Part shown: piece by piece, positions 1 to 64,000 of the stretch | Numbering within the stretch: the stretch's first letter is position 1 | How the letters are laid out: the number at the start of each line of letters is the position of its first letter | Assembly (NCBI GenBank): GCA_964650465.1 | Contig: CAZYTA010000003.1 | Location: 32,268 to 96,267, forward strand | From: an uncultured Oscillospiraceae bacterium | GTDB taxonomy: Bacteria > Bacillota > Clostridia > Oscillospirales > SIG627 | Length of the DNA stretch: 64,000 bases | Reading direction: 5' to 3' | Notes under the pieces: model-generated | The model's database searches: none | What the model was told of the DNA's origin: nothing | The model's input: the letters and a program-made list of their open reading frames with translations, nothing else | Program-made: the position numbers and the translations under genes

Positions 1-1
1 G

Positions 2-1078
2 TCTGCGTTTGCAATCTGTTATTCTGCAGGGCAGTTAATCAGTGCCTTTTGTATGAAAAAGCTGTCACCGCTAAAGGTGATAGGTGCTGAGCTTTTGTCG
101 GTGGCGTGCATAAATTTCCTGTTTTCCCGTTCCGACACATTTGTTTTGATGGCTGTTTTGTGGGGAATAAACGGATGCATACAATCCACACTTCTCAGCG
201 GTATTACCAAAATTTTCTCAAATACACTTTCCGAGCCTTACCTTTCGAGAGGTGCTGTTGCCCTGAACACGGTAGGTGCCGCGGGCGGATTGTTGAATTA
301 CGTTCTGTCGTGGGTATTTATATCTTTTTCAAATTGGAGATACTTATTTTCATCGGTTGCCTTTTCTCTGTTGCTTTTGTGCGTCATATGGTTTATTGCC
401 ATGCCGCAGCTCTGCAAAAGCGAAAGTAAAAACAAAACGGCTGAAAATAAAGCAGAAAACGAACCTGTTGTTTCATCTGCTCCTCTTTCAAAAGCAGTTC
501 CCGTTTTTGTCATTGCAGGCGCATTTTTCATCGGTACACTTAGGGAAAGTGTCTCACTGTGGATACCGTCATACATAAGCGAAGTATTCAACCTTAGCAC
601 TGCCAGCTCTGTTATTGCCACTGTTTTTGTTCCGTGCTTGCAAATATGCGGTGCGTTCGCAGGCGGATATTTCGGACGTAAAACAAACAACCTTCTGTTT
701 GCTTCGGCAATTACTTTTTTACTGTCAGGAAGCTCCCTTGCGATTATCGGCATATCGGGCAACGCAAATCTGTTTTTGTCGGTTGCTTTTTTTGCTGTTA
801 ATGCGGTCTGTATGACAACAGCTCTCACCTTTTTACTGAGCCTGTTCCCAATTGCATATTTTAATAAAAAAACCCTCCCCTTTATGGTCGGAATAATAAA
901 CTTTTCCGTTCATTGCGGAGATTTTACCGCTTCTCTCGGAATCGGCTGGCTGTCTCAGCAAACGAATTGGAGTACTGTTTTTACGGCTTTGCCTATTATG
1001 GCTGCATCAGCGGCGTTTATATGCACAGCAGGCGGATATATTTTGAAGAAAGGAAGAACACCTCATGTCTGTAAATGA
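2..1078 (+). CDS. MFS transporter, 5'-truncated at window edge
   Basis: The ORF track starts the ORF at 53, but the frame stays open back to position 2. The protein has multiple TM helices and looks like the C-terminal ~10 helices of an MFS permease. Confidence 0.6.
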   Translation, partial: SAFAICYSAGQLISAFCMKKLSPLKVIGAELLSVACINFLFSRSDTFVLMAVLWGINGCIQSTLLSGITKIFSNTLSEPYLSRGAVALNTVGAAGGLLNYVLSWVFISFSNWRYLFSSVAFSLLLLCVIWFIAMPQLCKSESKNKTAENKAENEPVVSSAPLSKAVPVFVIAGAFFIGTLRESVSLWIPSYISEVFNLSTASSVIATVFVPCLQICGAFAGGYFGRKTNNLLFASAITFLLSGSSLAIIGISGNANLFLSVAFFAVNAVCMTTALTFLLSLFPIAYFNKKTLPFMVGIINFSVHCGDFTASLGIGWLSQQTNWSTVFTALPIMAASAAFICTAGGYILKKGRTPHVCK

Positions 1079-1901
1079 GTTCAAGGGAAGCCTGTTCCGT
1101 ATTACCCACACCGTAGAAGAATCAGGACCGCACAATACAATTCCTTATGACTATTACGATGACACCTTTACCGTAACCATAGTTCTGAAGGGTGAAGGTG
1201 CTTGCTACATAGAAGGCACAACTTATCCTCTGTCCGACGGTGACGCTGTTTTGATTTCGCCCGACGAGATACGCTCTTACAAATTCCAAAAAAGCGGATA
1301 TCACGAAAGAATTTCTTTATATTTTTCCTGCTCGGTTCTTTCCGGGATATGCAACAGTGAAATTTCACTGCTCGATATTTTCCGTGCCAGAAAAAATATC
1401 AAAGTATCTGAATATAACAGCGAGAAAGTAAGTTTTCTGCTTAATGACCTGAAAGTTGCCGTCAGTAACAGTAACATCCATATGCGAGAATCCCGTATTC
1501 ACCTTTTAATTCTCCGTCTCCTGTTTGAATTCTACGATGCCTGTCAAACCTCAACGCCTCACGAAGAGCATCAAAACAGGGACAGTGTAGTATGGAAACT
1601 ATGTAATTACATAACAGGAAATCTTACCGAGGAGTTGTCATATAAGAACTTACAGAAACGCTTTTCGGTCAGTGAATATCAATTAACCAAAGTATTCTTC
1701 AGAAATACCGGGATGACAGTAACCGAATACATCATACAAAAACGGCTGATGAATGCTATCTCCCTTATTCGAAACGGAGAGGGCATCGAGACTGCCGCAT
1801 ATAAATCGGGCTTTAAAAACTATTCTTACTTTTACAAAGCTTTTATCAAGCATTATGGCATATCCCCACAGAGGTATTTCCTTAACAAAGTCAAATTATA
1901 G
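1065..1901 (+). CDS. AraC family transcriptional regulator (cupin sensor + HTH)
   Basis: The C-terminal HTH_AraC signature is present (…YKSGFKNYSYFYKAFIKHYGISPQRY). An N-terminal cupin-like domain precedes it. The start overlaps the MFS stop by 14 nt. Confidence 0.8.
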   Translation: MSVNEFKGSLFRITHTVEESGPHNTIPYDYYDDTFTVTIVLKGEGACYIEGTTYPLSDGDAVLISPDEIRSYKFQKSGYHERISLYFSCSVLSGICNSEISLLDIFRARKNIKVSEYNSEKVSFLLNDLKVAVSNSNIHMRESRIHLLILRLLFEFYDACQTSTPHEEHQNRDSVVWKLCNYITGNLTEELSYKNLQKRFSVSEYQLTKVFFRNTGMTVTEYIIQKRLMNAISLIRNGEGIETAAYKSGFKNYSYFYKAFIKHYGISPQRYFLNKVKL

Positions 1902-1951
1902 AATCAAGGAAAAAAGGCGAAATTGGTTTCGTGCAGTTTCCTATATAAAAG

Positions 1952-1988
1952 CATCACCCCCGAAAGTATCGGGGGTGATGTGTTTATT
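1952..1988. terminator. Bidirectional rho-independent terminator
   Basis: Hairpin CATCACCCCCGA-aagta-TCGGGGGTGATG followed by TGTTTATT. It lies between convergent genes ending at 1901 and 2002. Confidence 0.7.
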
Positions 1989-2001
1989 GGGTCAAATGAT
2001 A

Positions 2002-3015
2002 TTAAAGCATTACCTTTTCGCCCTTGTCTGCCGATTCCTTTTCCGCAAGAGCAATCTTTGTGGTGTTGAGTGTGCTTTCTGCAGGGTTGATTGCAGAGGT
2101 CTTGTTGTTTACAATGCAGTCAACGAAGTCGATAACCTCAAGGGCATAATCGTTGACTTTCTCAAGCTGCTTTTCTATCTTCTGTCCATCCTCGGTGTAT
2201 ATCATAAACTTGCCTGCTCTGCGCTCAACGGTAGCCTTTTCAAACTTTGCAAAGATGCCCGAGTTGAAGGGATAAGAGTTTGAGGGACAGCCCCATTCGC
2301 CTGTACAGGTTACAAGCTTGTCGTCATACTCATAGCGTGTTACTATGGAATCGTGACCTGTTTTGTAGTTTGTAGCAAAGGACATAACCGATTTGGGCAT
2401 ACCCATTATCCAGTTTATGATGTCAACATCGTGGACGTGGAGGTCAAGTGCCGCACCTCCGCTCTTCTTCTCGTCAAGGAACCAGTTTTCCCAAGACCAG
2501 ATGGGAGTGGGGGAAAGTCTCCAGAAATCAGCACGGAGAAGCTCGCCGTATTCCTTGCTGTCATAAATCTCCTTCAGCGCCTTGTATGCCGATTCGTAAC
2601 GGCAGCACTGACCTATCATAAGCTTTACACCCATTTCCTTTGAGGTGTTCAGCATATTCTCTGCCTGCTCAAGATTGATTGCCATAGGCTTCTCGGAGAA
2701 TACATTGATTCCCTTCTTCATAGCCTTAACGGCTATCTGCTCGTGAAGGTAGGTGGGAAGTGCTGTTACAACAAAGTCAAGCTCCTCGTTTGCGAGAAGG
2801 TCATCAACGTTGTTGTAAAGCTTGAAGTTTGAAAGGTCAAGGTCTACATTGCTGTCGCCCAGATTTGTGGCTGTCTGCTCTGTGAAAACACTCTCGCGAA
2901 TGTCACAAAGAGCAACGAGCTGAACCTCTGTGCAGGACTTTTCTTTAACCTCGGGGTAAGCTCTGAAATGAACCTTACCAAGTCCGCCGAAGCCGATAAT
3001 TGCATACTTTAACAT
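2002..3015 (-). CDS. Gfo/Idh/MocA family NAD(P)-dependent oxidoreductase
   Basis: N-terminal Rossmann motif MLKYAIIGFGGLGKVH. Length is 337 aa, consistent with inositol-dehydrogenase-like enzymes. Confidence 0.75.
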   Translation of the reverse strand: MLKYAIIGFGGLGKVHFRAYPEVKEKSCTEVQLVALCDIRESVFTEQTATNLGDSNVDLDLSNFKLYNNVDDLLANEELDFVVTALPTYLHEQIAVKAMKKGINVFSEKPMAINLEQAENMLNTSKEMGVKLMIGQCCRYESAYKALKEIYDSKEYGELLRADFWRLSPTPIWSWENWFLDEKKSGGAALDLHVHDVDIINWIMGMPKSVMSFATNYKTGHDSIVTRYEYDDKLVTCTGEWGCPSNSYPFNSGIFAKFEKATVERRAGKFMIYTEDGQKIEKQLEKVNDYALEVIDFVDCIVNNKTSAINPAESTLNTTKIALAEKESADKGEKVML

Positions 3016-3027
3016 AGTTTTTTCTCC

Positions 3028-3894
3028 TTATATGTTATTTAAAATTGATTCAAGATATTTTTTGCCCTCTATGATGTCAAGCCTCTGCTGTTCACCCGTT
3101 ATTTCTCTTTCAATGGTAAGCGGTCCGTCATAGCCTACCTCACGAAGCTTTGCGATAAATCTGGGATAATCCACATGCCCCTCCCCCAGCGGTGTCTGTA
3201 CTCCGTTGGAATATTTGCCGTCCTGACAGCCGACGGTGGGATACCTTCCGTCCTTTGCGTGTACACCCTTTACATACTTACCGAATACAGTAAGGGCATC
3301 AATGGGATTGGCTTTACCGCCGGTAATAAGATTTGACGGGTCGAGATTTATGGCAAGCGAGTCAATACCCACAGTCTCAATCAGTCTCAGCAGTGCTATG
3401 GGTGTCTCCTGTCCTGTCTCGAACAGGAAATACTGTCCCTGCTTCTTAAAATAGTCTGCCACATACCAAAGGGCTCTTGCAAGCGACTGAAAATCGTCGG
3501 ACGAAGGGAATTCCGATATGTAGCCCACATGCATGACTACATCCTGCACTCCCATAGCCTTTGCAAAATCACAGCCTCGGAGAAGCATCTCGATTCTCTG
3601 CGCTCTCCATTCAAGCGGCACAAGACCTATAGTGCGGGGACCATGCTCTATATTCCAGAAGCAAGGACCTATCATGAGAGGCGCCTTACACCAGAAGGCA
3701 GATATTCTCACTCCGTACTTTTCTGCTGTCTCCTTTATTATTTTTGCATTTTCCTCTGTGTAATACTGTCCGTAAACTATTTCAAGCTGACAGGTGGGGA
3801 AACCCATTTCCGCAACATCGCGGAATTTTGCCTCAATTCCTTCTCTGTCATTCAGAACGTCTCCGTCGTGTCTTATAAAAACACCAAGTTCCAT
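3028..3894 (-). CDS. Sugar phosphate isomerase/epimerase (xylose-isomerase-like TIM barrel)
   Basis: 288 aa AP-endonuclease-2/xylose-isomerase-like TIM-barrel fold, with conserved E/H/D metal ligands by eye. Forms an operon with the upstream oxidoreductase. Confidence 0.6.
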   Translation of the reverse strand: MELGVFIRHDGDVLNDREGIEAKFRDVAEMGFPTCQLEIVYGQYYTEENAKIIKETAEKYGVRISAFWCKAPLMIGPCFWNIEHGPRTIGLVPLEWRAQRIEMLLRGCDFAKAMGVQDVVMHVGYISEFPSSDDFQSLARALWYVADYFKKQGQYFLFETGQETPIALLRLIETVGIDSLAINLDPSNLITGGKANPIDALTVFGKYVKGVHAKDGRYPTVGCQDGKYSNGVQTPLGEGHVDYPRFIAKLREVGYDGPLTIEREITGEQQRLDIIEGKKYLESILNNI

Positions 3895-4044
3895 ATTTTA
3901 TACCTCTATCATTCTGTGTGTCCATACACCGTATGGTTTTCTACAGTATATCATACGAAATATAAAAAAATCAAGGATTTATAAGACATTGACAGGGAAA
4001 ATATTGAACAGTTTAAAAAAACTGACGAAAAAATAACTTTCCTC

Positions 4045-4073
4045 TTGAAAAAATCACCGTGCGGTGCTACAAT
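4045..4073 (+). promoter_or_regulatory. Sigma-A type promoter (TTGAAA-17-TACAAT)
   Basis: -35 TTGAAA at 4045 and -10 TACAAT at 4068 with 17-nt spacing, upstream of the SulP gene. Confidence 0.45.
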
Positions 4074-4124
4074 ATAAATTGTTCGTCAAAAAACTAATCT
4101 ACAAAGTAAAAGAGGCGTATTAAA

Positions 4125-5387
4125 TTGAAGACTTTTATTCCATCGTTTTTTGAGTGTATGCGCTCATATTCCAAGCAACAGCTTGTACGCGACCTTATTG
4201 CAGGTATCATCGTTGCAATAATAGCACTTCCTTTATCTATTGCACTTGCCATTGCGTCGGGTGTAGGACCCCAAATCGGTCTTTATACCGCAATAGTTGC
4301 AGGCTTCCTTATTTCACTTTTCGGCGGCAGCCGTGTCCAGATAGCAGGACCTACAGCCGCATTTGCAGGAATTGTAGCAGGTATAGTTGCCACAAAAGGA
4401 ATGGACGGACTTGTTGTTGCCACACTTATTGCAGGTGCAATACTCGTTCTTATGGGACTTTTCAGGCTGGGCGGACTTATCCGATATATCCCCCAGACTA
4501 TAACCACAGGCTTTACCTCGGGAATTGCCGTAACCATTATAATCGGACAGCTTAAGGACTTTTTCGGACTTACCTTCACACACTCTCCCGTTGAGACAGT
4601 CGAAAAGGTTTCTGAGGTCGTTGCCTGCTTCTCCACAGTCAATCTTTCGGCGGTAGCGGTAGGCATTGTGTCTTTGATAATACTTATAGTGCTTCCCAAA
4701 TTTCTGCCAAAGGTTCCTGCCTCGCTTATTGCAGTTATCCTGATGTCTTTGGCTGTAAAGTTTCTCCCCTGGGAGGTAAACACCATCGGCTCGCTTTATC
4801 CCGATATGCCGCTGACGCTCCCAAAGCTGTCATTACCAGATTTCAAAGCAATTGATATTGCGGGACTTATCCCGGATGCTGTTACAATTGCGGTGCTTGC
4901 CGCTGTTGAATCTCTCCTGTCCTGTGTTGTAGCCGATAAAATGATAGGCGCAAAGCACAATTCCAATATGGAGCTGGTAGCTCAAGGTATAGGAAATATA
5001 GGCTCGGCACTCTTTGGCGGCATTCCCGCCACAGGTGCTATAGCACGTACTGCCGCCAACATAAAAAACGGCGGAAGAACACCGATTGCAGGCATGGTAC
5101 ACGCCGTTGTGCTTTTAGGTGTACTGGCAATCTTTATGCCATATGCTTCCCTCATTCCAATGCCGACCATTGCCGCAATACTCTTTGTAGTAGCCTACAA
5201 TATGAGCGAATGGCGTGAATTTGTAAAGATAATAAAAAAGAATCCCTTGACAGACACCCTTGTATTGGTACTCACATTTGTCCTCACCGTTGTTTTTGAC
5301 CTTGTTGTAGCAATCGCAGCAGGTCTCATTGTACACTATGCAATCGTACTTATCAAAAAAACTGTAAAAGGAAACAAAAATGGATAA
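4125..5387 (+). CDS. SulP family inorganic anion permease (no STAS domain)
   Basis: Matches the SulP/Sulfate_transp N-terminal region (LIAGIIVAIIALPLSIALAIASGV…GGSRVQIAGPTAA). TTG start at 4125 with an AAAGAGG RBS. An alternative ATG at 4158 is possible. Confidence 0.65.
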   Translation: MKTFIPSFFECMRSYSKQQLVRDLIAGIIVAIIALPLSIALAIASGVGPQIGLYTAIVAGFLISLFGGSRVQIAGPTAAFAGIVAGIVATKGMDGLVVATLIAGAILVLMGLFRLGGLIRYIPQTITTGFTSGIAVTIIIGQLKDFFGLTFTHSPVETVEKVSEVVACFSTVNLSAVAVGIVSLIILIVLPKFLPKVPASLIAVILMSLAVKFLPWEVNTIGSLYPDMPLTLPKLSLPDFKAIDIAGLIPDAVTIAVLAAVESLLSCVVADKMIGAKHNSNMELVAQGIGNIGSALFGGIPATGAIARTAANIKNGGRTPIAGMVHAVVLLGVLAIFMPYASLIPMPTIAAILFVVAYNMSEWREFVKIIKKNPLTDTLVLVLTFVLTVVFDLVVAIAAGLIVHYAIVLIKKTVKGNKNG

Positions 5388-5823
5388 TATTGATACAAAA
5401 ATCCTCTCCTGCCTTAAGGAAAACTCAAGAATGAATGCAACCGCAATAGGAGATAAGATAAATCTCTCGACATCGGCGGTGCTTGAGCGAATCAAAAAGC
5501 TTGAATCATCGGGCGTTATAGTAAAGTACACCACCATTGTTGACAACGAAAAAATCGGCAAGGGAATTACGGTCTTTATATCGGTAAGCCTTGAGCATCC
5601 GAAGTTTGACGAAAATTTCCGAGAAGTTATTTCATGCAATGAAGAAATCATTGAATGCCACTATGTAACAGGCGATTATGACTATATGCTTAAAGGAATC
5701 ACCTCGTCAAGTAAATCACTGGAGCAGCTTATCAACTTTGTTAAAAGCATCAACGGAGTCAGCCACACAAAAACACTGGTGGTAATGACCACAACAAAGA
5801 ACGATTTTACATCTATACAATAG
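5380..5823 (+). CDS. Lrp/AsnC family transcriptional regulator
   Basis: N-terminal HTH (ILSCLKENSRMNATAIGDKINLSTSAVLERIKKLE) plus a RAM/ACT-like C-terminal domain. 147 aa. Confidence 0.8.
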   Translation: MDNIDTKILSCLKENSRMNATAIGDKINLSTSAVLERIKKLESSGVIVKYTTIVDNEKIGKGITVFISVSLEHPKFDENFREVISCNEEIIECHYVTGDYDYMLKGITSSSKSLEQLINFVKSINGVSHTKTLVVMTTTKNDFTSIQ

Positions 5824-5846
5824 CACAAGACAGACAATGGGCGGAT

Positions 5847-6536
5847 TTATTCCGCCCATTGTCTGTCTATAATTTCACCAATTTCGTTTATTTGCTCTTG
5901 TGTTAAGGATACCTGTTTGTCACCGAATCTTGCATATCCCTCGGACATATTTACTCCGTATGTACCAAACTCCGTTTCAAATGTATATTCGGGCAGGCAT
6001 TTACAAATTTCGTCTCTGTAGTCAAGAAACCTGAGCAAATCGGTTATAGCTACAGAATCGCTTCCGGCAAAGGTTTTTTCCCAGCTTGTATCAATTCCTT
6101 TGTATTTTACGGTTGTAAGCGTATTTCCGCAGTATGCTGTTTCTTCATGCTCTATGACATTATCATTGCTTTCGGGAACATGACATTCCTTGAAGTAGCT
6201 TATCCCGAAGCGGTCAAGCTCTTCAATTCCTATCCGTCCGCTGTCAAGGGCATCTGCCACATTTTCACTTGTGCCGTCGGAGTAGTACACTGTCACATGC
6301 TGACTCTTGATACAACTGAATACATAGGTGTATTCACCGTCGCTGTAAAAGGGCTCCTCTGCCTGTGCACAGTCAATCTCTCCTGTTTTTGTGGCATCCA
6401 CTATGTCGGTTACAAATACAGCAACCTCCGAAGGCTCGCTCACCTCAACAGGATCAGCCACATAGCAGGTCACAACCTCCTCCTTGCACGAAGTAAAAAA
6501 CACAGTGCAAAGCAATATTAACAATATTCTTTTCAT
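5847..6536 (-). CDS. Hypothetical lipoprotein
   Basis: Signal peptide with lipobox (MKRILLILLCTVFFTSC). No recognisable catalytic motifs. Confidence 0.55.
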   Translation of the reverse strand: MKRILLILLCTVFFTSCKEEVVTCYVADPVEVSEPSEVAVFVTDIVDATKTGEIDCAQAEEPFYSDGEYTYVFSCIKSQHVTVYYSDGTSENVADALDSGRIGIEELDRFGISYFKECHVPESNDNVIEHEETAYCGNTLTTVKYKGIDTSWEKTFAGSDSVAITDLLRFLDYRDEICKCLPEYTFETEFGTYGVNMSEGYARFGDKQVSLTQEQINEIGEIIDRQWAE

Positions 6537-6558
6537 AGATTTACCTCCTTTAATCAGT

Positions 6559-6715
6559 TAAGCCGAAGAGAGTCGAACCCTTGTCGGTTTCATAGGGGAA
6601 TTTTCGCCCCTGCCGTCGTTACATTCCCTTGCATATATGTATTCCAAGCGACGAAAGGACATTTAGACCGAAAAGGGCTTTTCTCGGCGGCAATGATTCG
6701 ATTCTCTTCGGCTTA
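6559..6715 (-). repeat. TIR-bounded structured element, copy 1 (157 bp)
   Basis: Terminal inverted repeats TAAGCCGAAGAGAGTCGAAC … GATTCGATTCTCTTCGGCTTA. The body is shared with the copy at 37735-38010. It sits 11 nt upstream of the lipoprotein RBS on the minus strand. Confidence 0.6.
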
Positions 6716-6746
6716 GACGAAAGTAACGGGATTTTGTTCCACGATA

Positions 6747-6775
6747 TTGACAAAACGGTTTCAATGTGATATATT
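6747..6775 (+). promoter_or_regulatory. Promoter for THF riboswitch-folT-folC (TTGACA-17-TGnTATATT)
   Basis: -35 TTGACA at 6747 and an extended -10 TGATATATT ending at 6775. The predicted TSS is a few nt before the riboswitch. Confidence 0.55.
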
Positions 6776-6783
6776 TATCTCAT

Positions 6784-6877
6784 GCAGAGTAGAGTCAACT
6801 GCGTAAAGTGCTTATCGGACGGGGAGTTGCCGATTTGACGAAGGTTTTCCGCGGTAGTTTGGCTCGCATCCCGCTGC
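6784..6877 (+). promoter_or_regulatory. THF (tetrahydrofolate) riboswitch
   Basis: GCAGAGTAG…GCGTAAAGTG…GGACGGGGAGTTGCC…GCATCCCGCTGC matches the conserved THF aptamer (AGAGUAG / GCGUUAAGUG / GGAUGGGAUGU / GCAUCCGCUCC). It is located in the 5' leader of a folT-folC operon. Confidence 0.8.
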
Positions 6878-6937
6878 TACAATTAAAGAGACTCTTTTTG
6901 CCTCCTTAATGGTAGCTTACTTTAAGGAGGTATTTTT

Positions 6938-7486
6938 ATGTCCAAAAAACAATTTAAAATTGACAGCGTAAAGGAATTGACCTGTGCCGCAATGTTCACG
7001 GCTATGAGTGTAATTATCGGCATTTTCTGCAAGAATTTCATGAACTTTGGCGGAGGACTTTTCAGAGTAACCTTTGAGAATTTTCCCATAATTCTGTCGG
7101 GTGTATACTTCGGTCCCCTCGCAGGTGCGCTTGTGGGCTGTGCCACTGACCTTATAAGCTATCTGCTTTCCTCGCAGATATACCCCCCAAATCTCATCGT
7201 TACACTGGGGGCGGCTTCAATAGGTGCAATATCAGGCGCTGTCTCCCGATACGTTGTGAAAAAGCAGGGATATGCTCAGCTTGCCGCCTCGGGCGCTCTT
7301 GCTCATCTTATCGGCTCTGTGATAATCAAATCCATAGGACTGTACACATTTTACGGCATTGCAATACTTTGGAGAATACCCTTGTATTTTGCTGTTGCAA
7401 CGGTTGAAATTGCTATTATGTGCCTATTATACAAGAACAGAAATTTCAAAAATCTAACGGCAGGCTTTAAAAGCTCCGGGAGGTAA
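6938..7486 (+). CDS. folT: ECF transporter S component, folate family
   Basis: 182-aa membrane protein of the ECF S-component type. It is preceded by a THF riboswitch and followed by folC. RBS is AAGGAGG. Confidence 0.7.
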   Translation: MSKKQFKIDSVKELTCAAMFTAMSVIIGIFCKNFMNFGGGLFRVTFENFPIILSGVYFGPLAGALVGCATDLISYLLSSQIYPPNLIVTLGAASIGAISGAVSRYVVKKQGYAQLAASGALAHLIGSVIIKSIGLYTFYGIAILWRIPLYFAVATVEIAIMCLLYKNRNFKNLTAGFKSSGR

Positions 7487-7488
7487 TA

Positions 7489-8760
7489 ATGACATACCAA
7501 CAGGCTCTTGAATACATACACTCGGTTTGCTGGAAAGGAAGCAGACCCGGACTTGAAAGAACAAAACAGCTTCTCTCTCTTATGAAAAACCCCGAAAAGA
7601 AGCTGAAGTTCATACACATAGCAGGTACAAACGGAAAGGGCTCTACTGCCTCAATGTCTGCAAACATACTCCTCAAAGCAGGCTACAGGGTAGGTCTTTA
7701 TACATCACCATACATTTTTGAATTCAACGAGAGAATGCGTGTTGACGGCGTAAACATTTCCAATGACGAGCTTGCCGAAATAACCGCCTTTGTCAAGCCC
7801 CTTGCAGAGTCAATGGAGGACAAGCCCACTGAATTTGAGCTTGTCACCTGTATTGCTTTTGAGTACTTTTACCGTCACGGCTGTGACATTGTATGTCTTG
7901 AGGTAGGTATGGGCGGAGAGCTTGACTCAACAAATGTAATTGACCCTCCGATTGCCTCTGTAATAACCAACATAGGGTTGGACCATACAGATTTTCTCGG
8001 AAACACGCTTGAAAAAATAGCCAAAACGAAATCTAAGATAATAAAAAATAACTCTGCAGCTATTCTCTACCGCTCAACTCCCGAGGTGGAGGCTGTAATA
8101 GAAGCAAGATGCCGAGAGGTTAATGCAGCACTGATAAAGGCAGATTTTGATGCGGTTGTTCCGCTTGAAACAAGCCTTGAATACCAGTCCTTTAACTGGA
8201 AGGAAATAAAGGAAATTAAGCTTCCTCTTTTAGGCGAACATCAGCTGAAAAACGTTGCCACGGTGCTCACTCTTATTGAGGTACTCAGGGATAAAGGCTG
8301 CAAAATAACCGATGCCGATATACGAAGCGGTCTCGAGAGTGCTGTGTGGCAGGGCAGATTTGAAATAGTGTGCCGCTCTCCCCTCTTTGTTGTTGACGGT
8401 GGTCATAATCCTCAGTGTATCGAATCACTTGTAAAAAATGTTAAAAGCTATATTACAAGCAGACCTCTTATAGTTCTCACAGGCGTACTCGCCGACAAGG
8501 ACTATGACAGCATGTACAGAGAAATGGCAGGTATTGCCGACGAGTTTGTCACAGTCACACCCCCAAATCCAAGGGCGCTTACCTCCGATAAGCTGGCTGA
8601 ATATTTAAAGACGCTCGGAGCAAATGCAACCCCCTGCCAAACAATTGAGGACGGCGTTGCACTTGCTATGAAAAAGGCAAACGGCTGTGGAGCCGTAATC
8701 GCATACGGCTCACTGTACATGGTAGCCGATATTGAAAACGCAGTTAAACGTCTTAAATAA
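7489..8760 (+). CDS. folC: Bifunctional folylpolyglutamate synthase / dihydrofolate synthase
   Basis: P-loop IHIAGTNGKGST and Mur-ligase family domains. 423 aa. Confidence 0.85.
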   Translation: MTYQQALEYIHSVCWKGSRPGLERTKQLLSLMKNPEKKLKFIHIAGTNGKGSTASMSANILLKAGYRVGLYTSPYIFEFNERMRVDGVNISNDELAEITAFVKPLAESMEDKPTEFELVTCIAFEYFYRHGCDIVCLEVGMGGELDSTNVIDPPIASVITNIGLDHTDFLGNTLEKIAKTKSKIIKNNSAAILYRSTPEVEAVIEARCREVNAALIKADFDAVVPLETSLEYQSFNWKEIKEIKLPLLGEHQLKNVATVLTLIEVLRDKGCKITDADIRSGLESAVWQGRFEIVCRSPLFVVDGGHNPQCIESLVKNVKSYITSRPLIVLTGVLADKDYDSMYREMAGIADEFVTVTPPNPRALTSDKLAEYLKTLGANATPCQTIEDGVALAMKKANGCGAVIAYGSLYMVADIENAVKRLK

Positions 8761-8780
8761 AATTCCCTATAAAGTAAGAA

Positions 8781-8818
8781 TGTGGATGTAAAAAACTTTT
8801 TACATCCACATTTTTATA
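8781..8818 (+). terminator. Rho-independent terminator after folC
   Basis: Hairpin TGTGGATGTAAAAAAC-tttt-TTACATCCACA followed by TTTTTATAT. Confidence 0.75.
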
Positions 8819-8930
8819 TCCTATGAAATTGCATTAAATCAACTTCGCCGTATTACTTTGCTTCGTTTTATACATTGGTAGCGATGGGCGAGCATTGCCA
8901 GCGGAGGCTCTCCGTTTTTTATAGCTTGAG
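8819..8930 (+). repeat. Terminator-adjacent repeat family A, full copy
   Basis: CCTATGAAATTGCATTAAATCAACTTCGCCG…GCGATGGGCGAGCATTGCCAGCGGAGGCTCTCCGTTTTTT. It is about 80% identical to the copy at 63115-63222 and to the reverse-complement copy at 53448-53552. Confidence 0.65.
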
Positions 8931-8959
8931 TATGAATAGCTGAGAATTGACGGCGCAAG

Positions 8960-11026
8960 CTAAATAAATCTGATAAAGCACGCTCCGTTTTCTTCGCAAC
9001 CGTAATTATAGGTAGCGCCGTAAAACTCGGTTTTACCGATTACGTCAACACCCTTGCGAGGTTCGGGAAATCTAACTGTAATATTGGCGGGAGTTGAATT
9101 AAAGACTCCTATAAAGCGGTTATCTCCGTAAAGAGTTACCCCCTCCGCATCTGTATATATATGACAGCCCGCACTCTTTATTATTTCACGAAGCTCTTTA
9201 TGCTTCATATAGGGCTTTGTGTTGAGAAGGTATTTTCCCTCTCCTACTGCTCTTAGCTGAGGGAAATCGTAATTGTGGGGATTGTCACAAGGCACAACCC
9301 TATAGCCTGTAATTCTCTCTACATTATCAAGCGAATAGCCTTTTTCCGTCCAGACAGACGGCGCATAATTGAACATTACGGTTGCGTGAGAAAGCATAGG
9401 AAGCACCTTTTCAAAATATCCGCTGTCGGCATAGATATTGTACGCAAACACAACAAGCTTGTATTTTGAAAGGTCTATGTCAAAAAGGTCATTGGCTCGG
9501 TAGGTATCGATAAGCGCACCGGTCATCCTTGCCTCGGCAATAAAATCCTCAGCAAAGCCGCACCGCATGTCTCGGTTGGCTCTCATATAAAAGGCTGAGC
9601 GTTCATCGGTAACGATAAGTACATCCGATATACTTTTGCAGGGAATTTTTCTCAATTCTCCGTTCAGCTCGGCAATTCTTTTAAATTCCGCCATAAGCTC
9701 TCTGTCATCAAACCAGCCGCCGCCAAGGTCCATCCACCAGAAGCCCGAATTGTGGGAAAGATTTTTTGCATATTCTCTCCAGAAAACAGACGTGGTATCT
9801 CTCATTCCCTTTGACTCCCATTCGGTTTCGTCCTCAGAATAGTTGGGACGGTTATCAAGGGAGTCAAGATGAGTTCTGTTGTCAAGCTCATCAAGCCACA
9901 GTTTTTTAAGATTTACCGACTGTGCGGCGCAAAGCTCGCCTCCGGGTTCTCCTGCCTTGCATCTGTAGTAGGATTTTGGAGCGGCAAAAAAATCTATGTA
10001 CGGAGAATTCAAAAGCCTTTCAAGAGCAAGATGCCCTGTATAAGCGGCATTGTCAACATGAAGATAATACCCGTAGAAAGCACCTGCCGGCTTGCCCGTT
10101 TTTTCTTTTATGATTTTACCGAAATGTTCAAGGGCGTTGGCATTTATCTCTGACATATACATGTCATAATCTATGGCAAGTATATCATCTGCCCTGACAA
10201 AGCTTTCAAGGGAGGAATTATCGGGGCATCTGCGTTCAGGCTCGGGTATAGGCATTGTATCGGGGGTTATTCCTTCCATTCCCCATGCCGCTTCAACAGC
10301 CTTTGCACTGCCGTACTTTTTCACCGCCCAATTATAAAATTCACGTCTGTTTGTTATTCCCCAGTCGCCGTATTTATTGGACACACGCCCCCACAGCACA
10401 GTTTCGCCGCTTGTGCCGTAGGCTATGTGGTAGCCCAGTATTCTTCTGCCGTATTTTCCGTTTTCAAGGCGGTCAATTACTTTTTCCAGTGCTTCTCCCG
10501 CATCACGAAGCCACTTTTTGGAAGAAAAGCTCTGCCGTGCGATTACGCCTCCCACATTTGGTCTCGGGTCCTTGAATTCACCTGCGGCATAATATCCGTT
10601 TGGAGCTTCGTAGCCTATGTAATCGTGTCCGGGTGTACCAACGGTATTGCGGATTTCATCGGCAGTCTGAGGTCCTCCGTAGTAGACAAACACCTCCTCG
10701 GGATTTTCACAGCACCAATCAACCGGAACATTCAGCTTGATACGAGGGATAAAATATGCGTTTTCGTTGTTGCAAAATATCTCATCCACAACCTTATCGG
10801 TCAGAGAATAATCATATTCGTCAACGCCTGTCCACCCCGACGGAAGTATGCAGGTATGAAGATTGACACCGATTTGGGTAAAGCTGCGGTGATAGTCTCC
10901 GTACCTTTCAAGTGAAGAATTGAATACTATCAATTCACCGTTTTCATCTCTGAGAGGCGGGTCGTAAGCAAAGCCCAGTCTCGACCAAAAGACAGGGTTA
11001 TTGCGAAGAAATTCTTTCATATTCAT
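8960..11026 (-). CDS. Hypothetical protein, glycoside-hydrolase-like (GH42-like TIM barrel / DUF4832-like)
   Basis: 688 aa with no signal peptide. Aromatic-rich TIM-barrel-like N-terminal half. The family assignment is tentative. Confidence 0.35.
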   Translation of the reverse strand: MNMKEFLRNNPVFWSRLGFAYDPPLRDENGELIVFNSSLERYGDYHRSFTQIGVNLHTCILPSGWTGVDEYDYSLTDKVVDEIFCNNENAYFIPRIKLNVPVDWCCENPEEVFVYYGGPQTADEIRNTVGTPGHDYIGYEAPNGYYAAGEFKDPRPNVGGVIARQSFSSKKWLRDAGEALEKVIDRLENGKYGRRILGYHIAYGTSGETVLWGRVSNKYGDWGITNRREFYNWAVKKYGSAKAVEAAWGMEGITPDTMPIPEPERRCPDNSSLESFVRADDILAIDYDMYMSEINANALEHFGKIIKEKTGKPAGAFYGYYLHVDNAAYTGHLALERLLNSPYIDFFAAPKSYYRCKAGEPGGELCAAQSVNLKKLWLDELDNRTHLDSLDNRPNYSEDETEWESKGMRDTTSVFWREYAKNLSHNSGFWWMDLGGGWFDDRELMAEFKRIAELNGELRKIPCKSISDVLIVTDERSAFYMRANRDMRCGFAEDFIAEARMTGALIDTYRANDLFDIDLSKYKLVVFAYNIYADSGYFEKVLPMLSHATVMFNYAPSVWTEKGYSLDNVERITGYRVVPCDNPHNYDFPQLRAVGEGKYLLNTKPYMKHKELREIIKSAGCHIYTDAEGVTLYGDNRFIGVFNSTPANITVRFPEPRKGVDVIGKTEFYGATYNYGCEENGACFIRFI

Positions 11027-11104
11027 TGTCGCTCCTTTTTTAAGAATTATAGCATATTACTCGTGATAGTTTCTACAACTATCTTACGAAATAATAAAAC
11101 TATA

Positions 11105-12466
11105 TTACTGTTTTTCACAAGACTCCTTTTTAATCTTTGAAGCTGCGTAAACAGTATATCCAATAAAGCAAAGTGTGTAAACTATAAACTCTAATGCATA
11201 GACGAGCATTCTGCCCTGCGCGCCTTTATTGAGAACAGAGCATGCATACCATGTGGCAGGAATTTTGTAAAGCCAGAGAGACAGTATGAGTATGAGTGCG
11301 GGATATTTTACATTGCCCATACCTCTGATACCTGCGGGAAGTACATTTCCGCCCGACCAACCGATAGGCATTATCAAAAGTCCTATTTTGAGCGTTTGGG
11401 TAGCAATTTCTATTACATTTTCGTTGCTTGTATACATTCCGACAAGCTGTTTTGCAAACAGAAAAGCTATGAGCGACAGTACAACGTGTATGATTGTTGA
11501 TGCGGCTGTGACCCATATTGAAATACTGAGTGCCTGCTTCTTCTCGCCTGCACCCGTGTGCTTACCTGCAAGTATCTGTACAACATAAGCAAGAGCCAAC
11601 GGTACAAGATGAATAATCGATTCTACCGAGGTAGTTATACTGAAAGCCGAAACGTGGTCATCTCCCATTGTTGAGAATATTTTACTGAGCACGAGACCGC
11701 CTATGGACACAACAAAGGATTGCGCACACATTACAGCACCTATCTTTACCACCTCTACGGCAACATCGCTTCGGTAAAGCTTGAAGGTACCCTTGACGCA
11801 TCCCTTGAAGTTACCTGTTTTGCCGATTATAACGGCACAAATAACTGTAAAGAAAAGGTTTGTAAGTACACTTGCAAGACCCAGTCCCACAATTCCCATT
11901 TCAAAGACAACCATAAGAAGCCATTTCAGAGCAATATCAATAATTCCTCCGAAAAGGGATATGTAGAGAGGACCCTTTGTATTCAGACAGCCTCTGAGAA
12001 TACCAATCATATTGGTACGGAAAAATCCCATCGGAAGAGTTATGGCATAAAACACAGAATAAATATTTGCATTCTTAAAGAAGGTCTCTGACATATCAGG
12101 GTATGTAGAGCGAAGAATCGGGTCATGAAACAGTATAATAACTGCAGAAATCAAAACAGATATAACCGTTCCGATAAGCATAGAGGTAGAAAACAAGCTT
12201 CTTGAACGTTCGTTGTCTTCAGCTCCGATATACTGGCTTATAAGTATAGCCGAGCCAGAGGCAACACATCCGTAAAGAGTAGTGAAGGGACCGAACACGC
12301 TTCCCACAAGAGAGGTAGCATTAAGAAAGCTGGTATCAATATTGGTTGATATCATGCTTGATATCATTGAAAGAACGATGGAGGCAAGCTGTTCCCAGAA
12401 TACAGGTAAGAACAGAGTTATAACGAGCATGATATCAATGCGGACATTGTTCTTTATACGAAACAT
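11105..12466 (-). CDS. MATE family efflux transporter
   Basis: 453 aa, 12-TM MatE-type architecture. Confidence 0.7.
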   Translation of the reverse strand: MFRIKNNVRIDIMLVITLFLPVFWEQLASIVLSMISSMISTNIDTSFLNATSLVGSVFGPFTTLYGCVASGSAILISQYIGAEDNERSRSLFSTSMLIGTVISVLISAVIILFHDPILRSTYPDMSETFFKNANIYSVFYAITLPMGFFRTNMIGILRGCLNTKGPLYISLFGGIIDIALKWLLMVVFEMGIVGLGLASVLTNLFFTVICAVIIGKTGNFKGCVKGTFKLYRSDVAVEVVKIGAVMCAQSFVVSIGGLVLSKIFSTMGDDHVSAFSITTSVESIIHLVPLALAYVVQILAGKHTGAGEKKQALSISIWVTAASTIIHVVLSLIAFLFAKQLVGMYTSNENVIEIATQTLKIGLLIMPIGWSGGNVLPAGIRGMGNVKYPALILILSLWLYKIPATWYACSVLNKGAQGRMLVYALEFIVYTLCFIGYTVYAASKIKKESCEKQ

Positions 12467-12529
12467 AAAGCACCTCTCAGAATTAAGATTTTATCCACCT
12501 CAAATATAGAACAAAGGAGAAAAAAAGTC

Positions 12530-12571
12530 AATAGGATTTGAAAATTTAAGAATAAATTTTCAAATCCTATT
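12530..12571. terminator. Strong hairpin terminator downstream of pfk (minus strand)
   Basis: 18-bp perfect stem AATAGGATTTGAAAATTT / AAATTTTCAAATCCTATT. Confidence 0.65.
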
Positions 12572-12573
12572 CG

Positions 12574-13782
12574 TTAGATTATAAACTGTACGGGAAGTCC
12601 GTTTTCAAATTCGGGAATACTCTCTCCGAGAACAAGGGGGCGTATCCACTCGATGCACTCGGTGGTAACATGGTTTCCGCGTTCGTTTATGAACTCACGT
12701 GGTACCTGTCGTACAACATTTGCAACAGAATCAAGCTCTGCCTTCTGACAGTTGCAGGAGTAGGGCTTGGTGGAGGTTCTTACAAAGGTAGCCATACATC
12801 CTGTCTCGCCCTCAAGGGCAAGTCTTGCACCAAAAGAGCCTATCTTGACAGATTCTTCTATGTCCGTACCCGAAGCAATATGAGCGGCACATCTCTGAAG
12901 AATGCTAAGTTCAACGGTTCTCGCCTTACAGCCCAGCTTTTCCTTAAGAATACTTTCAAGAACTCTGCCTGTACCCGACAGCTGTTTATGACCGAAGGCA
13001 TCTGTTTTGCTTCCGTCCTCGCTGATATATCTGCCGTTTTTGTCACGGATACCCTCGGATACCGCTACAACAACATTGGGCTTCTTTTCAAATTCAGCCT
13101 TTACATCCTCGAGGAATTCCTCAATGCTGAAATCCACTTCGGGCAGGTACACAAGGTCGGGGCGGGCAAGCGCAGCAGAAGCAGTAAGCCAGCCGGCATC
13201 ACGTCCCATTATCTCTACAACTGTAACAGCCTTTATCTTATATACAGCAGTATCACGGAGTATTTCGGCAAGGGAGGTTGCAACGTACTTTGCCGCAGAA
13301 CCGTAGCCGGGTGTGTGGTCTGTGCAGGCAAGGTCATTGTCAATGGTTTTGGGTACACCTACAAAGCGAATATCGGAATTCAATTTTTTTGCATATGCCG
13401 ACAGCTTACGGATAGTGTCCATTGAATCATTGCCGCCGATATAGAAGAAATAACCTATATTATTGCGGTCAAGTATTTCAAATATTTTATTGTACATCTC
13501 AATATCCTCTGCCTTTTCGGAGGTCTCCGAAGGCAGCTTGAGACGGCAGGAGCCCAGTGCGGCGGCGGGAGTTTTTTCAAGTCTTACAAAATCATTTTCT
13601 GTGAAAAGCAGCTTTGAAAGATTGCAGAACTCCTCCTTCATAAAGCCTTCGATTCCATTGAGCATTCCGTACACAGTATCAACCTTTTCGGATGCCTTAA
13701 GCTCTCTGACAACGCCTGAAAGAGTGGCATTGATAGCGGCAGTAGGACCGCCTGACTGACCTATTACAGCGTTCTTTTTCAT
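12574..13782 (-). CDS. 6-phosphofructokinase (long form, ATP- or PPi-dependent)
   Basis: GGPTAAINA and PKTIDNDL motifs of the PFK family. 402 aa. Confidence 0.8.
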   Translation of the reverse strand: MKKNAVIGQSGGPTAAINATLSGVVRELKASEKVDTVYGMLNGIEGFMKEEFCNLSKLLFTENDFVRLEKTPAAALGSCRLKLPSETSEKAEDIEMYNKIFEILDRNNIGYFFYIGGNDSMDTIRKLSAYAKKLNSDIRFVGVPKTIDNDLACTDHTPGYGSAAKYVATSLAEILRDTAVYKIKAVTVVEIMGRDAGWLTASAALARPDLVYLPEVDFSIEEFLEDVKAEFEKKPNVVVAVSEGIRDKNGRYISEDGSKTDAFGHKQLSGTGRVLESILKEKLGCKARTVELSILQRCAAHIASGTDIEESVKIGSFGARLALEGETGCMATFVRTSTKPYSCNCQKAELDSVANVVRQVPREFINERGNHVTTECIEWIRPLVLGESIPEFENGLPVQFII

Positions 13783-13794
13783 AGTCTCTCCTTT

Positions 13795-14679
13795 TTATTC
13801 AGCAGTTTTATTAAGTATGTTTTCAAGCTCTTCAAGTGAAAAAATATATTTGTTTTTACAAAATCTGCAAACAGTTTCAATAGGCTTGGCATCATCTATC
13901 ATGGACCGGACCTCTTCTCTGCCCAGGCTGATGAGCCCCTTTTCATATTTCTCCTTGGAGCAGGTACATTTAAACGATATATCTATTGTGTCAAATTCTT
14001 CATATTCTATACCGTTGAAAACAAGTTCTGCAAATTTTTCCGCACCGTGTCCCCTGTCCATTATCTCGGTTACGGAATTTATAAGTGCCATGTTGGTTTC
14101 AAGTCTGTCAACTACAGTCTCATCAGCTCCCGGAAGAAGCTGGAGAATAAAGCCTCCCGCAACACGGCAGGTATAATCGCGCTCAACAAGAACTCCCAGT
14201 GCACATGCAGACGGGGTTTGCTCGCTGTTTGCATAGTAAGCTGTTACATCCTCGGCTATTTCTCCGCTGACAAGCTCTGACATTCCCACATACGGCTCGC
14301 CTGCGCCAAGGTCTCGTACTATGCAAAGGTATCCTTCTCCGACTGCTCCTCCGACGTCAAGCTTTCCGTTGGGCTTCAGCGGCAGGTCAACGGCGGGATT
14401 TTCCATGTAACCTCTGACATTTCCCGAATAGTCGGAAACACAGGTTACCGTACCTGCAGGTCCGTTTCCTTTAAGCTGAAAGGTAAGAGAGTCGGTTGGA
14501 TTCTTCATAAGACATCCCATAAGAGAGGCGGCAGTAAGCGCTCTTCCCAGCGTAGCCGTAGCGGTAGGTGTTGTCATATGGTGTGTATGAGCGGTATTTA
14601 CAATTTCTGTGGTGTCTGCAAATATAAGCCTTGCAGAACCGTCCGAAGTGATAAAACGTGTTATTTTGGAATTATTCAT
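13795..14679 (-). CDS. hslO: Hsp33 family redox-regulated chaperone
   Basis: Hsp33 fold with the C-terminal zinc centre CTCS…CRFC. Confidence 0.8.
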   Translation of the reverse strand: MNNSKITRFITSDGSARLIFADTTEIVNTAHTHHMTTPTATATLGRALTAASLMGCLMKNPTDSLTFQLKGNGPAGTVTCVSDYSGNVRGYMENPAVDLPLKPNGKLDVGGAVGEGYLCIVRDLGAGEPYVGMSELVSGEIAEDVTAYYANSEQTPSACALGVLVERDYTCRVAGGFILQLLPGADETVVDRLETNMALINSVTEIMDRGHGAEKFAELVFNGIEYEEFDTIDISFKCTCSKEKYEKGLISLGREEVRSMIDDAKPIETVCRFCKNKYIFSLEELENILNKTAE

Positions 14680-15440
14680 TTTGTGTCTCCTGTGATGTTT
14701 TCCGAAATCAGCCTTGCCGCAAAATAATACCTTTCTGTGGTGTCGGTAACGGGAGATCCGTTAAAATCCGAGGCAACCGAAACAAGCGTGAGTCCAGCCT
14801 TTTTCAATGCCGCTTTTATTTCGGCAAGAGTGAACATGCGCTCGGTCTGCTCTTCGCTGTAACGGCGGTACAATCCGTTTTCTTTTGCAAATATGTTTAT
14901 ATAAAAATCGCATTTCTTGCTTTTTTCGTCATAATAGTTTTCCCAAGCACAAAATACTTTATCCGACTCAAGTACATAGCTGTTATCGGCATAAACTGAC
15001 TTGAATTTATATTCTGTGTTCATATCAAAGAGAAAAACGCCGTCCGCCTTAAGCTCATTTGCAACACATGCAAAAGCCCGGGTAAGGTCCGCCTTTGTGA
15101 GAAGATAGTTCAGGCAGTCAAAGGTGGAAATAACGGCATCGTATTTGTGACCTGTGGAAAAGGAGGTCATATCCTGACAGGTATAAAAAACATTCAGTCT
15201 CTTTTTTTCTGCTTTGTGATTTGCAAGAGTAAGCATTTCCGAGGATGCATCAAGTCCGATGACCGTTGCCCCTCTCCCTGCGAGTATATGAGACAGGTCA
15301 CCTGTGCCGCACCCCAAATCAAGTAAAGCGGCACCCTGCACATTAAAATGTGACACAAGATAATCTGCATATTCCTCATAGTTCACATCGGAATTAAGCT
15401 CATCGTAAAAGGCAGGTAAAACAGTATATTCTCTATTCAT
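14676..15440 (-). CDS. Class I SAM-dependent methyltransferase
   Basis: Motif I LLDLGCGTGD. 254 aa. Overlaps hslO by 4 nt. Confidence 0.7.
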   Translation of the reverse strand: MNREYTVLPAFYDELNSDVNYEEYADYLVSHFNVQGAALLDLGCGTGDLSHILAGRGATVIGLDASSEMLTLANHKAEKKRLNVFYTCQDMTSFSTGHKYDAVISTFDCLNYLLTKADLTRAFACVANELKADGVFLFDMNTEYKFKSVYADNSYVLESDKVFCAWENYYDEKSKKCDFYINIFAKENGLYRRYSEEQTERMFTLAEIKAALKKAGLTLVSVASDFNGSPVTDTTERYYFAARLISENITGDTK

Positions 15441-15921
15441 TATTCTTCAACCTCATAGGCGTATGTACTGTGCCGTGGTCCTCGTAACGCTCTCCCACAA
15501 CCTCAAAGCCAAGCTTTTTGTATATGGGAATTCCGTAGTCGCTGGCATTGACGGTAACAGGGGCAGACGGGTCGGTGTGTGACATAAAATGCTCAAAAAG
15601 CTGTTTGCCTATTCCCTTTCCCATATAGTCTTTGTGGGTAAAGAAAAGACATATATGATTTGTACCTCGGCAGCCAAGCACTCCGCAGAGGGTTTCTCCG
15701 TCAAAAGCACCGTAAAGAGTGACACTTCCGTCGTAGGTATTCATCTTGAAAGACATTGCAGATGTGGTGTCCCTGAAAAACTCTATGCCCTCCATGGTAT
15801 AGGTCGGCATAATGTATTTGTAGAAGGTATGAAAAATCATCCTTGAAGCCTCTTCAAAATCGCTGTCACCAAGTACTCTTATTTTTACATCCATTTTCAT
15901 TTTCTCCTTCTGAATATTCAT
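15433..15921 (-). CDS. GNAT family N-acetyltransferase
   Basis: 162 aa with an acetyl-CoA binding motif (…GKGIGKQLFEH…). Confidence 0.65.
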   Translation of the reverse strand: MNIQKEKMKMDVKIRVLGDSDFEEASRMIFHTFYKYIMPTYTMEGIEFFRDTTSAMSFKMNTYDGSVTLYGAFDGETLCGVLGCRGTNHICLFFTHKDYMGKGIGKQLFEHFMSHTDPSAPVTVNASDYGIPIYKKLGFEVVGERYEDHGTVHTPMRLKNNE

Positions 15922-15976
15922 TCTATCATACTTTTACAAAAATTGCTATATGTTTTATAAAAAAATTAAAACCGTC

Positions 15977-16456
15977 TCAGCGTGAGACGGTTTTAAAATG
16001 CTTGTAGCTGTAGTATATTGCAAAAACTATTATATGCGCCGCAACAGCGCCCGAAAAATCTGTCCATATGTCCTTGACCTCGGCACCTCTGCCGCTTGAA
16101 AACAGCTGAACCGTCTCATCTGTAAAGGCAGTAAACAAAGAAAGAGACAGCGAATGCAAAAAAAGTGAAACGCGGGACATCTTGATAAAAAACGAGCCTA
16201 TGTAATACAGCGCACCCAGAACAAAAAACTCTATAAAATGCGCTGTTGTACGTACTATTGACACATCCACCATTGCTTCGGGGTCAAACTTGCGGACAAT
16301 CATTTGCAAAAATTCCGCCACCTTATTGCTCTGCTCTGTGGATTTAATACCGTTGGCTATGGAATTGTAAAAAATAAATGACAGCCAAAAAATAAGCACC
16401 AGAATATATACCGATATAAATATTTTTCTGTTTTTACCGTAAAATATGTTTTCCAT
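15977..16456 (-). CDS. VanZ family membrane protein
   Basis: 159 aa, 4 TM helices. VanZ-like signature FIEFFVLGALYY. Confidence 0.55.
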   Translation of the reverse strand: MENIFYGKNRKIFISVYILVLIFWLSFIFYNSIANGIKSTEQSNKVAEFLQMIVRKFDPEAMVDVSIVRTTAHFIEFFVLGALYYIGSFFIKMSRVSLFLHSLSLSLFTAFTDETVQLFSSGRGAEVKDIWTDFSGAVAAHIIVFAIYYSYKHFKTVSR

Positions 16457-17040
16457 TATTTCCTTCCTTGAATTACAGGAGATATGCGTTTATATACAGC
16501 AAAAGTGAGAAGCACATTGAGAAGCCCTTTTAACAAGGTAAAAGGGAAATTGAACACAATAACAACCTTAAACACACTGTCAACCCAAGGAATCAGCTTT
16601 GATGACATTCCTATTATGGCTTCAATAGGCATTATCCTCGAATAAGCGGGATAAACAAGAAAATAATTTGTTATAACGGCTACAAAAGCCATTGAAAAAG
16701 CACCGATAAGCGATGCTGCAAGTGCACCTTTTTTGGTCTTATGAGTTCTGTAGTAAAGTCCTGCCAAAACAACAAAAGAGGAGCTGAGAAGGAAATTGGA
16801 CAGCTCACCTACAAAGCCTGTGGTGGATGCAGGCAGACTGACAAGATTCTTTATAAGGCAGACAGCAAAGCCGCTGACAGGTCCCACAGCAAAGGATGCC
16901 AGCAATGCAGGAAAATCCGAGAAATCTATTTTCAGATACGAGGGTGCTATCGGCAGGGCAAAGTTCAGGTACATCAAAACGCTTGACAGTGCCGCAAGAA
17001 GTCCCGTAACCACAATTTTCCTTGTTGGTGATGTTTTCAT
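16456..17040 (-). CDS. ECF transporter S component (riboflavin, RibU-like)
   Basis: 194-aa six-TM S-component. An FMN riboswitch sits in its 5' leader. Confidence 0.65.
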   Translation of the reverse strand: MKTSPTRKIVVTGLLAALSSVLMYLNFALPIAPSYLKIDFSDFPALLASFAVGPVSGFAVCLIKNLVSLPASTTGFVGELSNFLLSSSFVVLAGLYYRTHKTKKGALAASLIGAFSMAFVAVITNYFLVYPAYSRIMPIEAIIGMSSKLIPWVDSVFKVVIVFNFPFTLLKGLLNVLLTFAVYKRISPVIQGRK

Positions 17041-17069
17041 AAATTACCTCCTTTCAGGGTACGGAAAAG

Positions 17070-17190
17070 AGGTATACCTCTTTCGTTTCTTTCGTCCGGA
17101 CTGTAACCGTCGGTATCGGAATTTCACCGATTCAGCCAAAGCTCGCAGACTATAACTGCCGGTGAGGATTTGCACCTCGCCCTGAAACAA
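17070..17190 (-). promoter_or_regulatory. FMN riboswitch (RFN element)
   Basis: Minus strand reads AGGGCGAGGTGCAAATCCTCACCGGCAGT…AGTCTGCGAGC…GGTGAAATTCCGATACCGACGGTTACAGTCCGGACGAAAGAA. This matches RFN motifs (GGGTGAAATTCCC, ACCGGCGGT, AGCCCGCGAGC, CCGACAGT…AGTCTGGATG). A CCCTGAAAGGAGG sequester element is adjacent to the RBS. Confidence 0.8.
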
Positions 17191-17205
17191 AAATTTTACA
17201 ATACA

Positions 17206-17234
17206 ATTATATTCTCTCCACCATTAAAAGTCAA
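17206..17234 (-). promoter_or_regulatory. Promoter of FMN riboswitch / ribU (TTGACT-17-TATAAT on minus strand)
   Basis: Reverse complement reads TTGACTTTTAATGGTGGAGAGAATATAAT. Confidence 0.5.
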
Positions 17235-17263
17235 CATGAAACTTAAAAATATTTTTATTTTTA

Positions 17264-17291
17264 TTGACAAAACAAAATTGCTGTGTATAAT
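17264..17291 (+). promoter_or_regulatory. Promoter of AraC regulator (TTGACA-16-TGTGTATAAT)
   Basis: -35 TTGACA at 17264 and an extended -10 TGTGTATAAT ending at 17291. Confidence 0.5.
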
Positions 17292-17336
17292 CTATTTTTG
17301 TAAGAAATACAACTAAGAAAGAGAAAAAATTGTCAT

Positions 17337-18215
17337 ATGTGGGAAGAAAAAGTTATACCTAACGTAGACGGTATACCATTGAAAATAAGCAATAATCATT
17401 GTGACTGCAATGCAAAAGCAGGGAAACAGTATTCAAGCCTTCACATGCATAGCGAAGTAGAGCTTCTCTATATCTTTTCAGGGTGCTTCGCAACACGACT
17501 GGCTGATGGTACTGAACATATAGCAAACAAAGGTGATGTAGTTTGCATAAATTCAAATGTTGCTCATTCGACCTTTGCTGCCAATTCGGAAGATATAAAT
17601 ACAGGGCTGATTCAGTTCAAAGCAGATGTGTTCAAAAAAAGCACTCATTCTTTAGACGGATATCTCAATGTAATACAAAAGAACAGCGGAAAGCAGATTG
17701 AAATATTCCGCAACGAAGAGGTTAACAGATATTGCGAATTTCTTTTCAGCCACGCAAAGGATGAAGAACCGTCGCGAATGCTGTATCTGACCTCGGGAGT
17801 ATACGGTCTTATGGCTTCTCTGTACAAATGTAAATTCATAGTTGACGAAAGCGAAGGCATTGACCGCAAAAAGGCTAAAAAACTGATAGGCGCCCTTGAG
17901 TTCATCGCAAATAATTACAAATATGATATTTCGCTTTCGGATGTCTGTGAAACTGTGGGAATGAGCAATTACTATTTTTGCAGGCTTTTCAAAAATACGC
18001 TGAATATGGGCTTTACCGACTATCTCAATTCGGTGAGAATATATCATGCTGAGGAAATGCTTTCCGAAACCGACAAAAGTATTCTTGAAACAGCTTTGGA
18101 AAACGGATTCTCCTCGGTGTCATACTTCAACAGGGTTTTCAAGACATTAAAAAACTGTTCTCCCTCAGAGTACAGAAGATTTTCAAAAGAAGCAGTCAAA
18201 ATATCAAAGGAGTGA
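17337..18215 (+). CDS. AraC family transcriptional regulator (cupin + HTH)
   Basis: HTH_AraC C-terminus (…GFSSVSYFNRVFKTLKNCSPSEYR) plus an N-terminal cupin domain. Confidence 0.8.
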   Translation: MWEEKVIPNVDGIPLKISNNHCDCNAKAGKQYSSLHMHSEVELLYIFSGCFATRLADGTEHIANKGDVVCINSNVAHSTFAANSEDINTGLIQFKADVFKKSTHSLDGYLNVIQKNSGKQIEIFRNEEVNRYCEFLFSHAKDEEPSRMLYLTSGVYGLMASLYKCKFIVDESEGIDRKKAKKLIGALEFIANNYKYDISLSDVCETVGMSNYYFCRLFKNTLNMGFTDYLNSVRIYHAEEMLSETDKSILETALENGFSSVSYFNRVFKTLKNCSPSEYRRFSKEAVKISKE

Positions 18216-18231
18216 AGCTTTACTTCACTCC
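18209..18231. terminator. Bidirectional terminator overlapping both stop codons
   Basis: GGAGTGAAG-cttta-CTTCACTCC followed by TTTTT. It overlaps the stop of the AraC gene (18215) and of dsdA (18225). Confidence 0.6.
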
Positions 18232-19463
18232 TTTTTCAAATACGTTTCAAGATACTGTTTTTTTATCTCACGGGGAATCATGCTTCCGCCTGTTGCCCAG
18301 ACAATCTGAGTAGCTGTATCGGGGACAGAGTTTTTCTCAGCCCCGACAAATGCGGCACAGCTTGACGGTTCTATGTCTATTCCTTCAAGTGTATGAAGCA
18401 TACGCAGATAATCATAAAGCTTTGAATCCGATACGGTATATATTCCCGAAACTATGGGCTTCATCACTCTTGTTACCAAAGAGGATGGTGAAGCGCAGGC
18501 AAGACCGTCGGCGTGTGTCTGTCCCGACAGTCCGTAGTCACGGACATTGGCATTTTCGTACTTCTCCGTTGCTATACCCAGCAGTACGGAGGGACAGTTT
18601 GCAGGCTCAACAAAGTAGCATTTCACACTGTCACCGTATATTCGTGTAAGACCGTAGGAAATGCCGCCGGGGGCACCGCCCACACCTGCAGGGATGTATA
18701 CAATAAGGGGATGCTTTTCGTCAACTGTGATTCCTTTTTGCGCCAGAGTCCTTTCAAGACGGCGTGCGGCTACCGCATAGCCCAGAAACAGGTCAACGGA
18801 TTTTTCGTCATCGATAAAATAGCTCATCGGGTCGGCTTCCGAATTACGTCTGCCCTCGGCTACTGCCTTGGAATAATCGTCGGCATACTCAATTACTTCA
18901 ACGCCCCGTGACCTGAGCAGCTCTTTTTTCCATTCCTTTGCATCGGCTGACATATGCACAATTACGTGAAAGCCCAGTGCCGCAGACATAATTCCTATAG
19001 ACATACCGAGATTGCCCGTAGACCCCACCTGCACTGTATAGCGTGACAGAAAGAGACGCATTTCGGGGGAAGCAAATTTTTTATAACTGTCATTATAGGT
19101 AATCATGCCGTTTTCAACTGCCAGCTTCTCGGCGTGCTTCATTACCTCATAAAAGCCTCCGCGTGCCTTGACAGACCCTGCTACCGCAAGATGTGAGTCC
19201 ATTTTCAGCCACAGCTTTCCGTCTGCTTTCAGAGCCTTCTGCATTTCGGGGATAGGCACAAGCTCGGATTCGATAATACCGTGTCTGTCAGCTGTTTCGG
19301 GAAACACCTCTTCTATAAACGGGGCAAAGCGCAAAAGCCTCTCTTCTGCATCTGTTATCTGTTCATCAGTAATTGGAAAAGGCGCTTTTTCAAAGGGCAA
19401 TTTAAAGGGGTTTTCCCAATACACCTCTTTACCCGATGATAATTCTTTTATAATGTCTTTCAT
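18225..19463 (-). CDS. dsdA: D-serine ammonia-lyase (PLP-dependent)
   Basis: Strong full-length similarity to DsdA (…HLAVAGSVKARGGFYEV…VGSTGNLGMSIGIMSAALGF…HMSADAKEWKK…VWATGGSM). Confidence 0.85.
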   Translation of the reverse strand: MKDIIKELSSGKEVYWENPFKLPFEKAPFPITDEQITDAEERLLRFAPFIEEVFPETADRHGIIESELVPIPEMQKALKADGKLWLKMDSHLAVAGSVKARGGFYEVMKHAEKLAVENGMITYNDSYKKFASPEMRLFLSRYTVQVGSTGNLGMSIGIMSAALGFHVIVHMSADAKEWKKELLRSRGVEVIEYADDYSKAVAEGRRNSEADPMSYFIDDEKSVDLFLGYAVAARRLERTLAQKGITVDEKHPLIVYIPAGVGGAPGGISYGLTRIYGDSVKCYFVEPANCPSVLLGIATEKYENANVRDYGLSGQTHADGLACASPSSLVTRVMKPIVSGIYTVSDSKLYDYLRMLHTLEGIDIEPSSCAAFVGAEKNSVPDTATQIVWATGGSMIPREIKKQYLETYLKKE

Positions 19464-19682
19464 AAGTACCTCTTTTCCCTATCGGCTTTTAAATTTATTG
19501 AGAATTTCACAAAAATACTCTCGCCGTTTTTTGCAATGGAATGCTTTTTAGCAAAAATTCCCGCATACTCGAAAAGCAAATTGAGATTATTTTTTATTTA
19601 ACAAGATACTAACGCCGACGGCGGCTCGCTGCTGCAGTTGGTTCTGAAGGTAATGATACAACAGCAATATAAAAAATTGAAT

Positions 19683-19710
19683 TGACTTTTTTGTCAAAAA
19701 GATGTATAAT
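19683..19710 (+). promoter_or_regulatory. Promoter TTGACT-16-TATAAT
   Basis: The -10 box contains the first ATG that the ORF track used as the start of the 283-aa ORF. Confidence 0.5.
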
Positions 19711-19719
19711 CTTGCTGTT

Positions 19720-20553
19720 ATGAACAGATTTGTAAAAACAGAGTACAAAACAAATGAAAATTACAGCATAAATCATGTTGAGGGATACGACATCGGAAAC
19801 GCTTTTTCAAAGGCACTGCACTGCGATCCATGTCTTACAGTGGCTTATTTCAAAAAGGCAAAAGGAAAAATAAAAATCAACGGAAACCGTTACGAGATAT
19901 CCGACGGAGACGTAATATTGCTTAACGGAGGAGAAATACACTGTTCAAGCTTTGACAGCGAAATATACAGCGAAAGAATAACGCTGTACATAAATTACAG
20001 CATTGCAGATAAATACAAAAGCAATACAGACGTTATATTCAAAGCCTTTTATCAAAGAAAAAACAAGCTGTCTTCAGCGTGTGTAAAAAAGCACGGTATC
20101 AACAAGCTGATTGAAGAAATACATTTACTGAGCATAGAACAGGATGCCAGAAAAAGTATACTTGCAGACTGCCGCATTGCAGAGCTTGCCGTCAGGCTGT
20201 CAGACTGTCAATCCGATGTTTCCGCAGAAGAGATACACAATCCGACCATAGCCTTAGTGCTTGAATATATTGACTGCAATTTCACTGCTTTGTCAGACTG
20301 CACTCAGATAGCACAGGAATTTCATCTGAGTAAATTTCATCTGTCAAGGCTGTTCAAGGAGCATGTGGGAGTTTCCCTGTGGGACTATGTTGTATTCAAA
20401 CGCATACTTTATGTAAACGACAGAATAAAGTGCGGAGAGAAAATCGAAGCCGCTTCCTATAAAGCGGGATTCAGCAACTATTCCAATTTTTACAGGCTGT
20501 ATAAAAAATATATGAATATGTCCCCGAGAGAATACAAGGACAGCATTTCATAA
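19720..20553 (+). CDS. AraC family transcriptional regulator (cupin + HTH), divergent from dsdA
   Basis: HTH_AraC C-terminus (GFSNYSNFYRLYKKYMNMSPREYK). The start was moved to the second ATG because the first lies inside the -10 hexamer. Confidence 0.7.
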   Translation: MNRFVKTEYKTNENYSINHVEGYDIGNAFSKALHCDPCLTVAYFKKAKGKIKINGNRYEISDGDVILLNGGEIHCSSFDSEIYSERITLYINYSIADKYKSNTDVIFKAFYQRKNKLSSACVKKHGINKLIEEIHLLSIEQDARKSILADCRIAELAVRLSDCQSDVSAEEIHNPTIALVLEYIDCNFTALSDCTQIAQEFHLSKFHLSRLFKEHVGVSLWDYVVFKRILYVNDRIKCGEKIEAASYKAGFSNYSNFYRLYKKYMNMSPREYKDSIS

Positions 20554-20564
20554 AATGCTGTCCT
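20539..20564. terminator. Bidirectional terminator
   Basis: GGACAGCATTT-cata-AAATGCTGTCC followed by TTATTATTTT. It lies between convergent genes ending at 20553 and 20572. Confidence 0.65.
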
Positions 20565-20571
20565 TATTATT

Positions 20572-22467
20572 TTACGGTTTAAATATATTCTTATACTGCA
20601 CCGTCTTATACTCGTTTATAAGGTCAAGCTCCTCTCCGCTTGCCTCGGACGGTCTTTTCAAGCCCTCTTTTTCTTTGGAATAATATGCAAAAAAGCTGAT
20701 TGCAGGCATTTTTTGTCTCAGGTCATTAAGATACGAAAAATACGGAGTAAAACCTATTCCCGCCTTTTCCATTACAATCGCAGACAGGAAGTTAAGGCTT
20801 GTAAGCTCACCTTCACTCTCCTCGATGTCATAGTTTGTCCATATCATGTAGGGGACTGTGTATTTTGCCATTGTGCCCTCATATGTATTGGCGTTTTCTC
20901 CCATGACATGTGTATAGAATTGACCGCCTATTGCAGGGAAATGGTCACCGAACATTACTATCATGGTATCCTCTTCGTAGCCCTCAAAATACGAAATCAG
21001 CTCTCGGAGAGCATCGTCGCTCTTGTTCAGCAAAGTCAAATACTGATTAACGCTGAGAATATCCACACCGTCTACAGTAACCTCCGACGGAAAATTACCG
21101 TATTCATATCCGCCGTGATTCTGCATGGTTATAGCAAAGGTGAAGAGCTTCTCCCCTGCTTTTTTGTTTTCAAAGCGTTTGGTAATATCTTTGAAAAACG
21201 TTGAGTCGCTCACAAGTCCGCGTATCTTACTGTCCTTTGAAAGCTCGTCCTGAAAATACATTTCATCAAAACCAAACACATCGTAAACCACATTACGTCT
21301 CCATCCCGTTGAAGGATACGGGTGCATTGCGACCGTAGTGTAGCCGTTTGCATTCATTATGTCAACTATGCTGTGAGCCTTATTCTTGATATATTGCTGG
21401 TACGCTACAGAGCCGTAAGGTAAAAACGCCTGTGTATTTCCCGTTAGAAATTCCCATTCGGAGGTAGCTGTATTACCGCCGTATACCGACGACATGGCAT
21501 AACCTTTTATGCAGTTTTCGGAAAGTGAGTTGTAAAACTCCATAGGGTCCTCGCTTACCGAAAAATCACCGAGCACAGTGAGGTCCGCAAAAGCCTCGGA
21601 CATAATAACAATTATATTTGGAGTATCCTGCGCGGAGTTCTCGGAAGGATATGCACCGAGAATATTCTCCGCCTTTTTGTCCGAATACCCCTCGGGAGGA
21701 ACTACTCGGCTGTCACGTGCTTCGATAAGAAAATTATATGTAAGTCCGTTGTATTTTACTCCGTCTGATGCCCACAGCTGCATATAGTTTGTTGAATGGT
21801 TCATACACTGGGAAACAGTAAAAAGACTGATGCCGATACAAAGCACTGCCGAGATTCTCGGGAACTGATTTTTCTTAGACTTGCGATTAATACGTGTTGC
21901 CCAGAGCACAAAAAGTATGGCAGCAAATACTGCAAATGAATAATTTACACGTGTTGTAAATTCAATATTGTACTGACCCGCAACAGAAGCCGCTGTTTTC
22001 AGTGAATAGATGTCACTGAATTTTATCTCACTGCCTCTGAAGCTGATAACAAGATAATCTATAAAAGCAAAACCGAAAAGTAACGTATTTGAGATTGTAA
22101 CGGCAGGTCTGACTCTGTTTGTAATCAGCAAAAACAAATAGGTTATGCCTGCATTCAGGGCTATATTTCCGATAAGAGTGGGAGTGTTGAGAAGCTTGGG
22201 GTCTGCAGACAACATTATCTGTAAAACATATGTAACAACAACAGAATTTCCTAATGGAATAAGTATATCCCAGAAGGGATTCTCACTCAGTTCAAATCTT
22301 ATCCACGAAAAAAGTATGAAAAAAAGTGCTATCAGTGAATATCCCCTGCGTGAAAACGGAAGCAGCTCACACTCACAAAGTACAACAAATAAATAAACAA
22401 GCGCAAATGTTATATAAAAAAGCCTTTTGGGCTTAAGCGATATCTTAAAAAAAGGCGTATTCTTCAT
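20572..22467 (-). CDS. LTA synthase family protein (polytopic N-terminus + sulfatase-like domain)
   Basis: Five N-terminal TM helices followed by an extracellular alkaline-phosphatase-superfamily domain (IIVIMSEAFADL…MFGDH). Start set at the ATG preceded by GGAGGT. The ORF track extends it 20 codons further upstream. Confidence 0.7.
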   Translation of the reverse strand: MKNTPFFKISLKPKRLFYITFALVYLFVVLCECELLPFSRRGYSLIALFFILFSWIRFELSENPFWDILIPLGNSVVVTYVLQIMLSADPKLLNTPTLIGNIALNAGITYLFLLITNRVRPAVTISNTLLFGFAFIDYLVISFRGSEIKFSDIYSLKTAASVAGQYNIEFTTRVNYSFAVFAAILFVLWATRINRKSKKNQFPRISAVLCIGISLFTVSQCMNHSTNYMQLWASDGVKYNGLTYNFLIEARDSRVVPPEGYSDKKAENILGAYPSENSAQDTPNIIVIMSEAFADLTVLGDFSVSEDPMEFYNSLSENCIKGYAMSSVYGGNTATSEWEFLTGNTQAFLPYGSVAYQQYIKNKAHSIVDIMNANGYTTVAMHPYPSTGWRRNVVYDVFGFDEMYFQDELSKDSKIRGLVSDSTFFKDITKRFENKKAGEKLFTFAITMQNHGGYEYGNFPSEVTVDGVDILSVNQYLTLLNKSDDALRELISYFEGYEEDTMIVMFGDHFPAIGGQFYTHVMGENANTYEGTMAKYTVPYMIWTNYDIEESEGELTSLNFLSAIVMEKAGIGFTPYFSYLNDLRQKMPAISFFAYYSKEKEGLKRPSEASGEELDLINEYKTVQYKNIFKP

Positions 22468-22637
22468 ACAAATACCTCCTATAGCAATATGGCATATTAT
22501 AACACGAAGAGACCTGTTTTTCAACATAATTCGTATATGTTTATTAAATTTTCACCTTTTGTTGAAAATGCACTGTTTTGTTCAAAATGTGTTCACAATA
22601 TCGTGAGATAATACAATATATATTTTTAGTTTAACTA

Positions 22638-22666
22638 TTGACAATCTGCCGAAGCGGTTGTATAAT
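22638..22666 (+). promoter_or_regulatory. argGH promoter (TTGACA-17-TATAAT)
   Basis: Canonical hexamers with 17-nt spacing. Confidence 0.6.
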
Positions 22667-22677
22667 TATTTAAACAA

Positions 22678-22695
22678 AATGAATAAAAATACAAG
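22678..22695 (+). promoter_or_regulatory. ARG box (ArgR/AhrC operator)
   Basis: AAATGAATAAAAATACAAG differs at one position from the Firmicutes ARG-box consensus CATGAATAAAAATTCAAG. It lies between the promoter and the argG RBS. Confidence 0.55.
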
Positions 22696-22706
22696 AGGTG
22701 CTTAAA

Positions 22707-23936
22707 ATGGACAAAACAAAAATCAAAAAGGTCGTTCTTGCTTATTCGGGCGGTCTTGATACTTCAATCATCATTCCGTGGCTTAAGGAGAACTACAACA
22801 ATCCCGAAATCATTGCTGTATCGGGCAACGTAGGACAGGCAAGCGAGCTCGAGGGTCTTGAAGAAAAGGCTATCAAGACAGGTGCTTCCAAGCTCTACAT
22901 AGAGGACCTTACAAAGGAATTTCTTGAAGAATATGTATTCCCCTGCGTACAGGCAGGTGCAAAGTATGAGGACTATCTCCTCGGTACTGCATTCGCACGT
23001 CCCCCCATTGCAAAGAGAATTGCAGAAATTGCTCTTGCAGAGGGTGCAGATGCAATCTGTCACGGCTGTACAGGTAAGGGAAATGACCAGGTGAGATTTG
23101 AGCTTGCTATCAAGGCATTTGCTCCCGATATGCCCATTATTGCTCCCTGGAGAGAATGGGACATTAAATCACGTGATGAAGAAATCGACTATGCAGAGGC
23201 ACACAATGTTCCTCTTAAGATAAGCCGCGAAACAAACTACTCAAAGGACAAGAACATCTGGCATCTTTCACACGAGGGACTTGACCTTGAGGACCCTGCA
23301 AACGAGCCTCTTTACAACAAGGAAGGCTTCCTTGAAATGGGCATTTCCCCCGAACAGGCTCCCGACAAGCCCACATATGTAACAATTCACTTTGAGCAGG
23401 GTGTTCCCACTGCGGTTGACGGAGTTGAAATGGATTCCGTAGCTCTTGTTACAAAGCTCAATGAGCTTGGCGGTGCTAACGGTATCGGACTTCTTGACAT
23501 TGTTGAAAACAGACTTGTAGGTATGAAGTGCCGCGGCGTATATGAAACTCCCGGCGGAGCAATTCTTTACAAGGCTCATGAGGTTCTTGAAACTATTACT
23601 CTTGACAAGGAGACCGCTCACTACAAGGCTCTTATAGCTCAGAAGCTTGCGGAGATTGTATATAACGCACAGTGGTTTACTCCTCTTACAGAGGCAATTT
23701 TAGCGTTCGTTAAGACAACACAGAAAACAGTTACAGGTGATGTAAAGCTTAAGCTCTACAAAGGCAATATGATAAACGCAGGCGTTACCTCACCCTATTC
23801 ACTCTACGACCCCGAAATCGCAACCTTCGACGAGGATGAAGTATACAATCAAGCAGACTCTGCAGGATTTATCAACCTTTACGGACTTCCTGTTAAGGTA
23901 TATGCCAAGATGAAGGCAAAAAACAACTTGAAATAA
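22707..23936 (+). CDS. argG: Argininosuccinate synthase
   Basis: [11 protein letters not shown]-loop and full-length ArgG similarity. ATG at 22707 follows an AAGAGGTG RBS. The GTG at 22698 used by the ORF track lies inside the RBS. Confidence 0.9.
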
Positions 23937-23945
23937 GAGGTAAAA

Positions 23946-25319
23946 ATGGAAAAGCTTTGGGCAGGAAGATTCACTAAAGAGCTTGACAAGATAGCTTTCG
24001 GCTTCAATTCGTCAATCGATATCGACTCAAGAATGTACCGTCAGGACATACAAGGGTCAATGGCACACACCTCAATGCTTGTTAAACAGGGTATCATAGA
24101 GGAAAGCGAGGGAATTGCCATCGTTGACGGACTCGCCTCCATTCTTGATGATATAGAATCGGGCAAGCTGGAAATAAGCAGTGATGCCGAGGACATTCAT
24201 TCCTTTGTGGAAACCGAGCTGACCTCCCGCATAGGTGATGCAGGCAAAAGGCTTCACACCGCACGCAGCCGTAATGACCAGGTTGCGCTGGATGTGAGAC
24301 TTTATCTGAGAGATGAAGCGAAGGAGGTTATCGACCTTATCAAATCGCTGATTTCGGCTATATGTGAGCAGGCAGACAAAAACCGTGACACAATCATGCC
24401 CGGTTATACACATCTGCAGAGAGCTCAGCCCATTTCCTTTGCACATCATATACTCGCTTATGCCATGATGCTGACAAGAGATGCAGGACGTATCGAGGAT
24501 GCTGTAAAGAGAATGAACCTATCACCCCTTGGAAGCTGTGCGCTGTCAGGTACTACCTACAACACAGACAGAGCGCATACTGCAAAGCTGTTGGAGTTTG
24601 ACGGCTATACCCTTAACAGTATAGACGGAGTATCCGACCGTGATTTTTGCATTGAGCTTCAGTCGGCTCTGTCTATCATCATGATGCATCTGTCAAGGCT
24701 TTCCGAGGAAATAATCCTTTGGTCAAGCTGGGAATTCAAGTTTGTTGAGCTTGATGACTCCTACACTACAGGCTCCAGCATTATGCCTCAGAAGAAAAAC
24801 CCCGATATGGCAGAGCTGGTAAGAGGAAAGACAGGCAGAGTATACGGTAACCTCATGCAGACTCTCACAATGCTCAAGGGTCTCCCCCTTGCATACAACA
24901 AGGATATGCAGGAGGACAAGGAGTCAATCTTTGACAGCTTTGATACAGTCAAGGTATGCTTGCAGGTAACTGCTCCGATGATAGAGACGATGACCGTTTT
25001 GAAGGAGAATACCCTTGCGGCGGCAAACCGAGGCTTTATCAATGCCACCGACCTTGCAGACTACCTCACAAAGAAGGGTATGCCCTTCCGTGAGGCTTAC
25101 AAAATAACAGGTCAGATAGTAAGATATTGTATCGACAATTCTCTGGTGCTTGACAATATGCCTCTTGCGGATTACAAGAATTTCTCGGATATGTTCGAGA
25201 GTGATCTGTATGATGAAATCAATCTTTACACTTGCGTAAAGAAGCGTATCTCACAGGGCGGTACAGGTCCCGATTCTGTAGAAGCTCAGATAGAGTATGT
25301 AAAAGAATATCTTAAATAA
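23946..25319 (+). CDS. argH: Argininosuccinate lyase
   Basis: Fumarate-lyase signature GSSIMPQKKNPD. 457 aa. Confidence 0.9.
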   Translation: MEKLWAGRFTKELDKIAFGFNSSIDIDSRMYRQDIQGSMAHTSMLVKQGIIEESEGIAIVDGLASILDDIESGKLEISSDAEDIHSFVETELTSRIGDAGKRLHTARSRNDQVALDVRLYLRDEAKEVIDLIKSLISAICEQADKNRDTIMPGYTHLQRAQPISFAHHILAYAMMLTRDAGRIEDAVKRMNLSPLGSCALSGTTYNTDRAHTAKLLEFDGYTLNSIDGVSDRDFCIELQSALSIIMMHLSRLSEEIILWSSWEFKFVELDDSYTTGSSIMPQKKNPDMAELVRGKTGRVYGNLMQTLTMLKGLPLAYNKDMQEDKESIFDSFDTVKVCLQVTAPMIETMTVLKENTLAAANRGFINATDLADYLTKKGMPFREAYKITGQIVRYCIDNSLVLDNMPLADYKNFSDMFESDLYDEINLYTCVKKRISQGGTGPDSVEAQIEYVKEYLK

Positions 25320-25328
25320 TCAAAATTA

Positions 25329-25357
25329 AGGGAGTGTATAGCTGCACTCCCTTTTTT
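25329..25357 (+). terminator. Rho-independent terminator after argH
   Basis: GGGAGTG-tatagctg-CACTCCC followed by TTTTTT. Confidence 0.75.
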
Positions 25358-25380
25358 AGGAATTGATTTATTTATAACAA

Positions 25381-25445
25381 GGTTTCACCCTGTACCCACT
25401 AAAAACCTTTTTGTAAAAAGGTTTTTAGAATTCCAAAAATTTTGA
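25381..25445. repeat. Left arm of ~65-bp inverted repeat flanking the CrtO-like gene
   Basis: CCCTGTACCCACTAAAAACCTTTTTGTAAAAAGGTTTTTAGAATTCCAAAAATTTTGAATATGA contains a perfect 12-bp palindrome. About 80% of it matches the reverse complement of 26191-26262. Confidence 0.55.
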
Positions 25446-25466
25446 ATATGAGTTTAATAAATAAAA

Positions 25467-26051
25467 ATGGATTTAAATATGAAGAATTCTAAATTAAGCG
25501 GTCCTGCTATATTCATGTACAGCTTTATCGCCCTGACCTTTATTTTGTCGGCGGTGTGCTTTGTGCTCTTTTACGGGGGATATACCCATAGCGGCATTGT
25601 TCTATGGTCGGGTGTTGTGTCCTTTATGATACTCTATCAGTTCGGACTCCGAATCCTCTTCGGCAAAATAACCGACCACATCAAATTCAACTACAGGCAT
25701 CCGTTTTTTACACGCAAAAGCTTTGAAGTAAAGCTCTACAAATTGCTTAAAGTAAGAAAATGGAAGGATAAGGTGCTTACCTTCAATCCCGATGCATACA
25801 ACTTTAAAGAGAGAACACTTCACGAGCTTGCCTCGACCATGGCTAAAAGTGAAACAGACCATTGGATAAATGTGGCAATCTCCATCGGCGGTATCTTCTT
25901 TTCACTTATATGGGGGCTCTTTCCCGTTTTCCTCATAACCGCCATTCTGGCTATTCTTTTCGATGCCCAGTTCATTATAGTCCAGCGCTATAACCGACCT
26001 GTTGTTCTGAGACTTATGGAGAGACGGGAAAAAGCAGTGGTAATAAAATAA
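25467..26051 (+). CDS. Glycosyl-4,4'-diaponeurosporenoate acyltransferase-like small membrane protein (CrtO family)
   Basis: 194 aa with 2+2 TM helices. The C-terminal FIIVQRYNRPVVLRL resembles the IAQRYNRPRL motif of CrtO-family proteins. Confidence 0.45.
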   Translation: MDLNMKNSKLSGPAIFMYSFIALTFILSAVCFVLFYGGYTHSGIVLWSGVVSFMILYQFGLRILFGKITDHIKFNYRHPFFTRKSFEVKLYKLLKVRKWKDKVLTFNPDAYNFKERTLHELASTMAKSETDHWINVAISIGGIFFSLIWGLFPVFLITAILAILFDAQFIIVQRYNRPVVLRLMERREKAVVIK

Positions 26052-26091
26052 TGCAGGGGATGTAGCAAAATTCGCAATATATACAAATTAC

Positions 26092-26176
26092 GGACCGTCG
26101 AGGACGCCGGTCCCTACAATTTATTTGTCATTTTAGACAAAATTTAGGCTGTAGCAATGTATTTTGCTACAGCCCC
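26092..26176 (+). repeat. Hairpin repeat B, copy 1
   Basis: CGGACCGTCGAGGACGCCGGTCCCTACAATTT followed by the hairpin GGCTGTAGCAA-tgtatt-TTGCTACAGCC. The first 32 nt are identical to 38909-38940. Confidence 0.6.
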
Positions 26177-26190
26177 TTTAATTTATAAAA

Positions 26191-26262
26191 AATCACATTC
26201 AAAGTTTTTAAAGTTCCAAGAAACATTTTACAAAAAGTTTCTTGGTGGGTGTTAGGGCAAAG
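26191..26262. repeat. Right arm of inverted repeat flanking the CrtO-like gene
   Basis: The reverse complement reads CCCTAACACCCACCAAGAAACTTTTTGTAAAATGTTTCTTGGAACTTTAAAAACTTTGAATGTGA, which aligns with 25381-25445. Confidence 0.55.
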
Positions 26263-26282
26263 CCCTAATACAATAAATTTGT

Positions 26283-27266
26283 TCACTTAACCGTAAGCAC
26301 TACCTTGCCGACGTTTTCTCCTCTTTCGAGAATGGCATGAGCTTCTTCCGCCTCGGTTATGGGGAGCACCTTATAGATAGTAGGCTTTACCTTTCCCTCC
26401 GATATCTTGGGGAAAACATTTTTCACAAGCTCGGAAAGTATGAACGCCTTCATTTCGGGGGTTCTTGAACGAAGTGTGCTTCCGACTATTCTTACATTGC
26501 GGACATAGATGTTTTTCAAATCTATTTCAGTTTTCTGTCCTGCAAGTGCGGCAATCATTATCCATCTTGCGCCGTGCTTAAGGTAATGGAGACACTCGCC
26601 CATGTAGGAGCCGCCAAGACAGTCTATGGCAACATCAACACCGTTTCCGTTTTCAAGCTCGGACTTTAATACATCCGCTGTCTTTTCCTTTGACATATCA
26701 ATAACCACATCTGCTCCGAGGTGACTTATTGAATTCTTCTTCTCCTCGTTAAGCACTGAGGTGATTACCCGTATTCCAAACGCCTTTGCCATAGGGATGA
26801 TTACGCTGGCAAGACCCGAAGCGCCCGCATGCATAAGGAGTGTATTACCCTCTTTTATACCGCCTTCAATAAAGAGATTAAGGTATGCTGTGGCGAATGC
26901 CTCGGGGATAGCCGCCGCTTCTACCATGGAGCAGTTTTCGGGAACGGGCATGAGCATATCATACTTCACGGCTACATATTCCGCATATCCGCCGCCTCCC
27001 AGAAGTGCACATACCTTGTCGCCGATTTTCCAGGACGATTTTGCCTTTGCCTCCTCGCCTATTTCTGTAATGACACCCGAAATTTCAAGTCCCATCCATT
27101 CGGGACAGCCGGGAGGAGGGGGATAATCCCCTGCCCTCTGCATAAGGTCAGCACGGTTAAGCGCTGCGCAGTGTATTTCAACAAGCACCTCTTCACTCTT
27201 TATCACAGGGTCGGGAACATTGCTCCACGACAGTGAATTATCTTTATTTACAAGTATTGCTTTCAT
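26283..27266 (-). CDS. NADPH:quinone reductase-like medium-chain dehydrogenase (MDR, Qor family)
   Basis: 327 aa. Nucleotide-binding motif GASGLASV. There is no zinc-ligand cysteine cluster, as expected for Qor-type enzymes. Confidence 0.7.
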   Translation of the reverse strand: MKAILVNKDNSLSWSNVPDPVIKSEEVLVEIHCAALNRADLMQRAGDYPPPPGCPEWMGLEISGVITEIGEEAKAKSSWKIGDKVCALLGGGGYAEYVAVKYDMLMPVPENCSMVEAAAIPEAFATAYLNLFIEGGIKEGNTLLMHAGASGLASVIIPMAKAFGIRVITSVLNEEKKNSISHLGADVVIDMSKEKTADVLKSELENGNGVDVAIDCLGGSYMGECLHYLKHGARWIMIAALAGQKTEIDLKNIYVRNVRIVGSTLRSRTPEMKAFILSELVKNVFPKISEGKVKPTIYKVLPITEAEEAHAILERGENVGKVVLTVK

Positions 27267-28285
27267 ATTTCAATATCCTTTCCGCATGCCTTTAAAACAT
27301 ATTTATAAAGCATAAGCTCATAATCAGGTGTGTATGGATTTGTTTTTTCGCCTCTTACCATTGATGCAAAGGACAGCATCATCGGGTCATAACGGTCATG
27401 TACGGGACTTTCGGTATATGTGCCCTCTGTTCTCCAATCATCAATTTCGGGAGAAACTGTCATACCTGTTATCTGTCCGCCCTGCACATTTTTCTCCATG
27501 GGCTTGATTTCCACCGTCTTTTTTGTACCTGTTACCACAAGCTGACGTCTTAAAAATCCTCCCTTTTCGGCAGAGGTGGTCTTTGCGAAAGAAACACCGT
27601 TTTCGTATTCAAAAACAGCCATGCCGAAATCTTTACTTGTAACGCCGCTGTCCCCTGTACACTTATTCAAGGGAATTACCATTTGCGGCTCTCCCTGCAA
27701 GGTGAGCATAAGGTCAACAAGATGACAGCCGAGAAAGAACATCATACCTCCGGGGAAGCACTCTAACCACTGACGGTTTTGGGGTGTGTGGAGACAGTTC
27801 ATCTGCGCTTCAACGCTGATTATATCGCCAAGCTCACCTTTTTTTACAGCGTCAATCAATTGTGAAATATAAGGATTGTAGCGGTACATGTAACCTGTAT
27901 GGAAGGTCTTTTTGCTCTTCTTGACAGCCTCTATCATCTTTTCAAAAGAAGCGAGGTCTGTGCCGCCCGGTTTTTCCATATGTATATGCTTTCCGTGCTG
28001 TGCGGCAAGAATTGTATATTTGGTGAGATGTATCTCATCCGTCTCTATTGTAACAGCCTCAATAGTTTCGTCATTGAGTATTTCATCAAGAGTAAGCTCG
28101 GGATAACCTTCAAGAACTCCAAGAGATTTGGGGAACTTCTCTCGCTCGTTTTCGGGAAGTGCATAGCCCGCTATTTCAAATACATCGGGAAACTTCTTAA
28201 GCGATGCAAAAATCGAGGTTGCATGGCTGAGAGTATTGAGTCCTATCTGTGCAATTCTGATTTTTCTCATTTTAACATGCTCCAA
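27263..28285 (-). CDS. Gfo/Idh/MocA family oxidoreductase
   Basis: N-terminal IRIAQIGLNTLSHA Rossmann-like region. 340 aa. Overlaps the neighbouring genes by 4 and 19 nt, so an operon is likely. Confidence 0.7.
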   Translation of the reverse strand: MEHVKMRKIRIAQIGLNTLSHATSIFASLKKFPDVFEIAGYALPENEREKFPKSLGVLEGYPELTLDEILNDETIEAVTIETDEIHLTKYTILAAQHGKHIHMEKPGGTDLASFEKMIEAVKKSKKTFHTGYMYRYNPYISQLIDAVKKGELGDIISVEAQMNCLHTPQNRQWLECFPGGMMFFLGCHLVDLMLTLQGEPQMVIPLNKCTGDSGVTSKDFGMAVFEYENGVSFAKTTSAEKGGFLRRQLVVTGTKKTVEIKPMEKNVQGGQITGMTVSPEIDDWRTEGTYTESPVHDRYDPMMLSFASMVRGEKTNPYTPDYELMLYKYVLKACGKDIEI

Positions 28286-29286
28286 TCAAACAAGATAGTT
28301 GACGGAAATTCACGGTCTGTTGCAAGTCGTGTATAGACCTCGCCGCAATTTTCCGGAGAATGGATTTCCTTTATAAGAGGCTTAATGTCAATTCTGCCGT
28401 ATTCTATAAGCTTGAACATAGCCTTAATATCATCGGGGTGTGTAAACCAACCCGGGTGAGACTCAAAGTCGGGGCGTGCCATTGTGTGAGCACCTATAAG
28501 AGTAATGCCGGGGAAATGTACCTTTCTGTAATAATCTATGGTAAATTCCTTATCTCTTGTACAGCCAAGCAACGCCACCCTGCCAAATCTTGCCATGCAG
28601 TCAAGAGCGCCGTCAAGTCCTGCACCTACACCTGTAACCTCAATAGCCACATTTACTCCGCCGCCCGACACTTTTCTGACCTTTGAAGCAAAGCCCTCAT
28701 CATAAGGGTCAAAGGCATAATCCGCTCCTGCTTCAAGAGCTTCTTTTCTGCGGCTTTCAACTGGGTCAACAGCAATAATCGGTGCGGCGCCTGCCGTTTT
28801 CAGCTGACGGACAGCAATCTGTCCAAGGAGTCCCAATCCCATAACAAGAGCTGATTCTCCTATTTCGAGCCTTGTCTTTCTGACAGCGGCAAGGGGGAAG
28901 GTCACAATATAGCACATAGCCGCCTCGGAAAGTGATATTTTATCGTTAATCTTTACAACATTGTACACGTTCATTGTTTTGTAACGGCTATGAGTTCCTG
29001 TAAATACCGCCACTCTGTCACCTATCTCAAATTCTGTAACCGCCGAGCCTTTGGCTACAACAATGCCTGAGCTGCTGTAGCCCAGATATCTGGGGAAAAC
29101 AACATTGCCTTCCTTGCTTCCCGCAACATTCGGGTCGCCTGTCAGGTTTGCTCTTTCGGTACCCGGACTTACGGCACTGAAGGCTGTCTCCACAACCACC
29201 TGTCTGTCTTGCGGCTCTGTATAAGGTGCATCAAGCAGTTCTGCTGTATTCACCTTTGTAAAAACGATTTGTTTGTTTTGTTTCAT
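28267..29286 (-). CDS. Zinc-dependent alcohol/polyol dehydrogenase (MDR, sorbitol/threonine-DH-like)
   Basis: MDR fold with GLGLLG nucleotide motif. Start moved to the internal ATG (MKQNKQIVF) preceded by GGAGGA. The ORF track extends it 19 codons upstream. Confidence 0.7.
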   Translation of the reverse strand: MKQNKQIVFTKVNTAELLDAPYTEPQDRQVVVETAFSAVSPGTERANLTGDPNVAGSKEGNVVFPRYLGYSSSGIVVAKGSAVTEFEIGDRVAVFTGTHSRYKTMNVYNVVKINDKISLSEAAMCYIVTFPLAAVRKTRLEIGESALVMGLGLLGQIAVRQLKTAGAAPIIAVDPVESRRKEALEAGADYAFDPYDEGFASKVRKVSGGGVNVAIEVTGVGAGLDGALDCMARFGRVALLGCTRDKEFTIDYYRKVHFPGITLIGAHTMARPDFESHPGWFTHPDDIKAMFKLIEYGRIDIKPLIKEIHSPENCGEVYTRLATDREFPSTILFDWSMLK

Positions 29287-29393
29287 GTCAATATCCTCCG
29301 TATTTTCAATTGTAGCATATTGACAAGCTTTGCGAAATACCATATAATATACAAAAAGGGTAATATTCTATACTGAATAAGGACGTATTTTGA

Positions 29394-30143
29394 ATGAATC
29401 GCAATATTTTATATAATAACTTCTATTTTAACAAATATCATTACAAGGGCTACAGATACACAGACAACACAAAGGGGTCGCCCTTGAATTATCTTGCATG
29501 TATGCTCAAGGGAAAATGCAAAATTGCAAGCATCGAAAACACCATTGAAGTAAATGAGGGAGAAGCCTTCTATATCCCCAAAGGTCTGCCGTACGAATCC
29601 TACTGGTACGGTAACGATGATATTTCTTTTCTTTCCTTTGGCTTTGACAGGCTGGACACGTCTGACAAAACTCAGCTGAAGCTGCAAGTCATAGAATGCT
29701 CCGAGGCTCTGCGTGACCGTATCATGCAGCTTTCGGTTAGCGACACCTCCTGTAAAACACTGGCTGAATTTTACAGCATTATGTCCGAGCTGCTTCCCGT
29801 AATGGAGCAAAAAGAAATAAAGAGGGATGAGTTGTTGCTGAAGAAAGCTATAGATTACATAGAATTCAACGCCGATTGCTCCGTGGGAGATATTGCAAGA
29901 GCTGTTCATATAAGTGAGCCTTATGTATATGTGCTGTTCAAAAAGCATCTTGGCACAACGCCAAATGACTACAGACAAAAATTCATATGTGAAAAAGGCC
30001 GACAGCTGTTGCTGTCGACCAATAAAACGGTTGAAGAAATAAGCGAAATGCTGAAAATCAGCTCTGCCTCCTATTTAAGAAAGCTCTTGAAAAAGCATAT
30101 CGGAATGACGCCCAGAGAAATCAGGAAGGACAGTATGATTTAA
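29394..30143 (+). CDS. AraC family transcriptional regulator
   Basis: 249 aa with a C-terminal HTH_AraC (…SASYLRKLLKKHIGMTPREIRK). Confidence 0.75.
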   Translation: MNRNILYNNFYFNKYHYKGYRYTDNTKGSPLNYLACMLKGKCKIASIENTIEVNEGEAFYIPKGLPYESYWYGNDDISFLSFGFDRLDTSDKTQLKLQVIECSEALRDRIMQLSVSDTSCKTLAEFYSIMSELLPVMEQKEIKRDELLLKKAIDYIEFNADCSVGDIARAVHISEPYVYVLFKKHLGTTPNDYRQKFICEKGRQLLLSTNKTVEEISEMLKISSASYLRKLLKKHIGMTPREIRKDSMI

Positions 30144-31129
30144 AAGTCCTTCATATGCTCTGCCATCAAATGTATATTGGCAATTATCTCATCAGCATTT
30201 TCGTTTAAAGTATGACACCACGGGGCAACCATAAAGCCCTTTAAAGCACCTTCGGGTGCTATTTTTTTATACACCTCTATCATATCGGGTGCATTGTAGG
30301 GAGTTTCGCCCCATTTTGAGAAGCAGGGCACAAGTCCGTAGCCCAGAGGCGCACTGTTTATCATGTCCTCACGCATTTTAACATATCCCGGGTCCTCCTC
30401 AATATAAGTCAGATTCATTTGATTATACGGGAAGGTGTTTGCATAAAAATCAATATCAGCCTGTCTGCAATCGGATATTTTTTTAAAATGCTCTCTTTTG
30501 AAGGCGAAATAATACCAAGGTGAAAGAATCACACTGTCGGTATCAAACCTCTTTTTAAACTCCTCCGGCTGTTCGCAACAAATGTCTGCCCATATCCAGG
30601 GCTTTGCACCAAGGTCGGTCACTGTGTCGCAAAGGAACTTCAAATCGTGCCAAAGGAGCTCTCCCCTTCTGAAATTAACAAGCCCCTCGTAGTTTCTGAG
30701 GATATTTACATTACCCTCTTCATCCATTCCCAAATGGATGTACTCGGGTTTTTCAAAAAGGTCATATATCTCCTGTATCAGGTCACGGCAAACATCATAA
30801 TAAACCTTTGTTGAGAGAAGCTTGCGGTATTCGCCAAGCCATAGACAGTGAGTAGCAGAAAAATTGAGCTTGGGTATCAAAGTAATTCCCATATTGCGCA
30901 ATCGCTCTATCTCCTTCTTCACACGGTAATAGCTCCATGCACCGTCAACGGCAAGCTCGGGGTGGCTCTTCCACTCTATTCCCTCTCCTATATCAAGGAC
31001 AATCATATTGATGCCTGATTTTTGAGCCTCTGCGGTTATGCGCTCCCACGCTTCGTCATGGAATTCAAGATAATCAACTTTTTTTCGCCACATCTCGACG
31101 CCAAGTGTGGCATATAAAGACCAAATCAT
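30140..31129 (-). CDS. Hypothetical protein, TIM-barrel glycosidase-like (GH20-catalytic-domain-like?)
   Basis: 329 aa and cytoplasmic. Contains GMDEEG and W-rich barrel-like segments. Assignment is by weak resemblance only. Confidence 0.3.
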   Translation of the reverse strand: MIWSLYATLGVEMWRKKVDYLEFHDEAWERITAEAQKSGINMIVLDIGEGIEWKSHPELAVDGAWSYYRVKKEIERLRNMGITLIPKLNFSATHCLWLGEYRKLLSTKVYYDVCRDLIQEIYDLFEKPEYIHLGMDEEGNVNILRNYEGLVNFRRGELLWHDLKFLCDTVTDLGAKPWIWADICCEQPEEFKKRFDTDSVILSPWYYFAFKREHFKKISDCRQADIDFYANTFPYNQMNLTYIEEDPGYVKMREDMINSAPLGYGLVPCFSKWGETPYNAPDMIEVYKKIAPEGALKGFMVAPWCHTLNENADEIIANIHLMAEHMKDF

Positions 31130-31207
31130 TATAACACCTCATTTCAACTGTGATAAAGGGGATGTTAAAAAAGCTCAAAAGTTTTTTTAAACAGCCCCTT
31201 TATGCTT

Positions 31208-34200
31208 TTAATAGAGTCTGACCTTTTCAATATCTACAGGCATATCCACTTTCGGCTCTGTCCAATCCGAGGGATTTTCAACAGTTGCACCGCTGACACC
31301 GATAACCACATGAGCACGTGTGGTAAGGTCTGTCATAGCCTCTGCCTTGTAGGAGAAGTTAAATTTGCCCTTGGGAACTTCAAGCTTACCTGTAAAGGTG
31401 ATCTCCTTAACATGAGCTTCATCGTCTACCCACTTGCCTTCTGCATCGTAGATTTGAGTGTAGTAGTTAAGGTATGCCTTGTTTTCATCGGGATAATACT
31501 CAATGAAATCACCGCCGTGAAGCTCTGCATCAAAGGCAATTGTCTTGCCGTCAACTGTCAGAGAAGGATTTTTCACAGGTGCATCAATAGGCTCAAATGC
31601 CACAAGGTCGTCAATCTTGACACCGCTGCAGCTTCCGCAAAGGGTAACTGTTACGGAATTGAGCGCACTGAAATTGGCGTGAGCACGGTATGTCTCATAG
31701 TTGATACCGCCAGTCGAAATACCGCTGAAGGTATATCCCTCGTAATCGTCATTGTTGGCTTCAAGGAGGATTATCTCCTTCCAACCGCTGAAATTAAGAG
31801 GAATGAAGTAATCGTTTCGTCCTGCCTCCGCTGTATTGACACCTCTGAGCGTAATAAGGATAGCATCGCTTACCGAATTGTTTCCGAACACCCTTATCTT
31901 AAGTGCTGTCTTGCCCGTAGCATCAATGTTGGAAAAGCTGTATTTGCCCTTTATTTCCGTAACGGGCTTATTCTCGTCAAAGGCGTAGATAACCGTTCCG
32001 TTTTCACCCTTGGTTGAATATCTCTGCTCCAATCTAATGAATGGAGTCTGTGCATCAAATGGGTTGTTGGCACTTCCTTTTGCGAAATTAGGCTCGGAAA
32101 TATCATATATCTTGTGCTTGAAATACGTCATTTCCTTGAACGCCCAGCTTCCGTCCTCCTGCATGAATACCTTATATTCGTACTTGCCGTTCTTTATGGT
32201 ATTTCTTACCTCAGGTGAGAAGTAGTTTGCCTCACGAAGTCTGGTATAGAGTCCGTAGTACATGAAGTTGTCGGAAAGTCTGGTCTTTTCGTTAAATGCC
32301 GAAATGGAGAAGGGCTGACAAACTGTTGAGAAGTTGTAGGCTATACCGATTGAGCCCATATGGTCAAGGTCATCACGGTACATGGTTCTTGTGGTGGTAT
32401 CCTTGAACTGTGAGTCCTTGTCGGGCAGGTAGTTGAACCAGCCGAGAGTTGCGGTATAGAAAATATTGGGATAGGTCTTGAGCATTGCATTGAGATGCCC
32501 TTCCTTATGGTTCTTATATGCTCTGTATGCATAGTCTGTAGCACCGCCTCTTGCTCTTGCGCTCCAAAGGTAAGTCGCGAAGGTAGAGAACTCGATAAGA
32601 GGCTTGACCTCACAGTTTGAAACGACCGTTCGTACAAACTCGGCATAGATATAATATCCCTGTCTTGAATCATAAAGTCCATTGTGTGCAAAGGACTCGA
32701 GACCGTCAAGATAAATCATCTCAAAGCCGCCCTCGTTGTAAGCCTTGGCAGTATCCTCGGCTATCTTGTAGAACAACTCTGAAAGAGGCTGGGGCTGGAA
32801 CATGCCGTACCATCCGAGAAGCTGACGGATAACTGCGCCGTCTGCGTGCTCAGAAGGCTTTGTACCAAGCTGTCCTCGTCTTACGTTAAGGAAGCCCGAG
32901 GAGGAACCGGACTGAACGTAGATAATCTCTTCGTCGATGAGGATATATCTGGTGTGAACATTGTTCCACGGTATTGATGAGCCTGTCACCACAAATTTTG
33001 ATGCATCCTCATTGGTCTTTATGTTTGTTCTGAACTTGGAAAGCTTACCTCTCACTGTGTAGGTTTCCTCATCGAAGCAAAGCTGCTGCTGCCATTTGGG
33101 ATTGGTAAGGATATTCTTTGCATTTGAGGGAACAAGTGACGAATAGGTATGGAGACCGAGCTGTATGCCCTCTGCTCTTACCTTGTCAGCAATTCTTTCC
33201 TTGAACACCTTGGCAGTGATGAAGGTCTCGTCCTTCTTCTCCTGCTCGTTTCTTGCCGTAATGAAGTTGAAGTCAGCGGTTATGAAGTTGGAGCCCTGGT
33301 GGAGGTCCATCTGTTCGATGCTGTATTTGTTGGCAAGCTGTGCAGTCTCTGTTGCATTATCGGGATAAAGACCGCTGTTGATGATAACGTAATCTCCGAA
33401 TATATCGGAATTGTCAAGAGCATACGCACCGCCGTGTGTAGAGGTTATACCCTTTGCAGGGTCGATTGCATCCGCAATGCTCTTGAGGTGGTTGCGGTGC
33501 TCAGTCATACGGGAGAATGCAACGCCGAGCTTTGCTCCGAGGGTGGGTACGCCGAGATAGGTATAAGTAGTACCCTTTGCCGCTTTGGATGAGCCGCCCG
33601 GGTAGTAGTGGTTGTTGACCGTTGTGGTCATAGGCACGCCCGAGAGCCCGTATGCCTCGGGATTGTCAAGCTCCCAGGGGGCATTTACAGTAAGATTACA
33701 GATTACTGCACCGCTCAAAGAAGAAGGAAGGTTGGTATCAAGAGTAACCGTGAAATGGTCCTTTTTAACATCAATGATATAATAAGCAACGGTTCCGTCT
33801 TTATATGTAGTTTTGAGTCTGCCGTTTTCCACATCTACCTCGGCAGGCTGAACAGTAGCACCTGAGGCATTGATAATATAAGAGAACCAGGGAGAGGCAG
33901 AAGCAAGATTCATATCTTCACCTGTCATCTTATTGATAACAGAGGTAACCTTACCGCCCTTTCTTGCAATGGATACCTTTATATAATCGTTTTCAAAGTA
34001 TACCTCGGTACCCGACTTTTTAAGCTGAGTCAGGTCGGCATCATAATAGTAATCACCGTGTACATTGCTGTTGGATGCCATAAGAATCTGATATTCTGCC
34101 CAGTGACCGCCAATGTCCGAGAACACTGTATCAAGATGTGTTCTGCTGACTGTATCAGCGTTGGCAAGCACAGAAATAAGACGGTTTATAACCGTTACAA

Positions 34201-35821
34201 CTTCTGCACGTGTAATGGTGGCATTGGGCTTGAAGGAGCCGTCGCCATAGCCGTTTACAAGACCTGTTGCCGCCGCGGCAACAATGGCGTCATAATACTT
34301 GTTAGATTCATCAACGTCGGTAAAGGTGATATCTGATTTTGCTGTAAGATTAGATGCAAAGTATGCCAACTCAACAAACTCGGCTCTTGTTATCTTTGCA
34401 TTGGGATTGTATTTATTCGATGTATTGGTAAAGAAATATCCTGTTTCATCAAGATAAGCAATTGCATTGTAGAACCAATCCCCGTGCTTAACATCCGTGA
34501 ATCGGGTTGTATAGCCGTCTGGTATTGTCTGTGAGCCTGTGAGAAGCCTTGCAAATATTGTACAGGCTTCTGCCTTTGTCATGTTATCATTGGGCTTGAA
34601 CAGGTTTCCTGCATAGCCGTTTATGTATGCCTTATTGTTTCCGTTGGTCTGTGTTGCGACCTTGGGAAGAACTGTTACGGGGTCAGGGGCGGGGAGGTCG
34701 GCAAGATTAAGCTTTATAACCTTGTGAGTATCCTCAATGTAACCGCCTGTCTTATTGTGGTAAGGAACACCGAATCTTACATCTACGGTTTTATCCTCTT
34801 CGGAGAATTTTATCAGCAGAGGATAGGCGTTGCCCGAGGCGGCAAGATTGCCCTCAAGATTTGCCATGACTGCCGCTACATCGTAGCCGTTTTTGTTTTT
34901 AAAGGTATTTGTAACAATTTCTGCTCCGGAGTTACCTGTCGCCGAAACAATACATACGATATTGTCCCACTTAGAAAAAGCATATTCCCAGAGATTTGTA
35001 CCGTCACGGGGCTTATCGTTGTGGAGAATTCTGGTTCTTACGGTAGTGGAATACTTGGTGTATACCGCAAGCCACTCGGACTGTGAAAGATTCCAGTCAT
35101 GCTGGGTATACATCTCTCCTTTAGGGTCAAGGAAGGATGTAGTGAACACCACCGCACGCTTGTCAAGGTTGTTTTCCTGTACTGTATTGAACCAATTCAA
35201 AACAGACTGTCTCGGGAAAGCCTCAAGCTGATACACAAGGTATGAGCTTTTTCCGTCCTTGATGTAGACAACCATATTATTGCTGTCATACATTTCGTAT
35301 TCATAGCCCGAAGTTCCTATATAATCACCGGAATCAAAAACAGTCTGAAGATGGTTGTTTCTTTCAAAACCGCCGCCGCAATAGTCATTCTGTCCGATGG
35401 AAACACCGTAGGCTATTTCCATGTCGGTAAGAAGAGAGGCGGTATTTTTCAGAGCCTCAAAATCCCGCATCCATTCCTCGTCGGCAACGTTTGCTTCAAC
35501 AAGCTCTTTTTCGGTATGTCCCTGCTGTGCAACATACTGTGCGTGTACAAAGTTGGGTCCCGAGGACATGTTGCCGATAAAGCTGACATACCTGAGCCCA
35601 TAGCGGGACACAAGGTCACCAAGCCAATAGCACGCATCTTCGACGGGAGTAAGATTCAAGCCGTCTGCAAAGAATGGCTTTGTACCGTTGAAGCTTGCAA
35701 CTACAAAGTCACTCTCCTTGGCATAATCATCTTCAAGGACTGCCGTTTTTGCAAGTGAGCTCACCGTAAGAGCCGCTGCAACAGCCAAAAGACAAAGAAA
35801 CAGTGATAAAAGTCTTTTCAT
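31208..35821 (-). CDS. Giant cell-surface protein with three internal SLH domains (putative glycan-active enzyme)
   Basis: 1537 aa with a signal peptide (MKRLLSLFLCLLAVAAALTVSSLA). Three SLH repeats lie at about aa 385-560 (…YINGYAGNLFKPNDNMTKAEACTIFARLL…, …FTDVKHGDWFYNAIAYLDETGYF…, …FTDVDESNKYYDAIVAAAATGLVNGYGDGSFKPNATITRAEVVTVINRL…). About 1300 aa of the flanking sequence are unassigned. Confidence 0.65.
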   Translation of the reverse strand: MKRLLSLFLCLLAVAAALTVSSLAKTAVLEDDYAKESDFVVASFNGTKPFFADGLNLTPVEDACYWLGDLVSRYGLRYVSFIGNMSSGPNFVHAQYVAQQGHTEKELVEANVADEEWMRDFEALKNTASLLTDMEIAYGVSIGQNDYCGGGFERNNHLQTVFDSGDYIGTSGYEYEMYDSNNMVVYIKDGKSSYLVYQLEAFPRQSVLNWFNTVQENNLDKRAVVFTTSFLDPKGEMYTQHDWNLSQSEWLAVYTKYSTTVRTRILHNDKPRDGTNLWEYAFSKWDNIVCIVSATGNSGAEIVTNTFKNKNGYDVAAVMANLEGNLAASGNAYPLLIKFSEEDKTVDVRFGVPYHNKTGGYIEDTHKVIKLNLADLPAPDPVTVLPKVATQTNGNNKAYINGYAGNLFKPNDNMTKAEACTIFARLLTGSQTIPDGYTTRFTDVKHGDWFYNAIAYLDETGYFFTNTSNKYNPNAKITRAEFVELAYFASNLTAKSDITFTDVDESNKYYDAIVAAAATGLVNGYGDGSFKPNATITRAEVVTVINRLISVLANADTVSRTHLDTVFSDIGGHWAEYQILMASNSNVHGDYYYDADLTQLKKSGTEVYFENDYIKVSIARKGGKVTSVINKMTGEDMNLASASPWFSYIINASGATVQPAEVDVENGRLKTTYKDGTVAYYIIDVKKDHFTVTLDTNLPSSLSGAVICNLTVNAPWELDNPEAYGLSGVPMTTTVNNHYYPGGSSKAAKGTTYTYLGVPTLGAKLGVAFSRMTEHRNHLKSIADAIDPAKGITSTHGGAYALDNSDIFGDYVIINSGLYPDNATETAQLANKYSIEQMDLHQGSNFITADFNFITARNEQEKKDETFITAKVFKERIADKVRAEGIQLGLHTYSSLVPSNAKNILTNPKWQQQLCFDEETYTVRGKLSKFRTNIKTNEDASKFVVTGSSIPWNNVHTRYILIDEEIIYVQSGSSSGFLNVRRGQLGTKPSEHADGAVIRQLLGWYGMFQPQPLSELFYKIAEDTAKAYNEGGFEMIYLDGLESFAHNGLYDSRQGYYIYAEFVRTVVSNCEVKPLIEFSTFATYLWSARARGGATDYAYRAYKNHKEGHLNAMLKTYPNIFYTATLGWFNYLPDKDSQFKDTTTRTMYRDDLDHMGSIGIAYNFSTVCQPFSISAFNEKTRLSDNFMYYGLYTRLREANYFSPEVRNTIKNGKYEYKVFMQEDGSWAFKEMTYFKHKIYDISEPNFAKGSANNPFDAQTPFIRLEQRYSTKGENGTVIYAFDENKPVTEIKGKYSFSNIDATGKTALKIRVFGNNSVSDAILITLRGVNTAEAGRNDYFIPLNFSGWKEIILLEANNDDYEGYTFSGISTGGINYETYRAHANFSALNSVTVTLCGSCSGVKIDDLVAFEPIDAPVKNPSLTVDGKTIAFDAELHGGDFIEYYPDENKAYLNYYTQIYDAEGKWVDDEAHVKEITFTGKLEVPKGKFNFSYKAEAMTDLTTRAHVVIGVSGATVENPSDWTEPKVDMPVDIEKVRLY

Positions 35822-35916
35822 GTTTTTTCTCCTGTTGATATAATATTACAATTTGATTATATAACAAATATTTACTTTTCACAAGACAAATATTGACATT
35901 TCCTTGAACTTTATTG

Positions 35917-37719
35917 TTATTTTACCTGTGTCCATATTATCAGGTCGGTGGCTTCTCTGTTTGCAAATGCGAAATATGGTATCAATCTTGCCCTGAAGGA
36001 TATGCGCTCGTTCGACTTCAGTGAATAGAGCTTTTCCGAAGGCTTTCTGCGCTCTGCACGCATATATATTACGGGCGCGGGGATCCCCTCCTCTGTAACA
36101 ATCTCGGTATTTTCGTTTTCAATTAGGGTGATATCGCGGAGATTTTCGCCGTTATCGATACCCTCCATGCAATAAACAATAGGACCGCGGGTAACAGCAT
36201 ATCTGCCCGAGTCATCCTGTACATTGGGGTTTGCCTCAATAAAGTGAATATTCATGGGCAGGTCAAGTGAGACCTTACCGCCATCGGTAAGATTGAATTT
36301 TGCAAAACCGTTTTCGGTCACACCGTCATACTCCGAACACCAATCGGGTATTCTTACATTAAGGGTTATCGGCTCGCCGTGATACTCAAATTCTATATGA
36401 CCGTCAAAGGGGTAGGCAGTTTTCTGAATGAGGGTGGCGTCCCTGCCTCCGACGGTAAGCTTTGTTTCGGAGTCGGCAAACTGATTGCACCAGACGGTAT
36501 CTCCTTCTACTGTGTACATATATCTCGGAATAGAGGACAGCATTCTTACAACATTCGGAGGACAGCAGGAGCAGCCGAACACCTTAACCCTTTCTGCAAC
36601 AGGCTGATATGCACCCTCGTGTCCGTATTTCTTCAGGTCAAGCTCAAGGGGATTGGTATAGAAAAATTCATCTCCCGAAAGGGACATTCCCGATATAAAG
36701 CCGTTGTAGTATATTCTCTCAATCACATCGCCGTAAACCGAGCTTTCCTCTGATTGCTGAAGCTCAGCGGCAAGCATTGCAAGGGCTATTGCGGCACAGG
36801 TCTCATTGTAGGACTCGCGGTTTGGGATATTGTAGCAGTAGGAAAAGGCTTCATGAAACCTCTGAGCGCCCACGCCGCCCGTTATGCTCATTTTTGTGTT
36901 GATGATATCAGCGAACAGTCTGTCGCAGGCTGATTTGAGTGTGTTGTCACCGTCGATGCGGGCAAGCATTGCCATAGCTGTATAAAGGTATCCCGCGCGG
37001 ACTGCGTGACCCTTGGCATGAGTCATCTTGCGTACAGGCATTTCGGACTGAAAGTATTCGGGACCAGCATAATCAAGCTTATCATTTTCACAGACGCCTC
37101 TTTTATCTATAAAAAATCGGGCAAGCTCAAGATGCTTTTCGTCTGCTGTATATTCGTAAAGCTTCAGCAATGCTATTTCTATTTCCTCGTGTCCAGGAGT
37201 GGTAAAGGAAGCACTTCCCTCCTCAACAAAAAGGCGGTAGATAAGCTCAACATTTTTCAGCATACAGTTGAGAAGCTTATCCTTGCCCGTTGCCTTATGA
37301 TATGCGATAGCCGCTTCAATAAGATGACCTGTACAGTAAAGCTCATGCATATTTCTGTCTGTAAATATTTTTGAGGGCTCGAGGGTCAGATAGTAGGAGT
37401 TGAAATAGCCGTCTGCCCGTTGATTTTTTTCGATTTCGTCAACGGTTTTATCCACCAGGGCTTCAAGCTCTGGTTCGCGGTGTACCTCTGTGAGATAAGC
37501 CACGCCCTCTATCCATTTTGCTACATCGGAGTCCCAGAAATGATGGGGCTTCTTCACCTCGCCGTCTCTTTCCCTCCACTGACATTTGAAGGCATCAAAC
37601 CGTCCCGTTTCAAAAAATCTGTCATACACGGCACGAACGGTAACATTTCTTACAAGGTCGGTATAATATTTCCAAAATCCGTCTTTTATGGTTGTGTTTG
37701 CAAAATAAAGGTTTTTCAT
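35917..37719 (-). CDS. Glycoside hydrolase family 127 (beta-L-arabinofuranosidase, DUF1680)
   Basis: 601 aa with GH127-type motifs (HHFWDSDVAKWIEG, cysteine-rich C-terminal zinc site). Start set at MKNLYF, preceded by GGAGGAAACA. The 90-codon upstream extension in the ORF track runs through a repeat element. Confidence 0.75.
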   Translation of the reverse strand: MKNLYFANTTIKDGFWKYYTDLVRNVTVRAVYDRFFETGRFDAFKCQWRERDGEVKKPHHFWDSDVAKWIEGVAYLTEVHREPELEALVDKTVDEIEKNQRADGYFNSYYLTLEPSKIFTDRNMHELYCTGHLIEAAIAYHKATGKDKLLNCMLKNVELIYRLFVEEGSASFTTPGHEEIEIALLKLYEYTADEKHLELARFFIDKRGVCENDKLDYAGPEYFQSEMPVRKMTHAKGHAVRAGYLYTAMAMLARIDGDNTLKSACDRLFADIINTKMSITGGVGAQRFHEAFSYCYNIPNRESYNETCAAIALAMLAAELQQSEESSVYGDVIERIYYNGFISGMSLSGDEFFYTNPLELDLKKYGHEGAYQPVAERVKVFGCSCCPPNVVRMLSSIPRYMYTVEGDTVWCNQFADSETKLTVGGRDATLIQKTAYPFDGHIEFEYHGEPITLNVRIPDWCSEYDGVTENGFAKFNLTDGGKVSLDLPMNIHFIEANPNVQDDSGRYAVTRGPIVYCMEGIDNGENLRDITLIENENTEIVTEEGIPAPVIYMRAERRKPSEKLYSLKSNERISFRARLIPYFAFANREATDLIIWTQVK

Positions 37720-37734
37720 TGTTTCCTCCGTTAT

Positions 37735-38010
37735 AGCCGAAGAGAGTCGAACCCTTGTCGGTTTCAGAGGGGAATTTTCGCCCCTGCCATCGTTACATTC
37801 CCTTGTAATACGGCAGTATGACTGCGGGAAATGTGCCTTGCCAGGAACAAAAATTTCCGTCTGAAACTTCCCGAGAACCGAGAAAAGATGATTTTCGAGG
37901 ATAAATTTTCTTGAGGAATGCAGGAATACTATATGTATTCTAAGGGACGAAAGGAAATTTAGACAGAAAAGGGCTTTTCTCGGCGGCAATGGTTCGATTC
38001 CCTTCGGCTA
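37735..38010 (-). repeat. TIR-bounded structured element, copy 2 (276 bp)
   Basis: TIRs TAGCCGAAGAGAGTCGAAC … GGTTCGATTCCCTTCGGCTA. Both ends match copy 1 at about 85%. It carries an internal insertion of about 120 nt. It ends 5 nt from the GH127 RBS (minus strand) and abuts the -35 box of the divergent AraC promoter. Confidence 0.6.
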
Positions 38011-38039
38011 TTGACATTAATTTCGCGTTATGCTATTAT
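38011..38039 (+). promoter_or_regulatory. Promoter TTGACA-17-TATTAT for the AraC gene
   Basis: The hexamers begin immediately after the right TIR of the repeat element. Confidence 0.45.
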
Positions 38040-38105
38040 CAGTATAGCAAAACGGCGATTTGTAAGCAACCTAAAAAATCGTATAATAGGAGTTAAAATC
38101 CGACT

Positions 38106-38867
38106 ATGCTTGAAAGCGTAAGATATGTAAGCGGCGGTAAGTTCATATCCAGAGGGCAATGGATACACCCCGACAGAATAATTGATTCGTATGAGGTAAT
38201 TTTTGTAATTAAGGGTGAGGTTTTTATAAACGAAAACGGCAGAGAGTATCGCCTTTCGGAAAACGACCTGCTTATTTTAGACCCTGAATTGCGGCATTTC
38301 GGATATAGAGAGAGCAGTGATACATCTTTTTATTGGATGCATTGGACCTGCGATACAAAGCTTTTTCCCGACACAAAGGAGCTTAACCTATCAAAGCCGT
38401 ACAACCTTTCCATACTGTTCAGTCAGCTTTTGAATTACACCTTTGAAAAAGCGCCGTCGGAAATTCTTGATTATACGGCAAGGCTGATTTTGGGTGAGAT
38501 ATATTTCAAGTCGGGAAATGACGGGGATATCCGTATAGCCAACACAGCGGCAGATTGGATAAGGGCGAACAGTGACCTGCAGATAAAGACCTCCGATGTA
38601 TCCCGACATTTTGGCTACAACAGCGACTATATAAGCCGACTCTTTAAAAGGGCGTATAAAAAATCCTTGAAGGAATACATTGACGAGGCAAAAACCGAGT
38701 ATATAAAGAACATGCTTCTGAACACCTCGATGACCCTCAATGAAATTTCGTCCTCCTGCGGCTTCAAGGAATACAAGTATTTTCTTAAATTCTTCAAGTA
38801 TCACACGAAAATGACACCGACGGAATTTCTCGGTATATATTCGGGAACGCATATCAATATCAAATGA
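38106..38867 (+). CDS. AraC family transcriptional regulator (cupin + HTH)
   Basis: HTH_AraC C-terminus (…SSSCGFKEYKYFLKFFKYHTKMTPTEF). Confidence 0.8.
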   Translation: MLESVRYVSGGKFISRGQWIHPDRIIDSYEVIFVIKGEVFINENGREYRLSENDLLILDPELRHFGYRESSDTSFYWMHWTCDTKLFPDTKELNLSKPYNLSILFSQLLNYTFEKAPSEILDYTARLILGEIYFKSGNDGDIRIANTAADWIRANSDLQIKTSDVSRHFGYNSDYISRLFKRAYKKSLKEYIDEAKTEYIKNMLLNTSMTLNEISSSCGFKEYKYFLKFFKYHTKMTPTEFLGIYSGTHINIK

Positions 38868-38908
38868 AAATGAGACTGTAACATAATTCAAAAAAATGCA
38901 CAAGACGC

Positions 38909-39000
38909 GGACCGTCGAGGACGCCGGTCCCTACAATTTTTCACCGCTTTTGCACAAAAACAGGTGTGTAGCAAGTAATTTTGCTACACACCTATTATAT
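38909..39000 (+). repeat. Hairpin repeat B, copy 2
   Basis: GCGGACCGTCGAGGACGCCGGTCCCTACAATTT followed by GGTGTGTAGCAA-gtaatt-TTGCTACACACC. Confidence 0.6.
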
Positions 39001-39094
39001 TCGATTTGAATTTGTATGGAATCAAGCCGTCTATCTATTGCCTGTGCGAGTACAATCAATGGATAGACGAGCTTTGTCGGCGGTCACTGACCGT

Positions 39095-39985
39095 TTATGC
39101 CATATAATATTTTTTCATCATTGTTTTTGTGAACTCAAGGAGGAAAAGTGCTTCGCTGTCAAGCTTTTCTTCGGTGAGACCTTCCTGGAGGTTACGCCAT
39201 GTGCGGATATCGTAGCCTACCTCGTTGCCCATGCGGAGAAAGGGCTCTGATACGATGTCCTTCTTGTATCCGATATCGCTGAGCGCCTTGAATATCTCAT
39301 TCCAGTCAAGGTGTCCTCTTCCGGGCACATTACGGTTATTCTCGCCTGTGTGGAAGTGACGGAGTCTGCTGCCTACAAGACGGATAGCATCTCCGATATT
39401 ATCCTCCTCAATGCCCATGTGGTAGGTATCGAGGTGGATACCTATGTTCTTGCTGTTTACCATATCGGCATAGGCTATAGCCTCTTTTGCGGTATTGATA
39501 ACGGGAGATTCGAAGCGGTTAACAGCTTCAACACAAACCGTAACGCCTTCCTTTTCGGCTACCTTCATTACCTGCTGCATACTGTCGACACTGCGTGCGG
39601 TGATAGCCTCCTTCTCCTTTTCGTCGATGAAATATGTAGGAACGCCCCAGCCTGCGTAGGTAACGCCCGAAAACAGCTCGCCCTCCATAACAGCAATCTT
39701 TCTGACGATGTTTGAGAGGTATTCGACACCGCCGCGGCGGATTTCGGCATCGGGATTTGCCACATCGTATTTGGGGTTGAGACCGAGGCTGTAGGAAAGC
39801 TTTATTCCGCGCTCATCTGCATACTTCTTGATTTCGCGGCATTCTGCATCGGTCATTTCAAGAAGGGGCTGAGCCTGAAACTCAAGGATATCGAAGCCAA
39901 GCTTCTTCACCTTGTCGATGTAATACTTATAGTTGATAGTCCATGACTGCTCCCAGAAGTTTACGAAAATACCAAGCTTATTCAT
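39095..39985 (-). CDS. Ketose 3-epimerase-like TIM-barrel protein (D-psicose/D-tagatose 3-epimerase family)
   Basis: 296-aa xylose-isomerase-like barrel. The layout (…VCVEAVNRFE…HLDTYHMGIEE…HFHTGENNR) is typical of DTE/DPE enzymes. RBS is AAGGAG. Confidence 0.55.
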   Translation of the reverse strand: MNKLGIFVNFWEQSWTINYKYYIDKVKKLGFDILEFQAQPLLEMTDAECREIKKYADERGIKLSYSLGLNPKYDVANPDAEIRRGGVEYLSNIVRKIAVMEGELFSGVTYAGWGVPTYFIDEKEKEAITARSVDSMQQVMKVAEKEGVTVCVEAVNRFESPVINTAKEAIAYADMVNSKNIGIHLDTYHMGIEEDNIGDAIRLVGSRLRHFHTGENNRNVPGRGHLDWNEIFKALSDIGYKKDIVSEPFLRMGNEVGYDIRTWRNLQEGLTEEKLDSEALFLLEFTKTMMKKYYMA

Positions 39986-39997
39986 TTTTCATACTCC

Positions 39998-41392
39998 TTA
40001 CAATATATCTATTTTATAGCCGAGATACTTATCAAATGCCTCGCGTACCGCTTCTGCCCAATGACCTCTTGTAACCGCTACATGATGGCGGTAGCCGTTT
40101 GTTGCCATGAAGTTGAGAAGTGTGCTTACATTCTCCTTACAGAATACCGCACCGCTTCCGAAAAATTCCTTCTGAATGGGGTCATCTGTAAGCTTACCCT
40201 CTGCGGCGAAGGCACAAAGCTCGCCGTTTTCGGTCTTGAAGCTTCCGATAGTTACATCGTCAACAATGAACTGACCCTTATTTACGCCGACACCGCTTCC
40301 CTCGCCGTAAGACTTCTTGAACATAAGATGCTCAATAATCTTGCCCTTGTTTCTCATAAGAGATATAGGTGCGGGACCGCAGTGGAAGAGAATTATCTTA
40401 TCCTTATCGTCGCCGTAGTTGTTGTTGACATCAAGGAGCATTACGGGGTAGTCAGCCGCAAGTCCGACTGCGCGCATCATGACAGCGTTGGTGATATCAA
40501 GCTCGCAGGCGGCATGGATTCCCTTTTCATTAAGGTCTCCGAGAATGAGACAGGGGGCTATACCGTACCTTGTCTGAAGCTCGTTCCAGCAACGGATAGC
40601 AATTGCTTGGAGGTCAAATTCCTCAATAAGACCGTCGATAACAACGCCGAGTCTTGAAATGTTCTCAAGCTTTTCGGGAGGATAATTTCCAAAATCGGAA
40701 AGTCCTGCATAGTAATTCATCTTATCCTTAAGAAGCGTGCTGTTCACATTGTCCATTCGGTCGAACACCAAGGACAGATCGATGGTCTCCACATTTATAC
40801 GCTTGTTCTGAAGTGCAATTTCATCACAGCGGACACTCTTGAAGGCGGTAGTTCTTGCGCCGATAGCGCCTATGTTTACCCTTCTCATACCTGAAACCAC
40901 TCGGCAGGTACCTGCAAAGAGCCTCAAATCCTCTGCAAAGGACTCAGAAAGAGGATGCACGCAGAATTCCCTTGTAAGAGTATACTTAATGTTAAGCTGA
41001 CGGAGTACATTACACATAGCAAACTTACCGCAAACGGCATCTCTTCTGTGGTCAAAGTCCATCTTGCCGTCCTCGTCGGGATAAGCCTGCACAAGCACGG
41101 GAACATCGATGTCGCGGAATGCGGCAGAAGCTCCGTTCTCGTCTCCGAAGTTGGGAAGGCAGAGAATTATGCCGTCATACTCACCTCTGTGGTCATCAAG
41201 GAACTGTGCGTAAGCCTTGCCCTCGGTCAGCGTTTCAACAGCGCCGTAGCGGGTAAGGGACTCGTCCATGATTATATAGCCGTAGCCGTTCTGCTCGCAA
41301 GCCTTGATCATATCGGCTCTTGCCGATGCAATAAGCTCACCCGGGAAAAATCCTCGGTTGCCGAAATATAATGCAAATGTAGTTTTTTTCAA
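39998..41392 (-). CDS. L-fucose isomerase family protein (FucI-like, short form)
   Basis: About 465 aa. Probable TTG start 6 nt after a GAGGTG RBS. The ORF track gives an ATG at 41413, 7 codons upstream. Confidence 0.55.
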   Translation of the reverse strand: MKKTTFALYFGNRGFFPGELIASARADMIKACEQNGYGYIIMDESLTRYGAVETLTEGKAYAQFLDDHRGEYDGIILCLPNFGDENGASAAFRDIDVPVLVQAYPDEDGKMDFDHRRDAVCGKFAMCNVLRQLNIKYTLTREFCVHPLSESFAEDLRLFAGTCRVVSGMRRVNIGAIGARTTAFKSVRCDEIALQNKRINVETIDLSLVFDRMDNVNSTLLKDKMNYYAGLSDFGNYPPEKLENISRLGVVIDGLIEEFDLQAIAIRCWNELQTRYGIAPCLILGDLNEKGIHAACELDITNAVMMRAVGLAADYPVMLLDVNNNYGDDKDKIILFHCGPAPISLMRNKGKIIEHLMFKKSYGEGSGVGVNKGQFIVDDVTIGSFKTENGELCAFAAEGKLTDDPIQKEFFGSGAVFCKENVSTLLNFMATNGYRHHVAVTRGHWAEAVREAFDKYLGYKIDIL

Positions 41393-41538
41393 TATTATCA
41401 CCTCGAATATCATTATACAGATATTTTGTCAAACATTATAGGCATAAGTTGCCCTAAAGTATGATAAAATCTTCCCGAATGTATAATTTTTGTATTGCAA
41501 TTTCGATATAGTCATGTTAATATAGAGTGGGTGATAGA

Positions 41539-42399
41539 ATGATAATTAACTTTAATATTGACAGGCTGAACGGCTTGCTTCTTGATTTTTACAAGCTTAC
41601 GGGGCTTACTATCAGTGTATGGGACAAGGATTTCAATCAGCTTTCCTTTCAGCCCTCCGATATGCCCGGCTTTTGCCGTATGATAAAGGAGACAAAGGAG
41701 GGCAACAGCCGCTGTCTTGAAAGCGACAAGAAAATATGTATGATGTGTCGGTCAACTGGAGAAGCACAGACACACATATGCCATGCAGGCTTGATAGATA
41801 CCGCAATCCCAATAAAATTCAAGGACAGCATTTTAGGATACATGATGTTCGGTCAGGCAAGTCCCGAGGAGGACGGGAAAAGACTCACACAAAGGATAAA
41901 AAAGTTAAGCCGCGAGCTGAAAATAGATGAGCAGGAGCTGTTTTACTCCCATCGTGAGCTGACAAAATACCAGCCCGACATAGTGCAATCGGCAGCAAAT
42001 ATTCTGAAAATGGCTACCCGTTACCTGTGGCTTTCCGATATGATACAGATAAGCAGTGACGGAATCAGCGAGAGAATAAGCGAATATGTGAGGTCGAATA
42101 TTTCATCAAAGATAACCGTAGAAATGCTTTGCAGTGAGTTCAATATATCGAAAAACAAGCTCTATGCCCTGACTCAAAAGGCATGGGGAATGAACATAGG
42201 AGAATATGTGTCCTCTCAAAGAATAGAGAGTGCAAAGGCACTGCTGACCACTACCGACATGCCCATATCTGAGGTATGCCACGCAGTAGGCATTGTGGAG
42301 TACAATTATTTTACAAAGCTGTTCAAAAAGCAGACGGGGTACACTCCCCTGTCCTACCGTAAGAAATTCCCCTTTGTGCTGAATGCAAGCAAAGGCTGA
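41539..42399 (+). CDS. PocR-sensor AraC family transcriptional regulator
   Basis: N-terminal cysteine-containing PocR-like ligand-binding domain (FCRMIKETKEGNSRCLESDKKICMMCRS…CHAGLIDTAIPI). C-terminal HTH_AraC. Confidence 0.65.
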   Translation: MIINFNIDRLNGLLLDFYKLTGLTISVWDKDFNQLSFQPSDMPGFCRMIKETKEGNSRCLESDKKICMMCRSTGEAQTHICHAGLIDTAIPIKFKDSILGYMMFGQASPEEDGKRLTQRIKKLSRELKIDEQELFYSHRELTKYQPDIVQSAANILKMATRYLWLSDMIQISSDGISERISEYVRSNISSKITVEMLCSEFNISKNKLYALTQKAWGMNIGEYVSSQRIESAKALLTTTDMPISEVCHAVGIVEYNYFTKLFKKQTGYTPLSYRKKFPFVLNASKG

Positions 42400-42422
42400 G
42401 TCATGTTGACTCAGCCTTTTGA

Positions 42423-44351
42423 TTATTGGTTTACTATTTCGTTTTTAACCACCGATTTAAGCATACCGCCGATGCGGATTATAAATTGATCGTTGTCAAG
42501 TATTTTGTGGTAAACGGGCTCGTTGCGCTTAAGTATATCCACGAGCTCGGACCAAAGAATATCCGCTTCGTCGCTTTTGCCGATATTCTTGTATAACAGC
42601 GCATTGGCAAGGTGTAGCATCACCTCGTTGTGATACAGGAGATATCCCCACGATTTTTTCACATTGCCCGCCTCAAGCTCTGTATGCTTTTGAATTACAG
42701 GCTTGAATTCATGGAGTAATGCGATACATTTCTTTATATTTTCCAAATTAGCAATGCTTTCCTCGGAGCCGTTTACAAAGCCGCTGATTTTTTCAAGGTA
42801 TTGCTTTACGGCAAGTCCGTTTTTACCGAAGGCGGACATAAAGTATTTGGTGCTTTCGGCTTCAAAGTCGGCATCTTTATTCCAGAGAGCTACAGCCATC
42901 ATATATGTTGGCAATGCAGTAGGAAAAGCGTTTCTTGTTACCTGACAGCTTACCATTCCGTTGAGGGAAAGTCTGTCAAGATTTTGCATATCGGTGAATA
43001 CCCTTCGGGCAATATACATACCGCCGAGGTCTCTCCACTGACGGGCAAAAAGGTGATAATCAAAATCAAAGGAATCACCGTCGAATATATCCTGCCACTC
43101 CGAAAGGAGCTTGGCGCACTTGCCAATGTCAGAGGGTGATACAGACTTATTCTTTACGTAGGGAACACTCTCATATGAACGAGGGTCGGTGATGCTGTCA
43201 AAGCCGTATTCGTATGAACGACCCCCGGGGGCAAGCATTAGGACAAAACGATCTTTGTTGTAAAAGCGCTCCTTGACGGGTGCCCAGGTAACGTCGGTAT
43301 AAGTAAGGAATACTATTTTCGTGTCAATGCCAAGGTCCGTGAGCCTTCTGTCAAGGTCATTGAGCATCATTACATAATAATCTGAAGGGCGCTCAACGCA
43401 GTTTTCACACTCACATGAATTTTTCTGACCATCCGCCAGCCAGAAGTGAAGCAAGTCAACCTTCGGGTTTTCCTTGCAGTAATCAACTATTGAACTGACA
43501 ATTATCTCACGCACCTTGGGATTTGAATAGCAGAGGTTTGTCCAATTCGGTACATTACCGTGAAATTCACGCTTGCCGTTTTTCATGGCAAGATGCCACT
43601 TTCTGTCCTCAGGAACAGAATTCGGCTCGACGGGATAACCTCCGTTGCCCTCAAAGCCAAAGGGAGTGCTTGTCCAGCCGTGTCCAACATGGTGAAACAG
43701 AAGTCCGCGCTTCTTCATTTCCTCCACAAGAGAATCAAACATAGCTGTGACATCCTCACGGCTGACCGTTTCGCCGTCAATATATTCGTTTGCGTAATGG
43801 GTATACCATCTGTCCATAAAGCGAAAAGGTATAAAGAACTGAAAGAAATAACCGCTCATACCCATGCGGGGAAGCCACTTTATCATATTAAGTATATGCT
43901 CGTAGGAAACATCTCCCTCAATGCATATTGCTCTGTGGCGGTAGGATGCCTTTTCACTTACATCAACATTGATATCGGTTATTTTGTATTCGGGAATAAT
44001 TTCGCCGTCATCTGTAGGTCTCACCCATGCCACACCAAGCTCACGCAGGAAGCGGTAAGCGGCAATAAGCACCGCACCCGAATTACAGCCTGTAATGATA
44101 CCTGCATTGTTTTTTACATTGATATATATGGAAGTATCAAGCCTTTTATCCTCTACAGCGGGAAGGAGGGAGGAAAACGCCTCACTCTCCCCTACCCATA
44201 TAACTCTGTCAACGGATTTATCGTATTCGTTATAATAACGGACATCAACAAAAAGTGAGCTGTCGATTTTTTTAAGATAGCTATAAAGCTCTTCAACGGC
44301 ATATGCTGCCGCAGGGCTGCTTCCTATTCTTGCAAGAGTTATTCTTGTCAT
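42423..44351 (-). CDS. Hypothetical 642-aa protein, paralog 1 (GH20b-like N-domain + barrel; DUF4838-like?)
   Basis: About 65-70% identical by eye to the adjacent paralog. Conserved CECENC motif. Start set at MTRITLARIG, preceded by AGGTGG. Confidence 0.55.
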   Translation of the reverse strand: MTRITLARIGSSPAAAYAVEELYSYLKKIDSSLFVDVRYYNEYDKSVDRVIWVGESEAFSSLLPAVEDKRLDTSIYINVKNNAGIITGCNSGAVLIAAYRFLRELGVAWVRPTDDGEIIPEYKITDINVDVSEKASYRHRAICIEGDVSYEHILNMIKWLPRMGMSGYFFQFFIPFRFMDRWYTHYANEYIDGETVSREDVTAMFDSLVEEMKKRGLLFHHVGHGWTSTPFGFEGNGGYPVEPNSVPEDRKWHLAMKNGKREFHGNVPNWTNLCYSNPKVREIIVSSIVDYCKENPKVDLLHFWLADGQKNSCECENCVERPSDYYVMMLNDLDRRLTDLGIDTKIVFLTYTDVTWAPVKERFYNKDRFVLMLAPGGRSYEYGFDSITDPRSYESVPYVKNKSVSPSDIGKCAKLLSEWQDIFDGDSFDFDYHLFARQWRDLGGMYIARRVFTDMQNLDRLSLNGMVSCQVTRNAFPTALPTYMMAVALWNKDADFEAESTKYFMSAFGKNGLAVKQYLEKISGFVNGSEESIANLENIKKCIALLHEFKPVIQKHTELEAGNVKKSWGYLLYHNEVMLHLANALLYKNIGKSDEADILWSELVDILKRNEPVYHKILDNDQFIIRIGGMLKSVVKNEIVNQ

Positions 44352-44403
44352 AATCCACCTATTCAAGCCGTTGTGCAGAATGACACAACGGCTTGCTTGA
44401 AAA

Positions 44404-46335
44404 TTACATAATTGATTTTTTGACTATACCGTGAACCTGCATAACATCGAGGACCTTATGGAGGCTTGTTTCGTTTCTCATAAGGTAATCGACAAAGGAG
44501 CCTACTGCCTTATCGACAGTTCCTTCGTTGCCTTCTATTGCCTGAATTACGCAATTTACGAAATATTCAACATATACCTTGTGAAGAACAAGATATTCCC
44601 AGGATTTGAGCTGACCTGCAGGAAGGTTCTTTGCGAGATTCTTCTTTACTGTTGCTTCAAATTCAGCAACGAGTGCCAAAGCCTTCTTGACAAGTGCAAG
44701 ACGCTTTTCCTTTTCATAGGGGCGGTTGCCTACCTGACGGGAGTACACAGGGTCCACGAGGTCGCTGAGGGTCATCATATATTCCTTTACAGCCTTCCAA
44801 TCCTCGCCGAATGCCGACTTGAAGTAGGTATCACACCTTTCGTCAAAGTCGCAGGTCTCGTCCCAAAGGGCATCTGCCATGAGCTGCATGGGCAGGTTTG
44901 TGGGGAATGCACAGCGGGTAAGCTGACAGGACACCATACCGTCAAGACCTATTTTGTGAAGGGCTTGCATATCGCGGAAGAGGATATTTGCAACCTTGTA
45001 ATAACCGAGGTCATAGAGGTGATCCCACATAAGATGATAGTCGAATACGAAGCTGTCCTCGGAATGTATCTTTTTCCAGCCCTTGAGAAGCTCGAAGTTT
45101 ACACCTACATCCTTGGGGAAGTTAAGCTTATTCTTGATATATTCGGGTGCATCGTAGGTCTTTGTCATATCAAGCTGGTCATAGCTCTGTGAGTATGAGC
45201 GTGTGATAGGTGCGAACATGAGTACAAAGCGGTCGGGGTTGTTGAAGCTCTCCTTGAGGGGACCCCAAAGAAGATCCACATATATAAGGAATACTATCTT
45301 GGTATCGACACCCATTTTTGCAAGCTTTGCATCAACCTCGTTAAGCATCATTACGAAGTAATCCGAGGGGCGCTCAACACAGTTTTCGCACTCGCAGTTA
45401 TTGTTTGAGCCGTCTGCAAGCCAGAAGTGGAGGTATTTTACCTCGGGGTTATCGCGGCAGTATTCAGCCATGGCAGTGGTGAGAGTGTCACGCACCTTGG
45501 GATTTGAGTAGCAGAGGTTTGTATTGAGCGGTACATCGCCCCAGAATTTGCGCTCGCCGTCTACCATGGCAAGAATGTCTCTTATTTCCTGCGAAACATC
45601 CTCGGTGTTTACCTTTACCCAGCCGTCGCCGCCGGGAATGCCGAAGGGCTCACAGGTCCATCCGTGGCCTACCTTATGAAGAAGAAGCTCTCTCTTTTCT
45701 ATTTCCTCGGAGAGCTGAGAAACTATTGCGTCTACATCCTCTCTCGACACATTTTCGCTGTCATAATTGGGGTTGCTTGTATGGCTATACCATCTGTCGA
45801 AAAAGTGGAAGGGACGGTTGAACTGGAAGAAATAGCCGCTCATGCCCGCTCTGGGTATCCACTTTATCATATTTAAAACATGCTCGTAGGAAACCGAGCC
45901 CTCGATACATACTGCTCTGTGGCGGTAGGACGCCTTCTCCTGTACATTTACATTTATGTCTGTTACTGTATATTCGGGCACAACCTCGCCGTCGTCGGTG
46001 GGTCTTACCCATGCGACACCAAGCTCCTTGAGGAATCGGTATGCGGCAATGAGGACAGACCTGGGATTACAGCCTGTAATGACACCTGCGTTGTTCTCAA
46101 CCGAAATGAAAATAGAATCATCTCTCTTGGGGTCCTTTACTTCAAGAAGCCTTGAGTTAAGCTTCTCACTGTTACCAACCCATATAACTCTGTCAACCGA
46201 CTCATCGTAATCCGAATATGCACGGATATCAACAAAGAGTGTGCTGTCGATTTTTTTGAGGTAGGTATAAAGCTCCTCAACTGCATAATTTACAGTTTCG
46301 TTTCTGCCTATTTTGGCAAGTGTTATTCTTGTCAT
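44404..46335 (-). CDS. Hypothetical 643-aa protein, paralog 2
   Basis: Tandem duplicate of the downstream gene. RBS is AAGGAGAA. Confidence 0.55.
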   Translation of the reverse strand: MTRITLAKIGRNETVNYAVEELYTYLKKIDSTLFVDIRAYSDYDESVDRVIWVGNSEKLNSRLLEVKDPKRDDSIFISVENNAGVITGCNPRSVLIAAYRFLKELGVAWVRPTDDGEVVPEYTVTDINVNVQEKASYRHRAVCIEGSVSYEHVLNMIKWIPRAGMSGYFFQFNRPFHFFDRWYSHTSNPNYDSENVSREDVDAIVSQLSEEIEKRELLLHKVGHGWTCEPFGIPGGDGWVKVNTEDVSQEIRDILAMVDGERKFWGDVPLNTNLCYSNPKVRDTLTTAMAEYCRDNPEVKYLHFWLADGSNNNCECENCVERPSDYFVMMLNEVDAKLAKMGVDTKIVFLIYVDLLWGPLKESFNNPDRFVLMFAPITRSYSQSYDQLDMTKTYDAPEYIKNKLNFPKDVGVNFELLKGWKKIHSEDSFVFDYHLMWDHLYDLGYYKVANILFRDMQALHKIGLDGMVSCQLTRCAFPTNLPMQLMADALWDETCDFDERCDTYFKSAFGEDWKAVKEYMMTLSDLVDPVYSRQVGNRPYEKEKRLALVKKALALVAEFEATVKKNLAKNLPAGQLKSWEYLVLHKVYVEYFVNCVIQAIEGNEGTVDKAVGSFVDYLMRNETSLHKVLDVMQVHGIVKKSIM

Positions 46336-46440
46336 GTTTTTTCTCCTTTTCGGGATTTATTTACTGATTTGAGTGTAGCACAAAATAGGCGATTAGTCAA
46401 TGGATTTACGGAAATCGTCGGTTAATTTCCCCGATAAATA

Positions 46441-46476
46441 CAAAGACTGCCGTTTTTTGAGAACGGCAGTCTTTGT
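46441..46476. terminator. Hairpin terminator
   Basis: CAAAGACTGCCGTT-ttttgaga-AACGGCAGTCTTTG. Confidence 0.6.
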
Positions 46477-46478
46477 AT

Positions 46479-46994
46479 TTAGTCTTCTACGTATTTATAC
46501 ATTTTTTCGGGGTATATGAGCTGTGCTACCCTTTTATTTTCGTAATGTACTACATAGTACATATCCTTTAGTGTTGCAAGCTGAAAGGCAGTGTTATCCA
46601 CAATTACTTCGTCAAAGCCTTCAAAGTACAAATTTTTATAGATGCGAAAATGCTTTCCGTTACGTTCTGTTTTCTCTTCCTTATATTGCAATTCACAGAC
46701 AGATATCTTGAACTTGCCTTTTTTAATAAGTGACTTGGCTCTTAAAGCATCACATATGCAATAAATGAAAAAAAGCAATGGGAAACTTAATATAACTGCA
46801 ATTACGACAGCTACCGCCATAACCGACTTTTCTACAGCAACATACACCGCTAATATAACGCAAGGTAAAAGGAGCACGTATATTCCGCAGAGCAGCAGAT
46901 TTATTTTTATCGTGTCGTTAATTCCCTTGTACAATTCCTTTTCAACCGATCTGCGTGTAATACTGTTTTTTGTTTGCACGTTTGAATAATACAT
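46479..46994 (-). CDS. Hypothetical membrane protein
   Basis: 171 aa with two central TM helices. No recognisable family. Confidence 0.4.
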   Translation of the reverse strand: MYYSNVQTKNSITRRSVEKELYKGINDTIKINLLLCGIYVLLLPCVILAVYVAVEKSVMAVAVVIAVILSFPLLFFIYCICDALRAKSLIKKGKFKISVCELQYKEEKTERNGKHFRIYKNLYFEGFDEVIVDNTAFQLATLKDMYYVVHYENKRVAQLIYPEKMYKYVED

Positions 46995-47038
46995 TTTTCC
47001 TGCCTATCTGCGTTTATACAGTTTTTATATCGGTTTGG

Positions 47039-48427
47039 TTATTCTTCTACAGGTTCTGCCGCGGGTTCGTCAACCTTTGTTCCAAGAATTGAAGGCAGCT
47101 GCATACCTGACATTGCAAAGACCTCGTCGAGAGGAGGAACAGCCTTCATCATGCCCGAAATAAAGTTTGCGGTTGAGTTTTTGCCGTCCTTGCCGTCACC
47201 GCTGTCCCATACAGTGACCTTATCAATCTTGATATTCTTGATTGCATCAACCTGTACGCGCATGAGGTCCTCAAGCTTATCGGCAATAAGAAGCTTGAGT
47301 GCCGCATCAGCGTCGCCGCCTGCGGATTTAACCACCTCTGCAAAGCCCGCCGCCTGCTTGCGAAGTATTTCCTCCACACCTCGTGCTTCTGCTTCCATCT
47401 TTGCGTAGATTGCATCGGCTTCACCCTTTGCAATTCTGCGCATTTCCTCTGCCTTTGCTTCTGCTTCAAGCTCAATTTCACGCTTTCTTGCTTCTGCCTT
47501 TACGATAATGTCAGCTTCAAGAGTAGCCTGCTCTTTTGAGCGTCTTGCTTCTTCTGCCGCTTTCTCTGCCGCATAGGACTCCTCAAGAGCCTTTGCCGCT
47601 TGAATCTTCTCGGCTGTAGTGGCAATCTTCAGCGCCTCTGCTTCCTTTTCCTTGAGAGCGGCTTCTGACATTGCTATCTTCATCTTGGCTTCGTTCTCAC
47701 CCTGAATAGCAATAGAGTCAGCCTCAGAAACCTTAATTCGCTGTTCCATCTGTGCATTTGCTTCACCGATTGAACCGTAACGCTCCTGCTCGGCAACGCT
47801 GACCTTAGCATCGTTGATAGCCTTTGCAGCAGCTTCCTTACCAAGTGCTGTTATATATCCCGATTCATCACTTATATCGGTCAGGTTAACGTTGATAAGT
47901 CTGAGACCGATTTTCTTCAGCTCGGATTCAACGTTGCTGCTTACAGCGGCAAGGAACTTATCTCTGTCTGTGTTAATTTCCTCAATATCCATTGTAGCAA
48001 TAATAAGACGAAGCTGACCGAAGATAATATCCTTTGAGAGCTCCTGTATTTCGTTGAGCTGCAGACCTAAAAGTCTTTCAGCCGCATTCTGCATTACTCC
48101 GGGCTCGGTTGAAATACCTACTGTAAATCTTGAAGGAACATCAATTCGGATATTCTGACGTGAAAGTGCGTTTTTCAGGTCTACCTGAATTGAGATGGGA
48201 GTCAGGTCAAGGTATGCATAGGACTGGAATACGGGAATTACAAATTCCGCACCGCCGTGGATACACTTGGCGCTTCTGTTGGTACCGTCCTTGTTCTTAC
48301 CGATAGAACCGTAAATTACCATTATCTTGTCGGAAGGACATTTCTTGTACCTTGAGCATACCCATGCCAAAAAGGACACGAGAACCAAAACGACTGCCGA
48401 TACTAAAATAATTACTTGTGGTTGCAT
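47039..48427 (-). CDS. Flotillin family protein (SPFH/band-7)
   Basis: N-terminal TM helix, SPFH domain, and a long EA-rich coiled-coil repeat region (…AEKAAEEARRSKEQATLEADIIVKAEARKREIELEAEAKAEEMRRIAKGEADAIY…). Confidence 0.8.
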   Translation of the reverse strand: MQPQVIILVSAVVLVLVSFLAWVCSRYKKCPSDKIMVIYGSIGKNKDGTNRSAKCIHGGAEFVIPVFQSYAYLDLTPISIQVDLKNALSRQNIRIDVPSRFTVGISTEPGVMQNAAERLLGLQLNEIQELSKDIIFGQLRLIIATMDIEEINTDRDKFLAAVSSNVESELKKIGLRLINVNLTDISDESGYITALGKEAAAKAINDAKVSVAEQERYGSIGEANAQMEQRIKVSEADSIAIQGENEAKMKIAMSEAALKEKEAEALKIATTAEKIQAAKALEESYAAEKAAEEARRSKEQATLEADIIVKAEARKREIELEAEAKAEEMRRIAKGEADAIYAKMEAEARGVEEILRKQAAGFAEVVKSAGGDADAALKLLIADKLEDLMRVQVDAIKNIKIDKVTVWDSGDGKDGKNSTANFISGMMKAVPPLDEVFAMSGMQLPSILGTKVDEPAAEPVEE

Positions 48428-48481
48428 AACTTTTATCTCCTTTTAAATTTTTTTGTTTAATTTATAAATAGCTGTTACTAT

Positions 48482-49090
48482 TTACTTTCTCTTTACCACC
48501 AGACTGGTCTGACCGCTTACGCCCGTAACAATTACCTCTGTGCCTGTTTTAATGGGCTCGGCTTCGTCTGTGACTGCGTTTATCTCGGCGTAGGTGCCCT
48601 GAAGCATTACCTGCACCTTGCCCTCTCCGCTTCTTGAGGCAGGGATTGTAAGGTATACCTTTCCTGCGGTGCCCACTGTGTTGCGGTTATCGAGATTTCC
48701 GTCGCTTCTGAGCTTCATTACCGCTCTGAGCAGGAATGCAAGAACCACCATCATGAGAAATCCGCACAGTGCCGCAACCGATACAGTTGCCAATATACCT
48801 GCGCCCGAGCTGTCAAGGACTGTACCAACCCAGCCGAACACCACGAGGAATGCCACCATGCCTCTTACGGTGAAGATGCGGAGTCCGTCAAGTCCCTCAA
48901 AATCGTGGGGTATGTCGTCAACATCGGCATCAAACTCCACCTCGGTGTCATCGGGGATATCACTGTCATCCCCGAAGCCTATCAACATGGTTGCTGTCTG
49001 TATGAGCAGTACCAGAGTTGAGGGGACTGCTATGCAGGTAAATATCTGGGATATTATGCTGAGTGAATTCCACCATTCTATTATAAACAT
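48482..49090 (-). CDS. NfeD family protein (membrane + C-terminal OB-fold)
   Basis: 202 aa. This is the classic partner gene found upstream of flotillin. Confidence 0.65.
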   Translation of the reverse strand: MFIIEWWNSLSIISQIFTCIAVPSTLVLLIQTATMLIGFGDDSDIPDDTEVEFDADVDDIPHDFEGLDGLRIFTVRGMVAFLVVFGWVGTVLDSSGAGILATVSVAALCGFLMMVVLAFLLRAVMKLRSDGNLDNRNTVGTAGKVYLTIPASRSGEGKVQVMLQGTYAEINAVTDEAEPIKTGTEVIVTGVSGQTSLVVKRK

Positions 49091-49114
49091 TATATCATCT
49101 CCTAACAGGCTGAA

Positions 49115-49669
49115 TTATTGTAATGAGGAAAGTGTTTCTTCTGCTGACCTTCTGAGCTGTGTTGCAGAGTGGGCGAAGAACATGACTGTCAGTATTTTTA
49201 TCAGCTTATCTCTGCCGCCGGGTATTCTTTCGTCATAGGACTCTGTTGCCTTCTCTGCCGCAGATGCTATCGATGCACTGTCATCAAGCTCCAGGTCGGG
49301 GTCGCTGTACATGTCTACATACATATGATAAAGCTCATTATTTTTTACAAGGTCGTCAAGCTCGCTTTCGGTGGGACCTGTTATCAGGTCTATCAAGCCG
49401 CATATTTTATCTATATGCAGGGTTTCCTTCAGCATATTAATAATTATTATTCCTGCGAACTGCTCTCTTGAATAAAGTCTTTTTACTGGTGAGGTTATAA
49501 ACCCTCGCTTTACCCAATTCTGTATCATGTAGGGCTCCAGCCCCGTCATTGCCGACACCTGCGACAGTGTAATGCCGCCTGCGGCAAATATCCCGTCAAA
49601 CAGAGTTCTTGAACTCCCTCTTGACAGCGAGGACACCTCTACTGTAGTCCCCGGGAAAGTGGTGATCAC
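49115..49669 (-). CDS. DUF1836-like HTH protein
   Basis: 184 aa with LSQVSAMTGLEPYMIQNWVKRGFI, a MerR-like HTH. It is the first gene of the flotillin operon. The family call is tentative. Confidence 0.35.
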   Translation of the reverse strand: MITTFPGTTVEVSSLSRGSSRTLFDGIFAAGGITLSQVSAMTGLEPYMIQNWVKRGFITSPVKRLYSREQFAGIIIINMLKETLHIDKICGLIDLITGPTESELDDLVKNNELYHMYVDMYSDPDLELDDSASIASAAEKATESYDERIPGGRDKLIKILTVMFFAHSATQLRRSAEETLSSLQ

Positions 49670-49787
49670 CTGTTACACCTCCCTTTTTATTTATTACGAT
49701 ATGATTATACCATACGGTCACGTGATTGTCAATAGGTGTCGTATGATTTTTTAGAAATAATAATATAACGCAGGAGTTATACCTGCG

Positions 49788-51392
49788 TTATATTTCGGGG
49801 AGAGTATAATTTTCCTCTCCGCTGTGAACAGAATGCATTTTGCTTACAGGCTGTTTACCGAAGAGGGCAAGCAAATCCGCATAGGTTTCTTTGTTGTCAA
49901 ATGTCTTATATCTCAAATGAAGTATATCACCCTCACACAGGGATATTACATCGGGGTCCTTCTTTTCCATTGACACAATAAGGCAGTTTGGAGGAAGAAG
50001 AATATCACGTATTTCTTTGCCTTCTGCAAAGGAGCGGGCGGCTACAGTAAAGTGTGTATCGATAACAAAATGCTCTTTCCCCTTTGTATGTGCCTTTACC
50101 TTGCTTTCTATTACAGAATCGGTAAGAGAAACAGCGCCCGCAGCTTCTGCTACTATATATGCAACAGCAGTACCTATAGCAACGGGAAGAATGTTGGAAA
50201 GCCCGGACAATGCCTCAGCAGAAAACGCAATAGCAGTCATTGGAATTTTGGAGGAAGCGGCAAGAAAGGCAGTCATGGACACGATTACAATAACGGGAGC
50301 ATACGCTTCGGGCATAGTACCAAGATAAACCGTGAGCTTTGCCAAGGCAGACCCAAGCATTGCGCCAAAAGCAAGCGACGGGATGAAGATACCGCCGGTA
50401 ATACCCACAGTATTAGCCAAAAGAAGTAAAAGCGAGCGGACAGTCAGATATATCACTATCATATACCATACGGGAGCTTTTCCGTACATAATATCACATA
50501 TTATATCGTGACCCGAGCCTGTAAAGGATATATCAATAAAGCCGAAAACCGTTACAGCCATAAAAATAACAACAACCTTGGCGGCATGAGGACTTTTTGA
50601 AAAAATATCATTCATTAATCTGTCGGTCGCACGGTATGCCTTAGCAAACAGCACCGCAAAAGCGCCCGCTAAAAGCCCCGCTAAAACCGCAATTCCAAAA
50701 AAACGTACAGGCAAAGTTATATTCACCGCAAAATCGAATATGGAAAACTCAGTTCCAAAAAGCTTACAAAGCGCCTGCATTGTTGCCGAGGCTGTCAATG
50801 CAGAAGCAGAGACCGCCATAAAGATAACAGGTGAAAATCTCTTATGTACCTCTTCAAAGGCAAAGAGTATACCGCTGAGAGGTGCTCCTGTTGCAGCCGC
50901 AAAGCCGCCCGAAGCGCCGCCTGTCATTACATACCTGTCCCATGCTCTGTTTCTCTTTGCCAGCACATTAACCGTTCCTCTGCCCACGGCACACCCCATC
51001 TGGACACTGGGTCCCTCGTTTCCAAGAGGGACACCCATAGCAAACGTTATGATAGAAGAGCTGAACATACCTATCATTGTTGTCATCCATTCAAAGGGAA
51101 TGTGTCCTCTTAGTATTGCAACTGCAGTGGGAATTCCGCCGCCGCGGCAGCTTGGTATATAGCTGACAATAACATAAGAAACAACTCCGAGAAGTGCCGC
51201 GCCGCCAACAAGAAGCAAGAAATACCGAGGTTGTTCTCTTACAATAATATATATATCGTCCGACAAGCCGATTATCAGCTTTGACAAAAATTTGAACAAA
51301 AAAATCAAAACACCTGTGAATACGCCTGTTAAAGCAGAAAGCAAAACACAAGGAAGTAATGTCTGGTTGAAATAATGTTTACTGTTCTTCAT
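49788..51392 (-). CDS. ClC family voltage-gated chloride channel / H+-Cl- antiporter with C-terminal cytoplasmic domain
   Basis: ClC signature motifs GGGIP, GNEGP and GIFIPS are present. Confidence 0.8.
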   Translation of the reverse strand: MKNSKHYFNQTLLPCVLLSALTGVFTGVLIFLFKFLSKLIIGLSDDIYIIVREQPRYFLLLVGGAALLGVVSYVIVSYIPSCRGGGIPTAVAILRGHIPFEWMTTMIGMFSSSIITFAMGVPLGNEGPSVQMGCAVGRGTVNVLAKRNRAWDRYVMTGGASGGFAAATGAPLSGILFAFEEVHKRFSPVIFMAVSASALTASATMQALCKLFGTEFSIFDFAVNITLPVRFFGIAVLAGLLAGAFAVLFAKAYRATDRLMNDIFSKSPHAAKVVVIFMAVTVFGFIDISFTGSGHDIICDIMYGKAPVWYMIVIYLTVRSLLLLLANTVGITGGIFIPSLAFGAMLGSALAKLTVYLGTMPEAYAPVIVIVSMTAFLAASSKIPMTAIAFSAEALSGLSNILPVAIGTAVAYIVAEAAGAVSLTDSVIESKVKAHTKGKEHFVIDTHFTVAARSFAEGKEIRDILLPPNCLIVSMEKKDPDVISLCEGDILHLRYKTFDNKETYADLLALFGKQPVSKMHSVHSGEENYTLPEI

Positions 51393-51451
51393 ATAACCCT
51401 ATAACAAAGCGGTCAGTGACCGCTGACAATGCCCGCCTATCGTAACCTATG

Positions 51452-51500
51452 GATGTACCCGAACAAGGTAAACGGCGAGGTTTGTTTAATACAGTTTCCT
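51452..51500 (-). repeat. Repeat family A, partial 5' module
   Basis: The minus strand reads TATTAGGAAACTGTATTAAACAAACCTCGCCGTTT. It directly follows the terminator hairpin at 51507-51530. Confidence 0.45.
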
Positions 51501-51506
51501 AATAGA

Positions 51507-51530
51507 GAATAAATCAGGCAAGGCGCAACT
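51507..51530 (-). terminator. Terminator of the capAB operon
   Basis: GGCAGGGCGCAG-ttg-CGCCTTGCC followed by TGATTTATTCT (minus strand). Confidence 0.55.
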
Positions 51531-51549
51531 GCGCCCTGCCTAAAACCTT

Positions 51550-52308
51550 TTATTCGGAATCGTAGGTGTTATAGCCACCGTACTTATGGTAATAATTCTT
51601 ACCGTAATAGCCTTTTCTGTGATAATAAGGCTGTGTCGAATCTGTTCCGATGTAAATCACGCCCAGAATATTTGCCTCTATCATCTTAAGACTTGTAATA
51701 AGCTTGTTAAATTCTTTGGTTGTTATAATAAGCTCACGGGCTACAAGTATAACTCCGTCAGACCTTTTGATAACAGGAAGCGCATCGGATACTACATTTA
51801 CAGGAGGAGTATCTATAATGATGAACTCATACTTCTGGCTGACCTCGTCAAGCAAAAGGTTCATTGAGCGGCTTGCAAGTATCTCTGCGGGATTATTTAC
51901 GGAAGCGCCCGAAGAAAGGAAATCAAGATTGGGATATTTTGTTACATTTACCGCATCGGCAAAAGTAGCTTCCCCTCTTACCACATCGGTCAAGCCAACG
52001 GTCGAGTGATATTTGAGATAACGTGATGCCCTTCTCTTTCTGAGGTCACCGTCTATCAGCAGCACCTTCTTATCAAACTGTGCAATAGCAATAGCAAGAT
52101 TGATTGAAGAAGTAGACTTACCTTCGCCTGCCACCGAGCTGGTAACGGTAATAAGATGACAGGGGTTATCATCAAGGTTGAGTATAAGATTTGTTCTTAT
52201 GGTTTTGTATGCTTCCTTGATTGCGAAAAGAGTGGTTGATGAAACCGAACTGTTGTTTGTACTTACAGGACCATCATTTGAGTTGCGGTTAGTTCTGAAC
52301 ATTGCCAT
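51550..52308 (-). CDS. BY-kinase (CpsD/CapB/YwqD-type tyrosine protein kinase)
   Basis: Walker A VTSSVAGEGKSTSS and Walker B' LIDGDLRKR. C-terminal tyrosine cluster YYHRKGYYGKNYYHKYGGYNTY. Confidence 0.8.
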   Translation of the reverse strand: MAMFRTNRNSNDGPVSTNNSSVSSTTLFAIKEAYKTIRTNLILNLDDNPCHLITVTSSVAGEGKSTSSINLAIAIAQFDKKVLLIDGDLRKRRASRYLKYHSTVGLTDVVRGEATFADAVNVTKYPNLDFLSSGASVNNPAEILASRSMNLLLDEVSQKYEFIIIDTPPVNVVSDALPVIKRSDGVILVARELIITTKEFNKLITSLKMIEANILGVIYIGTDSTQPYYHRKGYYGKNYYHKYGGYNTYDSE

Positions 52309-52311
52309 TGA

Positions 52312-53028
52312 TTAGTCCTCCCTTCCTTTTCTTGCGCGTTTTTCAGCGGCAGGAGTTGTGTCGGGAACAACGCCCAAAATCGGTATATCATGCATGCTTG
52401 TAATATCCTCAAGATTCTTAATCTTATTGTCAAACATTTCCTTGCAAATAAAGAATGCAGCACAGCAAACAGCGCCGATAAAAAATCCGACCAAGGTATT
52501 TGCCATAATATTCGGCGAAACCGGAACAAGAGGCTTAATCGGGTCATCAATAATCTTTATCTTGTTCAAAGCCGGATACTCAGCAGATTTTGTTATCATA
52601 TAATTTGCAACAGTTTCGGCAACATCATAGCAAGTATCAGGGTTTGAAGAAGTAACCTCAACAGTAAATGAAGGCTCATCCACGTTAGCCGATGACTCAA
52701 TATCTGTCATTAACATCAGCTGTGTTGCCGTAAAAAGCTCTCCGCTATGGCCCTGAGCGGCATACACCTCCGAAACCTCATTAAAAAACTTGGTCGTCTC
52801 AAAAATTGCAAGGTAAGAATGTATAGCTTCCTTTACGAATGATGCTTCGGAAGTTTTACTGTAATCAGCATCCATAACAACAAGTATTTTAGCAGAGGAG
52901 GAGTACTTCTCCTGAATAAATACCTTTGTAAATCCAAAGATTAACAAAGCGAAAATAAGTGCTACAAGCAATATATACTTTAATCTGACAAGCAAAAGAG
53001 AAACTACTTTGCTTATGTTCAATTCCAT
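52312..53028 (-). CDS. Polysaccharide co-polymerase / kinase activator (CapA/YwqC/Wzz-like)
   Basis: 238 aa with TM helices at the N- and C-termini. Immediately upstream of the BY-kinase. Confidence 0.7.
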   Translation of the reverse strand: MELNISKVVSLLLVRLKYILLVALIFALLIFGFTKVFIQEKYSSSAKILVVMDADYSKTSEASFVKEAIHSYLAIFETTKFFNEVSEVYAAQGHSGELFTATQLMLMTDIESSANVDEPSFTVEVTSSNPDTCYDVAETVANYMITKSAEYPALNKIKIIDDPIKPLVPVSPNIMANTLVGFFIGAVCCAAFFICKEMFDNKIKNLEDITSMHDIPILGVVPDTTPAAEKRARKGRED

Positions 53029-53278
53029 AATATCAATTGCCTCCTAAAATAGTTGTACCTGACTTTCTTTATAAGTATATCACTGTTTTACAAAAAAATC
53101 AATAACTAAAATCAACAAAATTGATAAATATTAAAAATAATATGGTAAAGATATTGACAAATTCATGGCTGCGGGTTACTGCAGGTTTAGATACAGACAT
53201 CAAAATTATTCTTTTTTCGGTATAAAATTTCAGCTGTTACAAATAATAAAAGCAACAGATTCTGAGAGGAGATAACAT

Positions 53279-53446
53279 ATGAAAAACACAGTGAAAATCA
53301 TGGAAGGACTTGCAATAGGAATGATTATAGGAGGAACAGCAGGCGCATTCATTGCCTCCAAGATAAAAAACTGCAGTAACTCCGGAAAACGTTTTACTCA
53401 CGCTATAAAATCCGCCTGCGGCTTTATCGAAGATATCTGCGGCTAA
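53279..53446 (+). CDS. Small (55-aa) membrane protein, unannotated ORF
   Basis: Strong RBS GAGAGGAGATAACAT-ATG. One TM helix (GLAIGMIIGGTAGAFIA) and three Cys. It falls below the 60-aa cutoff of the ORF track. Confidence 0.35.
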   Translation: MKNTVKIMEGLAIGMIIGGTAGAFIASKIKNCSNSGKRFTHAIKSACGFIEDICG

Positions 53447-53447
53447 G

Positions 53448-53590
53448 CGGAGAGCCTCCGCGGGCAATTCTCGCCTATCTTAACAATATATCTGCACCCA
53501 AACACAGCACAACGGCGAGGTTGATTTAATGCAATTTCCTATGATATAAAAAAGCAGAGAGCCTCCGCAGGAAATTTTTGCCTATCGTTC
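53448..53590 (-). repeat. Repeat family A: one full copy plus a 3' fragment of a second, minus orientation
   Basis: The reverse complement reads …GATAGGCAAAAATTTCCTGCGGAGGCTCTCTGCTTTTTTATATCATAGGAAATTGCATTAAATCAACCTCGCCGTT…GATAGGCGAGAATTGCCCGCGGAGGCTCTCCGC. Confidence 0.6.
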
Positions 53591-53728
53591 CATCATTCAA
53601 ATCGAAAATTTACGGGAGGGATCACCCCTCCCATACAATCATTGAAGCATTACCACTGTAGATGAGGCGTTTCGCCTCCCGTTCTATTAATGTGAATTTG
53701 CGTTAGCAAATGCGAATTCTTATAACAT

Positions 53729-53770
53729 AAACAGTAGCGGAAAGGATAATATCTGCTTTCCGCTACTGTT
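53729..53770 (-). terminator. Strong terminator downstream of serpin gene
   Basis: 15-bp stem AACAGTAGCGGAAAG / CTTTCCGCTACTGTT followed by TATAT. Confidence 0.65.
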
Positions 53771-53783
53771 TATATAAAATCGC

Positions 53784-55070
53784 TTAAGCCTCAACACTCA
53801 ATACTGTTCCCAAAAACAGAGGAAGATTGGTTTGTGTGTCTATTATTGCAAAAACAAATGGTCTGTTAACGGTAACGTATTTTACATTTGCAGGAGGCAC
53901 AGCTGCCGATTCTGTATTTACCGCTACAGAGGTAACTGCAGCAGCTCTTGTTCCGTCCTCCGCAACCTCAATAAAGGTCTTATGAATAACCTCGCTGACA
54001 TACAGGTTTCCTTTATCCGATGTTCCCAGCCCCGAAAGGTCCGCCGCAGATGAATCAAACGCATCGGTGAGTCCCATTGCTTTCAGAGTATCATTCAAAT
54101 TTGCAGAATATTCATAAGAGAATTTCGGCAGCTTTGCTTCCACGGTTACTGTCTGGGGTGCAGAAAGCATATTTATCAGCTTCTCCCCTGTCAGTTCAGA
54201 TACATATTCATTTATTGATATTTCACTGTCAGGAAGGAACACCGCAAAGGCGTATTCTCCGCCCTTATAGTTTTTAATAAAGCCTGTTGTGTTTTCGTCT
54301 TCCAGGTAGAGTGCCTCTGTTGAGTACATTCCTGTTACCGTCTCTGTATCTCCTGCACAGTTGGTAAATTTGAAATAATCAGATGTTTCGGTATATTCTC
54401 TCTGCCATTTTGCATCAAAAGCAAGTGCATTTATGAGATACATAACTGTATCAACTGATATTTTATCAATAATCTCTTTAATCATTCCGTCGGTATTGTC
54501 ATCCACCCAGTGATTGATGTCTTTAACAGTGCTGTCATCAAAGGGCTTTGTGAAAACATCGGCATCAAACACGTCGTCGGCATATTCAATAAAATCCTCA
54601 TCTACTCTTATGGCGCCGTCGTCATCTCTGACCCACACTGAATTTGCTACATCTATCTCTGCATTTTCGCTGTCTTCAAGCTTTTCTGTAAGACGCTGAT
54701 AGAAGCCGTTCATCTCTGCCATAGAAATACCTCTGCCCAGCACCTTTTCAAACTGGCTGTAGGTGTCCCCCTTTGCACCGCCTGCGGTAAGTCCGAGAGC
54801 GATTGAAACAGAAACAGGAGAGACAAGCACGTTACGGTCACCCTTATAAAGTGATTTTATTGTATCAACGGCAATATCTGTTATTGCCTCCTCGGGAGTA
54901 CGGGCGTTTTGGGTAATGTCGGGCGTAATATCGATTTCAATTTTATCTGCGTTGGGGATAATTATCGGTTCTTTCAAGGAATAGGTACTGACACAGGAGG
55001 ACAGTGAGAGAATAAGCGAAGCAACGAGTAAAGCGGACAATAATCTTTTCATTGTTTTAATTCCTTTCAT
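53784..55070 (-). CDS. Serpin family protease inhibitor, lipoprotein
   Basis: Lipoprotein signal sequence …LLVASLILSLSSC. Serpin core and C-terminal signature (…NRPFVFAIIDTQTNLPLFLGTVLSVEA). The ORF track start is 17 codons further upstream. Confidence 0.7.
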   Translation of the reverse strand: MKGIKTMKRLLSALLVASLILSLSSCVSTYSLKEPIIIPNADKIEIDITPDITQNARTPEEAITDIAVDTIKSLYKGDRNVLVSPVSVSIALGLTAGGAKGDTYSQFEKVLGRGISMAEMNGFYQRLTEKLEDSENAEIDVANSVWVRDDDGAIRVDEDFIEYADDVFDADVFTKPFDDSTVKDINHWVDDNTDGMIKEIIDKISVDTVMYLINALAFDAKWQREYTETSDYFKFTNCAGDTETVTGMYSTEALYLEDENTTGFIKNYKGGEYAFAVFLPDSEISINEYVSELTGEKLINMLSAPQTVTVEAKLPKFSYEYSANLNDTLKAMGLTDAFDSSAADLSGLGTSDKGNLYVSEVIHKTFIEVAEDGTRAAAVTSVAVNTESAAVPPANVKYVTVNRPFVFAIIDTQTNLPLFLGTVLSVEA

Positions 55071-55124
55071 CTTTTGTCTATTAGACGGTGGGAATACTTT
55101 TTTGTTCCGCATATTTTGCAAAAA

Positions 55125-55300
55125 TGTCGAGGTTGTTTTAATACAATTTCCTATGATATAAAAAAGTCGCCTTCGGCAACTGATGTTCGCTAACGCTCAC
55201 AATTTCAGAGGTAGACTTTGTTTGTTACAAGCAATTGCGATGCAATTTCCTATGTAATAAAAAATCACTCCGCATTTCTGCGGAGTGAAGTTTTGTTTAC
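55125..55300 (-). repeat. Two partial copies of repeat family A, each after a hairpin
   Basis: The minus strand reads CACTCCGCAGAAATGCGGAGTG-ATTTTTTATTACATAGGAAATTGCATCGC and GTTGCCGAAGGCGAC-TTTTTTATATCATAGGAAATTGTATTAAAACAACC. Confidence 0.5.
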
Positions 55301-58300
55301 CAGATAGAAGGCTTGGATTCGTCCTCGCCTGCAACGATATCGTCTGTTACATCTGCAAAGTATTCTGCAGCTGCTACATAGTAGTTGTAAAGTGCCTTGG
55401 TAAGGTTAGCAAGATTAGCATCCTCGCTTGCTGTGCCTTCAAGAACAAGCTTCACGTAGCTGAGAGGTGAATAGGTAACAACCATTGACTCGGAGCCTGT
55501 GGAAATAATTGTCTTATCAAGCTTTCCAAGGTCTCTTGCAATAATGTTATCAATCTCTACATAGTACAATCCGTCCTTTTCACAAGGAGTAGCCTTGATG
55601 CCGTTTACAGTGAATGTGTAATCCGACATGGAAGCGCCCTCTGCAAGCTCGAAGTAATGACGTACAATTGTATTACTTTCAAGAATCAAGCTTGATGCAG
55701 TAAGTGTAATACCTGTTACACTGCCCTTCTTGGTAGGTGTATATGTGTTGGAAATAGTTACTTCTGTATCAGCAAGGTCGGGTGAGGGTGTAATAGACGC
55801 CTTTTCAAAGTACTGTCTTGAATACTCACCGTAGTTGAACATTTCATTGATGAGAGTGAGACACTCCTCGTATTCTGCAGTATTGGCATTTACATAGTCA
55901 ACATATGCCTTAACTGTCTCGGTAACAGACTCTGAAGAATCTGCTGTAGTTACAGTAAGCTTGATGGGCTGGTGCATTTCCTTAGCCGCAACATAGAACT
56001 TAACTGTATAAAGTGAGCCGTCAACAGTGTTTTCTGCCTTTACAAGGTCAACATCATAGTCCTTACCGAAATATGATATTGTTGCTGTAATATTTTCAAA
56101 ATCAGCTATTGCAAATTCACTGAGCTTTACATAGAACTTAACGCCTATGCTTCCTTCAAGAAGAAGGCTGTAATTGGTAAATTCAATATCATCAACTATC
56201 TGTGCCTTGAACTTCTGAACAACAGAACCGAGCTTCGCAGGAAGCATCACGCTGTCACTTGTAACAGGGTTGGAAACAAATCTGAGAAGAGAAGTAAGGT
56301 CAAGAGCTTCAATTGTAGCTACAAAGTTTGCACGGTCGATAACCTCACCCAGCTCGTAGGTTTCCTTATTGGAAACAAGAGTGAATGCGGAATCAGCAAA
56401 TGAAACGTTTGAGAATGCTGTGTTATTTGCAACATTCTGCCACTCTGACTCTGAGCCAAGGTAATAAACTACACCGGGAACTTTGCCGAAGGCAGGTGCT
56501 CCGATAGCTGTTGTGGTCTTATCAATAATGAGTGTGGTAACAGTGGTAATGCCTTCAAAAGCATTTGCGGGAATATCCGAGCCTATAAGAACAAGGTCAA
56601 GTGTCTCGGGAACAGCCATACCGAATATGTATGCAAACTCAGTATTAGCTCCGTTTACCTTCTCACCTACAAAGGGAACAGCAATTTCAGCAATTGCATC
56701 GCATCCGTACAATGCGCCGTAGCCGATATAAGCTGTGGTGTCGGGAATTGCTATAGCCTTGAGTGAGCTGCTTGACATAAATGCGTATTCGCCGATAGAA
56801 ACAACTGAGTCGGCAAGGTAAACATCTGTAATAGCAGGACAGTTAGCAAAGGTCTTGTAGCCTACACCGCTTGCGGCATTAAATACTACTGTCTGTAAGG
56901 ATGTACAATCTCTGAACGCATTATAGCCGACATTTTCAACGCTTGCGCCGATAACCGCAGATGTAAGAGCGGAAGCTCCTCTGAATGCGCTGTTTCCGAT
57001 AACCTTAACAGACTTTGATACATCAACGGACTCAAGTACAGAGCATCCCTTGAATGCAGCATCTCCGATTGTAAGGAGAGTTGAGGGGAACTGAACGCTG
57101 TAGAGTGAAGTACATGAATTGAATGCAGAATCACCGATATGAAGGAGTCCTTCGGGAAGCTGAACAGCTTCAAGAGCAGTACAGTTTGCAAATGCAAGAG
57201 AAGCGATAACCTTTGTATCGGCATTCACTGTACAGCTTGTAACGGCATTTGACTCAGCCTTCCAAAGAATAGCGTATGCATTGTCTGCAGCACCGATATA
57301 AACAGCGCCGTCAGAGGTTGTTCCTGTAATTGCGGTAGCGGCAAATGCGCCTACACCTACAAATTCGGGAACAGCATCAATTGTGACAGCCGCAAGAGTG
57401 CCGCAATCCAAAAATGCATAGTTGCCGATATACTTAACGCCTGAGCCCAAGGTTACATCAGCAAGAGACGCACTCGATGCGAATGCATTGTCTCCGATTG
57501 ATATAACAGCATCGGGAACAGTAATACTTGTAAGAAGTGAATTCTCGAAAGCACCTTCACCGATAACAACGGTAGCTGTGGGGATATTGAAGGTTGTTGC
57601 TTCGGGGTTTGCGCTTATGAGTGCATAATAAGCATTTCCCGAAACCTTTGCATATTTTGAACCGCTTACTGTTGTGATAAGAGCCTCACAATTTCTGAAG
57701 GCGGTAGCATCAACTACAGCCGCTGTGTTTGCAAGAGTAAGCTCTGCAAGAGCCGAACAGCCCTCAAACGCAGCATACTCAACTGTCTCTACAGTAGCGG
57801 GAAGTGTGATTGAGGTAACCGCATCAAGCTTGTAGAATGCGTAAGCACCTACAGAAGTAACTCCCTCGCTTACAACAACAGTCTTGATTGAATCACGGTA
57901 TGCATACCAAGGTGCGAGAGTTTCAAGTGTGTAGTTATCCATCATTCCGCTTCCGGATACAGTAAGTGTACCTGCGGATGTATCAACATTCCATGTAAGA
58001 ACACCGGATACTCCCGATGTGCCTGATGATGAAACTGTAACATTAAAGGTTGCTGTCTTTATACCGAAGGTAACGGTAACTGTCTTTGTACCGATAGTTG
58101 TCATATCGGGGATGTCAACCTCTACCGCATTTGTAACATCAACGGAGCCAAAGCTTGCAACAAGACCCGTAAGGTCAAGGCTTTCGCCGAGAGTGTATAC
58201 AGTCTTGGCAGGAGCTGTTATGCTGAAGGTAGCTCCTGACAGGAACACGGGCGAAATTGAATTGGTAGAGTCAACCGTTACGGATGCCCAACCTGTAGAA

Positions 58301-58923
58301 GTACCGTTAAAGAACAGGTATACAATTGCGTCGCATCTCTGGAAAGCATACTTGCCGATTGAACCGGTACCGCTTCCCAAAACTGCGTACTTAAGAGAAC
58401 TACAATCCTTGAATGCATACTCTCCGATAGTTGCCACAGTATCGGCAAGAACAATCTTCTCTACGCCGGATACGTTGTTGAAGGCATAACTTCCAATCGC
58501 AGTTGAACCTGAAATAACAACCTTCTTGAGGCTTTGGGGAACATATGCCTCATTCTGGAAATAATTCGATGCTCCGAATATATAGCCAAAATATGTGTTT
58601 GAACTGCCGTCTCCAACGTAGGGAACGGTTATTTCTTCAAGATTTTCCATTCCGTAAAAAGCCGCTTTACTTATTGTAACACCTGAGTTTACAACAATGC
58701 TCTTTACATTGGATTTGTACTGATACCAAGGAGCACTTCCCTTTTCGTATTCGGGCATAGCACCGCTTCCGCTTACGGTAAGTGTACCGTTTGAAGTATC
58801 AAGTGTCCACGAAATATTTGTGTCGGTTCCCGAATAATCGGCAACAGCCACAAGCATCACAATTGCTGAAATTACAGCAAAAAATACGATGCCAAGTGAT
58901 AACTTCTTAATGTTTTTTGTCAT
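55297..58923 (-). CDS. BspA-type leucine-rich-repeat surface protein with Ig-like domains
   Basis: 1208 aa with an N-terminal signal/anchor. Multiple LRR_5-type repeats (…IGSYAFNNVSGVEKIVLADTVATIGEYAFKDCSSLKYAVLGSGTGSIGKYAF…). Start set at the ATG preceded by AAGAGGTAAGG. Confidence 0.65.
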   Translation of the reverse strand: MTKNIKKLSLGIVFFAVISAIVMLVAVADYSGTDTNISWTLDTSNGTLTVSGSGAMPEYEKGSAPWYQYKSNVKSIVVNSGVTISKAAFYGMENLEEITVPYVGDGSSNTYFGYIFGASNYFQNEAYVPQSLKKVVISGSTAIGSYAFNNVSGVEKIVLADTVATIGEYAFKDCSSLKYAVLGSGTGSIGKYAFQRCDAIVYLFFNGTSTGWASVTVDSTNSISPVFLSGATFSITAPAKTVYTLGESLDLTGLVASFGSVDVTNAVEVDIPDMTTIGTKTVTVTFGIKTATFNVTVSSSGTSGVSGVLTWNVDTSAGTLTVSGSGMMDNYTLETLAPWYAYRDSIKTVVVSEGVTSVGAYAFYKLDAVTSITLPATVETVEYAAFEGCSALAELTLANTAAVVDATAFRNCEALITTVSGSKYAKVSGNAYYALISANPEATTFNIPTATVVIGEGAFENSLLTSITVPDAVISIGDNAFASSASLADVTLGSGVKYIGNYAFLDCGTLAAVTIDAVPEFVGVGAFAATAITGTTSDGAVYIGAADNAYAILWKAESNAVTSCTVNADTKVIASLAFANCTALEAVQLPEGLLHIGDSAFNSCTSLYSVQFPSTLLTIGDAAFKGCSVLESVDVSKSVKVIGNSAFRGASALTSAVIGASVENVGYNAFRDCTSLQTVVFNAASGVGYKTFANCPAITDVYLADSVVSIGEYAFMSSSSLKAIAIPDTTAYIGYGALYGCDAIAEIAVPFVGEKVNGANTEFAYIFGMAVPETLDLVLIGSDIPANAFEGITTVTTLIIDKTTTAIGAPAFGKVPGVVYYLGSESEWQNVANNTAFSNVSFADSAFTLVSNKETYELGEVIDRANFVATIEALDLTSLLRFVSNPVTSDSVMLPAKLGSVVQKFKAQIVDDIEFTNYSLLLEGSIGVKFYVKLSEFAIADFENITATISYFGKDYDVDLVKAENTVDGSLYTVKFYVAAKEMHQPIKLTVTTADSSESVTETVKAYVDYVNANTAEYEECLTLINEMFNYGEYSRQYFEKASITPSPDLADTEVTISNTYTPTKKGSVTGITLTASSLILESNTIVRHYFELAEGASMSDYTFTVNGIKATPCEKDGLYYVEIDNIIARDLGKLDKTIISTGSESMVVTYSPLSYVKLVLEGTASEDANLANLTKALYNYYVAAAEYFADVTDDIVAGEDESKPSIW

Positions 58924-59093
58924 GATCCTTACCTCTTTTAGTAAAAATTTATAGAAGTACATACTTTAACAGTGTTATTATATAACTATTTTCCCAAAAA
59001 GTCAACCTCTAAAAAAAATATGTATAATAACACACAAATATGAAGCTTTCATATTGTACAAAATCACCCGAAGCAATGCTTCGGGTGAAATGA

Positions 59094-60374
59094 TTATTGA
59101 GGATCTATGGGGGTATCGGGGTCACTTACAATAACATCAAGTGAATACTTGCCTGTATTTGGGTCATCGCGTCTGAACCAGCGTCCGTTAGTGAAATCGG
59201 GCACTGCCACAGCCGTGCTTCCGTTTGCAATAGACATTTCGGAAAGAGGTCCGATAGCAAGCCAAGTTGCTGTATCATAGGGGTCGATGGGAGGTACAAC
59301 GCCGTTCTTTACACTTTCAACAAAGGCACGAAGCACCAGCCAGTCTATACCGCCGTGACCGCCCTTTGCCTGCATTTCGGCATATTCCTTGTGGAGAGGA
59401 TGGTCGTATTTCTCATAAAACTCCTCTTTGTTGTCAAAGTGTTTACCTTCTTCCATTCCGTCAAGGAAATAAGTGTGTTTACCCATTCCGCTCTCGTCAC
59501 ACATGCCCTTTGTGCCTCTGATGGTAAACTCACGGCTGTAGAAGGCTCTGGGGAGAGTTGTGTCAAGAGTGAGGTGGATAATCTCGCCGCCTGCACAGGT
59601 GATAATCGTAGTGATAATGTCGCCCTGGTTAAACTTCATTCCCGCAAAGGGATGGTCCTTGGAAACATGGTCCTCCATATAGGTTTCTATACCGCGAGCC
59701 TTTGAAGAAAATGCGGTAAGGGAAAGCATTCTGTTTCCGCGGTTGATGTTAAGGCATTTGGAAATAGGACCAAGCTCATGTGTAGGATAGTTTTCGCAGT
59801 TTCGGTTAAGATACTCTGCAAGACGGTAATGGTCGGTTACATAGTTTCCGTCCTTATCCTTCTGGAAAAATTCAACATGGTTGAGATAGTGGTGGTATGC
59901 ACCGTTAGCTTGAATTATCTCACCGAAAAGACCTTCCTTTATCATGCGGAGGGTCATCATCTCGTCTCTGCCGTAGCAGCAGTTTTCAAGCATCATAACG
60001 GGAACGCCTGTTTCCTCATAGGTTTTCACAAGGTCATAGCACTCGGAAATATCAAAAGCACAGCCTACCTCGATTGCGGCATATTTACCTGCCTTCATTG
60101 CATCCATTGCAAGCTTTACTCTCGAATTCCAGCTTGTCATGATAAACACTGCATCAATTTCCCCGTCAGCAAGTATGTCATTATAGTTTGTAGTGGTTTT
60201 GGGAGTTGGGTAATTCTTTTCGGCAAGAATACCGAGAATCTTGTCTATCTTTTTCTCGTTCAGGTCGCAGATGTACTTTATCTCCACGTCCTTCATTTCC
60301 GCAACACAGTATTGGAGCATTCCGGTGCCTCGTCTGCCGAGACCGATATAGCCTACCTTTATCTTTTCCTTCAT
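59094..60374 (-). CDS. Gfo/Idh/MocA-fold oxidoreductase, GH109-like (NAD-dependent glycosidase family)
   Basis: 426 aa. N-terminal VGYIGLGRRG Rossmann motif. Length and C-terminal region are typical of GH109 alpha-N-acetylgalactosaminidase-like proteins. No signal peptide. Confidence 0.45.
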   Translation of the reverse strand: MKEKIKVGYIGLGRRGTGMLQYCVAEMKDVEIKYICDLNEKKIDKILGILAEKNYPTPKTTTNYNDILADGEIDAVFIMTSWNSRVKLAMDAMKAGKYAAIEVGCAFDISECYDLVKTYEETGVPVMMLENCCYGRDEMMTLRMIKEGLFGEIIQANGAYHHYLNHVEFFQKDKDGNYVTDHYRLAEYLNRNCENYPTHELGPISKCLNINRGNRMLSLTAFSSKARGIETYMEDHVSKDHPFAGMKFNQGDIITTIITCAGGEIIHLTLDTTLPRAFYSREFTIRGTKGMCDESGMGKHTYFLDGMEEGKHFDNKEEFYEKYDHPLHKEYAEMQAKGGHGGIDWLVLRAFVESVKNGVVPPIDPYDTATWLAIGPLSEMSIANGSTAVAVPDFTNGRWFRRDDPNTGKYSLDVIVSDPDTPIDPQ

Positions 60375-60524
60375 AACAATTCTCCTTATGATTTGTTACG
60401 TTAAGTATAACATAGCGCTTTTTATATAGTCAAGAGGAAAATTCAACTTTTTTATGGACAAAACAATTATGGACAAAACAACAGGAAGTCTCCTTTTGCA
60501 TGTTGTTTCGTCCATATCATTTGG

Positions 60525-61307
60525 TTAATATGTATTTTCCGCTATCCAGCTTCTGATATATTCCGCCGTATCAAGTCCTACATCCGCAACACAGTTTGAG
60601 CATACGATAATACCGTGTATTCTTCCGTCTTCAATCCATCTTGCATAGGTTTCCACCTGCTTTTTCATAAGCTCCATGGGTATTGGACCGCAGTTACCGT
60701 AATCCCACAGATAACAGCCTGCGAATATCTTCTGCCCCTTGGTGAGAAGCTTTTCAAGCTTTTCAAGATTCTCTTCAAGGTTATTGATATTCTCGCTTCT
60801 CCATGTCCACATCGAAACGATATCACACTCGTTGAGCCTGTCCTTATACTCTTCAACTATCTCACGCTCGTAGATAACGCTCCAAAGGTCAAGTCCCTTT
60901 GAGTGAAGCTTCTCTGCATAACCGTGAAGCACATCGGGAGTATAAGCATTTCTCCTTGACTCATAGGAAAAGAAATCGTCCATAACTCCGCCCACAAGAT
61001 TTGGATACTTATCCGCAAGCTTCATTACTTCGTCTATATCCGAACCGCCGTTTGATGTTCTTGTTGTATCACTGTCGCCTATTATCGACCATGCTACCTT
61101 GGGAAAATCCGTAAGCTTGTCCATCTCACCGTCAAACGGAGGCTCAGGCAGATTTCCCATTGCTATTCTGCATATATTGGGAATGCCCAGATATTTCGCC
61201 CCCTCGGCGGCATCCATTTTATTTACACCGGGAATATTCCACGCTGTTATCTTGTGATGTGTTCCGGGGTCCTGTCCCCATATCCAGAAGCTGTCTCTTT
61301 TTATCAT
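60525..61307 (-). CDS. Hypothetical protein
   Basis: 260 aa and cytoplasmic. No recognisable motifs. Lies in a sugar-enzyme neighbourhood. Confidence 0.4.
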   Translation of the reverse strand: MIKRDSFWIWGQDPGTHHKITAWNIPGVNKMDAAEGAKYLGIPNICRIAMGNLPEPPFDGEMDKLTDFPKVAWSIIGDSDTTRTSNGGSDIDEVMKLADKYPNLVGGVMDDFFSYESRRNAYTPDVLHGYAEKLHSKGLDLWSVIYEREIVEEYKDRLNECDIVSMWTWRSENINNLEENLEKLEKLLTKGQKIFAGCYLWDYGNCGPIPMELMKKQVETYARWIEDGRIHGIIVCSNCVADVGLDTAEYIRSWIAENTY

Positions 61308-61418
61308 ATTTTTTACCTCTCAACAATTCTCAGGTACAATTATAACATTCCAAAAGCTGAATGTCAAAGCAAAAACGAATCAAAATATGGACTTTAAAAC
61401 CGTTTTTGTCATCCGTTG

Positions 61419-62822
61419 TTACTCTCTGCTGATGTTTGTACCGTAGACATAGACTGTAGAGCCGTTGGTTTTAAGCCCTGAATCCACCTGTATTTTGCGT
61501 GCCTTATCCAAAAAAGCTTTTGTACGTGCGGGGACACCCTCAGGCTTTGTGATTCCGTAGAATTTCTTGTAGAAGTTTTCGACGGTATCTGCAAGAGAGG
61601 ACAGTATATCTCCTACCTCTTCGCCCTCGGCGTATCTTCTCATAAGTATTCCCTCGCCCACGCTAAGACGCCATGTTTCGTTGAAATAGTTGTCATAAAG
61701 GAAGTGAGCAAACATAACAAGTCTCATGCTTCCGTAGAAGCGTGCTTCGTTTATATCCTTTGTGCATGCATCTGCGGCTACGGTATAGCCCTTCTTTATT
61801 GCCTCCAGAATTGCCTCGGTGGTATTGTCCTTGGCAAATATTACGGTAAAACGCCTTGCAAATCCCGCATCGCTGTCATGATTGTGAGAATCGGTTGAGC
61901 CCACAGGAGGAAGATAATTGCCCTGTAAAGCCTTATCCTGCCACAGTGCCAGCTGCATATTTATCTTTGTATAATGTATGCCGCCCATTACCTCAAAGGC
62001 GTCAAACATTTTACTGTCATACAGAAGCTCTATAAACTCCGACGATACGTTATAGCGGTTGGGACACCAATAGGGATGGGCAAATATTGCAAGTCCCCCT
62101 GCCTTATGTATTTCGTTGCACGCCCAATGAGCCATTGCAAGACGGCGGCGGTACTGCACATCCACATGTAGCAGAGTTTTTTCAATTTCGTCAACTGCCC
62201 TTTCATAGCCCTCGGGGTCTTTAATATATTTATCGCAAACACTTTCCTTGCCGCCCACATGAACTATATGCACAATTGACCCGGGGGTATGCACCTCTTC
62301 TCCGAGCATTATATGCATTCCCGTTTTTACGCCGTCAAGAAGCTCATTGGCAAGACATGAGGTATACATACGGTTGTGGTCGGTAAGCGCAAAAAAGTCA
62401 TAGCCCTCCTCGCGGTAATCCGCAGGAGTCATGGAAATACCGTCCTGACCGTCGGAATAATAGGTGTGTGTATGAAGGTCGCCCTTCAAGGGACGAAGCT
62501 CATACAAATCGGGTTCAACGGCGTAAAGGGATATCCTTATTTCCTTGTCTCCTTTTTTACAGAAGCGGATTGAATACTCCTGCTCCTTTTCAAAGGTGTG
62601 TCGGAATACGATACAGCCCTCTTTTATTTCAAAGGCGTGGTCGAGAGGAACTTTGTCATGGTAGTCAAGCTGGTCGTCAAGAAGCCCCACGACCCCCAAC
62701 TCGTACTCCCACTCGTCTCTGAAAATTCGTGATACATCTCTTGGCTTTACCCAAACCTCGGTTTCCGTTCCTGTGCAAACCACAGACGGATAACACATAT
62801 AGCGAACATGTGCATTTCTCAT
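61419..62822 (-). CDS. PHP-domain metal-dependent phosphoesterase with N- and C-terminal extensions
   Basis: GDLHTHTYYSDGQ is the PHP motif I, and …FALTDHN… is PHP motif II. RBS is AAAGGAGAAA. Confidence 0.6.
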   Translation of the reverse strand: MRNAHVRYMCYPSVVCTGTETEVWVKPRDVSRIFRDEWEYELGVVGLLDDQLDYHDKVPLDHAFEIKEGCIVFRHTFEKEQEYSIRFCKKGDKEIRISLYAVEPDLYELRPLKGDLHTHTYYSDGQDGISMTPADYREEGYDFFALTDHNRMYTSCLANELLDGVKTGMHIMLGEEVHTPGSIVHIVHVGGKESVCDKYIKDPEGYERAVDEIEKTLLHVDVQYRRRLAMAHWACNEIHKAGGLAIFAHPYWCPNRYNVSSEFIELLYDSKMFDAFEVMGGIHYTKINMQLALWQDKALQGNYLPPVGSTDSHNHDSDAGFARRFTVIFAKDNTTEAILEAIKKGYTVAADACTKDINEARFYGSMRLVMFAHFLYDNYFNETWRLSVGEGILMRRYAEGEEVGDILSSLADTVENFYKKFYGITKPEGVPARTKAFLDKARKIQVDSGLKTNGSTVYVYGTNISRE

Positions 62823-62879
62823 TTTATTTCTCCTTTAAAAATATTCCGTAATTCTTAAAAACAGATTCTATATACTCTG

Positions 62880-63086
62880 CTTCTGTTTCGGAAAGATTAA
62901 AATACATCCCTGACGAGCAATCCTTAAGCCGCAGGAGAGCATATCAGCGTAGGTGCGCTTTCCGTCAAAAAATCCCTTGATTTTTTCCGCCTCACCATCC
63001 TCGAGGTGTATGTCATACTGTGTCTGAGCAAGAAGCCAAAAGGGTTACAGCAGTTATAAACGCAAGCAATACTCTCAGCCTTTTCA
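62880..63086 (-). pseudogene. Disrupted small lipoprotein gene (frameshift/stop after signal peptide)
   Basis: Minus strand encodes MKRLRVLLAFITAVTLLASCSDTV then a stop. A different frame continues …DIHLEDGEAEKIKGFFDGKRTYADMLSCG…. Confidence 0.3.
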
Positions 63087-63114
63087 TAAAAGCACCTCAC
63101 ATCTCCGTTTTATT

Positions 63115-63222
63115 TGCTATGAAATCGCATTAAAACCAACCTCGCCGTTTTGCTTTGCCCGGAGGTATATATTTGGTTGCGATAGGCGAGCATTGCCGAC
63201 GGAGGCTCTCTGCTTTTTTTAC
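63115..63222 (+). repeat. Repeat family A, full copy
   Basis: GCTATGAAATCGCATTAAAACCAACCTCGCCG…GCGATAGGCGAGCATTGCCGACGGAGGCTCTCTGCTTTTTTT. Confidence 0.6.
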
Positions 63223-63475
63223 ATTGTAGCACACATTCGCCGAAAAGTAAACAAAAAAAGTTGCTGTCGCAAATTCGTTATAACTACACTTCGTTACGTT
63301 GTGATATGATATAAATTTCATTCTCGTCCCGAAGGGACATATCGCATTACTCGGTAATATATCGCACCGAAGGTATATCGCAAATTCCATTAGGAATTTA
63401 TATCAATTATCGATATAAAAACGACTCGTCTAAACAAGTCGTTTTTTCAGGCTGTTACGGACCATTATGGTACCG

Positions 63476-63721
63476 CTACTGTTTTTTGGATTTCATCCTT
63501 TTAAGAACGACAAACCAAAGAAAAAAAGAAATTAAAATCAAAACTGTGGCTACGATGGAAATTATAAAATGTACATCTATAAAAAGTTCGACTATGTTAA
63601 TTATTGAGCCTATAAGAAGACAAACAGATGCCATCAAATCTACCGCTTTGATTTTATCCATATTATCACCCCCCTTAATGTGATTATAGCACGCTTTCAC
63701 ATGTAAATCAATGCGAAGCAT
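63476..63721 (-). CDS. Small hypothetical membrane protein
   Basis: 81 aa with two TM helices. Coding status is uncertain. Confidence 0.3.
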   Translation of the reverse strand: MLRIDLHVKACYNHIKGGDNMDKIKAVDLMASVCLLIGSIINIVELFIDVHFIISIVATVLILISFFLWFVVLKRMKSKKQ

Positions 63722-64000
63722 TGAAAAAACTTCTTACATTATGTACTATTACTTATTACTTTCCAAAAATCGACCAAACCATAAAAACAGTGAAAAGTAA
63801 AAATCCCGTAACTTACGTTACGAGGATTTTGGAAAGGTGTATAATAAAATTAATCTATGTGTTCGAACTCCCGCATATTTAATCAACGGCTTTGCCGTTG
63901 TATATCATCAATTTCGAAGAAATTGCATATCATCAAGACAAAGTCTTGTATATCATCATTGCGAAAGAGTTTTTGATACACACCTTCGGTGTGATGAGAT

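Follow-up and report, generated by a model that had tools for sequence, protein, structure and literature searches.

In the flgB and cwpV switches of Clostridioides difficile, imperfect inverted repeats of ~20 bp flank ~150-200 bp in the 5′ leader, with the flagellar switch measuring 154 bp and having 21-bp repeats. Inverted repeats also bound the MITEs, which are non-coding, non-autonomous DNA transposons. Prokaryotic MITEs are 50-800 bp long, carry terminal repeats of at least 10-15 bp, are flanked by target-site duplications of 2-10 bp and encode no transposase (PMC11602168; PMC2229807); they are present in 56.5% of genomes, and ~90% of them are intergenic (PMC11602168). The Correia (NEMIS) elements of Neisseria often adjoin promoters and are co-transcribed as long hairpins that RNase III is able to cleave (PMC2229807). 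IS630-Spn1 mobilises RUP, a MITE of Streptococcus pneumoniae that has stop codons in all frames and in which high identity between copies suggests recent mobility, while the ERIC (IRU) sequences of enterobacteria occur in size variants produced by internal insertions and are reported to affect the stability of flanking mRNA (PMC2229807).

We analysed a 64-kb stretch of DNA (the window) from an uncultured Oscillospiraceae/Ruminococcaceae lineage, in which an earlier note had described two related elements upstream of minus-strand genes and had weighed a cis-regulatory RNA against a MITE. Alignment confirmed both elements at their places, as members of one family lying 31 kb apart within the window (Table 1). 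As set out below, the element is very probably a MITE that has inserted upstream of two unrelated genes, and the family is an undescribed, apparently low-copy one with two recent insertions in 5′ leaders.

Table 1. Positions in the window of the two copies, their parts and the adjoining genes and promoter. SD, Shine-Dalgarno sequence; TSD, target-site duplication; TIR, terminal inverted repeat.
Feature	Position	Strand	Length or sequence	Basis or remark
Copy 1, short form of the probable MITE, core	6561..6713	(-)	153 bp, AGCCG...CGGCT	Alignment with copy 2
Copy 2, long form of the probable MITE, core	37735..38009	(-)	275 bp	Alignment with copy 1
Copy 1, SD-proximal TSD	6559..6560		TA	Filled site against empty site L043
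Copy 1, promoter-proximal TSD	6714..6715		TA	Filled site against empty site L043
Copy 2, SD-proximal TSD	37733..37734		AT	Empty sites L045, L046
Copy 2, distal TSD	38010..38011		AT	Its T opens the AraC-gene -35 box TTGACA
Copy 1, TIR, SD-proximal arm	6561..6586			
Copy 1, TIR, distal arm	6688..6713			
Copy 2, TIR, SD-proximal arm	37735..37760			
Copy 2, TIR, distal arm	37984..38009			
Small hairpin, copy 1	6595..6610		GGGG-AATTTTCG-CCCC	Sequence reading and folds of both strands
Small hairpin, copy 2	37769..37784		GGGG-AATTTTCG-CCCC	Sequence reading and folds
Internal segment of the long form only	37806..37929		124 nt	Copy 2
Gene 3′ of copy 1, putative lipoprotein	5847..6536	(-)	229 aa	SD 6544-6549
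Gene 3′ of copy 2, GH127 beta-L-arabinofuranosidase-like	35917..37719	(-)	600 aa	SD 37725-37729
Inferred GH127 promoter	38041..38069	(-)	TTGCTT, 17-nt spacer, TGC-TATACT extended -10	

The bodies of the two copies are more alike than the ~85% identity first given, matching at 69 of 71 and 74 of 80 positions (143/151, 95%). The boundaries given before required slight adjustment, with 6559-6715 comprising the core of copy 1 plus both 2-bp duplications and 37735-38010 comprising the core of copy 2 plus one base of its right duplication. The terminal inverted repeats were found to be imperfect, as described, with 28-nt arms (6559-6586/6688-6715 and 37733-37760/37984-38011) that are 86% complementary; this length counts the target-site duplications, and 26 nt of each arm lie within the core. 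The terminal helix as originally read is two bases longer because each duplication, TA or AT, is its own reverse complement. Four occurrences of the terminal 19-mer were counted in the window, compared with zero expected, and these are the four repeat arms only. An extra internal insertion in copy 2, estimated at ~120 nt, measured 124 nt, and the small hairpin was found in both copies. The T-loop-like motif GGTTCGA had been placed at both ends of the elements, which is the case for copy 2, whereas copy 1 carries GGTTCGA at one end and GATTCGA at the other. Since independent Logan assemblies from two SRA runs (L033, L034, L039, L040) carry the identical sequences, we could rule out that the copies are an assembly artefact.

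To establish whether the two loci are ancestral or acquired is to compare them with their orthologs. Apart from two Logan samples, the proteins of the window are singletons when clustered at 90% identity, and the closest GH127 homologs are 76-80% identical. The divergent AraC/GH127 gene order was kept in all four relative contigs (L041, L042, L045, and L046), one of which also retains the downstream 1537-aa SLH protein. The AraC/GH127 intergenic region spans 386 nt in the window compared with 112, 98, 112, and 111 nt, respectively, in these contigs; copy 2 was not present at this site in any of the four, and the -10 block and SD are conserved there. L045 and L046 contain the exact empty site ATGTCAATAACGGAGGAA, which equals the window flanks joined by one AT, while the filled site in the window reads ATGTCA-AT-[AGCCG...CGGCT]-AT-AACGGAGGAA.

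For copy 1, the comparison was made with a sister genome (L043) whose FolT is 87% identical and in which the order AsnC, lipoprotein, THF riboswitch, folT, folC is kept. The lipoprotein ortholog of this genome (225 aa) has no element upstream, and the lipoprotein/folT intergenic region measures 247 nt, compared with 401 nt in the window. At the insertion site, L043 reads CTTTCGTC-TA-AGTGAC... and the window reads CTTTCGTC-TA-[AGCCG...CGGCT]-TA-ACTGAT..., so that joining the window flanks by a single TA yields CTTTCGTCTAACTGATTAAAGGAGG, equal in length to the empty site of L043 (CTTTCGTCTAAGTGACAAAAGGAGG). Comparing filled with empty sites identified 2-bp target-site duplications of TA for copy 1 and AT for copy 2. 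Because the orthologous sites are empty and 2-bp duplications flank the cores, both copies are insertions and not conserved leaders.

The duplications also bear on the type of enzyme involved. IS630/Tc1-type elements duplicate TA only, and a MITE derived from IS630/Tc1-mariner was rejected on this strict TA insertion: copy 2 duplicated AT, and both alignment and direct reading indicated that a TA model for this copy would need two extra indels. IS200/IS605-type (PATE) and serine-recombinase models were rejected by reasoning, because the 2-bp flanks are not the same in the two copies and agree with the empty sites, as duplication by a staggered cut predicts. Some IS30 and IS5-subgroup elements generate duplications of 2-3 bp. 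Since the duplications of the two copies differ (TA, AT), the transposase family is not assignable.

The same comparisons weigh on a second reading, in which the element is an inverton, that is, a segment between inverted repeats in a leader that a recombinase flips, switching expression ON or OFF as at C. difficile flgB and cwpV. The layout would suit such a switch, as imperfect inverted repeats of ~20-26 bp flank 100-220 bp between promoter and SD, and the repeat arms hold T-arm-like palindromes that may be of the kind tyrosine recombinases use for core sites. However, the whole unit including its repeats is missing at the orthologous sites and is surrounded by 2-bp duplications, which is the signature of transposition and not of a resident switch, and the interiors at the two loci are homologous. 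Moreover, no promoter-like or terminator-like site was found within either copy, no recombinase was found among the ten large window ORFs checked, and a single orientation was observed in the window and in two independent Logan assemblies. We consider an inverton very unlikely to be the right description.

The genes downstream of the two copies are unrelated to each other. The 229-aa protein encoded next to copy 1 has no recorded Pfam hit, and its signal peptide and lipobox (FTSC) were read by eye; homologs of the GH127 protein have Pfam domains PF07944, PF20736, and PF20737. Judging from the transcription start predicted by a conserved extended -10 promoter, copy 2 appears to sit inside the GH127 5′ leader; the -10 block of this promoter (TTTTGCTATACTGATAATAGCATAAC) is conserved in L041 and L045 and has one change in L046. 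In a mechanical ORF list, the GH127 frame (35917-37989, minus strand) starts from a TTG at 37989 and, by running through copy 2, gains 90 upstream codons, so a gene caller could mis-annotate the GH127 start, although the ATG at 37719 with its SD agrees with all homologs. On the side away from these genes, both elements had been said to abut the -35 box of a divergent promoter. This is correct for copy 2, where the TTGACA at 38011-38016 overlaps the duplication, but not for copy 1, where the nearest TTGACA (6747-6752) lies 31 nt past the duplication.

A THF riboswitch (6783-6878, plus strand, 73.7 bits) adjoins copy 1 and lies upstream of folT-folC; both it and its promoter have near-identical counterparts in the sister genome L043. 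An FMN riboswitch is located at 17080-17193 on the minus strand (107.3 bits).

If the element were a cis-regulatory leader RNA (a riboswitch, protein-binding or processing element), it would act from the minus strand, with its closing helix near the SD. The two copies are oriented alike within 5′ leaders, and the distance from core to SD is 11 nt for copy 1 and 5 nt for copy 2, in agreement with the 5-11 nt previously reported. In addition, they have the small hairpin in common, and their predicted folds are strong (z-scores of -4.1 and -7.8). Nevertheless, this reading is contradicted by the orthologous leaders of all relatives examined, which lack the element but keep the promoter, the SD and the gene, as well as by the target-site duplications around the element and by its association with two unrelated genes. 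At gathering thresholds, an Rfam scan of the whole window returned only the THF and FMN riboswitches, and a scan of the region 6480-6790 at E-values up to 10 returned only noise. The earlier note, which could name no family for the element, had proposed such a scan, and the element indeed went unmatched.

The predicted folds were likewise symmetric between strands. On the plus strand, which is not the strand transcribed with the downstream genes, fold energies were -61.1 kcal/mol for copy 1 and -117.2 kcal/mol for copy 2, compared with -56.9 and -104.1 kcal/mol, respectively, on the minus strand, and both strands folded far better than shuffled sequences. The closing helix comprises 24 Watson-Crick pairs, 3 G-U pairs, and 3 mismatches on the plus strand and 24 Watson-Crick pairs, 1 G-U pair, and 5 mismatches on the minus strand. 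Because the two strands fold equally well, with the non-transcribed strand slightly ahead, the predicted "structure" is, in these models, the palindromy of the DNA. Strand-specific selection on an RNA was ruled out given that the plus strand pairs better; with 95% identity, the two copies are too alike for covariation analysis.

We also compared the leaders with and without the element by partition-function folding. For the SD, the mean unpaired probability was 0.21 in the presence of the element and 0.08 in its absence for copy 1, and 0.15 and 0.23, respectively, for copy 2; the element folds as a self-contained domain in the predicted leaders. Occlusion of the SD by the element was thus ruled out, and the unchanged predicted accessibility of the SD further opposes a regulatory leader. 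Taken together, the leader-RNA reading that had been put forward fails on the empty leaders of relatives, the unrelated genes, the Rfam scans, and the strand-symmetric folds; the empty sites largely refute it by sequence comparison, and we leave it only a very small chance of being right.

In contrast, the MITE reading, which the earlier note had set beside it, is upheld by the empty orthologous loci, the 2-bp duplications, the terminal inverted repeats, and the absence of coding capacity. The element combines 28-nt arms and 2-bp duplications checked against empty sites with lengths of 153 and 275 bp, and six-frame translation revealed stops and no conserved ORF, with no frame common to both copies.

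The relationship between the two forms was examined by aligning the 124-nt insert with the remainder of the element. The insert consists of inverted, diverged copies of both flanking body halves: the reverse complement of the left half aligns with its positions 21-62 and that of the right half with its positions 72-107, where one 10-mer (CCGAGAAAAG) matches perfectly. The local alignment scores were 19 (left) and 15 (right), compared with shuffle means of 7.9 and 7.8, and 0 of 500 shuffles reached either score. Local alignment detected no similarity of the insert to the body halves in direct orientation. Being made of inverted copies of the body of the element, the insert is not of foreign origin. 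The long form is accordingly laid out as terminal repeat, B, B′, A′, A, terminal repeat, which in the folding models gives two hairpin modules under a terminal helix, and the short form is without B′ and A′. By analogy with the 155- and 107-bp Correia forms (PMC2229807), the short form would most simply be an internal deletion derivative of the long form, a direction that we infer.

We searched for further members of the family at several scales. No additional copy was found in the 64-kb window, and none was found in ~100 kb of DNA from related genomes. Distant BLASTN against plasmid and phage collections gave no match, and three internal or junction patterns searched in viral contigs gave nothing or chance matches. 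The exact hairpin 19-mer CAGGGGCGAAAATTCCCCT had 5 matches in a metagenome collection, all of them chance matches of 19-25 nt, and the exact pattern AAACCGACAAGGGTTCGAC had 4 matches in a genome collection, none extending beyond the pattern by more than one base; such exact-pattern scans detect near-identical members, and diverged relatives would escape them. The two Clostridia matches to AAACCGACAAGGGTTCGAC that were inspected fall in coding sequence, for example in the ...TDKGSTF motif of a histidine kinase. When six-frame translations of both copies were used as protein queries for spurious ORFs over other copies, no matches were obtained. Ten large window ORFs that were checked include no transposase, all of them being housekeeping or carbohydrate genes. 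The family accordingly seems to be rare and restricted to one lineage.

With the k=31 used in Logan assemblies, a 31-mer shared between repeats interrupts a contig. The ends of L033 and L034 coincide exactly with the block of 31-mers common to both copies. L040 and L039, on the other hand, begin at 6604 and 37791, and no 31-mer is shared by the known copies at these points. Because these breakpoints lie outside the 31-mers common to the known copies, they suggest that further short-form and long-form copies, or strain variants, may exist in the Logan samples.

Other repeats were observed between genes of the window. A second intergenic repeat, at 26076-26180 and 38893-38997, is 72% identical over 105 nt and has a shared hairpin GGACCGTCGAGGACGCCGGTCC, followed by CTACAATTT and then by a TGTAGCAA...TTGCTACA hairpin; one copy lies just downstream of the AraC gene that adjoins copy 2, and L039 ends inside the repeat at 38893-38997, as expected of a multi-copy repeat. 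Two short intergenic repeat families occur at 8875-8928, 63173-63226, 51407-51441, 53445-53479, and 53552-53586, and at 1913-1956, 51471-51514, 53511-53554, and 55123-55166. One of the two families has a GGAGGCTCTCCG hairpin and is found in both orientations, and the other reads AACGGCGAGGTT..AATTTCCTAT; they may be terminator-associated or REP-like. Finally, 62-nt inverted repeats at 25394-25455 and 26189-26250, which are 79% complementary, bracket a 733-bp segment with one small, membrane-protein-like ORF (~25468-26052). Each arm contains a terminator-like hairpin, and the segment might be another repeat-bounded cassette or merely lie between paired terminators.

The ends of the element resemble the 3′ ends of tRNA and tmRNA genes. 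The terminal 19-mer GGTTCGAYTCYCTTCGGCT matched 19 viral-contig loci, and the majority of these matches coincide exactly with the 3′ end of a tRNA-Ala or tmRNA gene. The SD-proximal end, taken on the minus strand, is AAGGG-TTCGACT-CTCTT-CGGCT, corresponding to a complete T arm plus the 3′ acceptor strand, and the distal end reads alike on the plus strand. The resemblance is confined to the terminal ~25 nt. A tmRNA in L004 matches at 27 of 28 bases at its 3′ end, with the remainder being unrelated, and derivation of the whole element from a tmRNA was ruled out because this similarity ends at the 3′-terminal ~27 nt.

These ends raise the question of whether the element is left over from tRNA or tmRNA genes, or from att sites of integrative elements that target tRNA/ssrA 3′ ends. 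Apart from the exact 19-mer matches, this reading draws on a terminal-repeat match in a tRNA-like, att-type site of one viral contig (L018, IMGVR_UViG_3300020045_002642) beside an ORF whose sequence reads as integrase-like. However, ARAGORN detected no tRNA or tmRNA gene in the whole window, and the Rfam models for tRNA (RF00005) and tmRNA (RF00023) gave no match to the element at E-values up to 10. Furthermore, the ends of the element are inverted, whereas attL and attR are direct repeats; no integrase or island lies between or beside the ends; the similarity is limited to ~25 nt; and the insertion sites are not tRNA genes. We therefore regard a tRNA or att remnant as extremely unlikely.

In L018, positions 2590-2740 hold a cluster of tRNA/tmRNA-like T-arm segments, including TAAGCCGAAGGGAATCGAACCCTTG, next to the putative integrase-like ORF. 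ARAGORN and Rfam call nothing there; the segment resembles an att region assembled from the 3′ ends of tRNAs.

The tRNA-like ends are regarded as a real property of the terminal repeats that leaves the classification as a MITE unaffected. They could have been captured from a host tRNA/ssrA end, have converged on the substrate of a recombinase or RNase, or have arisen by chance. We give a small chance to the possibility that the termini are functional and not accidental, in which case each end would present an outward-facing T arm and 3′ acceptor strand, and the two ends would pair like an acceptor stem. At the RNA level, RNase P or RNase Z might recognise a tRNA-like minihelix formed by the leader ends, in which case the element would act as a portable module for processing, giving the mRNA a new 5′ end a few nt before the SD. 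The T-arm fold would face competition from the 19-bp terminal helix, which is more stable. At the DNA level, the T-arm palindromes might serve as core sites for a tyrosine recombinase that targets tRNA/ssrA and moves or flips the element, which would make it a MITE mobilised by an integrase in place of a DDE transposase.

Returning to the MITE reading, an ordinary kind of selfish element accounts for the locus, with the tRNA-like termini as its one curious feature. A transposase encoded elsewhere would bind the ~26-bp terminal inverted repeats and mobilise the element in trans, making cuts staggered by 2 nt at an A/T dinucleotide of the target, and gap repair would then produce the 2-bp duplication. 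After its split from the nearest sequenced relatives, the lineage of the window acquired at least two insertions, both of them in leaders that are short and AT-rich, at a point between the promoter and the SD. Most probably, each copy is transcribed together with the gene downstream of it and forms a large hairpin domain that is self-contained. Since SD accessibility is predicted to be unaltered by this domain, the insertions probably have a neutral or mildly modulatory effect. If Correia and ERIC elements are a guide, RNase III might act on the long helix and mRNA stability might change (PMC2229807).

Several observations count against a MITE. Two copies are documented, whereas MITE families normally have more; an autonomous insertion sequence with matching ends was not found in the window or in viral contigs; and the terminal repeats match tRNA/tmRNA 3′ ends, which a plain MITE model does not explain. 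Because the collection scans gave chance matches and the protein search gave none, mobility is deduced from two events only. Both insertions share the same orientation and closeness to the SD, but with only two insertions and a 50% chance expectation for matching orientation, a preference for promoter-proximal sites is not established.

For annotation, these results mean that the blocks of 153 and 275 bp should be labelled as insertions of a mobile element and not as riboswitch candidates or N-terminal extensions. Close relatives also offer a natural experiment in which the same promoters and ribosome-binding sites occur with and without a large leader hairpin, which would permit a direct test of the effect of a MITE on expression in gut Oscillospiraceae. 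To our knowledge, MITEs have barely been described in these bacteria. The tRNA-like terminal repeats could point to the origin of the family or to the enzyme that mobilises it.

Among described elements, the Correia elements are like the present one in being small and non-coding, in having terminal inverted repeats and an A/T dinucleotide duplication, and in showing filled and empty sites among relatives (PMC2229807). They also exist in forms of 107 and 155 bp that differ by an internal segment, comparable to the short and long forms described here (PMC2229807). However, there is no sequence similarity between the two, and the extra segment of our element is an inverted copy of its own body. 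Correia elements number hundreds of copies and have a TA-specific duplication, an IHF site, and outward promoters, in contrast with the two known copies, the TA and AT duplications, and the lack of any internal promoter-like site found here. RUP is closer in host, being from a Firmicutes species, and is similar in size and in duplicating a dinucleotide (PMC2229807), but its terminal repeats are common to a known insertion sequence and its insertion is strictly at TA, whereas copy 2 duplicated AT. Like the element, ERIC sequences are imperfect palindromes (~127 bp) located in transcribed intergenic regions (PMC2229807). ERIC sequences, however, are old and widespread, are conserved between genera and show little evidence of moving at present, whereas the element appears confined to one lineage and has clean empty sites in congeners. 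Finally, the C. difficile switches are resident, locus-specific, and flipped by a recombinase, in contrast with the element described here, which is an insertion flanked by target-site duplications with a homologous copy elsewhere.

Follow-up and report, generated by a model that had tools for sequence, protein, structure and literature searches.

A family of ~105-nt interspersed repeats in the 64,000-nt window (the whole stretch of DNA that was analysed) is best explained as a non-autonomous mobile repeat that is moved in trans, a reading to which we assign a probability of roughly 0.7. The family, here called family A, is real and not a product of chance. Its units stand directly 3' of runs of T residues, and they generally end in a short GC hairpin and a T-run of their own. 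The repeat looks like terminator-mimicking selfish DNA that has spread among a few related Eubacteriales genomes; it has the appearance of an orphan small repeat of a known general type, in which the novelty lies in an unusually precise landing rule.

Nine matches in the window were obtained with nhmmer, using a profile that was seeded with four window copies and then iterated. A repeat search of the window recovered the same family (D2, D5, D8, D11, I1, I3, I4 and I7-I10), linking copies at 8.8, 39.0, 51.4, 53.5, 55.1 and 63.1 kb. The window content amounts to five full units, one half unit and four fragments of the 5' end. For the 37-nt box at the 5' end, the number of matches expected by chance, as judged from shuffled sequence, is 0. 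The initial annotation had reported a recurrent module with at least six full or partial copies, and the profile and the repeat search agree in essence with the coordinates given there; however, that list missed the copies at 39005-39096, 1904-1943 and 19499-19531.

The anatomy of the unit was derived from an alignment of 104 distinct full units and from the information content of each column. The consensus unit (106 nt, 42% GC) starts with ATAT(A/G)CTAGGAAATT directly 3' of a T-run, and its elements follow in the order T-run, 5' box (ATAT(A/G)C-TAGGAAATTGCATTAAATCAAC), CTCGCC-GTTT, core, GATA-GGCGAG, linker, hairpin and T6. The 5' box is conserved and unstructured and has no pairing partner; a second type of box (ACTTTATAGGAAATTTCTCGATTATTACGCC) is found in 14 of 99 units of the related metagenome-assembled genome (MAG) described below. 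CTCGCC and GGCGAG form a 6-bp helix that is 98% paired and nearly invariant, the changes being one-sided and mostly G-U compatible, and its arms enclose a semi-variable core of ~30 nt. The linker, (C/A)(A/T)TTGCC(A/G), leads into a terminal hairpin of 7 bp (GCGG-NN-GCT-N'N'-CCGC), which is followed by T6 and usually A(T).

The terminal hairpin is selected for pairing. Its apex occurs in four fully compensated variants (CT/AG, TC/GA, AG/CT and AT/AT), with pair counts of CG 45, UA 30 and AU 25 at one position and UA 50, CG 29 and GC 21 at the next. Paired cells make up 97.5% of the hairpin versus 89.6% after shuffling (none of 500 shuffles is paired to this extent), and slid controls give 32-46%. 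With a stability of about -10 kcal/mol and U6 behind it, the hairpin probably works as a modest backup terminator. As a whole, the unit folds no better than its shuffles (z from +0.8 to -1.3), and no structure in it is supported beyond the terminal hairpin and the CTCGCC/GGCGAG helix. The only small palindrome of the unit is GCGGNNGCTNNCCGC. No inverted-repeat pair was reported inside the unit besides the internal hairpin, and no terminal inverted repeats were found.

The full unit that had first been flagged, at 8817-8923 on the plus strand (nhmmer 8817-8917, E = 3e-24), comprises the 5' box, a CTTCGCC/GGGCGAG helix, the hairpin CGGAGGCTCTCCG and T6, with a terminator-like site at 8900-8916. 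Its landing site is the bidirectional native terminator hairpin of a folC-like gene, with a 15-bp stem and T5 (8779-8816). Another full unit of the plus strand, at 63113-63222 (nhmmer 63113-63216, E = 2e-22), has no terminator upstream and lies antisense within the leader of a minus-strand gene, after a sequence ending in CTCCGTTTT; its own hairpin is at 63200-63212, and a promoter-like site of the minus strand adjoins it at 63251-63223. The minus strand carries an array of one and a half units, in which a 3' half unit at 53551-53591 (model positions 63-103, E = 1.7e-5) provides, with its hairpin and T6 (terminator-like site 53568-53554), the landing site of a full unit at 53445-53546 (E = 2e-25). 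This second unit has lost its terminal T-run (CCGCTTAGCC), so that the earlier statement that full copies end in a hairpin and T-run holds in general but not here. The copy previously described as partial at 51452-51500 is in fact a full unit, at 51406-51510 on the minus strand (nhmmer 51406-51504, E = 3.5e-23), with a compensated variant of the 3' hairpin (GGTCACTGACC / GCGGTCACTGACCGC); it adjoins a native terminator at 51543-51514. The fifth full unit, at 39005-39096 on the plus strand, is diverged (E = 2e-8) and lies downstream of a native hairpin at 38963-38994. In this copy the long helix has changed to the pairing CGTCTATC/GATAGACG, and the fold reaches -35.3 kcal/mol (z = -4.7).

The remaining copies are 5' fragments. 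On the minus strand, a solo 5' box at 55121-55158 (model positions 2-39, E = 2e-4) lies downstream of a hairpin at 55181-55165 and stops at the internal T-run, and another at 1904-1943 (E = 3e-4) lies downstream of the hairpin CATCACCCCCGATACTTTCGGGGGTGATG. A fragment of 28 nt at 55240-55267, also on the minus strand, was found in the repeat search (D5, 89% identity over 28 nt) and directly adjoins the terminator at 55288-55265. Finally, a degenerate solo box at 19499-19531 on the plus strand, found by nhmmer at E <= 1, ends in CTCGCCGTTTTT, with a member of another small-repeat family ('family C') directly 3' of it. A native hairpin thus precedes the copies at 8817, 51504, 55158, 55268, 1943 and 39005, and the unit at 53445-53546 follows the hairpin of the half unit. 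Most copies are therefore placed as first proposed, behind a hairpin and T-run, but not every one: at 63113 and 19499 there is no terminator, and the short T-run represents the opposite strand of a divergent gene's A-rich leader and ribosome-binding site (RBS).

Relatives of the repeat were sought with an exact-pattern scan of GTDB (one genome per species), which returned 62 stretches, 61 of them from a single MAG, Eubacteriales bacterium JAZSDT01, whose syntenic genes are 82-84% identical to those of the window. This MAG contains at least 163 profile matches in the ~450 kb sampled, at loci that were selected via the 5'-box pattern and in which the gene calls are ORF proxies. The window and the 62 loci, nearly all from that one MAG, together give 174 profile matches, 116 of full length and 111 of these with unique flanks, arranged as 78 single units, 37 doubles and 7 triples, head to tail and with a period of ~105 bp. 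Identity to the consensus has a median of 86% for the MAG copies (neighbours up to 98%), compared with 74-78% for the four canonical window copies and 53% for the diverged copy at 39005, and judged by this divergence the MAG copies are younger than those of the window. The 62nd stretch, from a Christensenellaceae MAG (L041), was discarded, its match lying within what reads as coding sequence. A scan of JGI metagenomes with the 3' box gave 12 matches, among which a clear full-length copy was seen only in L066, a contig of a third genome; L068 (44% GC) has a weak partial match, and the other ten, which are short and lie on contigs of 57-73% GC, were rejected. The known range is thus one GTDB species, the window and the metagenome contig L066, and the repeat is confined to a narrow gut-type Eubacteriales lineage. 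No match to the repeat was found in phage, plasmid and viral collections, and a literature search with its sequence strings returned unrelated primers only. Many copies are situated at contig ends, and two Logan contigs, one with the folC-like gene and one with a serpin gene, end in or at repeats.

In a listing of all full units with their flanks, every unit starts directly after a T-run, which usually belongs either to the hairpin of the preceding unit or to an unrelated native hairpin. The coupling to terminators noted in the initial annotation holds in the larger MAG sample, for which 707 unoccupied non-ORF runs of T5 or longer served as the comparison set. The median folding energy of the 40 nt preceding an occupied T-run is -11.05 kcal/mol versus -3.3 for unoccupied runs, and folds of -8 kcal/mol or lower precede 61% of occupied and 20% of unoccupied runs (Mann-Whitney p = 7e-10). 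Occupied T-runs are also longer, mostly T6-T7, whereas 67% of the unoccupied hairpin-associated runs are T5. At about one quarter to one third of the sites, however, the hairpin is absent and the T-run belongs to the leader of a divergent gene, typically as CTCC or CCTC followed by the T-run, the reverse complement of the divergent RBS and A-rich leader (for example 63113 and 19499 in the window, 6570 in the MAG locus L003, and L066). The invariant target feature is the T-tract. Given these hairpinless sites, the enrichment of hairpins could reflect either a true preference or the survival of harmless insertions.

The orientation of the unit is dictated by the strand of the T-run. The hairpin of the folC terminator is flanked on its right by one plus-strand unit in the window, while in L003 two minus-strand units lie to the left of the orthologous hairpin, and in both genomes the 5' box adjoins the T-run on its own strand. 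Similarly, L011, L015 and L051 contain back-to-back pairs of units around one shared bidirectional terminator. Most units sit behind a native terminator that is already good. Arrays lie between convergent ORFs in 48 of 87 cases compared with 56 of 239 spacers overall (Fisher p = 1.9e-7), and the upstream ORF is co-directional for 65 of the 87 arrays, both counts being based on ORF proxies. Relative to the G-rich strand, no replication-strand bias of the arrays was detected (50 versus 39, p = 0.29).

Comparison of empty and filled sites provides the evidence for mobility. The plus-strand site CGCTCC-TTTTTT-AAGAATT at 11036-11052 of the window is empty (CGCTCC-T6-AAGAATTATAGC), whereas the orthologous site at 6564-6780 of L003 holds two tandem units (CGCTCC-T5-unit-T6-unit-T4-AGAATTATAGC). 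At the terminator region that follows an S-layer-domain gene (31208-35821), the window likewise has no unit (31130-31207), whereas L024 has two. The MAG itself contains a conserved leader-like stretch of ~140 nt ('family B'), of which three paralogues are empty and at least seven are filled with one or two units, always at TATATCC-T6|ATTGTTG. In the comparison of the window genome with the MAG, the position of the repeat is conserved at none of three comparable sites, which argues against a conserved host function as its origin. T-runs flank every unit, the lengths of the left and right runs are uncorrelated (rho = 0.13, p = 0.37), and no target site duplication is measurable at the empty and filled sites, the pairs fitting both an element that carries T6 without any duplication and a duplicated T-run. 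Because the run lengths are uncorrelated and terminal inverted repeats are lacking, the simplest description is that a segment ATAT...CCGC-T6 is inserted immediately behind a T-run and, in most cases, in front of an A. Among the origins first proposed, the empty and filled sites, the precise junction, the fixed orientation and the self-arrays thus favour a mobile element directed to terminator hairpins, with the target now refined to the T-tract.

The arrays are mosaic. Adjacent units are more similar to each other than random pairs are (0.84 versus 0.76, p = 2e-5), so that arrays appear to grow in part by local duplication. Several neighbours are 93-95% identical and yet differ at all four apical bases of the hairpin, a coordinated switch for which recombination in the conserved flanks is the sole explanation offered. 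The hairpin variant, the core subfamily and the type of 5' box assort independently, and modules are exchanged between copies. The solo 5' boxes stop at the internal GCCGTTTT(T) run, and it is exactly at this internal T-run of family A that family C is inserted; family C is also found after other T5-6 runs, so more than one repeat family follows the after-T-run rule. The arrays were also considered as CRISPR-like (75-nt repeat, 30-nt spacer), and this was rejected: the cores belong to shared subfamilies (52, 24 and 5 members), the period is 105 nt and no array exceeds three units.

Searches for a gene or a partner enzyme were negative within their scope. No ORF lies within the unit, a tRNA search found none, so that a tRNA-derived element is rejected, and a promoter scan detected no promoter-like site within or beside the units. 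A promoter in the 5' box, whether directed outward or inward, was discarded as well, since the reverse-strand TTGATT-N16-18-TATATA/TATAAA lacks the conserved final T; SigH-, SigD- and sigma-54-like promoters, compared by eye, fail in spacing or in the -10 element. Rfam at the gathering threshold (window and four loci) contains no match to the repeat, and at E <= 1 (three-unit array) the best hits, which are sub-threshold (E = 0.05-0.8), belong to eukaryotic or enteric families that have no relation to it. A Pfam scan of 45 ORFs, which include two alternative calls and cover most of the window's 51 called ORFs, revealed no transposase, integrase or reverse transcriptase; the hits point to housekeeping genes of metabolic, regulatory or surface families only, and nine of the ORFs have no match at all. 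One ORF lies between a 5' box and the 3' half unit and was considered as an autonomous copy in the window, but it is a serpin. The sole other record of the serpin ORF is a 1.5-kb contig from the same sample. The MAG loci share no multi-copy repeat of more than 300 bp and no multi-copy IS element, and phmmer with approximate IS608/IS200 TnpA, XerD and LtrA queries found no match in the sampled DNA, which is a weak negative.

In form and genomic context, the closest analogue is the pneumococcal SPRITE, although it is an analogue of the repeat and not a family to which the repeat belongs. Both are non-coding, interspersed elements of ~105 nt with a terminator-like 3' part and a loose fold, both are enriched near the 3' ends of genes and between convergent genes, and both lack a matching IS and occur in few, closely related species (PMC3049150). 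SPRITE differs in its 28% GC, 18-bp duplex and long U-rich tract, compared with 42% GC and a 7-bp hairpin with T6 in the repeat. The two also differ in host, SPRITE belonging to the S. pneumoniae / S. mitis lineage and the repeat to a Eubacteriales host. Empty sites, a target rule and self-targeted arrays, all seen for the repeat, are not established for SPRITE. In the available part of a 2024 review of prokaryotic MITEs, SPRITE is the only terminator-like element listed and no terminator-directed landing rule is given (PMC10969869).

The junction motif and the orphan status of the repeat are closest to those of bcr1 of the Bacillus cereus group, although the repeat is not a member of that family. 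Like the repeat, bcr1 (Okstad 2004, Kristoffersen 2011) is non-autonomous, occupies strain-variable positions, lacks classical terminal inverted repeats, reaches tens to more than 100 copies and keeps a stem-loop paired by compensatory changes, and its T-rich junction motif TTTAT is comparable with the T6-AT of the repeat (cited via PMC6542083, PMC3184786). In the accessible portions of these two papers, bcr1 (group A) is a ~155-bp, two-stem-loop cruciform with a 5-bp direct repeat that is restricted to the B. cereus group, and neither oriented, terminator-directed insertion nor head-to-tail self-targeting is mentioned (PMC6542083, PMC3184786). In target behaviour, the nearest system is the class C (IIC) group II introns, which typically lie just 3' of a terminator motif (an inverted repeat and then T's) in a fixed orientation (PMC1702495). 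The likeness is confined to this behaviour, the oriented landing directly 3' of terminator stem-loops. IIC introns are ribozymes, most of them with a reverse transcriptase, whereas the repeat measures 105 nt and has neither the group II ribozyme domains (notably domain V) nor an ORF; it is not a member of this class, and no Rfam group II intron matches it at the gathering threshold or at E <= 1.

Other families of small repeats are more distant. BOX of S. pneumoniae is also modular and mosaic with variable numbers of tandem modules, but it differs in its terminal inverted repeats, its target duplications and the fact that, inside one element, boxB alone is repeated rather than whole units. REP and BIME elements consist of an imperfect palindrome of 20-40 nt with a GTAG/CGTC tag and a RAYT, unlike the ~105-nt repeat, which has a 30-nt unstructured 5' box and whose only small palindrome lacks the tag; the repeat does not belong with them. 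Classical MITEs are likewise small, non-coding, multicopy and insertion-polymorphic, but their terminal inverted repeats match those of an autonomous IS, and the repeat has none. IS200/IS605 PATEs and rolling-circle (IS91/Helitron-type) elements lack both terminal inverted repeats and target duplication, carry a GC hairpin just inside their 3' terminus and insert strand-specifically by a short motif, and rolling-circle elements form head-to-tail multimers. Compared with these elements, the repeat has a hairpin at one end only, a homopolymeric T-tract as its target and no replication-strand bias, and no HUH transposase turned up among the 45 window ORFs or, as a weak negative, in the phmmer search of the sampled DNA. 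With the miniature elements of IS200/IS605, it shares oriented insertion 3' of a short motif; these, however, have hairpins at both ends, depend on the Y1 TnpA, insert 3' of a tetra- or pentanucleotide and show a lagging-strand bias.

The main alternative in terms of host function is a terminator or insulator cassette, selected by the host to reinforce termination between neighbouring and above all convergent genes, and spread by duplication, gene conversion or template switching between T-runs, with no dedicated transposition system. The insulator or terminator-stabilising element proposed in the initial annotation is of this kind. The plausible terminator at the end of each unit, the enrichment between convergent genes, the mosaic units with independently assorting modules, the similarity of neighbours and the truncation at the internal T-run would all agree with such a cassette. 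Its positions, however, are unconserved at all three sites at which the window and the MAG can be compared, most units stand behind a good native terminator already, and some are antisense in gene leaders. Moreover, the conserved, unstructured 5' box of 30 nt is needless for a terminator, and local duplication could hardly reach more than 100 unlinked loci. A host-selected cassette is thus unlikely as the origin of the family, even if the hairpin and U6 could act as a backup terminator. Less room is left for a family of small regulatory RNA genes or cis-acting RNA elements, transcribed unit by unit and ending at the unit's terminator, which had also been suggested earlier. Such genes would account for the defined 3' terminator of each unit, the compensatory changes in the terminal hairpin and the conserved 6-bp helix with its mostly G-U-compatible one-sided changes, and multicopy sRNA families and MITE-derived sRNAs do exist (PMC10969869). 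Against this, no promoter-like site is found in or before the units, which lie directly behind terminators, where transcription is lowest; the whole unit folds at the level of its shuffles, with a consensus fold that supports the terminator hairpin only; Rfam has no match; and more than 160 copies per genome, or about 10 per 64 kb, are far above the numbers of known sRNA families. This origin is considered highly improbable.

A different mode of movement would be site-specific recombination. An intermediate, either a small circle or single-stranded, would contain an attP-like junction (hairpin-T6-ATAT-5' box), and a tyrosine recombinase, either the host Xer or an integrase, would integrate it at T6-A cores, regenerating the core on both sides so that integration could recur. 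The T-runs on both flanks of every unit, the head-to-tail arrays and the conserved sequence on either side of the junction are consistent with this, and the 5'-box core TACTAGGAAAT agrees in 9 of 11 bases with the reverse-complemented left arm of B. subtilis dif (ACTTCCTAGAA), which we take to be the XerC side. The dif sequence is that given in PMC3025954. Furthermore, bcr1 mobility has been tied to a site-specific, TTTAT-associated mechanism (PMC6542083). However, the junction as a whole matches dif at only 15 of 28 positions (shuffle p = 0.13), and a Xer/dif mimic was rejected on this ground. The right flanks of the targets are unrelated to the 5' box, a double-stranded circle of 105 bp is sterically unlikely, and no integrase is encoded nearby (Pfam, 45 window ORFs), which together make recombination of this kind very unlikely.

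For the preferred reading, a non-autonomous repeat moved in trans, the following course of events can be proposed. Each new unit would enter immediately 3' of a T-tract, the 5' box lying beside the T-run, and the T-bearing strand would in this way set the orientation. Since intrinsic terminators supply, as their tails, most of the usable T-tracts, the element would come to lie behind genes. Landing behind the T-tract, notably between convergent genes, would spare the native terminator, and the unit would add a modest one of its own, which could explain both the tolerance of the insertions and their enrichment between convergent genes. The 7-bp GC hairpin and T6 of the unit would recreate the target, so that further units could land there and form head-to-tail arrays, to which local duplication would add.

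The catalyst, we infer, is a strand-specific enzyme acting in trans, which would recognise 'GC stem + T-tract' as both the 3' end of the donor and the target. The lack of inverted repeats, the single subterminal 3' hairpin, the oriented insertion by a short motif, the absence of a clear duplication and the head-to-tail multimers point to such an enzyme. A HUH-type single-strand transposase, IS200/IS605-like or rolling-circle-like, is the first guess, and a tentative one, given that no strand bias, no 5' hairpin and no partner were found; the absence of a replication-strand bias in particular fits the classical lagging-strand mechanism of IS200/IS605 poorly. The next option is a site-specific recombinase acting on the T6-A core. 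Template switching between T-runs without any enzyme could account for the mosaics, though hardly for the more than 100 unlinked loci. Families A and C, which are unrelated small repeats, both obey the terminator/T-run landing rule, and it is conceivable, if doubtful, that an undescribed insertion machinery in these genomes reads the terminator signal as both landing site and 3' boundary and propagates any segment so marked. In that event, module shuffling and the coordinated four-base switches at the apex would be by-products.

If a mobile repeat is the right reading, the family is among the clearest small bacterial repeats with a defined and oriented landing rule. The T-tracts of terminators would serve as safe havens for insertion, and the terminator carried by the element itself would explain why copies stack. 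For want of empty sites and target rules, it had been difficult to settle how orphan repeats of the SPRITE and bcr1 type move, and the present family would offer a testable handle on this question. For the gut lineage in which they occur, the repeats break short-read assemblies, probably add terminators between genes and constitute strain- and species-variable markers.

Family A, the ~105-nt non-coding repeat whose units start directly after a T-run and end in a terminal hairpin and T6 of their own, has a recurrent landing site in family B, three copies of which are empty and at least seven filled. Family B is a conserved segment of ~140 nt located upstream of paralogous genes in the related MAG Eubacteriales bacterium JAZSDT01 (L039 668-807 and 925-1277; also loci L042, L046, L060, L007, L006 and L014). 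It has no match in Rfam and may be a leader or promoter common to these genes. Family A is itself a target: family C, a small repeat beginning TACGAGGGAATGCTTTTTAGCAAAAGCACTCCCTCG... (window 19532-19580; L062 7133, L057 14, L058 3113, L063 2273), likewise starts directly after runs of T5-6, among them the T-run inside family-A units, which are thereby split into 5' solos, copies reduced to the 5' box. Family-A neighbours can be 93-95% identical and yet differ, in the terminal hairpin, at each of the four apical bases (alignment A2 of family-A units), one carrying CT/AG and the other AG/CT or TC/GA, for example at L049 427-642, L039 1021-1236 and L009 130-344. In family A as a whole, the hairpin variant is unlinked to the remainder of the unit; short-patch recombination is the only explanation that we offer for the apex switches.

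A second repeat found in the repeat search of the window (6559-6715 and 37733-38009) is unrelated to family A and looks like a classical MITE, because it is bounded by terminal inverted repeats of 28 nt (TAAGCCGAAGAGAGTCGAACC... / ...GGTTCGATTCTCTTCGGCTTA). The two copies match each other at 93-97% identity in both halves; the 37733-38009 copy has ~124 nt of additional sequence between its halves and overlaps the ORF of a GH127 gene at the ORF start. The repeat search, together with a domain match, also detected two adjacent paralogous DUF4838 genes (~645 aa each), 77% identical along a common 300-nt stretch (43797-44096 and 45781-46080), which are an ordinary tandem gene duplication. Rfam gave clear hits to a THF riboswitch (6783-6878, plus strand), located 5' of the gene for an ECF-type transporter and of a folC-like gene, and to an FMN riboswitch (17080-17193, minus strand) directly upstream of minus-strand ORFs (15977-17040), which would fit a putative riboflavin operon.

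The full family-A unit A2 (63113-63222, plus strand) sits within the 5' leader of a minus-strand gene starting near 63090, in the non-terminating orientation, since a promoter-like site found by promoter scan (TTTACT-17-TACAAT with an upstream TG; 63223-63251, minus strand) points toward this gene and transcription from it would pass through the unit in antisense. A serpin gene (PF00079; 53784-55112, minus strand) has a 5'-box solo on one side (55158-55121) and on the other a 3' half unit comprising model positions 63-103 (53591-53551), all on the same strand. Elsewhere the gene occurs in only one other record, a 1.5-kb contig from the same sample that terminates at the family-A repeats on both sides. 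The position of the serpin gene between family-A pieces could be a coincidence, or the gene could be captured cargo.

Follow-up and report, generated by a model that had tools for sequence, protein, structure and literature searches.

A tandem pair of paralogous genes

The DNA analysed here (the window) is a 64,000-nucleotide stretch of an assembly from an uncultured Oscillospiraceae bacterium (GCA_964650465.1), corresponding to positions 32,268 to 96,267 of contig CAZYTA010000003.1. Two open reading frames lie side by side on its minus strand, at 42423-44366 (copy A) and 44404-46335 (copy B), confirming the two adjacent paralogous genes of a preliminary description. Copy B (44404-46335, 643 amino acids) is the first gene of the pair. 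Copy A, the second, most likely has the ATG at 44351 as its start codon rather than the disfavoured TTG at 44366, since the ATG yields the same N-terminus as in copy B, MTRITLA; the gene then spans 42423-44351 and encodes 642 amino acids. These lengths replace the 645 residues first given for both. The copy A protein is identical to a database entry (P0014).

The two proteins are 53% identical (69% positives), and the genes are 60% identical over aligned codons. The proposed protein identity of about two-thirds applies solely to the N-terminal 240 alignment columns (66-71%). The most divergent part is the C-terminal helical bundle (26-46% identity), which supplies the residue at the specificity position discussed below. 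Both reading frames are intact, and of 73 columns conserved in at least 90% of the family, B retains all 73 and A retains 70, so that neither copy is a pseudogene.

A long identical nucleotide stretch had also been reported, and a 33-nucleotide sequence, ACGCACCTTGGGATTTGA(A/G)TAGCAGAGGTTTGT, was found exactly twice, at 43509-43541 in copy A and 45490-45522 in copy B (both minus strand; chance expectation 0). It encodes a conserved peptide, TNLCYSNPKVR, which holds C274 in A and, just before helix alpha3, C275 in B, the fourth cysteine of a cluster described below. The stretch is located on a conserved motif, and no sign of gene conversion was seen, because in no segment does the identity between A and B exceed that between A and the B-type orthologs of other genomes.

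A and B fall into separate clades, each with orthologs from other organisms; the A type has been maintained, with at least five further sequences as orthologs at 67-78% identity. Three or more other organisms share the gene order B then A (loci L002, L083, L084 and L085, of which L083 is the closest syntenic relative). Downstream of A, L002 has other, unrelated genes, and the remaining three contigs end. Given that orthologs exist for each copy separately and that the gene order is repeated elsewhere, the duplication is, on this comparative evidence, old, and the earlier view that it was recent is not sustained. Tandem arrays of two to four family copies are recurrent in gut Clostridia.

Assignment to family GH185

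Both proteins match Pfam DUF4838 (PF16126) above its gathering score of 26.6 (42.3 and 39.6 bits; E-values 7e-11 and 4.7e-10), a match that is weak in A and B alike (about 40 bits, profile positions 80-324). Near-full-length, colinear homology (35-36% identity, E about 1e-131 to 1e-135) was found to a 646-residue protein of Streptococcus pneumoniae, P0414, which aligns with residues 11-639 of B (35% identity, E = 8e-135) and residues 15-619 of A (36% identity, E = 1e-131). Since P0414 carries exactly the residues Q174, H227, D309, Y436 and R633 of the published Sp_0475 numbering, we take it to be the sequence form of Sp_0475, the founder of GH185 and a cytoplasmic retaining 6-sulfo-beta-N-acetylglucosaminidase (PMC10570127). 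GH185 is 'cluster 3' of the DUF4838 network in that study, delimited at E <= 1e-74 and more than 30% pairwise identity, a threshold that both A and B pass. By these sequence criteria, A and B are members of the named family CAZy GH185 (Pfam DUF4838), which is related to the GH20 glycosidases, with no new family, fold or mechanism, and the suggestion of a possibly novel glycosidase family gives way to this assignment. A profile search for the family retrieved 654 protein clusters (50% identity level) at E <= 1e-30; the sampled relatives come mostly from uncultured gut and rumen Clostridia.

AlphaFold models of both proteins (pLDDT 94.0 for A, 93.8 for B) show three domains: residues 1-125 or so form a GH20b-like alpha/beta domain at the N-terminus, residues 135-495 or so a (beta/alpha)8 barrel, and the C-terminal part a helical bundle. 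The GH20b-type domain and the barrel had been anticipated in the preliminary description, and structural searches with the models retrieved GH84, GH115, GH67, GH89 and GH20 as neighbours. The closest solved folds are GH115, the nearest, and GH84, which have also been published as the nearest folds of Sp_0475 (PMC10570127). A crude hydropathy scan found no hydrophobic N-terminus or transmembrane stretch in A or B (19-residue Kyte-Doolittle maximum 1.26-1.37), in agreement with the signal peptide absence noted at the outset. Strand 1 of the predicted fold begins at residue 3, and both proteins are predicted to be cytoplasmic. The proposal of a cytoplasmic glycosidase with a GH20b-like domain and a barrel thus survives, stripped of its novelty and of its rare-sugar module.

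Three related groups can be set apart. GH163 BT1035 of Bacteroides thetaiotaomicron is an endo-beta-N-acetylglucosaminidase for complex N-glycans. It has in common with A and B the DUF4838 catalytic domain and a four-cysteine arrangement, with one cysteine before alpha3 and C-x-C-x-x-C after beta4 (PMC11776370), but it is described as surface-located with a C-terminal F5/F8 domain. Membership of A and B in GH163 was rejected, as both have no F5/F8 Pfam match, no signal peptide and a helical bundle as C-terminus. GH20 and GH84 share the plan of a GH20b-like N-terminal domain and a TIM barrel (GH84 the helical bundle too), but sequence identity is only 10-13%, and A and B have no Pfam match to either family, no H-x-G-G and no D-E or D-D pair at the barrel positions. 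Membership in GH20 was rejected, the resemblance to it being one of fold alone. GH115 alpha-glucuronidases act on side chains of glucuronic acid by an inverting mechanism and have other catalytic residues. Those compared here (PDB 4zmh, 7pxq and 4c90) resemble A and B in fold only, at 10-12% identity.

Active site and cysteine cluster

The active-site residues of Sp_0475 established by mutagenesis, D309, Q174, H227 and Y436 (PMC10570127), align with Q171, H224, D307 and Y432 in A and with Q171, H224, D308 and Y433 in B, an identical set spaced 53/83-84/125 versus 53/82/127 in the founder. H224 and D308 do not vary across 374 family sequences; Y433 is present in 373, and Q171 is Gln in 350 and Glu in 21, counts that agree with the remark that Q174 is replaced solely by Glu, in few sequences (PMC10570127). 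A, B and Sp_0475 also have in common a length of 642-646 residues, the DUF4838 domain, the missing signal peptide, C-x-C-x-x-C after strand beta4 and the GH115 and GH84 structural neighbours.

The substrate-assisted retaining mechanism of GH20 and GH84 serves as the model for GH185. By homology, A and B are most likely retaining exo-beta-N-acetylhexosaminidases for small imported oligosaccharides, in which the 2-acetamido group of the substrate would be the nucleophile. Asp307/308 would be the acid/base, with His224 tuning the Asp; Gln171 would stabilise the oxazoline intermediate, and Tyr432/433 would likewise stabilise the intermediate.

The CECENC motif previously noted is present in both copies, at residues 313-318 of A (43398-43415) and 314-319 of B (45379-45396), within the loop that follows barrel strand 4. 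It lies six residues past the catalytic Asp308 of B (WLADG, 45409-45423); in A, the WLADG with Asp307 is at 43428-43442. The CECENC cysteine columns are Cys in 372 of the 374 family sequences, and the motif and cysteine cluster have been described for GH163 and GH185 (PMC11776370). The full clusters are C274, C313, C315 and C318 in A and C275, C314, C316 and C319 in B. Judging from sequence position and the literature, the four cysteines, one before alpha3 and three in the motif after beta4, probably lie close to each other and hold a structural zinc by the catalytic loop. Sp_0475 differs in having Asp276 in place of the fourth cysteine, where Cys is the norm (158 of 160 family representatives), and in having Pro rather than His after the catalytic Tyr.

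The best explanation of the pair as a whole, which we consider likely, is that A and B are anciently diverged, cytoplasmic GH185 paralogs with a hexosaminidase-type mechanism and an altered specificity.

Substrate specificity

Arg633 confers 6-sulfate specificity in Sp_0475 but is not conserved in the family (PMC10570127). The equivalent residue is Gln in both copies (Gln622 in A, Gln633 in B). The column is Arg in 119 of 119 Sp_0475-clade sequences; in the 120 sequences nearest to B, Glu (33), Asn (30) and Gln (14) are the most frequent, and Arg is outside the top eight. Given the change from Arg to Gln, the substrate probably differs from that of Sp_0475, and neither copy is probably 6-sulfo-GlcNAc-specific in the Sp_0475 manner. 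At 35% identity, even the recognised sugar may be different. A and B probably also differ in specificity from each other, given the divergence of their C-terminal bundles and two basic residues of the A clade, K310 and R626. Position 310 is Lys, Arg or Thr in the six A-clade members (Lys in four) and Asn in 94% of the family; R626 is present in all six, and the position is hydrophobic in the B clade. Both AlphaFold models confirm the helix registration. K310 follows the catalytic Asp by three residues, and R626 follows the R633 equivalent by one helical turn; these positions, with the literature, would put both near the active site.

These basic residues are also an argument for supposing that both enzymes, or at least A, are true 6-sulfo-beta-N-acetylglucosaminidases that bind sulfate through other residues (in A, K310 and R626), with A taking sulfated and B non-sulfated hexosaminides of host mucin-type glycans. 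Other GH185 members have been suggested to bind sulfate in such a way (PMC10570127). A GH109-like gene in the window suggests use of host glycans, and GH20 and PIG-L deacetylase genes are among the recurrent neighbours of the relatives. We nevertheless consider this unlikely: the R633Q mutant of Sp_0475, which has the very residue found in A and B, lost its preference for the sulfated substrate (PMC10570127), the Glu of many B relatives at this position would repel sulfate, and no sugar-sulfate sulfatase gene lies by the pair, the window's only Sulfatase-domain protein (20572-22527) being encoded 20 kb away.

Transcription signals and genomic context

A promoter-like site, TTGACT-17-TACACT with a TG extension (46372-46400, minus strand), lies upstream of B as a consensus match only, and a predicted ribosome-binding site, AAAGGAGAA, precedes the B ATG. 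Farther upstream, after a gene for 171 amino acids, a strong minus-strand hairpin (46436-46480; -27.8 kcal/mol, z = -9.9) is a probable terminator that would shield the pair from upstream transcription. The 52-nucleotide spacer between B and A contains a 13-bp hairpin (44364-44395, minus strand; -25 kcal/mol for a 66-nucleotide fold, z = -4.4); it lacks a U tract and could act in attenuation or stabilisation within a two-gene transcript. Another 13-bp hairpin (42391-42419) lies between the stop codons of A and a convergent gene and is a probable bidirectional terminator; the terminator calls are energy matches only. These signals suggest that B then A form a transcription unit of their own.

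The convergent gene encodes a regulator with PocR-sensor and AraC domains (41539-42399, plus strand; start at 41527 or 41539). It had been placed upstream of the pair and in control of it. The gene is present, but it sits at the pair's 3' end on the opposite strand, ending 23 nucleotides from the A stop codon and sharing a terminator hairpin with it, an arrangement that gives no visible sign of control over the pair. Beyond it, and divergent from it, is a separate minus-strand transcription unit (39095-41413) of the two sugar genes named in the preliminary description, a FucI-family isomerase (39998-41413) and a ketose-3-epimerase-like enzyme, now a D-psicose 3-epimerase (39095-39985; 365 bits against NCBIfam NF051856, cutoff 300).

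Pair, regulator, isomerase and epimerase had been read as one module. In this model, perhaps with a GH127-like enzyme, the pair would free a rare or plant-derived non-hexosamine sugar for conversion by its neighbours, and the genes are indeed close together. A homolog of the regulator (48% identical) does occur about 2 kb upstream of a family member on the same strand at one locus, L076, the only clear case among 80 related loci (L044 has a weak, 25% match). Xylose-isomerase-like TIM barrels are weakly recurrent (4 of 139 flanking genes), and the nearest solved fold, GH115, is that of an alpha-glucuronidase and not a hexosaminidase. Against this, no FucI-like, psicose epimerase or GH127 gene was found beside homologs at any of the 80 loci, hairpins flank the pair, the B-A pair is kept in L002 with unrelated genes past A, and the complete catalytic set for substrate-assisted hexosaminidase action is conserved. 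With convergent genes, a shared hairpin and no conserved co-occurrence, a single regulon is not supported. The module is very improbable, and the proposed connection with rare-sugar metabolism does not stand. No dominant neighbour emerged among the 139 flanking genes of the relatives, and genomic context pointed to no transporter or downstream pathway. Sp_0475 is encoded with PTS and GH1 genes, whereas A and B stand alone as a tandem pair in the genome of an uncultured, Oscillospiraceae-like member of the gut Clostridia.

Least probable of all, to the point of being hardly credible, is a degenerating or non-catalytic copy A, one that might serve B as a binding or regulatory partner: it departs from the family at three of the 73 highly conserved columns (D73T, R92G and N310K) and its last nine residues are predicted to be disordered in the AlphaFold model, but D73T and R92G, both in the N-terminal domain, are private to the source genome, the reading frame is intact, A retains the four catalytic residues and the four cysteines, and A-type orthologs persist in other sequences.

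Implications for the GH185 family

Within the favoured reading of A and B as diverged GH185 hexosaminidases, a more specific possibility, which we advance only tentatively, is that the pair represents two GH185 subfamilies with undescribed specificities, B being a neutral-substrate enzyme (Gln) and A having acquired a new anion site (K310, R626). Jointly with this, and just as tentatively, the two enzymes might act together on a single class of hexosaminide oligosaccharides imported by uncultured gut Oscillospiraceae-like bacteria.

The branch of GH185 around A and B is without the residue that gives the family's sole known activity its specificity, and the family has expanded repeatedly through tandem arrays. 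To our knowledge, only one GH185 enzyme has been characterised to date, against 654 clusters, which makes the pair a reasonable and cheap target for substrate screening. If the two-subfamily reading is true, the arrays of two to four copies would mark GH185 as a group of rapidly diversifying, largely unexplored cytoplasmic glycosidases.

A tandem pair of GH185 glycosidases

Two adjacent paralogous genes, B and A, lie in that order on the minus strand of the window, with the ORF of B (44404-46335) adjoining that of A (42423-44366) in the ORF listing. If A starts at the ATG at 44351, both translations share the N-terminus MTRITLA, and this placement gives lengths of 642 aa for A and 643 aa for B. 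Full-length BLASTP comparison gave 53% identity and 69% positives, below the two-thirds protein identity of the preliminary description. Identity along the alignment is 66-71% in the first 240 columns and 26-46% in the C-terminal 200, and the aligned codons are 60% identical in nucleotides. A 33-nt stretch encoding TNLCYSNPKVR in both genes has exactly two occurrences (43509-43541 and 45490-45522), in agreement with the shared stretches described before. The CECENC motif was likewise found in both proteins and, as had been said of the signal peptide, a sequence scan detected no hydrophobic N-terminus, nor any transmembrane stretch, in either. No third copy is present within the window.

AlphaFold models of both proteins (pLDDT 93.8 for B, 94.0 for A) comprise an alpha/beta domain at the N-terminus, a barrel of eight strands and, at the C-terminus, a helical bundle. 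A Foldseek search of the PDB ranked GH84 O-GlcNAcases first (E 4e-13), followed by GH115, GH67, GH89 and GH20. The models and these matches bear out the earlier structural guess of a GH20b-type N-terminal domain followed by a barrel. Sequence searches of the PDB with B or with a 56-sequence profile found no solved relative.

Both A and B match Pfam model PF16126 (DUF4838) above its gathering score, and no NCBIfam model matched either protein. Two CAZy families have DUF4838 as their catalytic domain: GH163, founded by the surface endo-beta-GlcNAcase BT1035, and GH185, founded by Sp_0475 of Streptococcus pneumoniae, a cytoplasmic exo 6-sulfo-beta-GlcNAcase (PMC10570127). The active site of Sp_0475 consists of Q174, H227, D309 and Y436, with R633 binding the sulfate; the sole replacement of Q174 is Glu, which a few members carry, and R633 is not conserved (PMC10570127). 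The S. pneumoniae protein was reached by a profile search for family representatives, one of which, the low-GC P0190, served as a new query and matched Streptococcus and Enterococcus proteins. Among these, P0414 (646 aa), a member of a 3131-member S. pneumoniae cluster, carries exactly Q174, H227, D309, Y436 and R633. It aligns colinearly and over nearly the full length with B (35% identity, E 8e-135) and with A (36% identity, E 1e-131), in both cases beyond the cluster criterion of 1e-74 and >30% identity (PMC10570127). An alignment of 374 family sequences shows no variation at H224 or D308, and 373 of the sequences retain Y433. Column 171 is Q in 350 of them and E in 21, which reproduces the published remark on Q174. 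Because the alignments exceed the cluster criterion and the catalytic columns are conserved, we assign A and B to GH185. On this sequence evidence they belong, whatever their specificity, to a family already known: the DUF4838 match and the 35-36% identity to the GH185 founder form displace the proposal of a possibly novel glycosidase family. The profile search sized the family at 654 clusters (E <= 1e-30), and a tblastn search of plasmids gave no match.

Residues bearing on specificity

The sulfate-binding column separates the pair from the Sp_0475 clade, which includes Streptococcus, Enterococcus, Lachnospiraceae and Gardnerella members and has R in 119/119 sequences. Among the 120 sequences most closely related to B, this column is dominated by E (33), N (30) and Q (14), with R outside the eight commonest residues. 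Both copies have Gln (Q622 in A, Q633 in B), and changing Arg633 to Gln in Sp_0475 abolished its sulfate preference (PMC10570127). The register is supported by LDVSQ of A-clade orthologs being colinear with LDVMQ of B and LDVYR of Sp_0475, and by the last helix beginning directly after the conserved Asp in both AlphaFold models. The same colinearity and helix start rule out R626 of A as the direct equivalent of R633, a pairing that arose from BLAST gap placement.

Two basic residues are specific to the A clade: K/R310, which follows the catalytic Asp by three residues, and R626, which follows Q622 by one helical turn (in A, codons 43422-43424 for K310 and 42474-42476 for R626). In 94% of the family the residue at 310 is N, and the B clade has hydrophobic residues at 626; K310 and R626 could form an alternative anion-binding site. 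Of 73 family columns with conservation of at least 90%, B deviates at none and A at three. We infer that A and B probably act on a substrate other than 6-sulfo-GlcNAc, and that the two probably differ from each other in specificity.

The cysteine cluster

A number of GH families with a TIM barrel share a cysteine cluster, which in GH163 and GH42 consists of one Cys before alpha3 and a C-x-C-x-x-C after beta4; solved GH42 structures show zinc, and the first Cys is said to be absent from GH185 (PMC11776370). Here, however, that residue is present (C274 in A, C275 in B), as it is in 158 of 160 family representatives, which makes a cluster of four cysteines the norm for the family. Sp_0475 has Asp276 at this position (residue 276 of P0414), and only some members of the Streptococcus-type clade share this Asp (81 D versus 38 C). 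As judged from these alignments, the published statement is true of Sp_0475 and part of its clade only. The cluster of A and B is a putative structural zinc site.

Genomic setting of the pair

Upstream of B lie, in order, a strong hairpin after the upstream gene, a TG-extended promoter-like site and a ribosome-binding site. The 52-nt spacer between B and A contains a 13-bp hairpin that lacks a U tract. The preliminary description placed the pair under a PocR-AraC regulator (41539-42399, plus strand), but this gene is convergent with A, with another 13-bp hairpin between their stop codons. It is instead divergent from the operon of a FucI-family isomerase (39998-41413, minus strand) and a D-psicose 3-epimerase (39095-39985, minus strand; 365 bits versus a cutoff of 300). 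The best 80 related loci of a contig scan, which all come from uncultured MAGs, of Clostridia type or other, and include no Streptococcus, contain no homolog of the isomerase, the epimerase or a GH127 protein. A census of 139 flanking genes gave no dominant partner (AraC 6, ADP-ribosylglycohydrolase 5, XI-like barrel 4, PIG-L 3), and GH20 genes lie near homologs at 5 loci. Given the regulator's orientation, the hairpins, the absence of such neighbours and the census, the reading of this region as a rare-sugar module is unsupported.

Some related loci have recurrent neighbours of their own. GH185 genes repeatedly stand beside a gene of the ADP-ribosylglycohydrolase family (5-6 loci) and one for a 717-aa protein that lacks any Pfam match (L021:8401-9840 and 12305-14458, also L019 and L023). 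At L076:7141-11887 five genes of one strand encode, in this order, a PocR-AraC regulator (48% identical to that of the window), an ECF-transporter S component, a PRK-like kinase, an ABC-type ATPase and a GH185 protein. Of the related loci, L076 alone has a clear regulator of the PocR type nearby; the match at L044 is weak (25%).

Elsewhere in the window, 35917-37989 encodes a protein with all three Pfam GH127 domains, whose best NCBIfam model, aceric acid hydrolase, scores 356 bits, far below the 950-bit cutoff; its own AraC regulator (38106-38867) is divergent from it. A 1537-aa protein (31208-35821) has S-layer homology repeats, and most of its length is otherwise devoid of Pfam domains. Further genes encode a bacterial serpin (53784-55121), a 1221-aa BspA-type leucine-rich-repeat protein (55297-58962) and a GH109-like protein of the alpha-N-acetylgalactosaminidase type (59094-60374), with a GFO/IDH/MocA domain and a GH109 C-domain; these three hint at a host-associated lifestyle. 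Five ORFs have no Pfam match: 8960-11026 (688 aa), 61419-62822 (467 aa), 30140-31129 (329 aa), 46479-46994 (171 aa) and 48482-49090 (202 aa). The two scanned against NCBIfam, of 329 and 171 aa, gave no match. The 202-aa ORF is kept between DUF1836 and Band7 genes in the syntenic relative L083, where the 171-aa ORF, which lies directly upstream of B in the window, was not called.

An old duplication

The duplication had been described as recent. In a neighbour-joining tree built without bootstrap, however, A and B fall in separate clades, and each has its own orthologs: those of A are 67-78% identical to A, those of B 63-85% identical to B, and the database protein P0014 is identical to A. Moreover, a 643-aa B-type gene precedes an A-type gene (636-641 aa) at L002:3659-7554, L083:8060-11914, L084:2383-6295 and L085:193-4105, representing at least three other organisms with different flanking genes; in L083 (GCA_045531285.1) upstream synteny with the window is also kept. 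Gene conversion, proposed as the origin of the identical nucleotide stretches, was rejected, as no segment has A-B identity above that of A to B-type orthologs of other genomes.

Further tandem arrays, with 2-4 copies, occur at 15 of the 82 loci counted (one of the 82, L001, is the window's own organism), and in the tree they are independent, lineage-specific duplications. Gut and rumen Clostridia MAGs have three or four GH185 genes in tandem (L014:219-8838, L068:1-7965, L032:6025-11842 and L060:6203-11851), and several MAGs have GH185 copies on more than one contig. L003, the closest GTDB relative, has a single B ortholog (81% identity to B) between CLC channel and M18 peptidase genes.

Taken from sequence comparison, A and B are real, intact and anciently duplicated GH185 glycosidases of an uncultured gut Clostridia genome. 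Since at least three other organisms also have the B-then-A order, we regard the pair as a conserved unit, one that may possibly act on a single substrate or as a heteromer.
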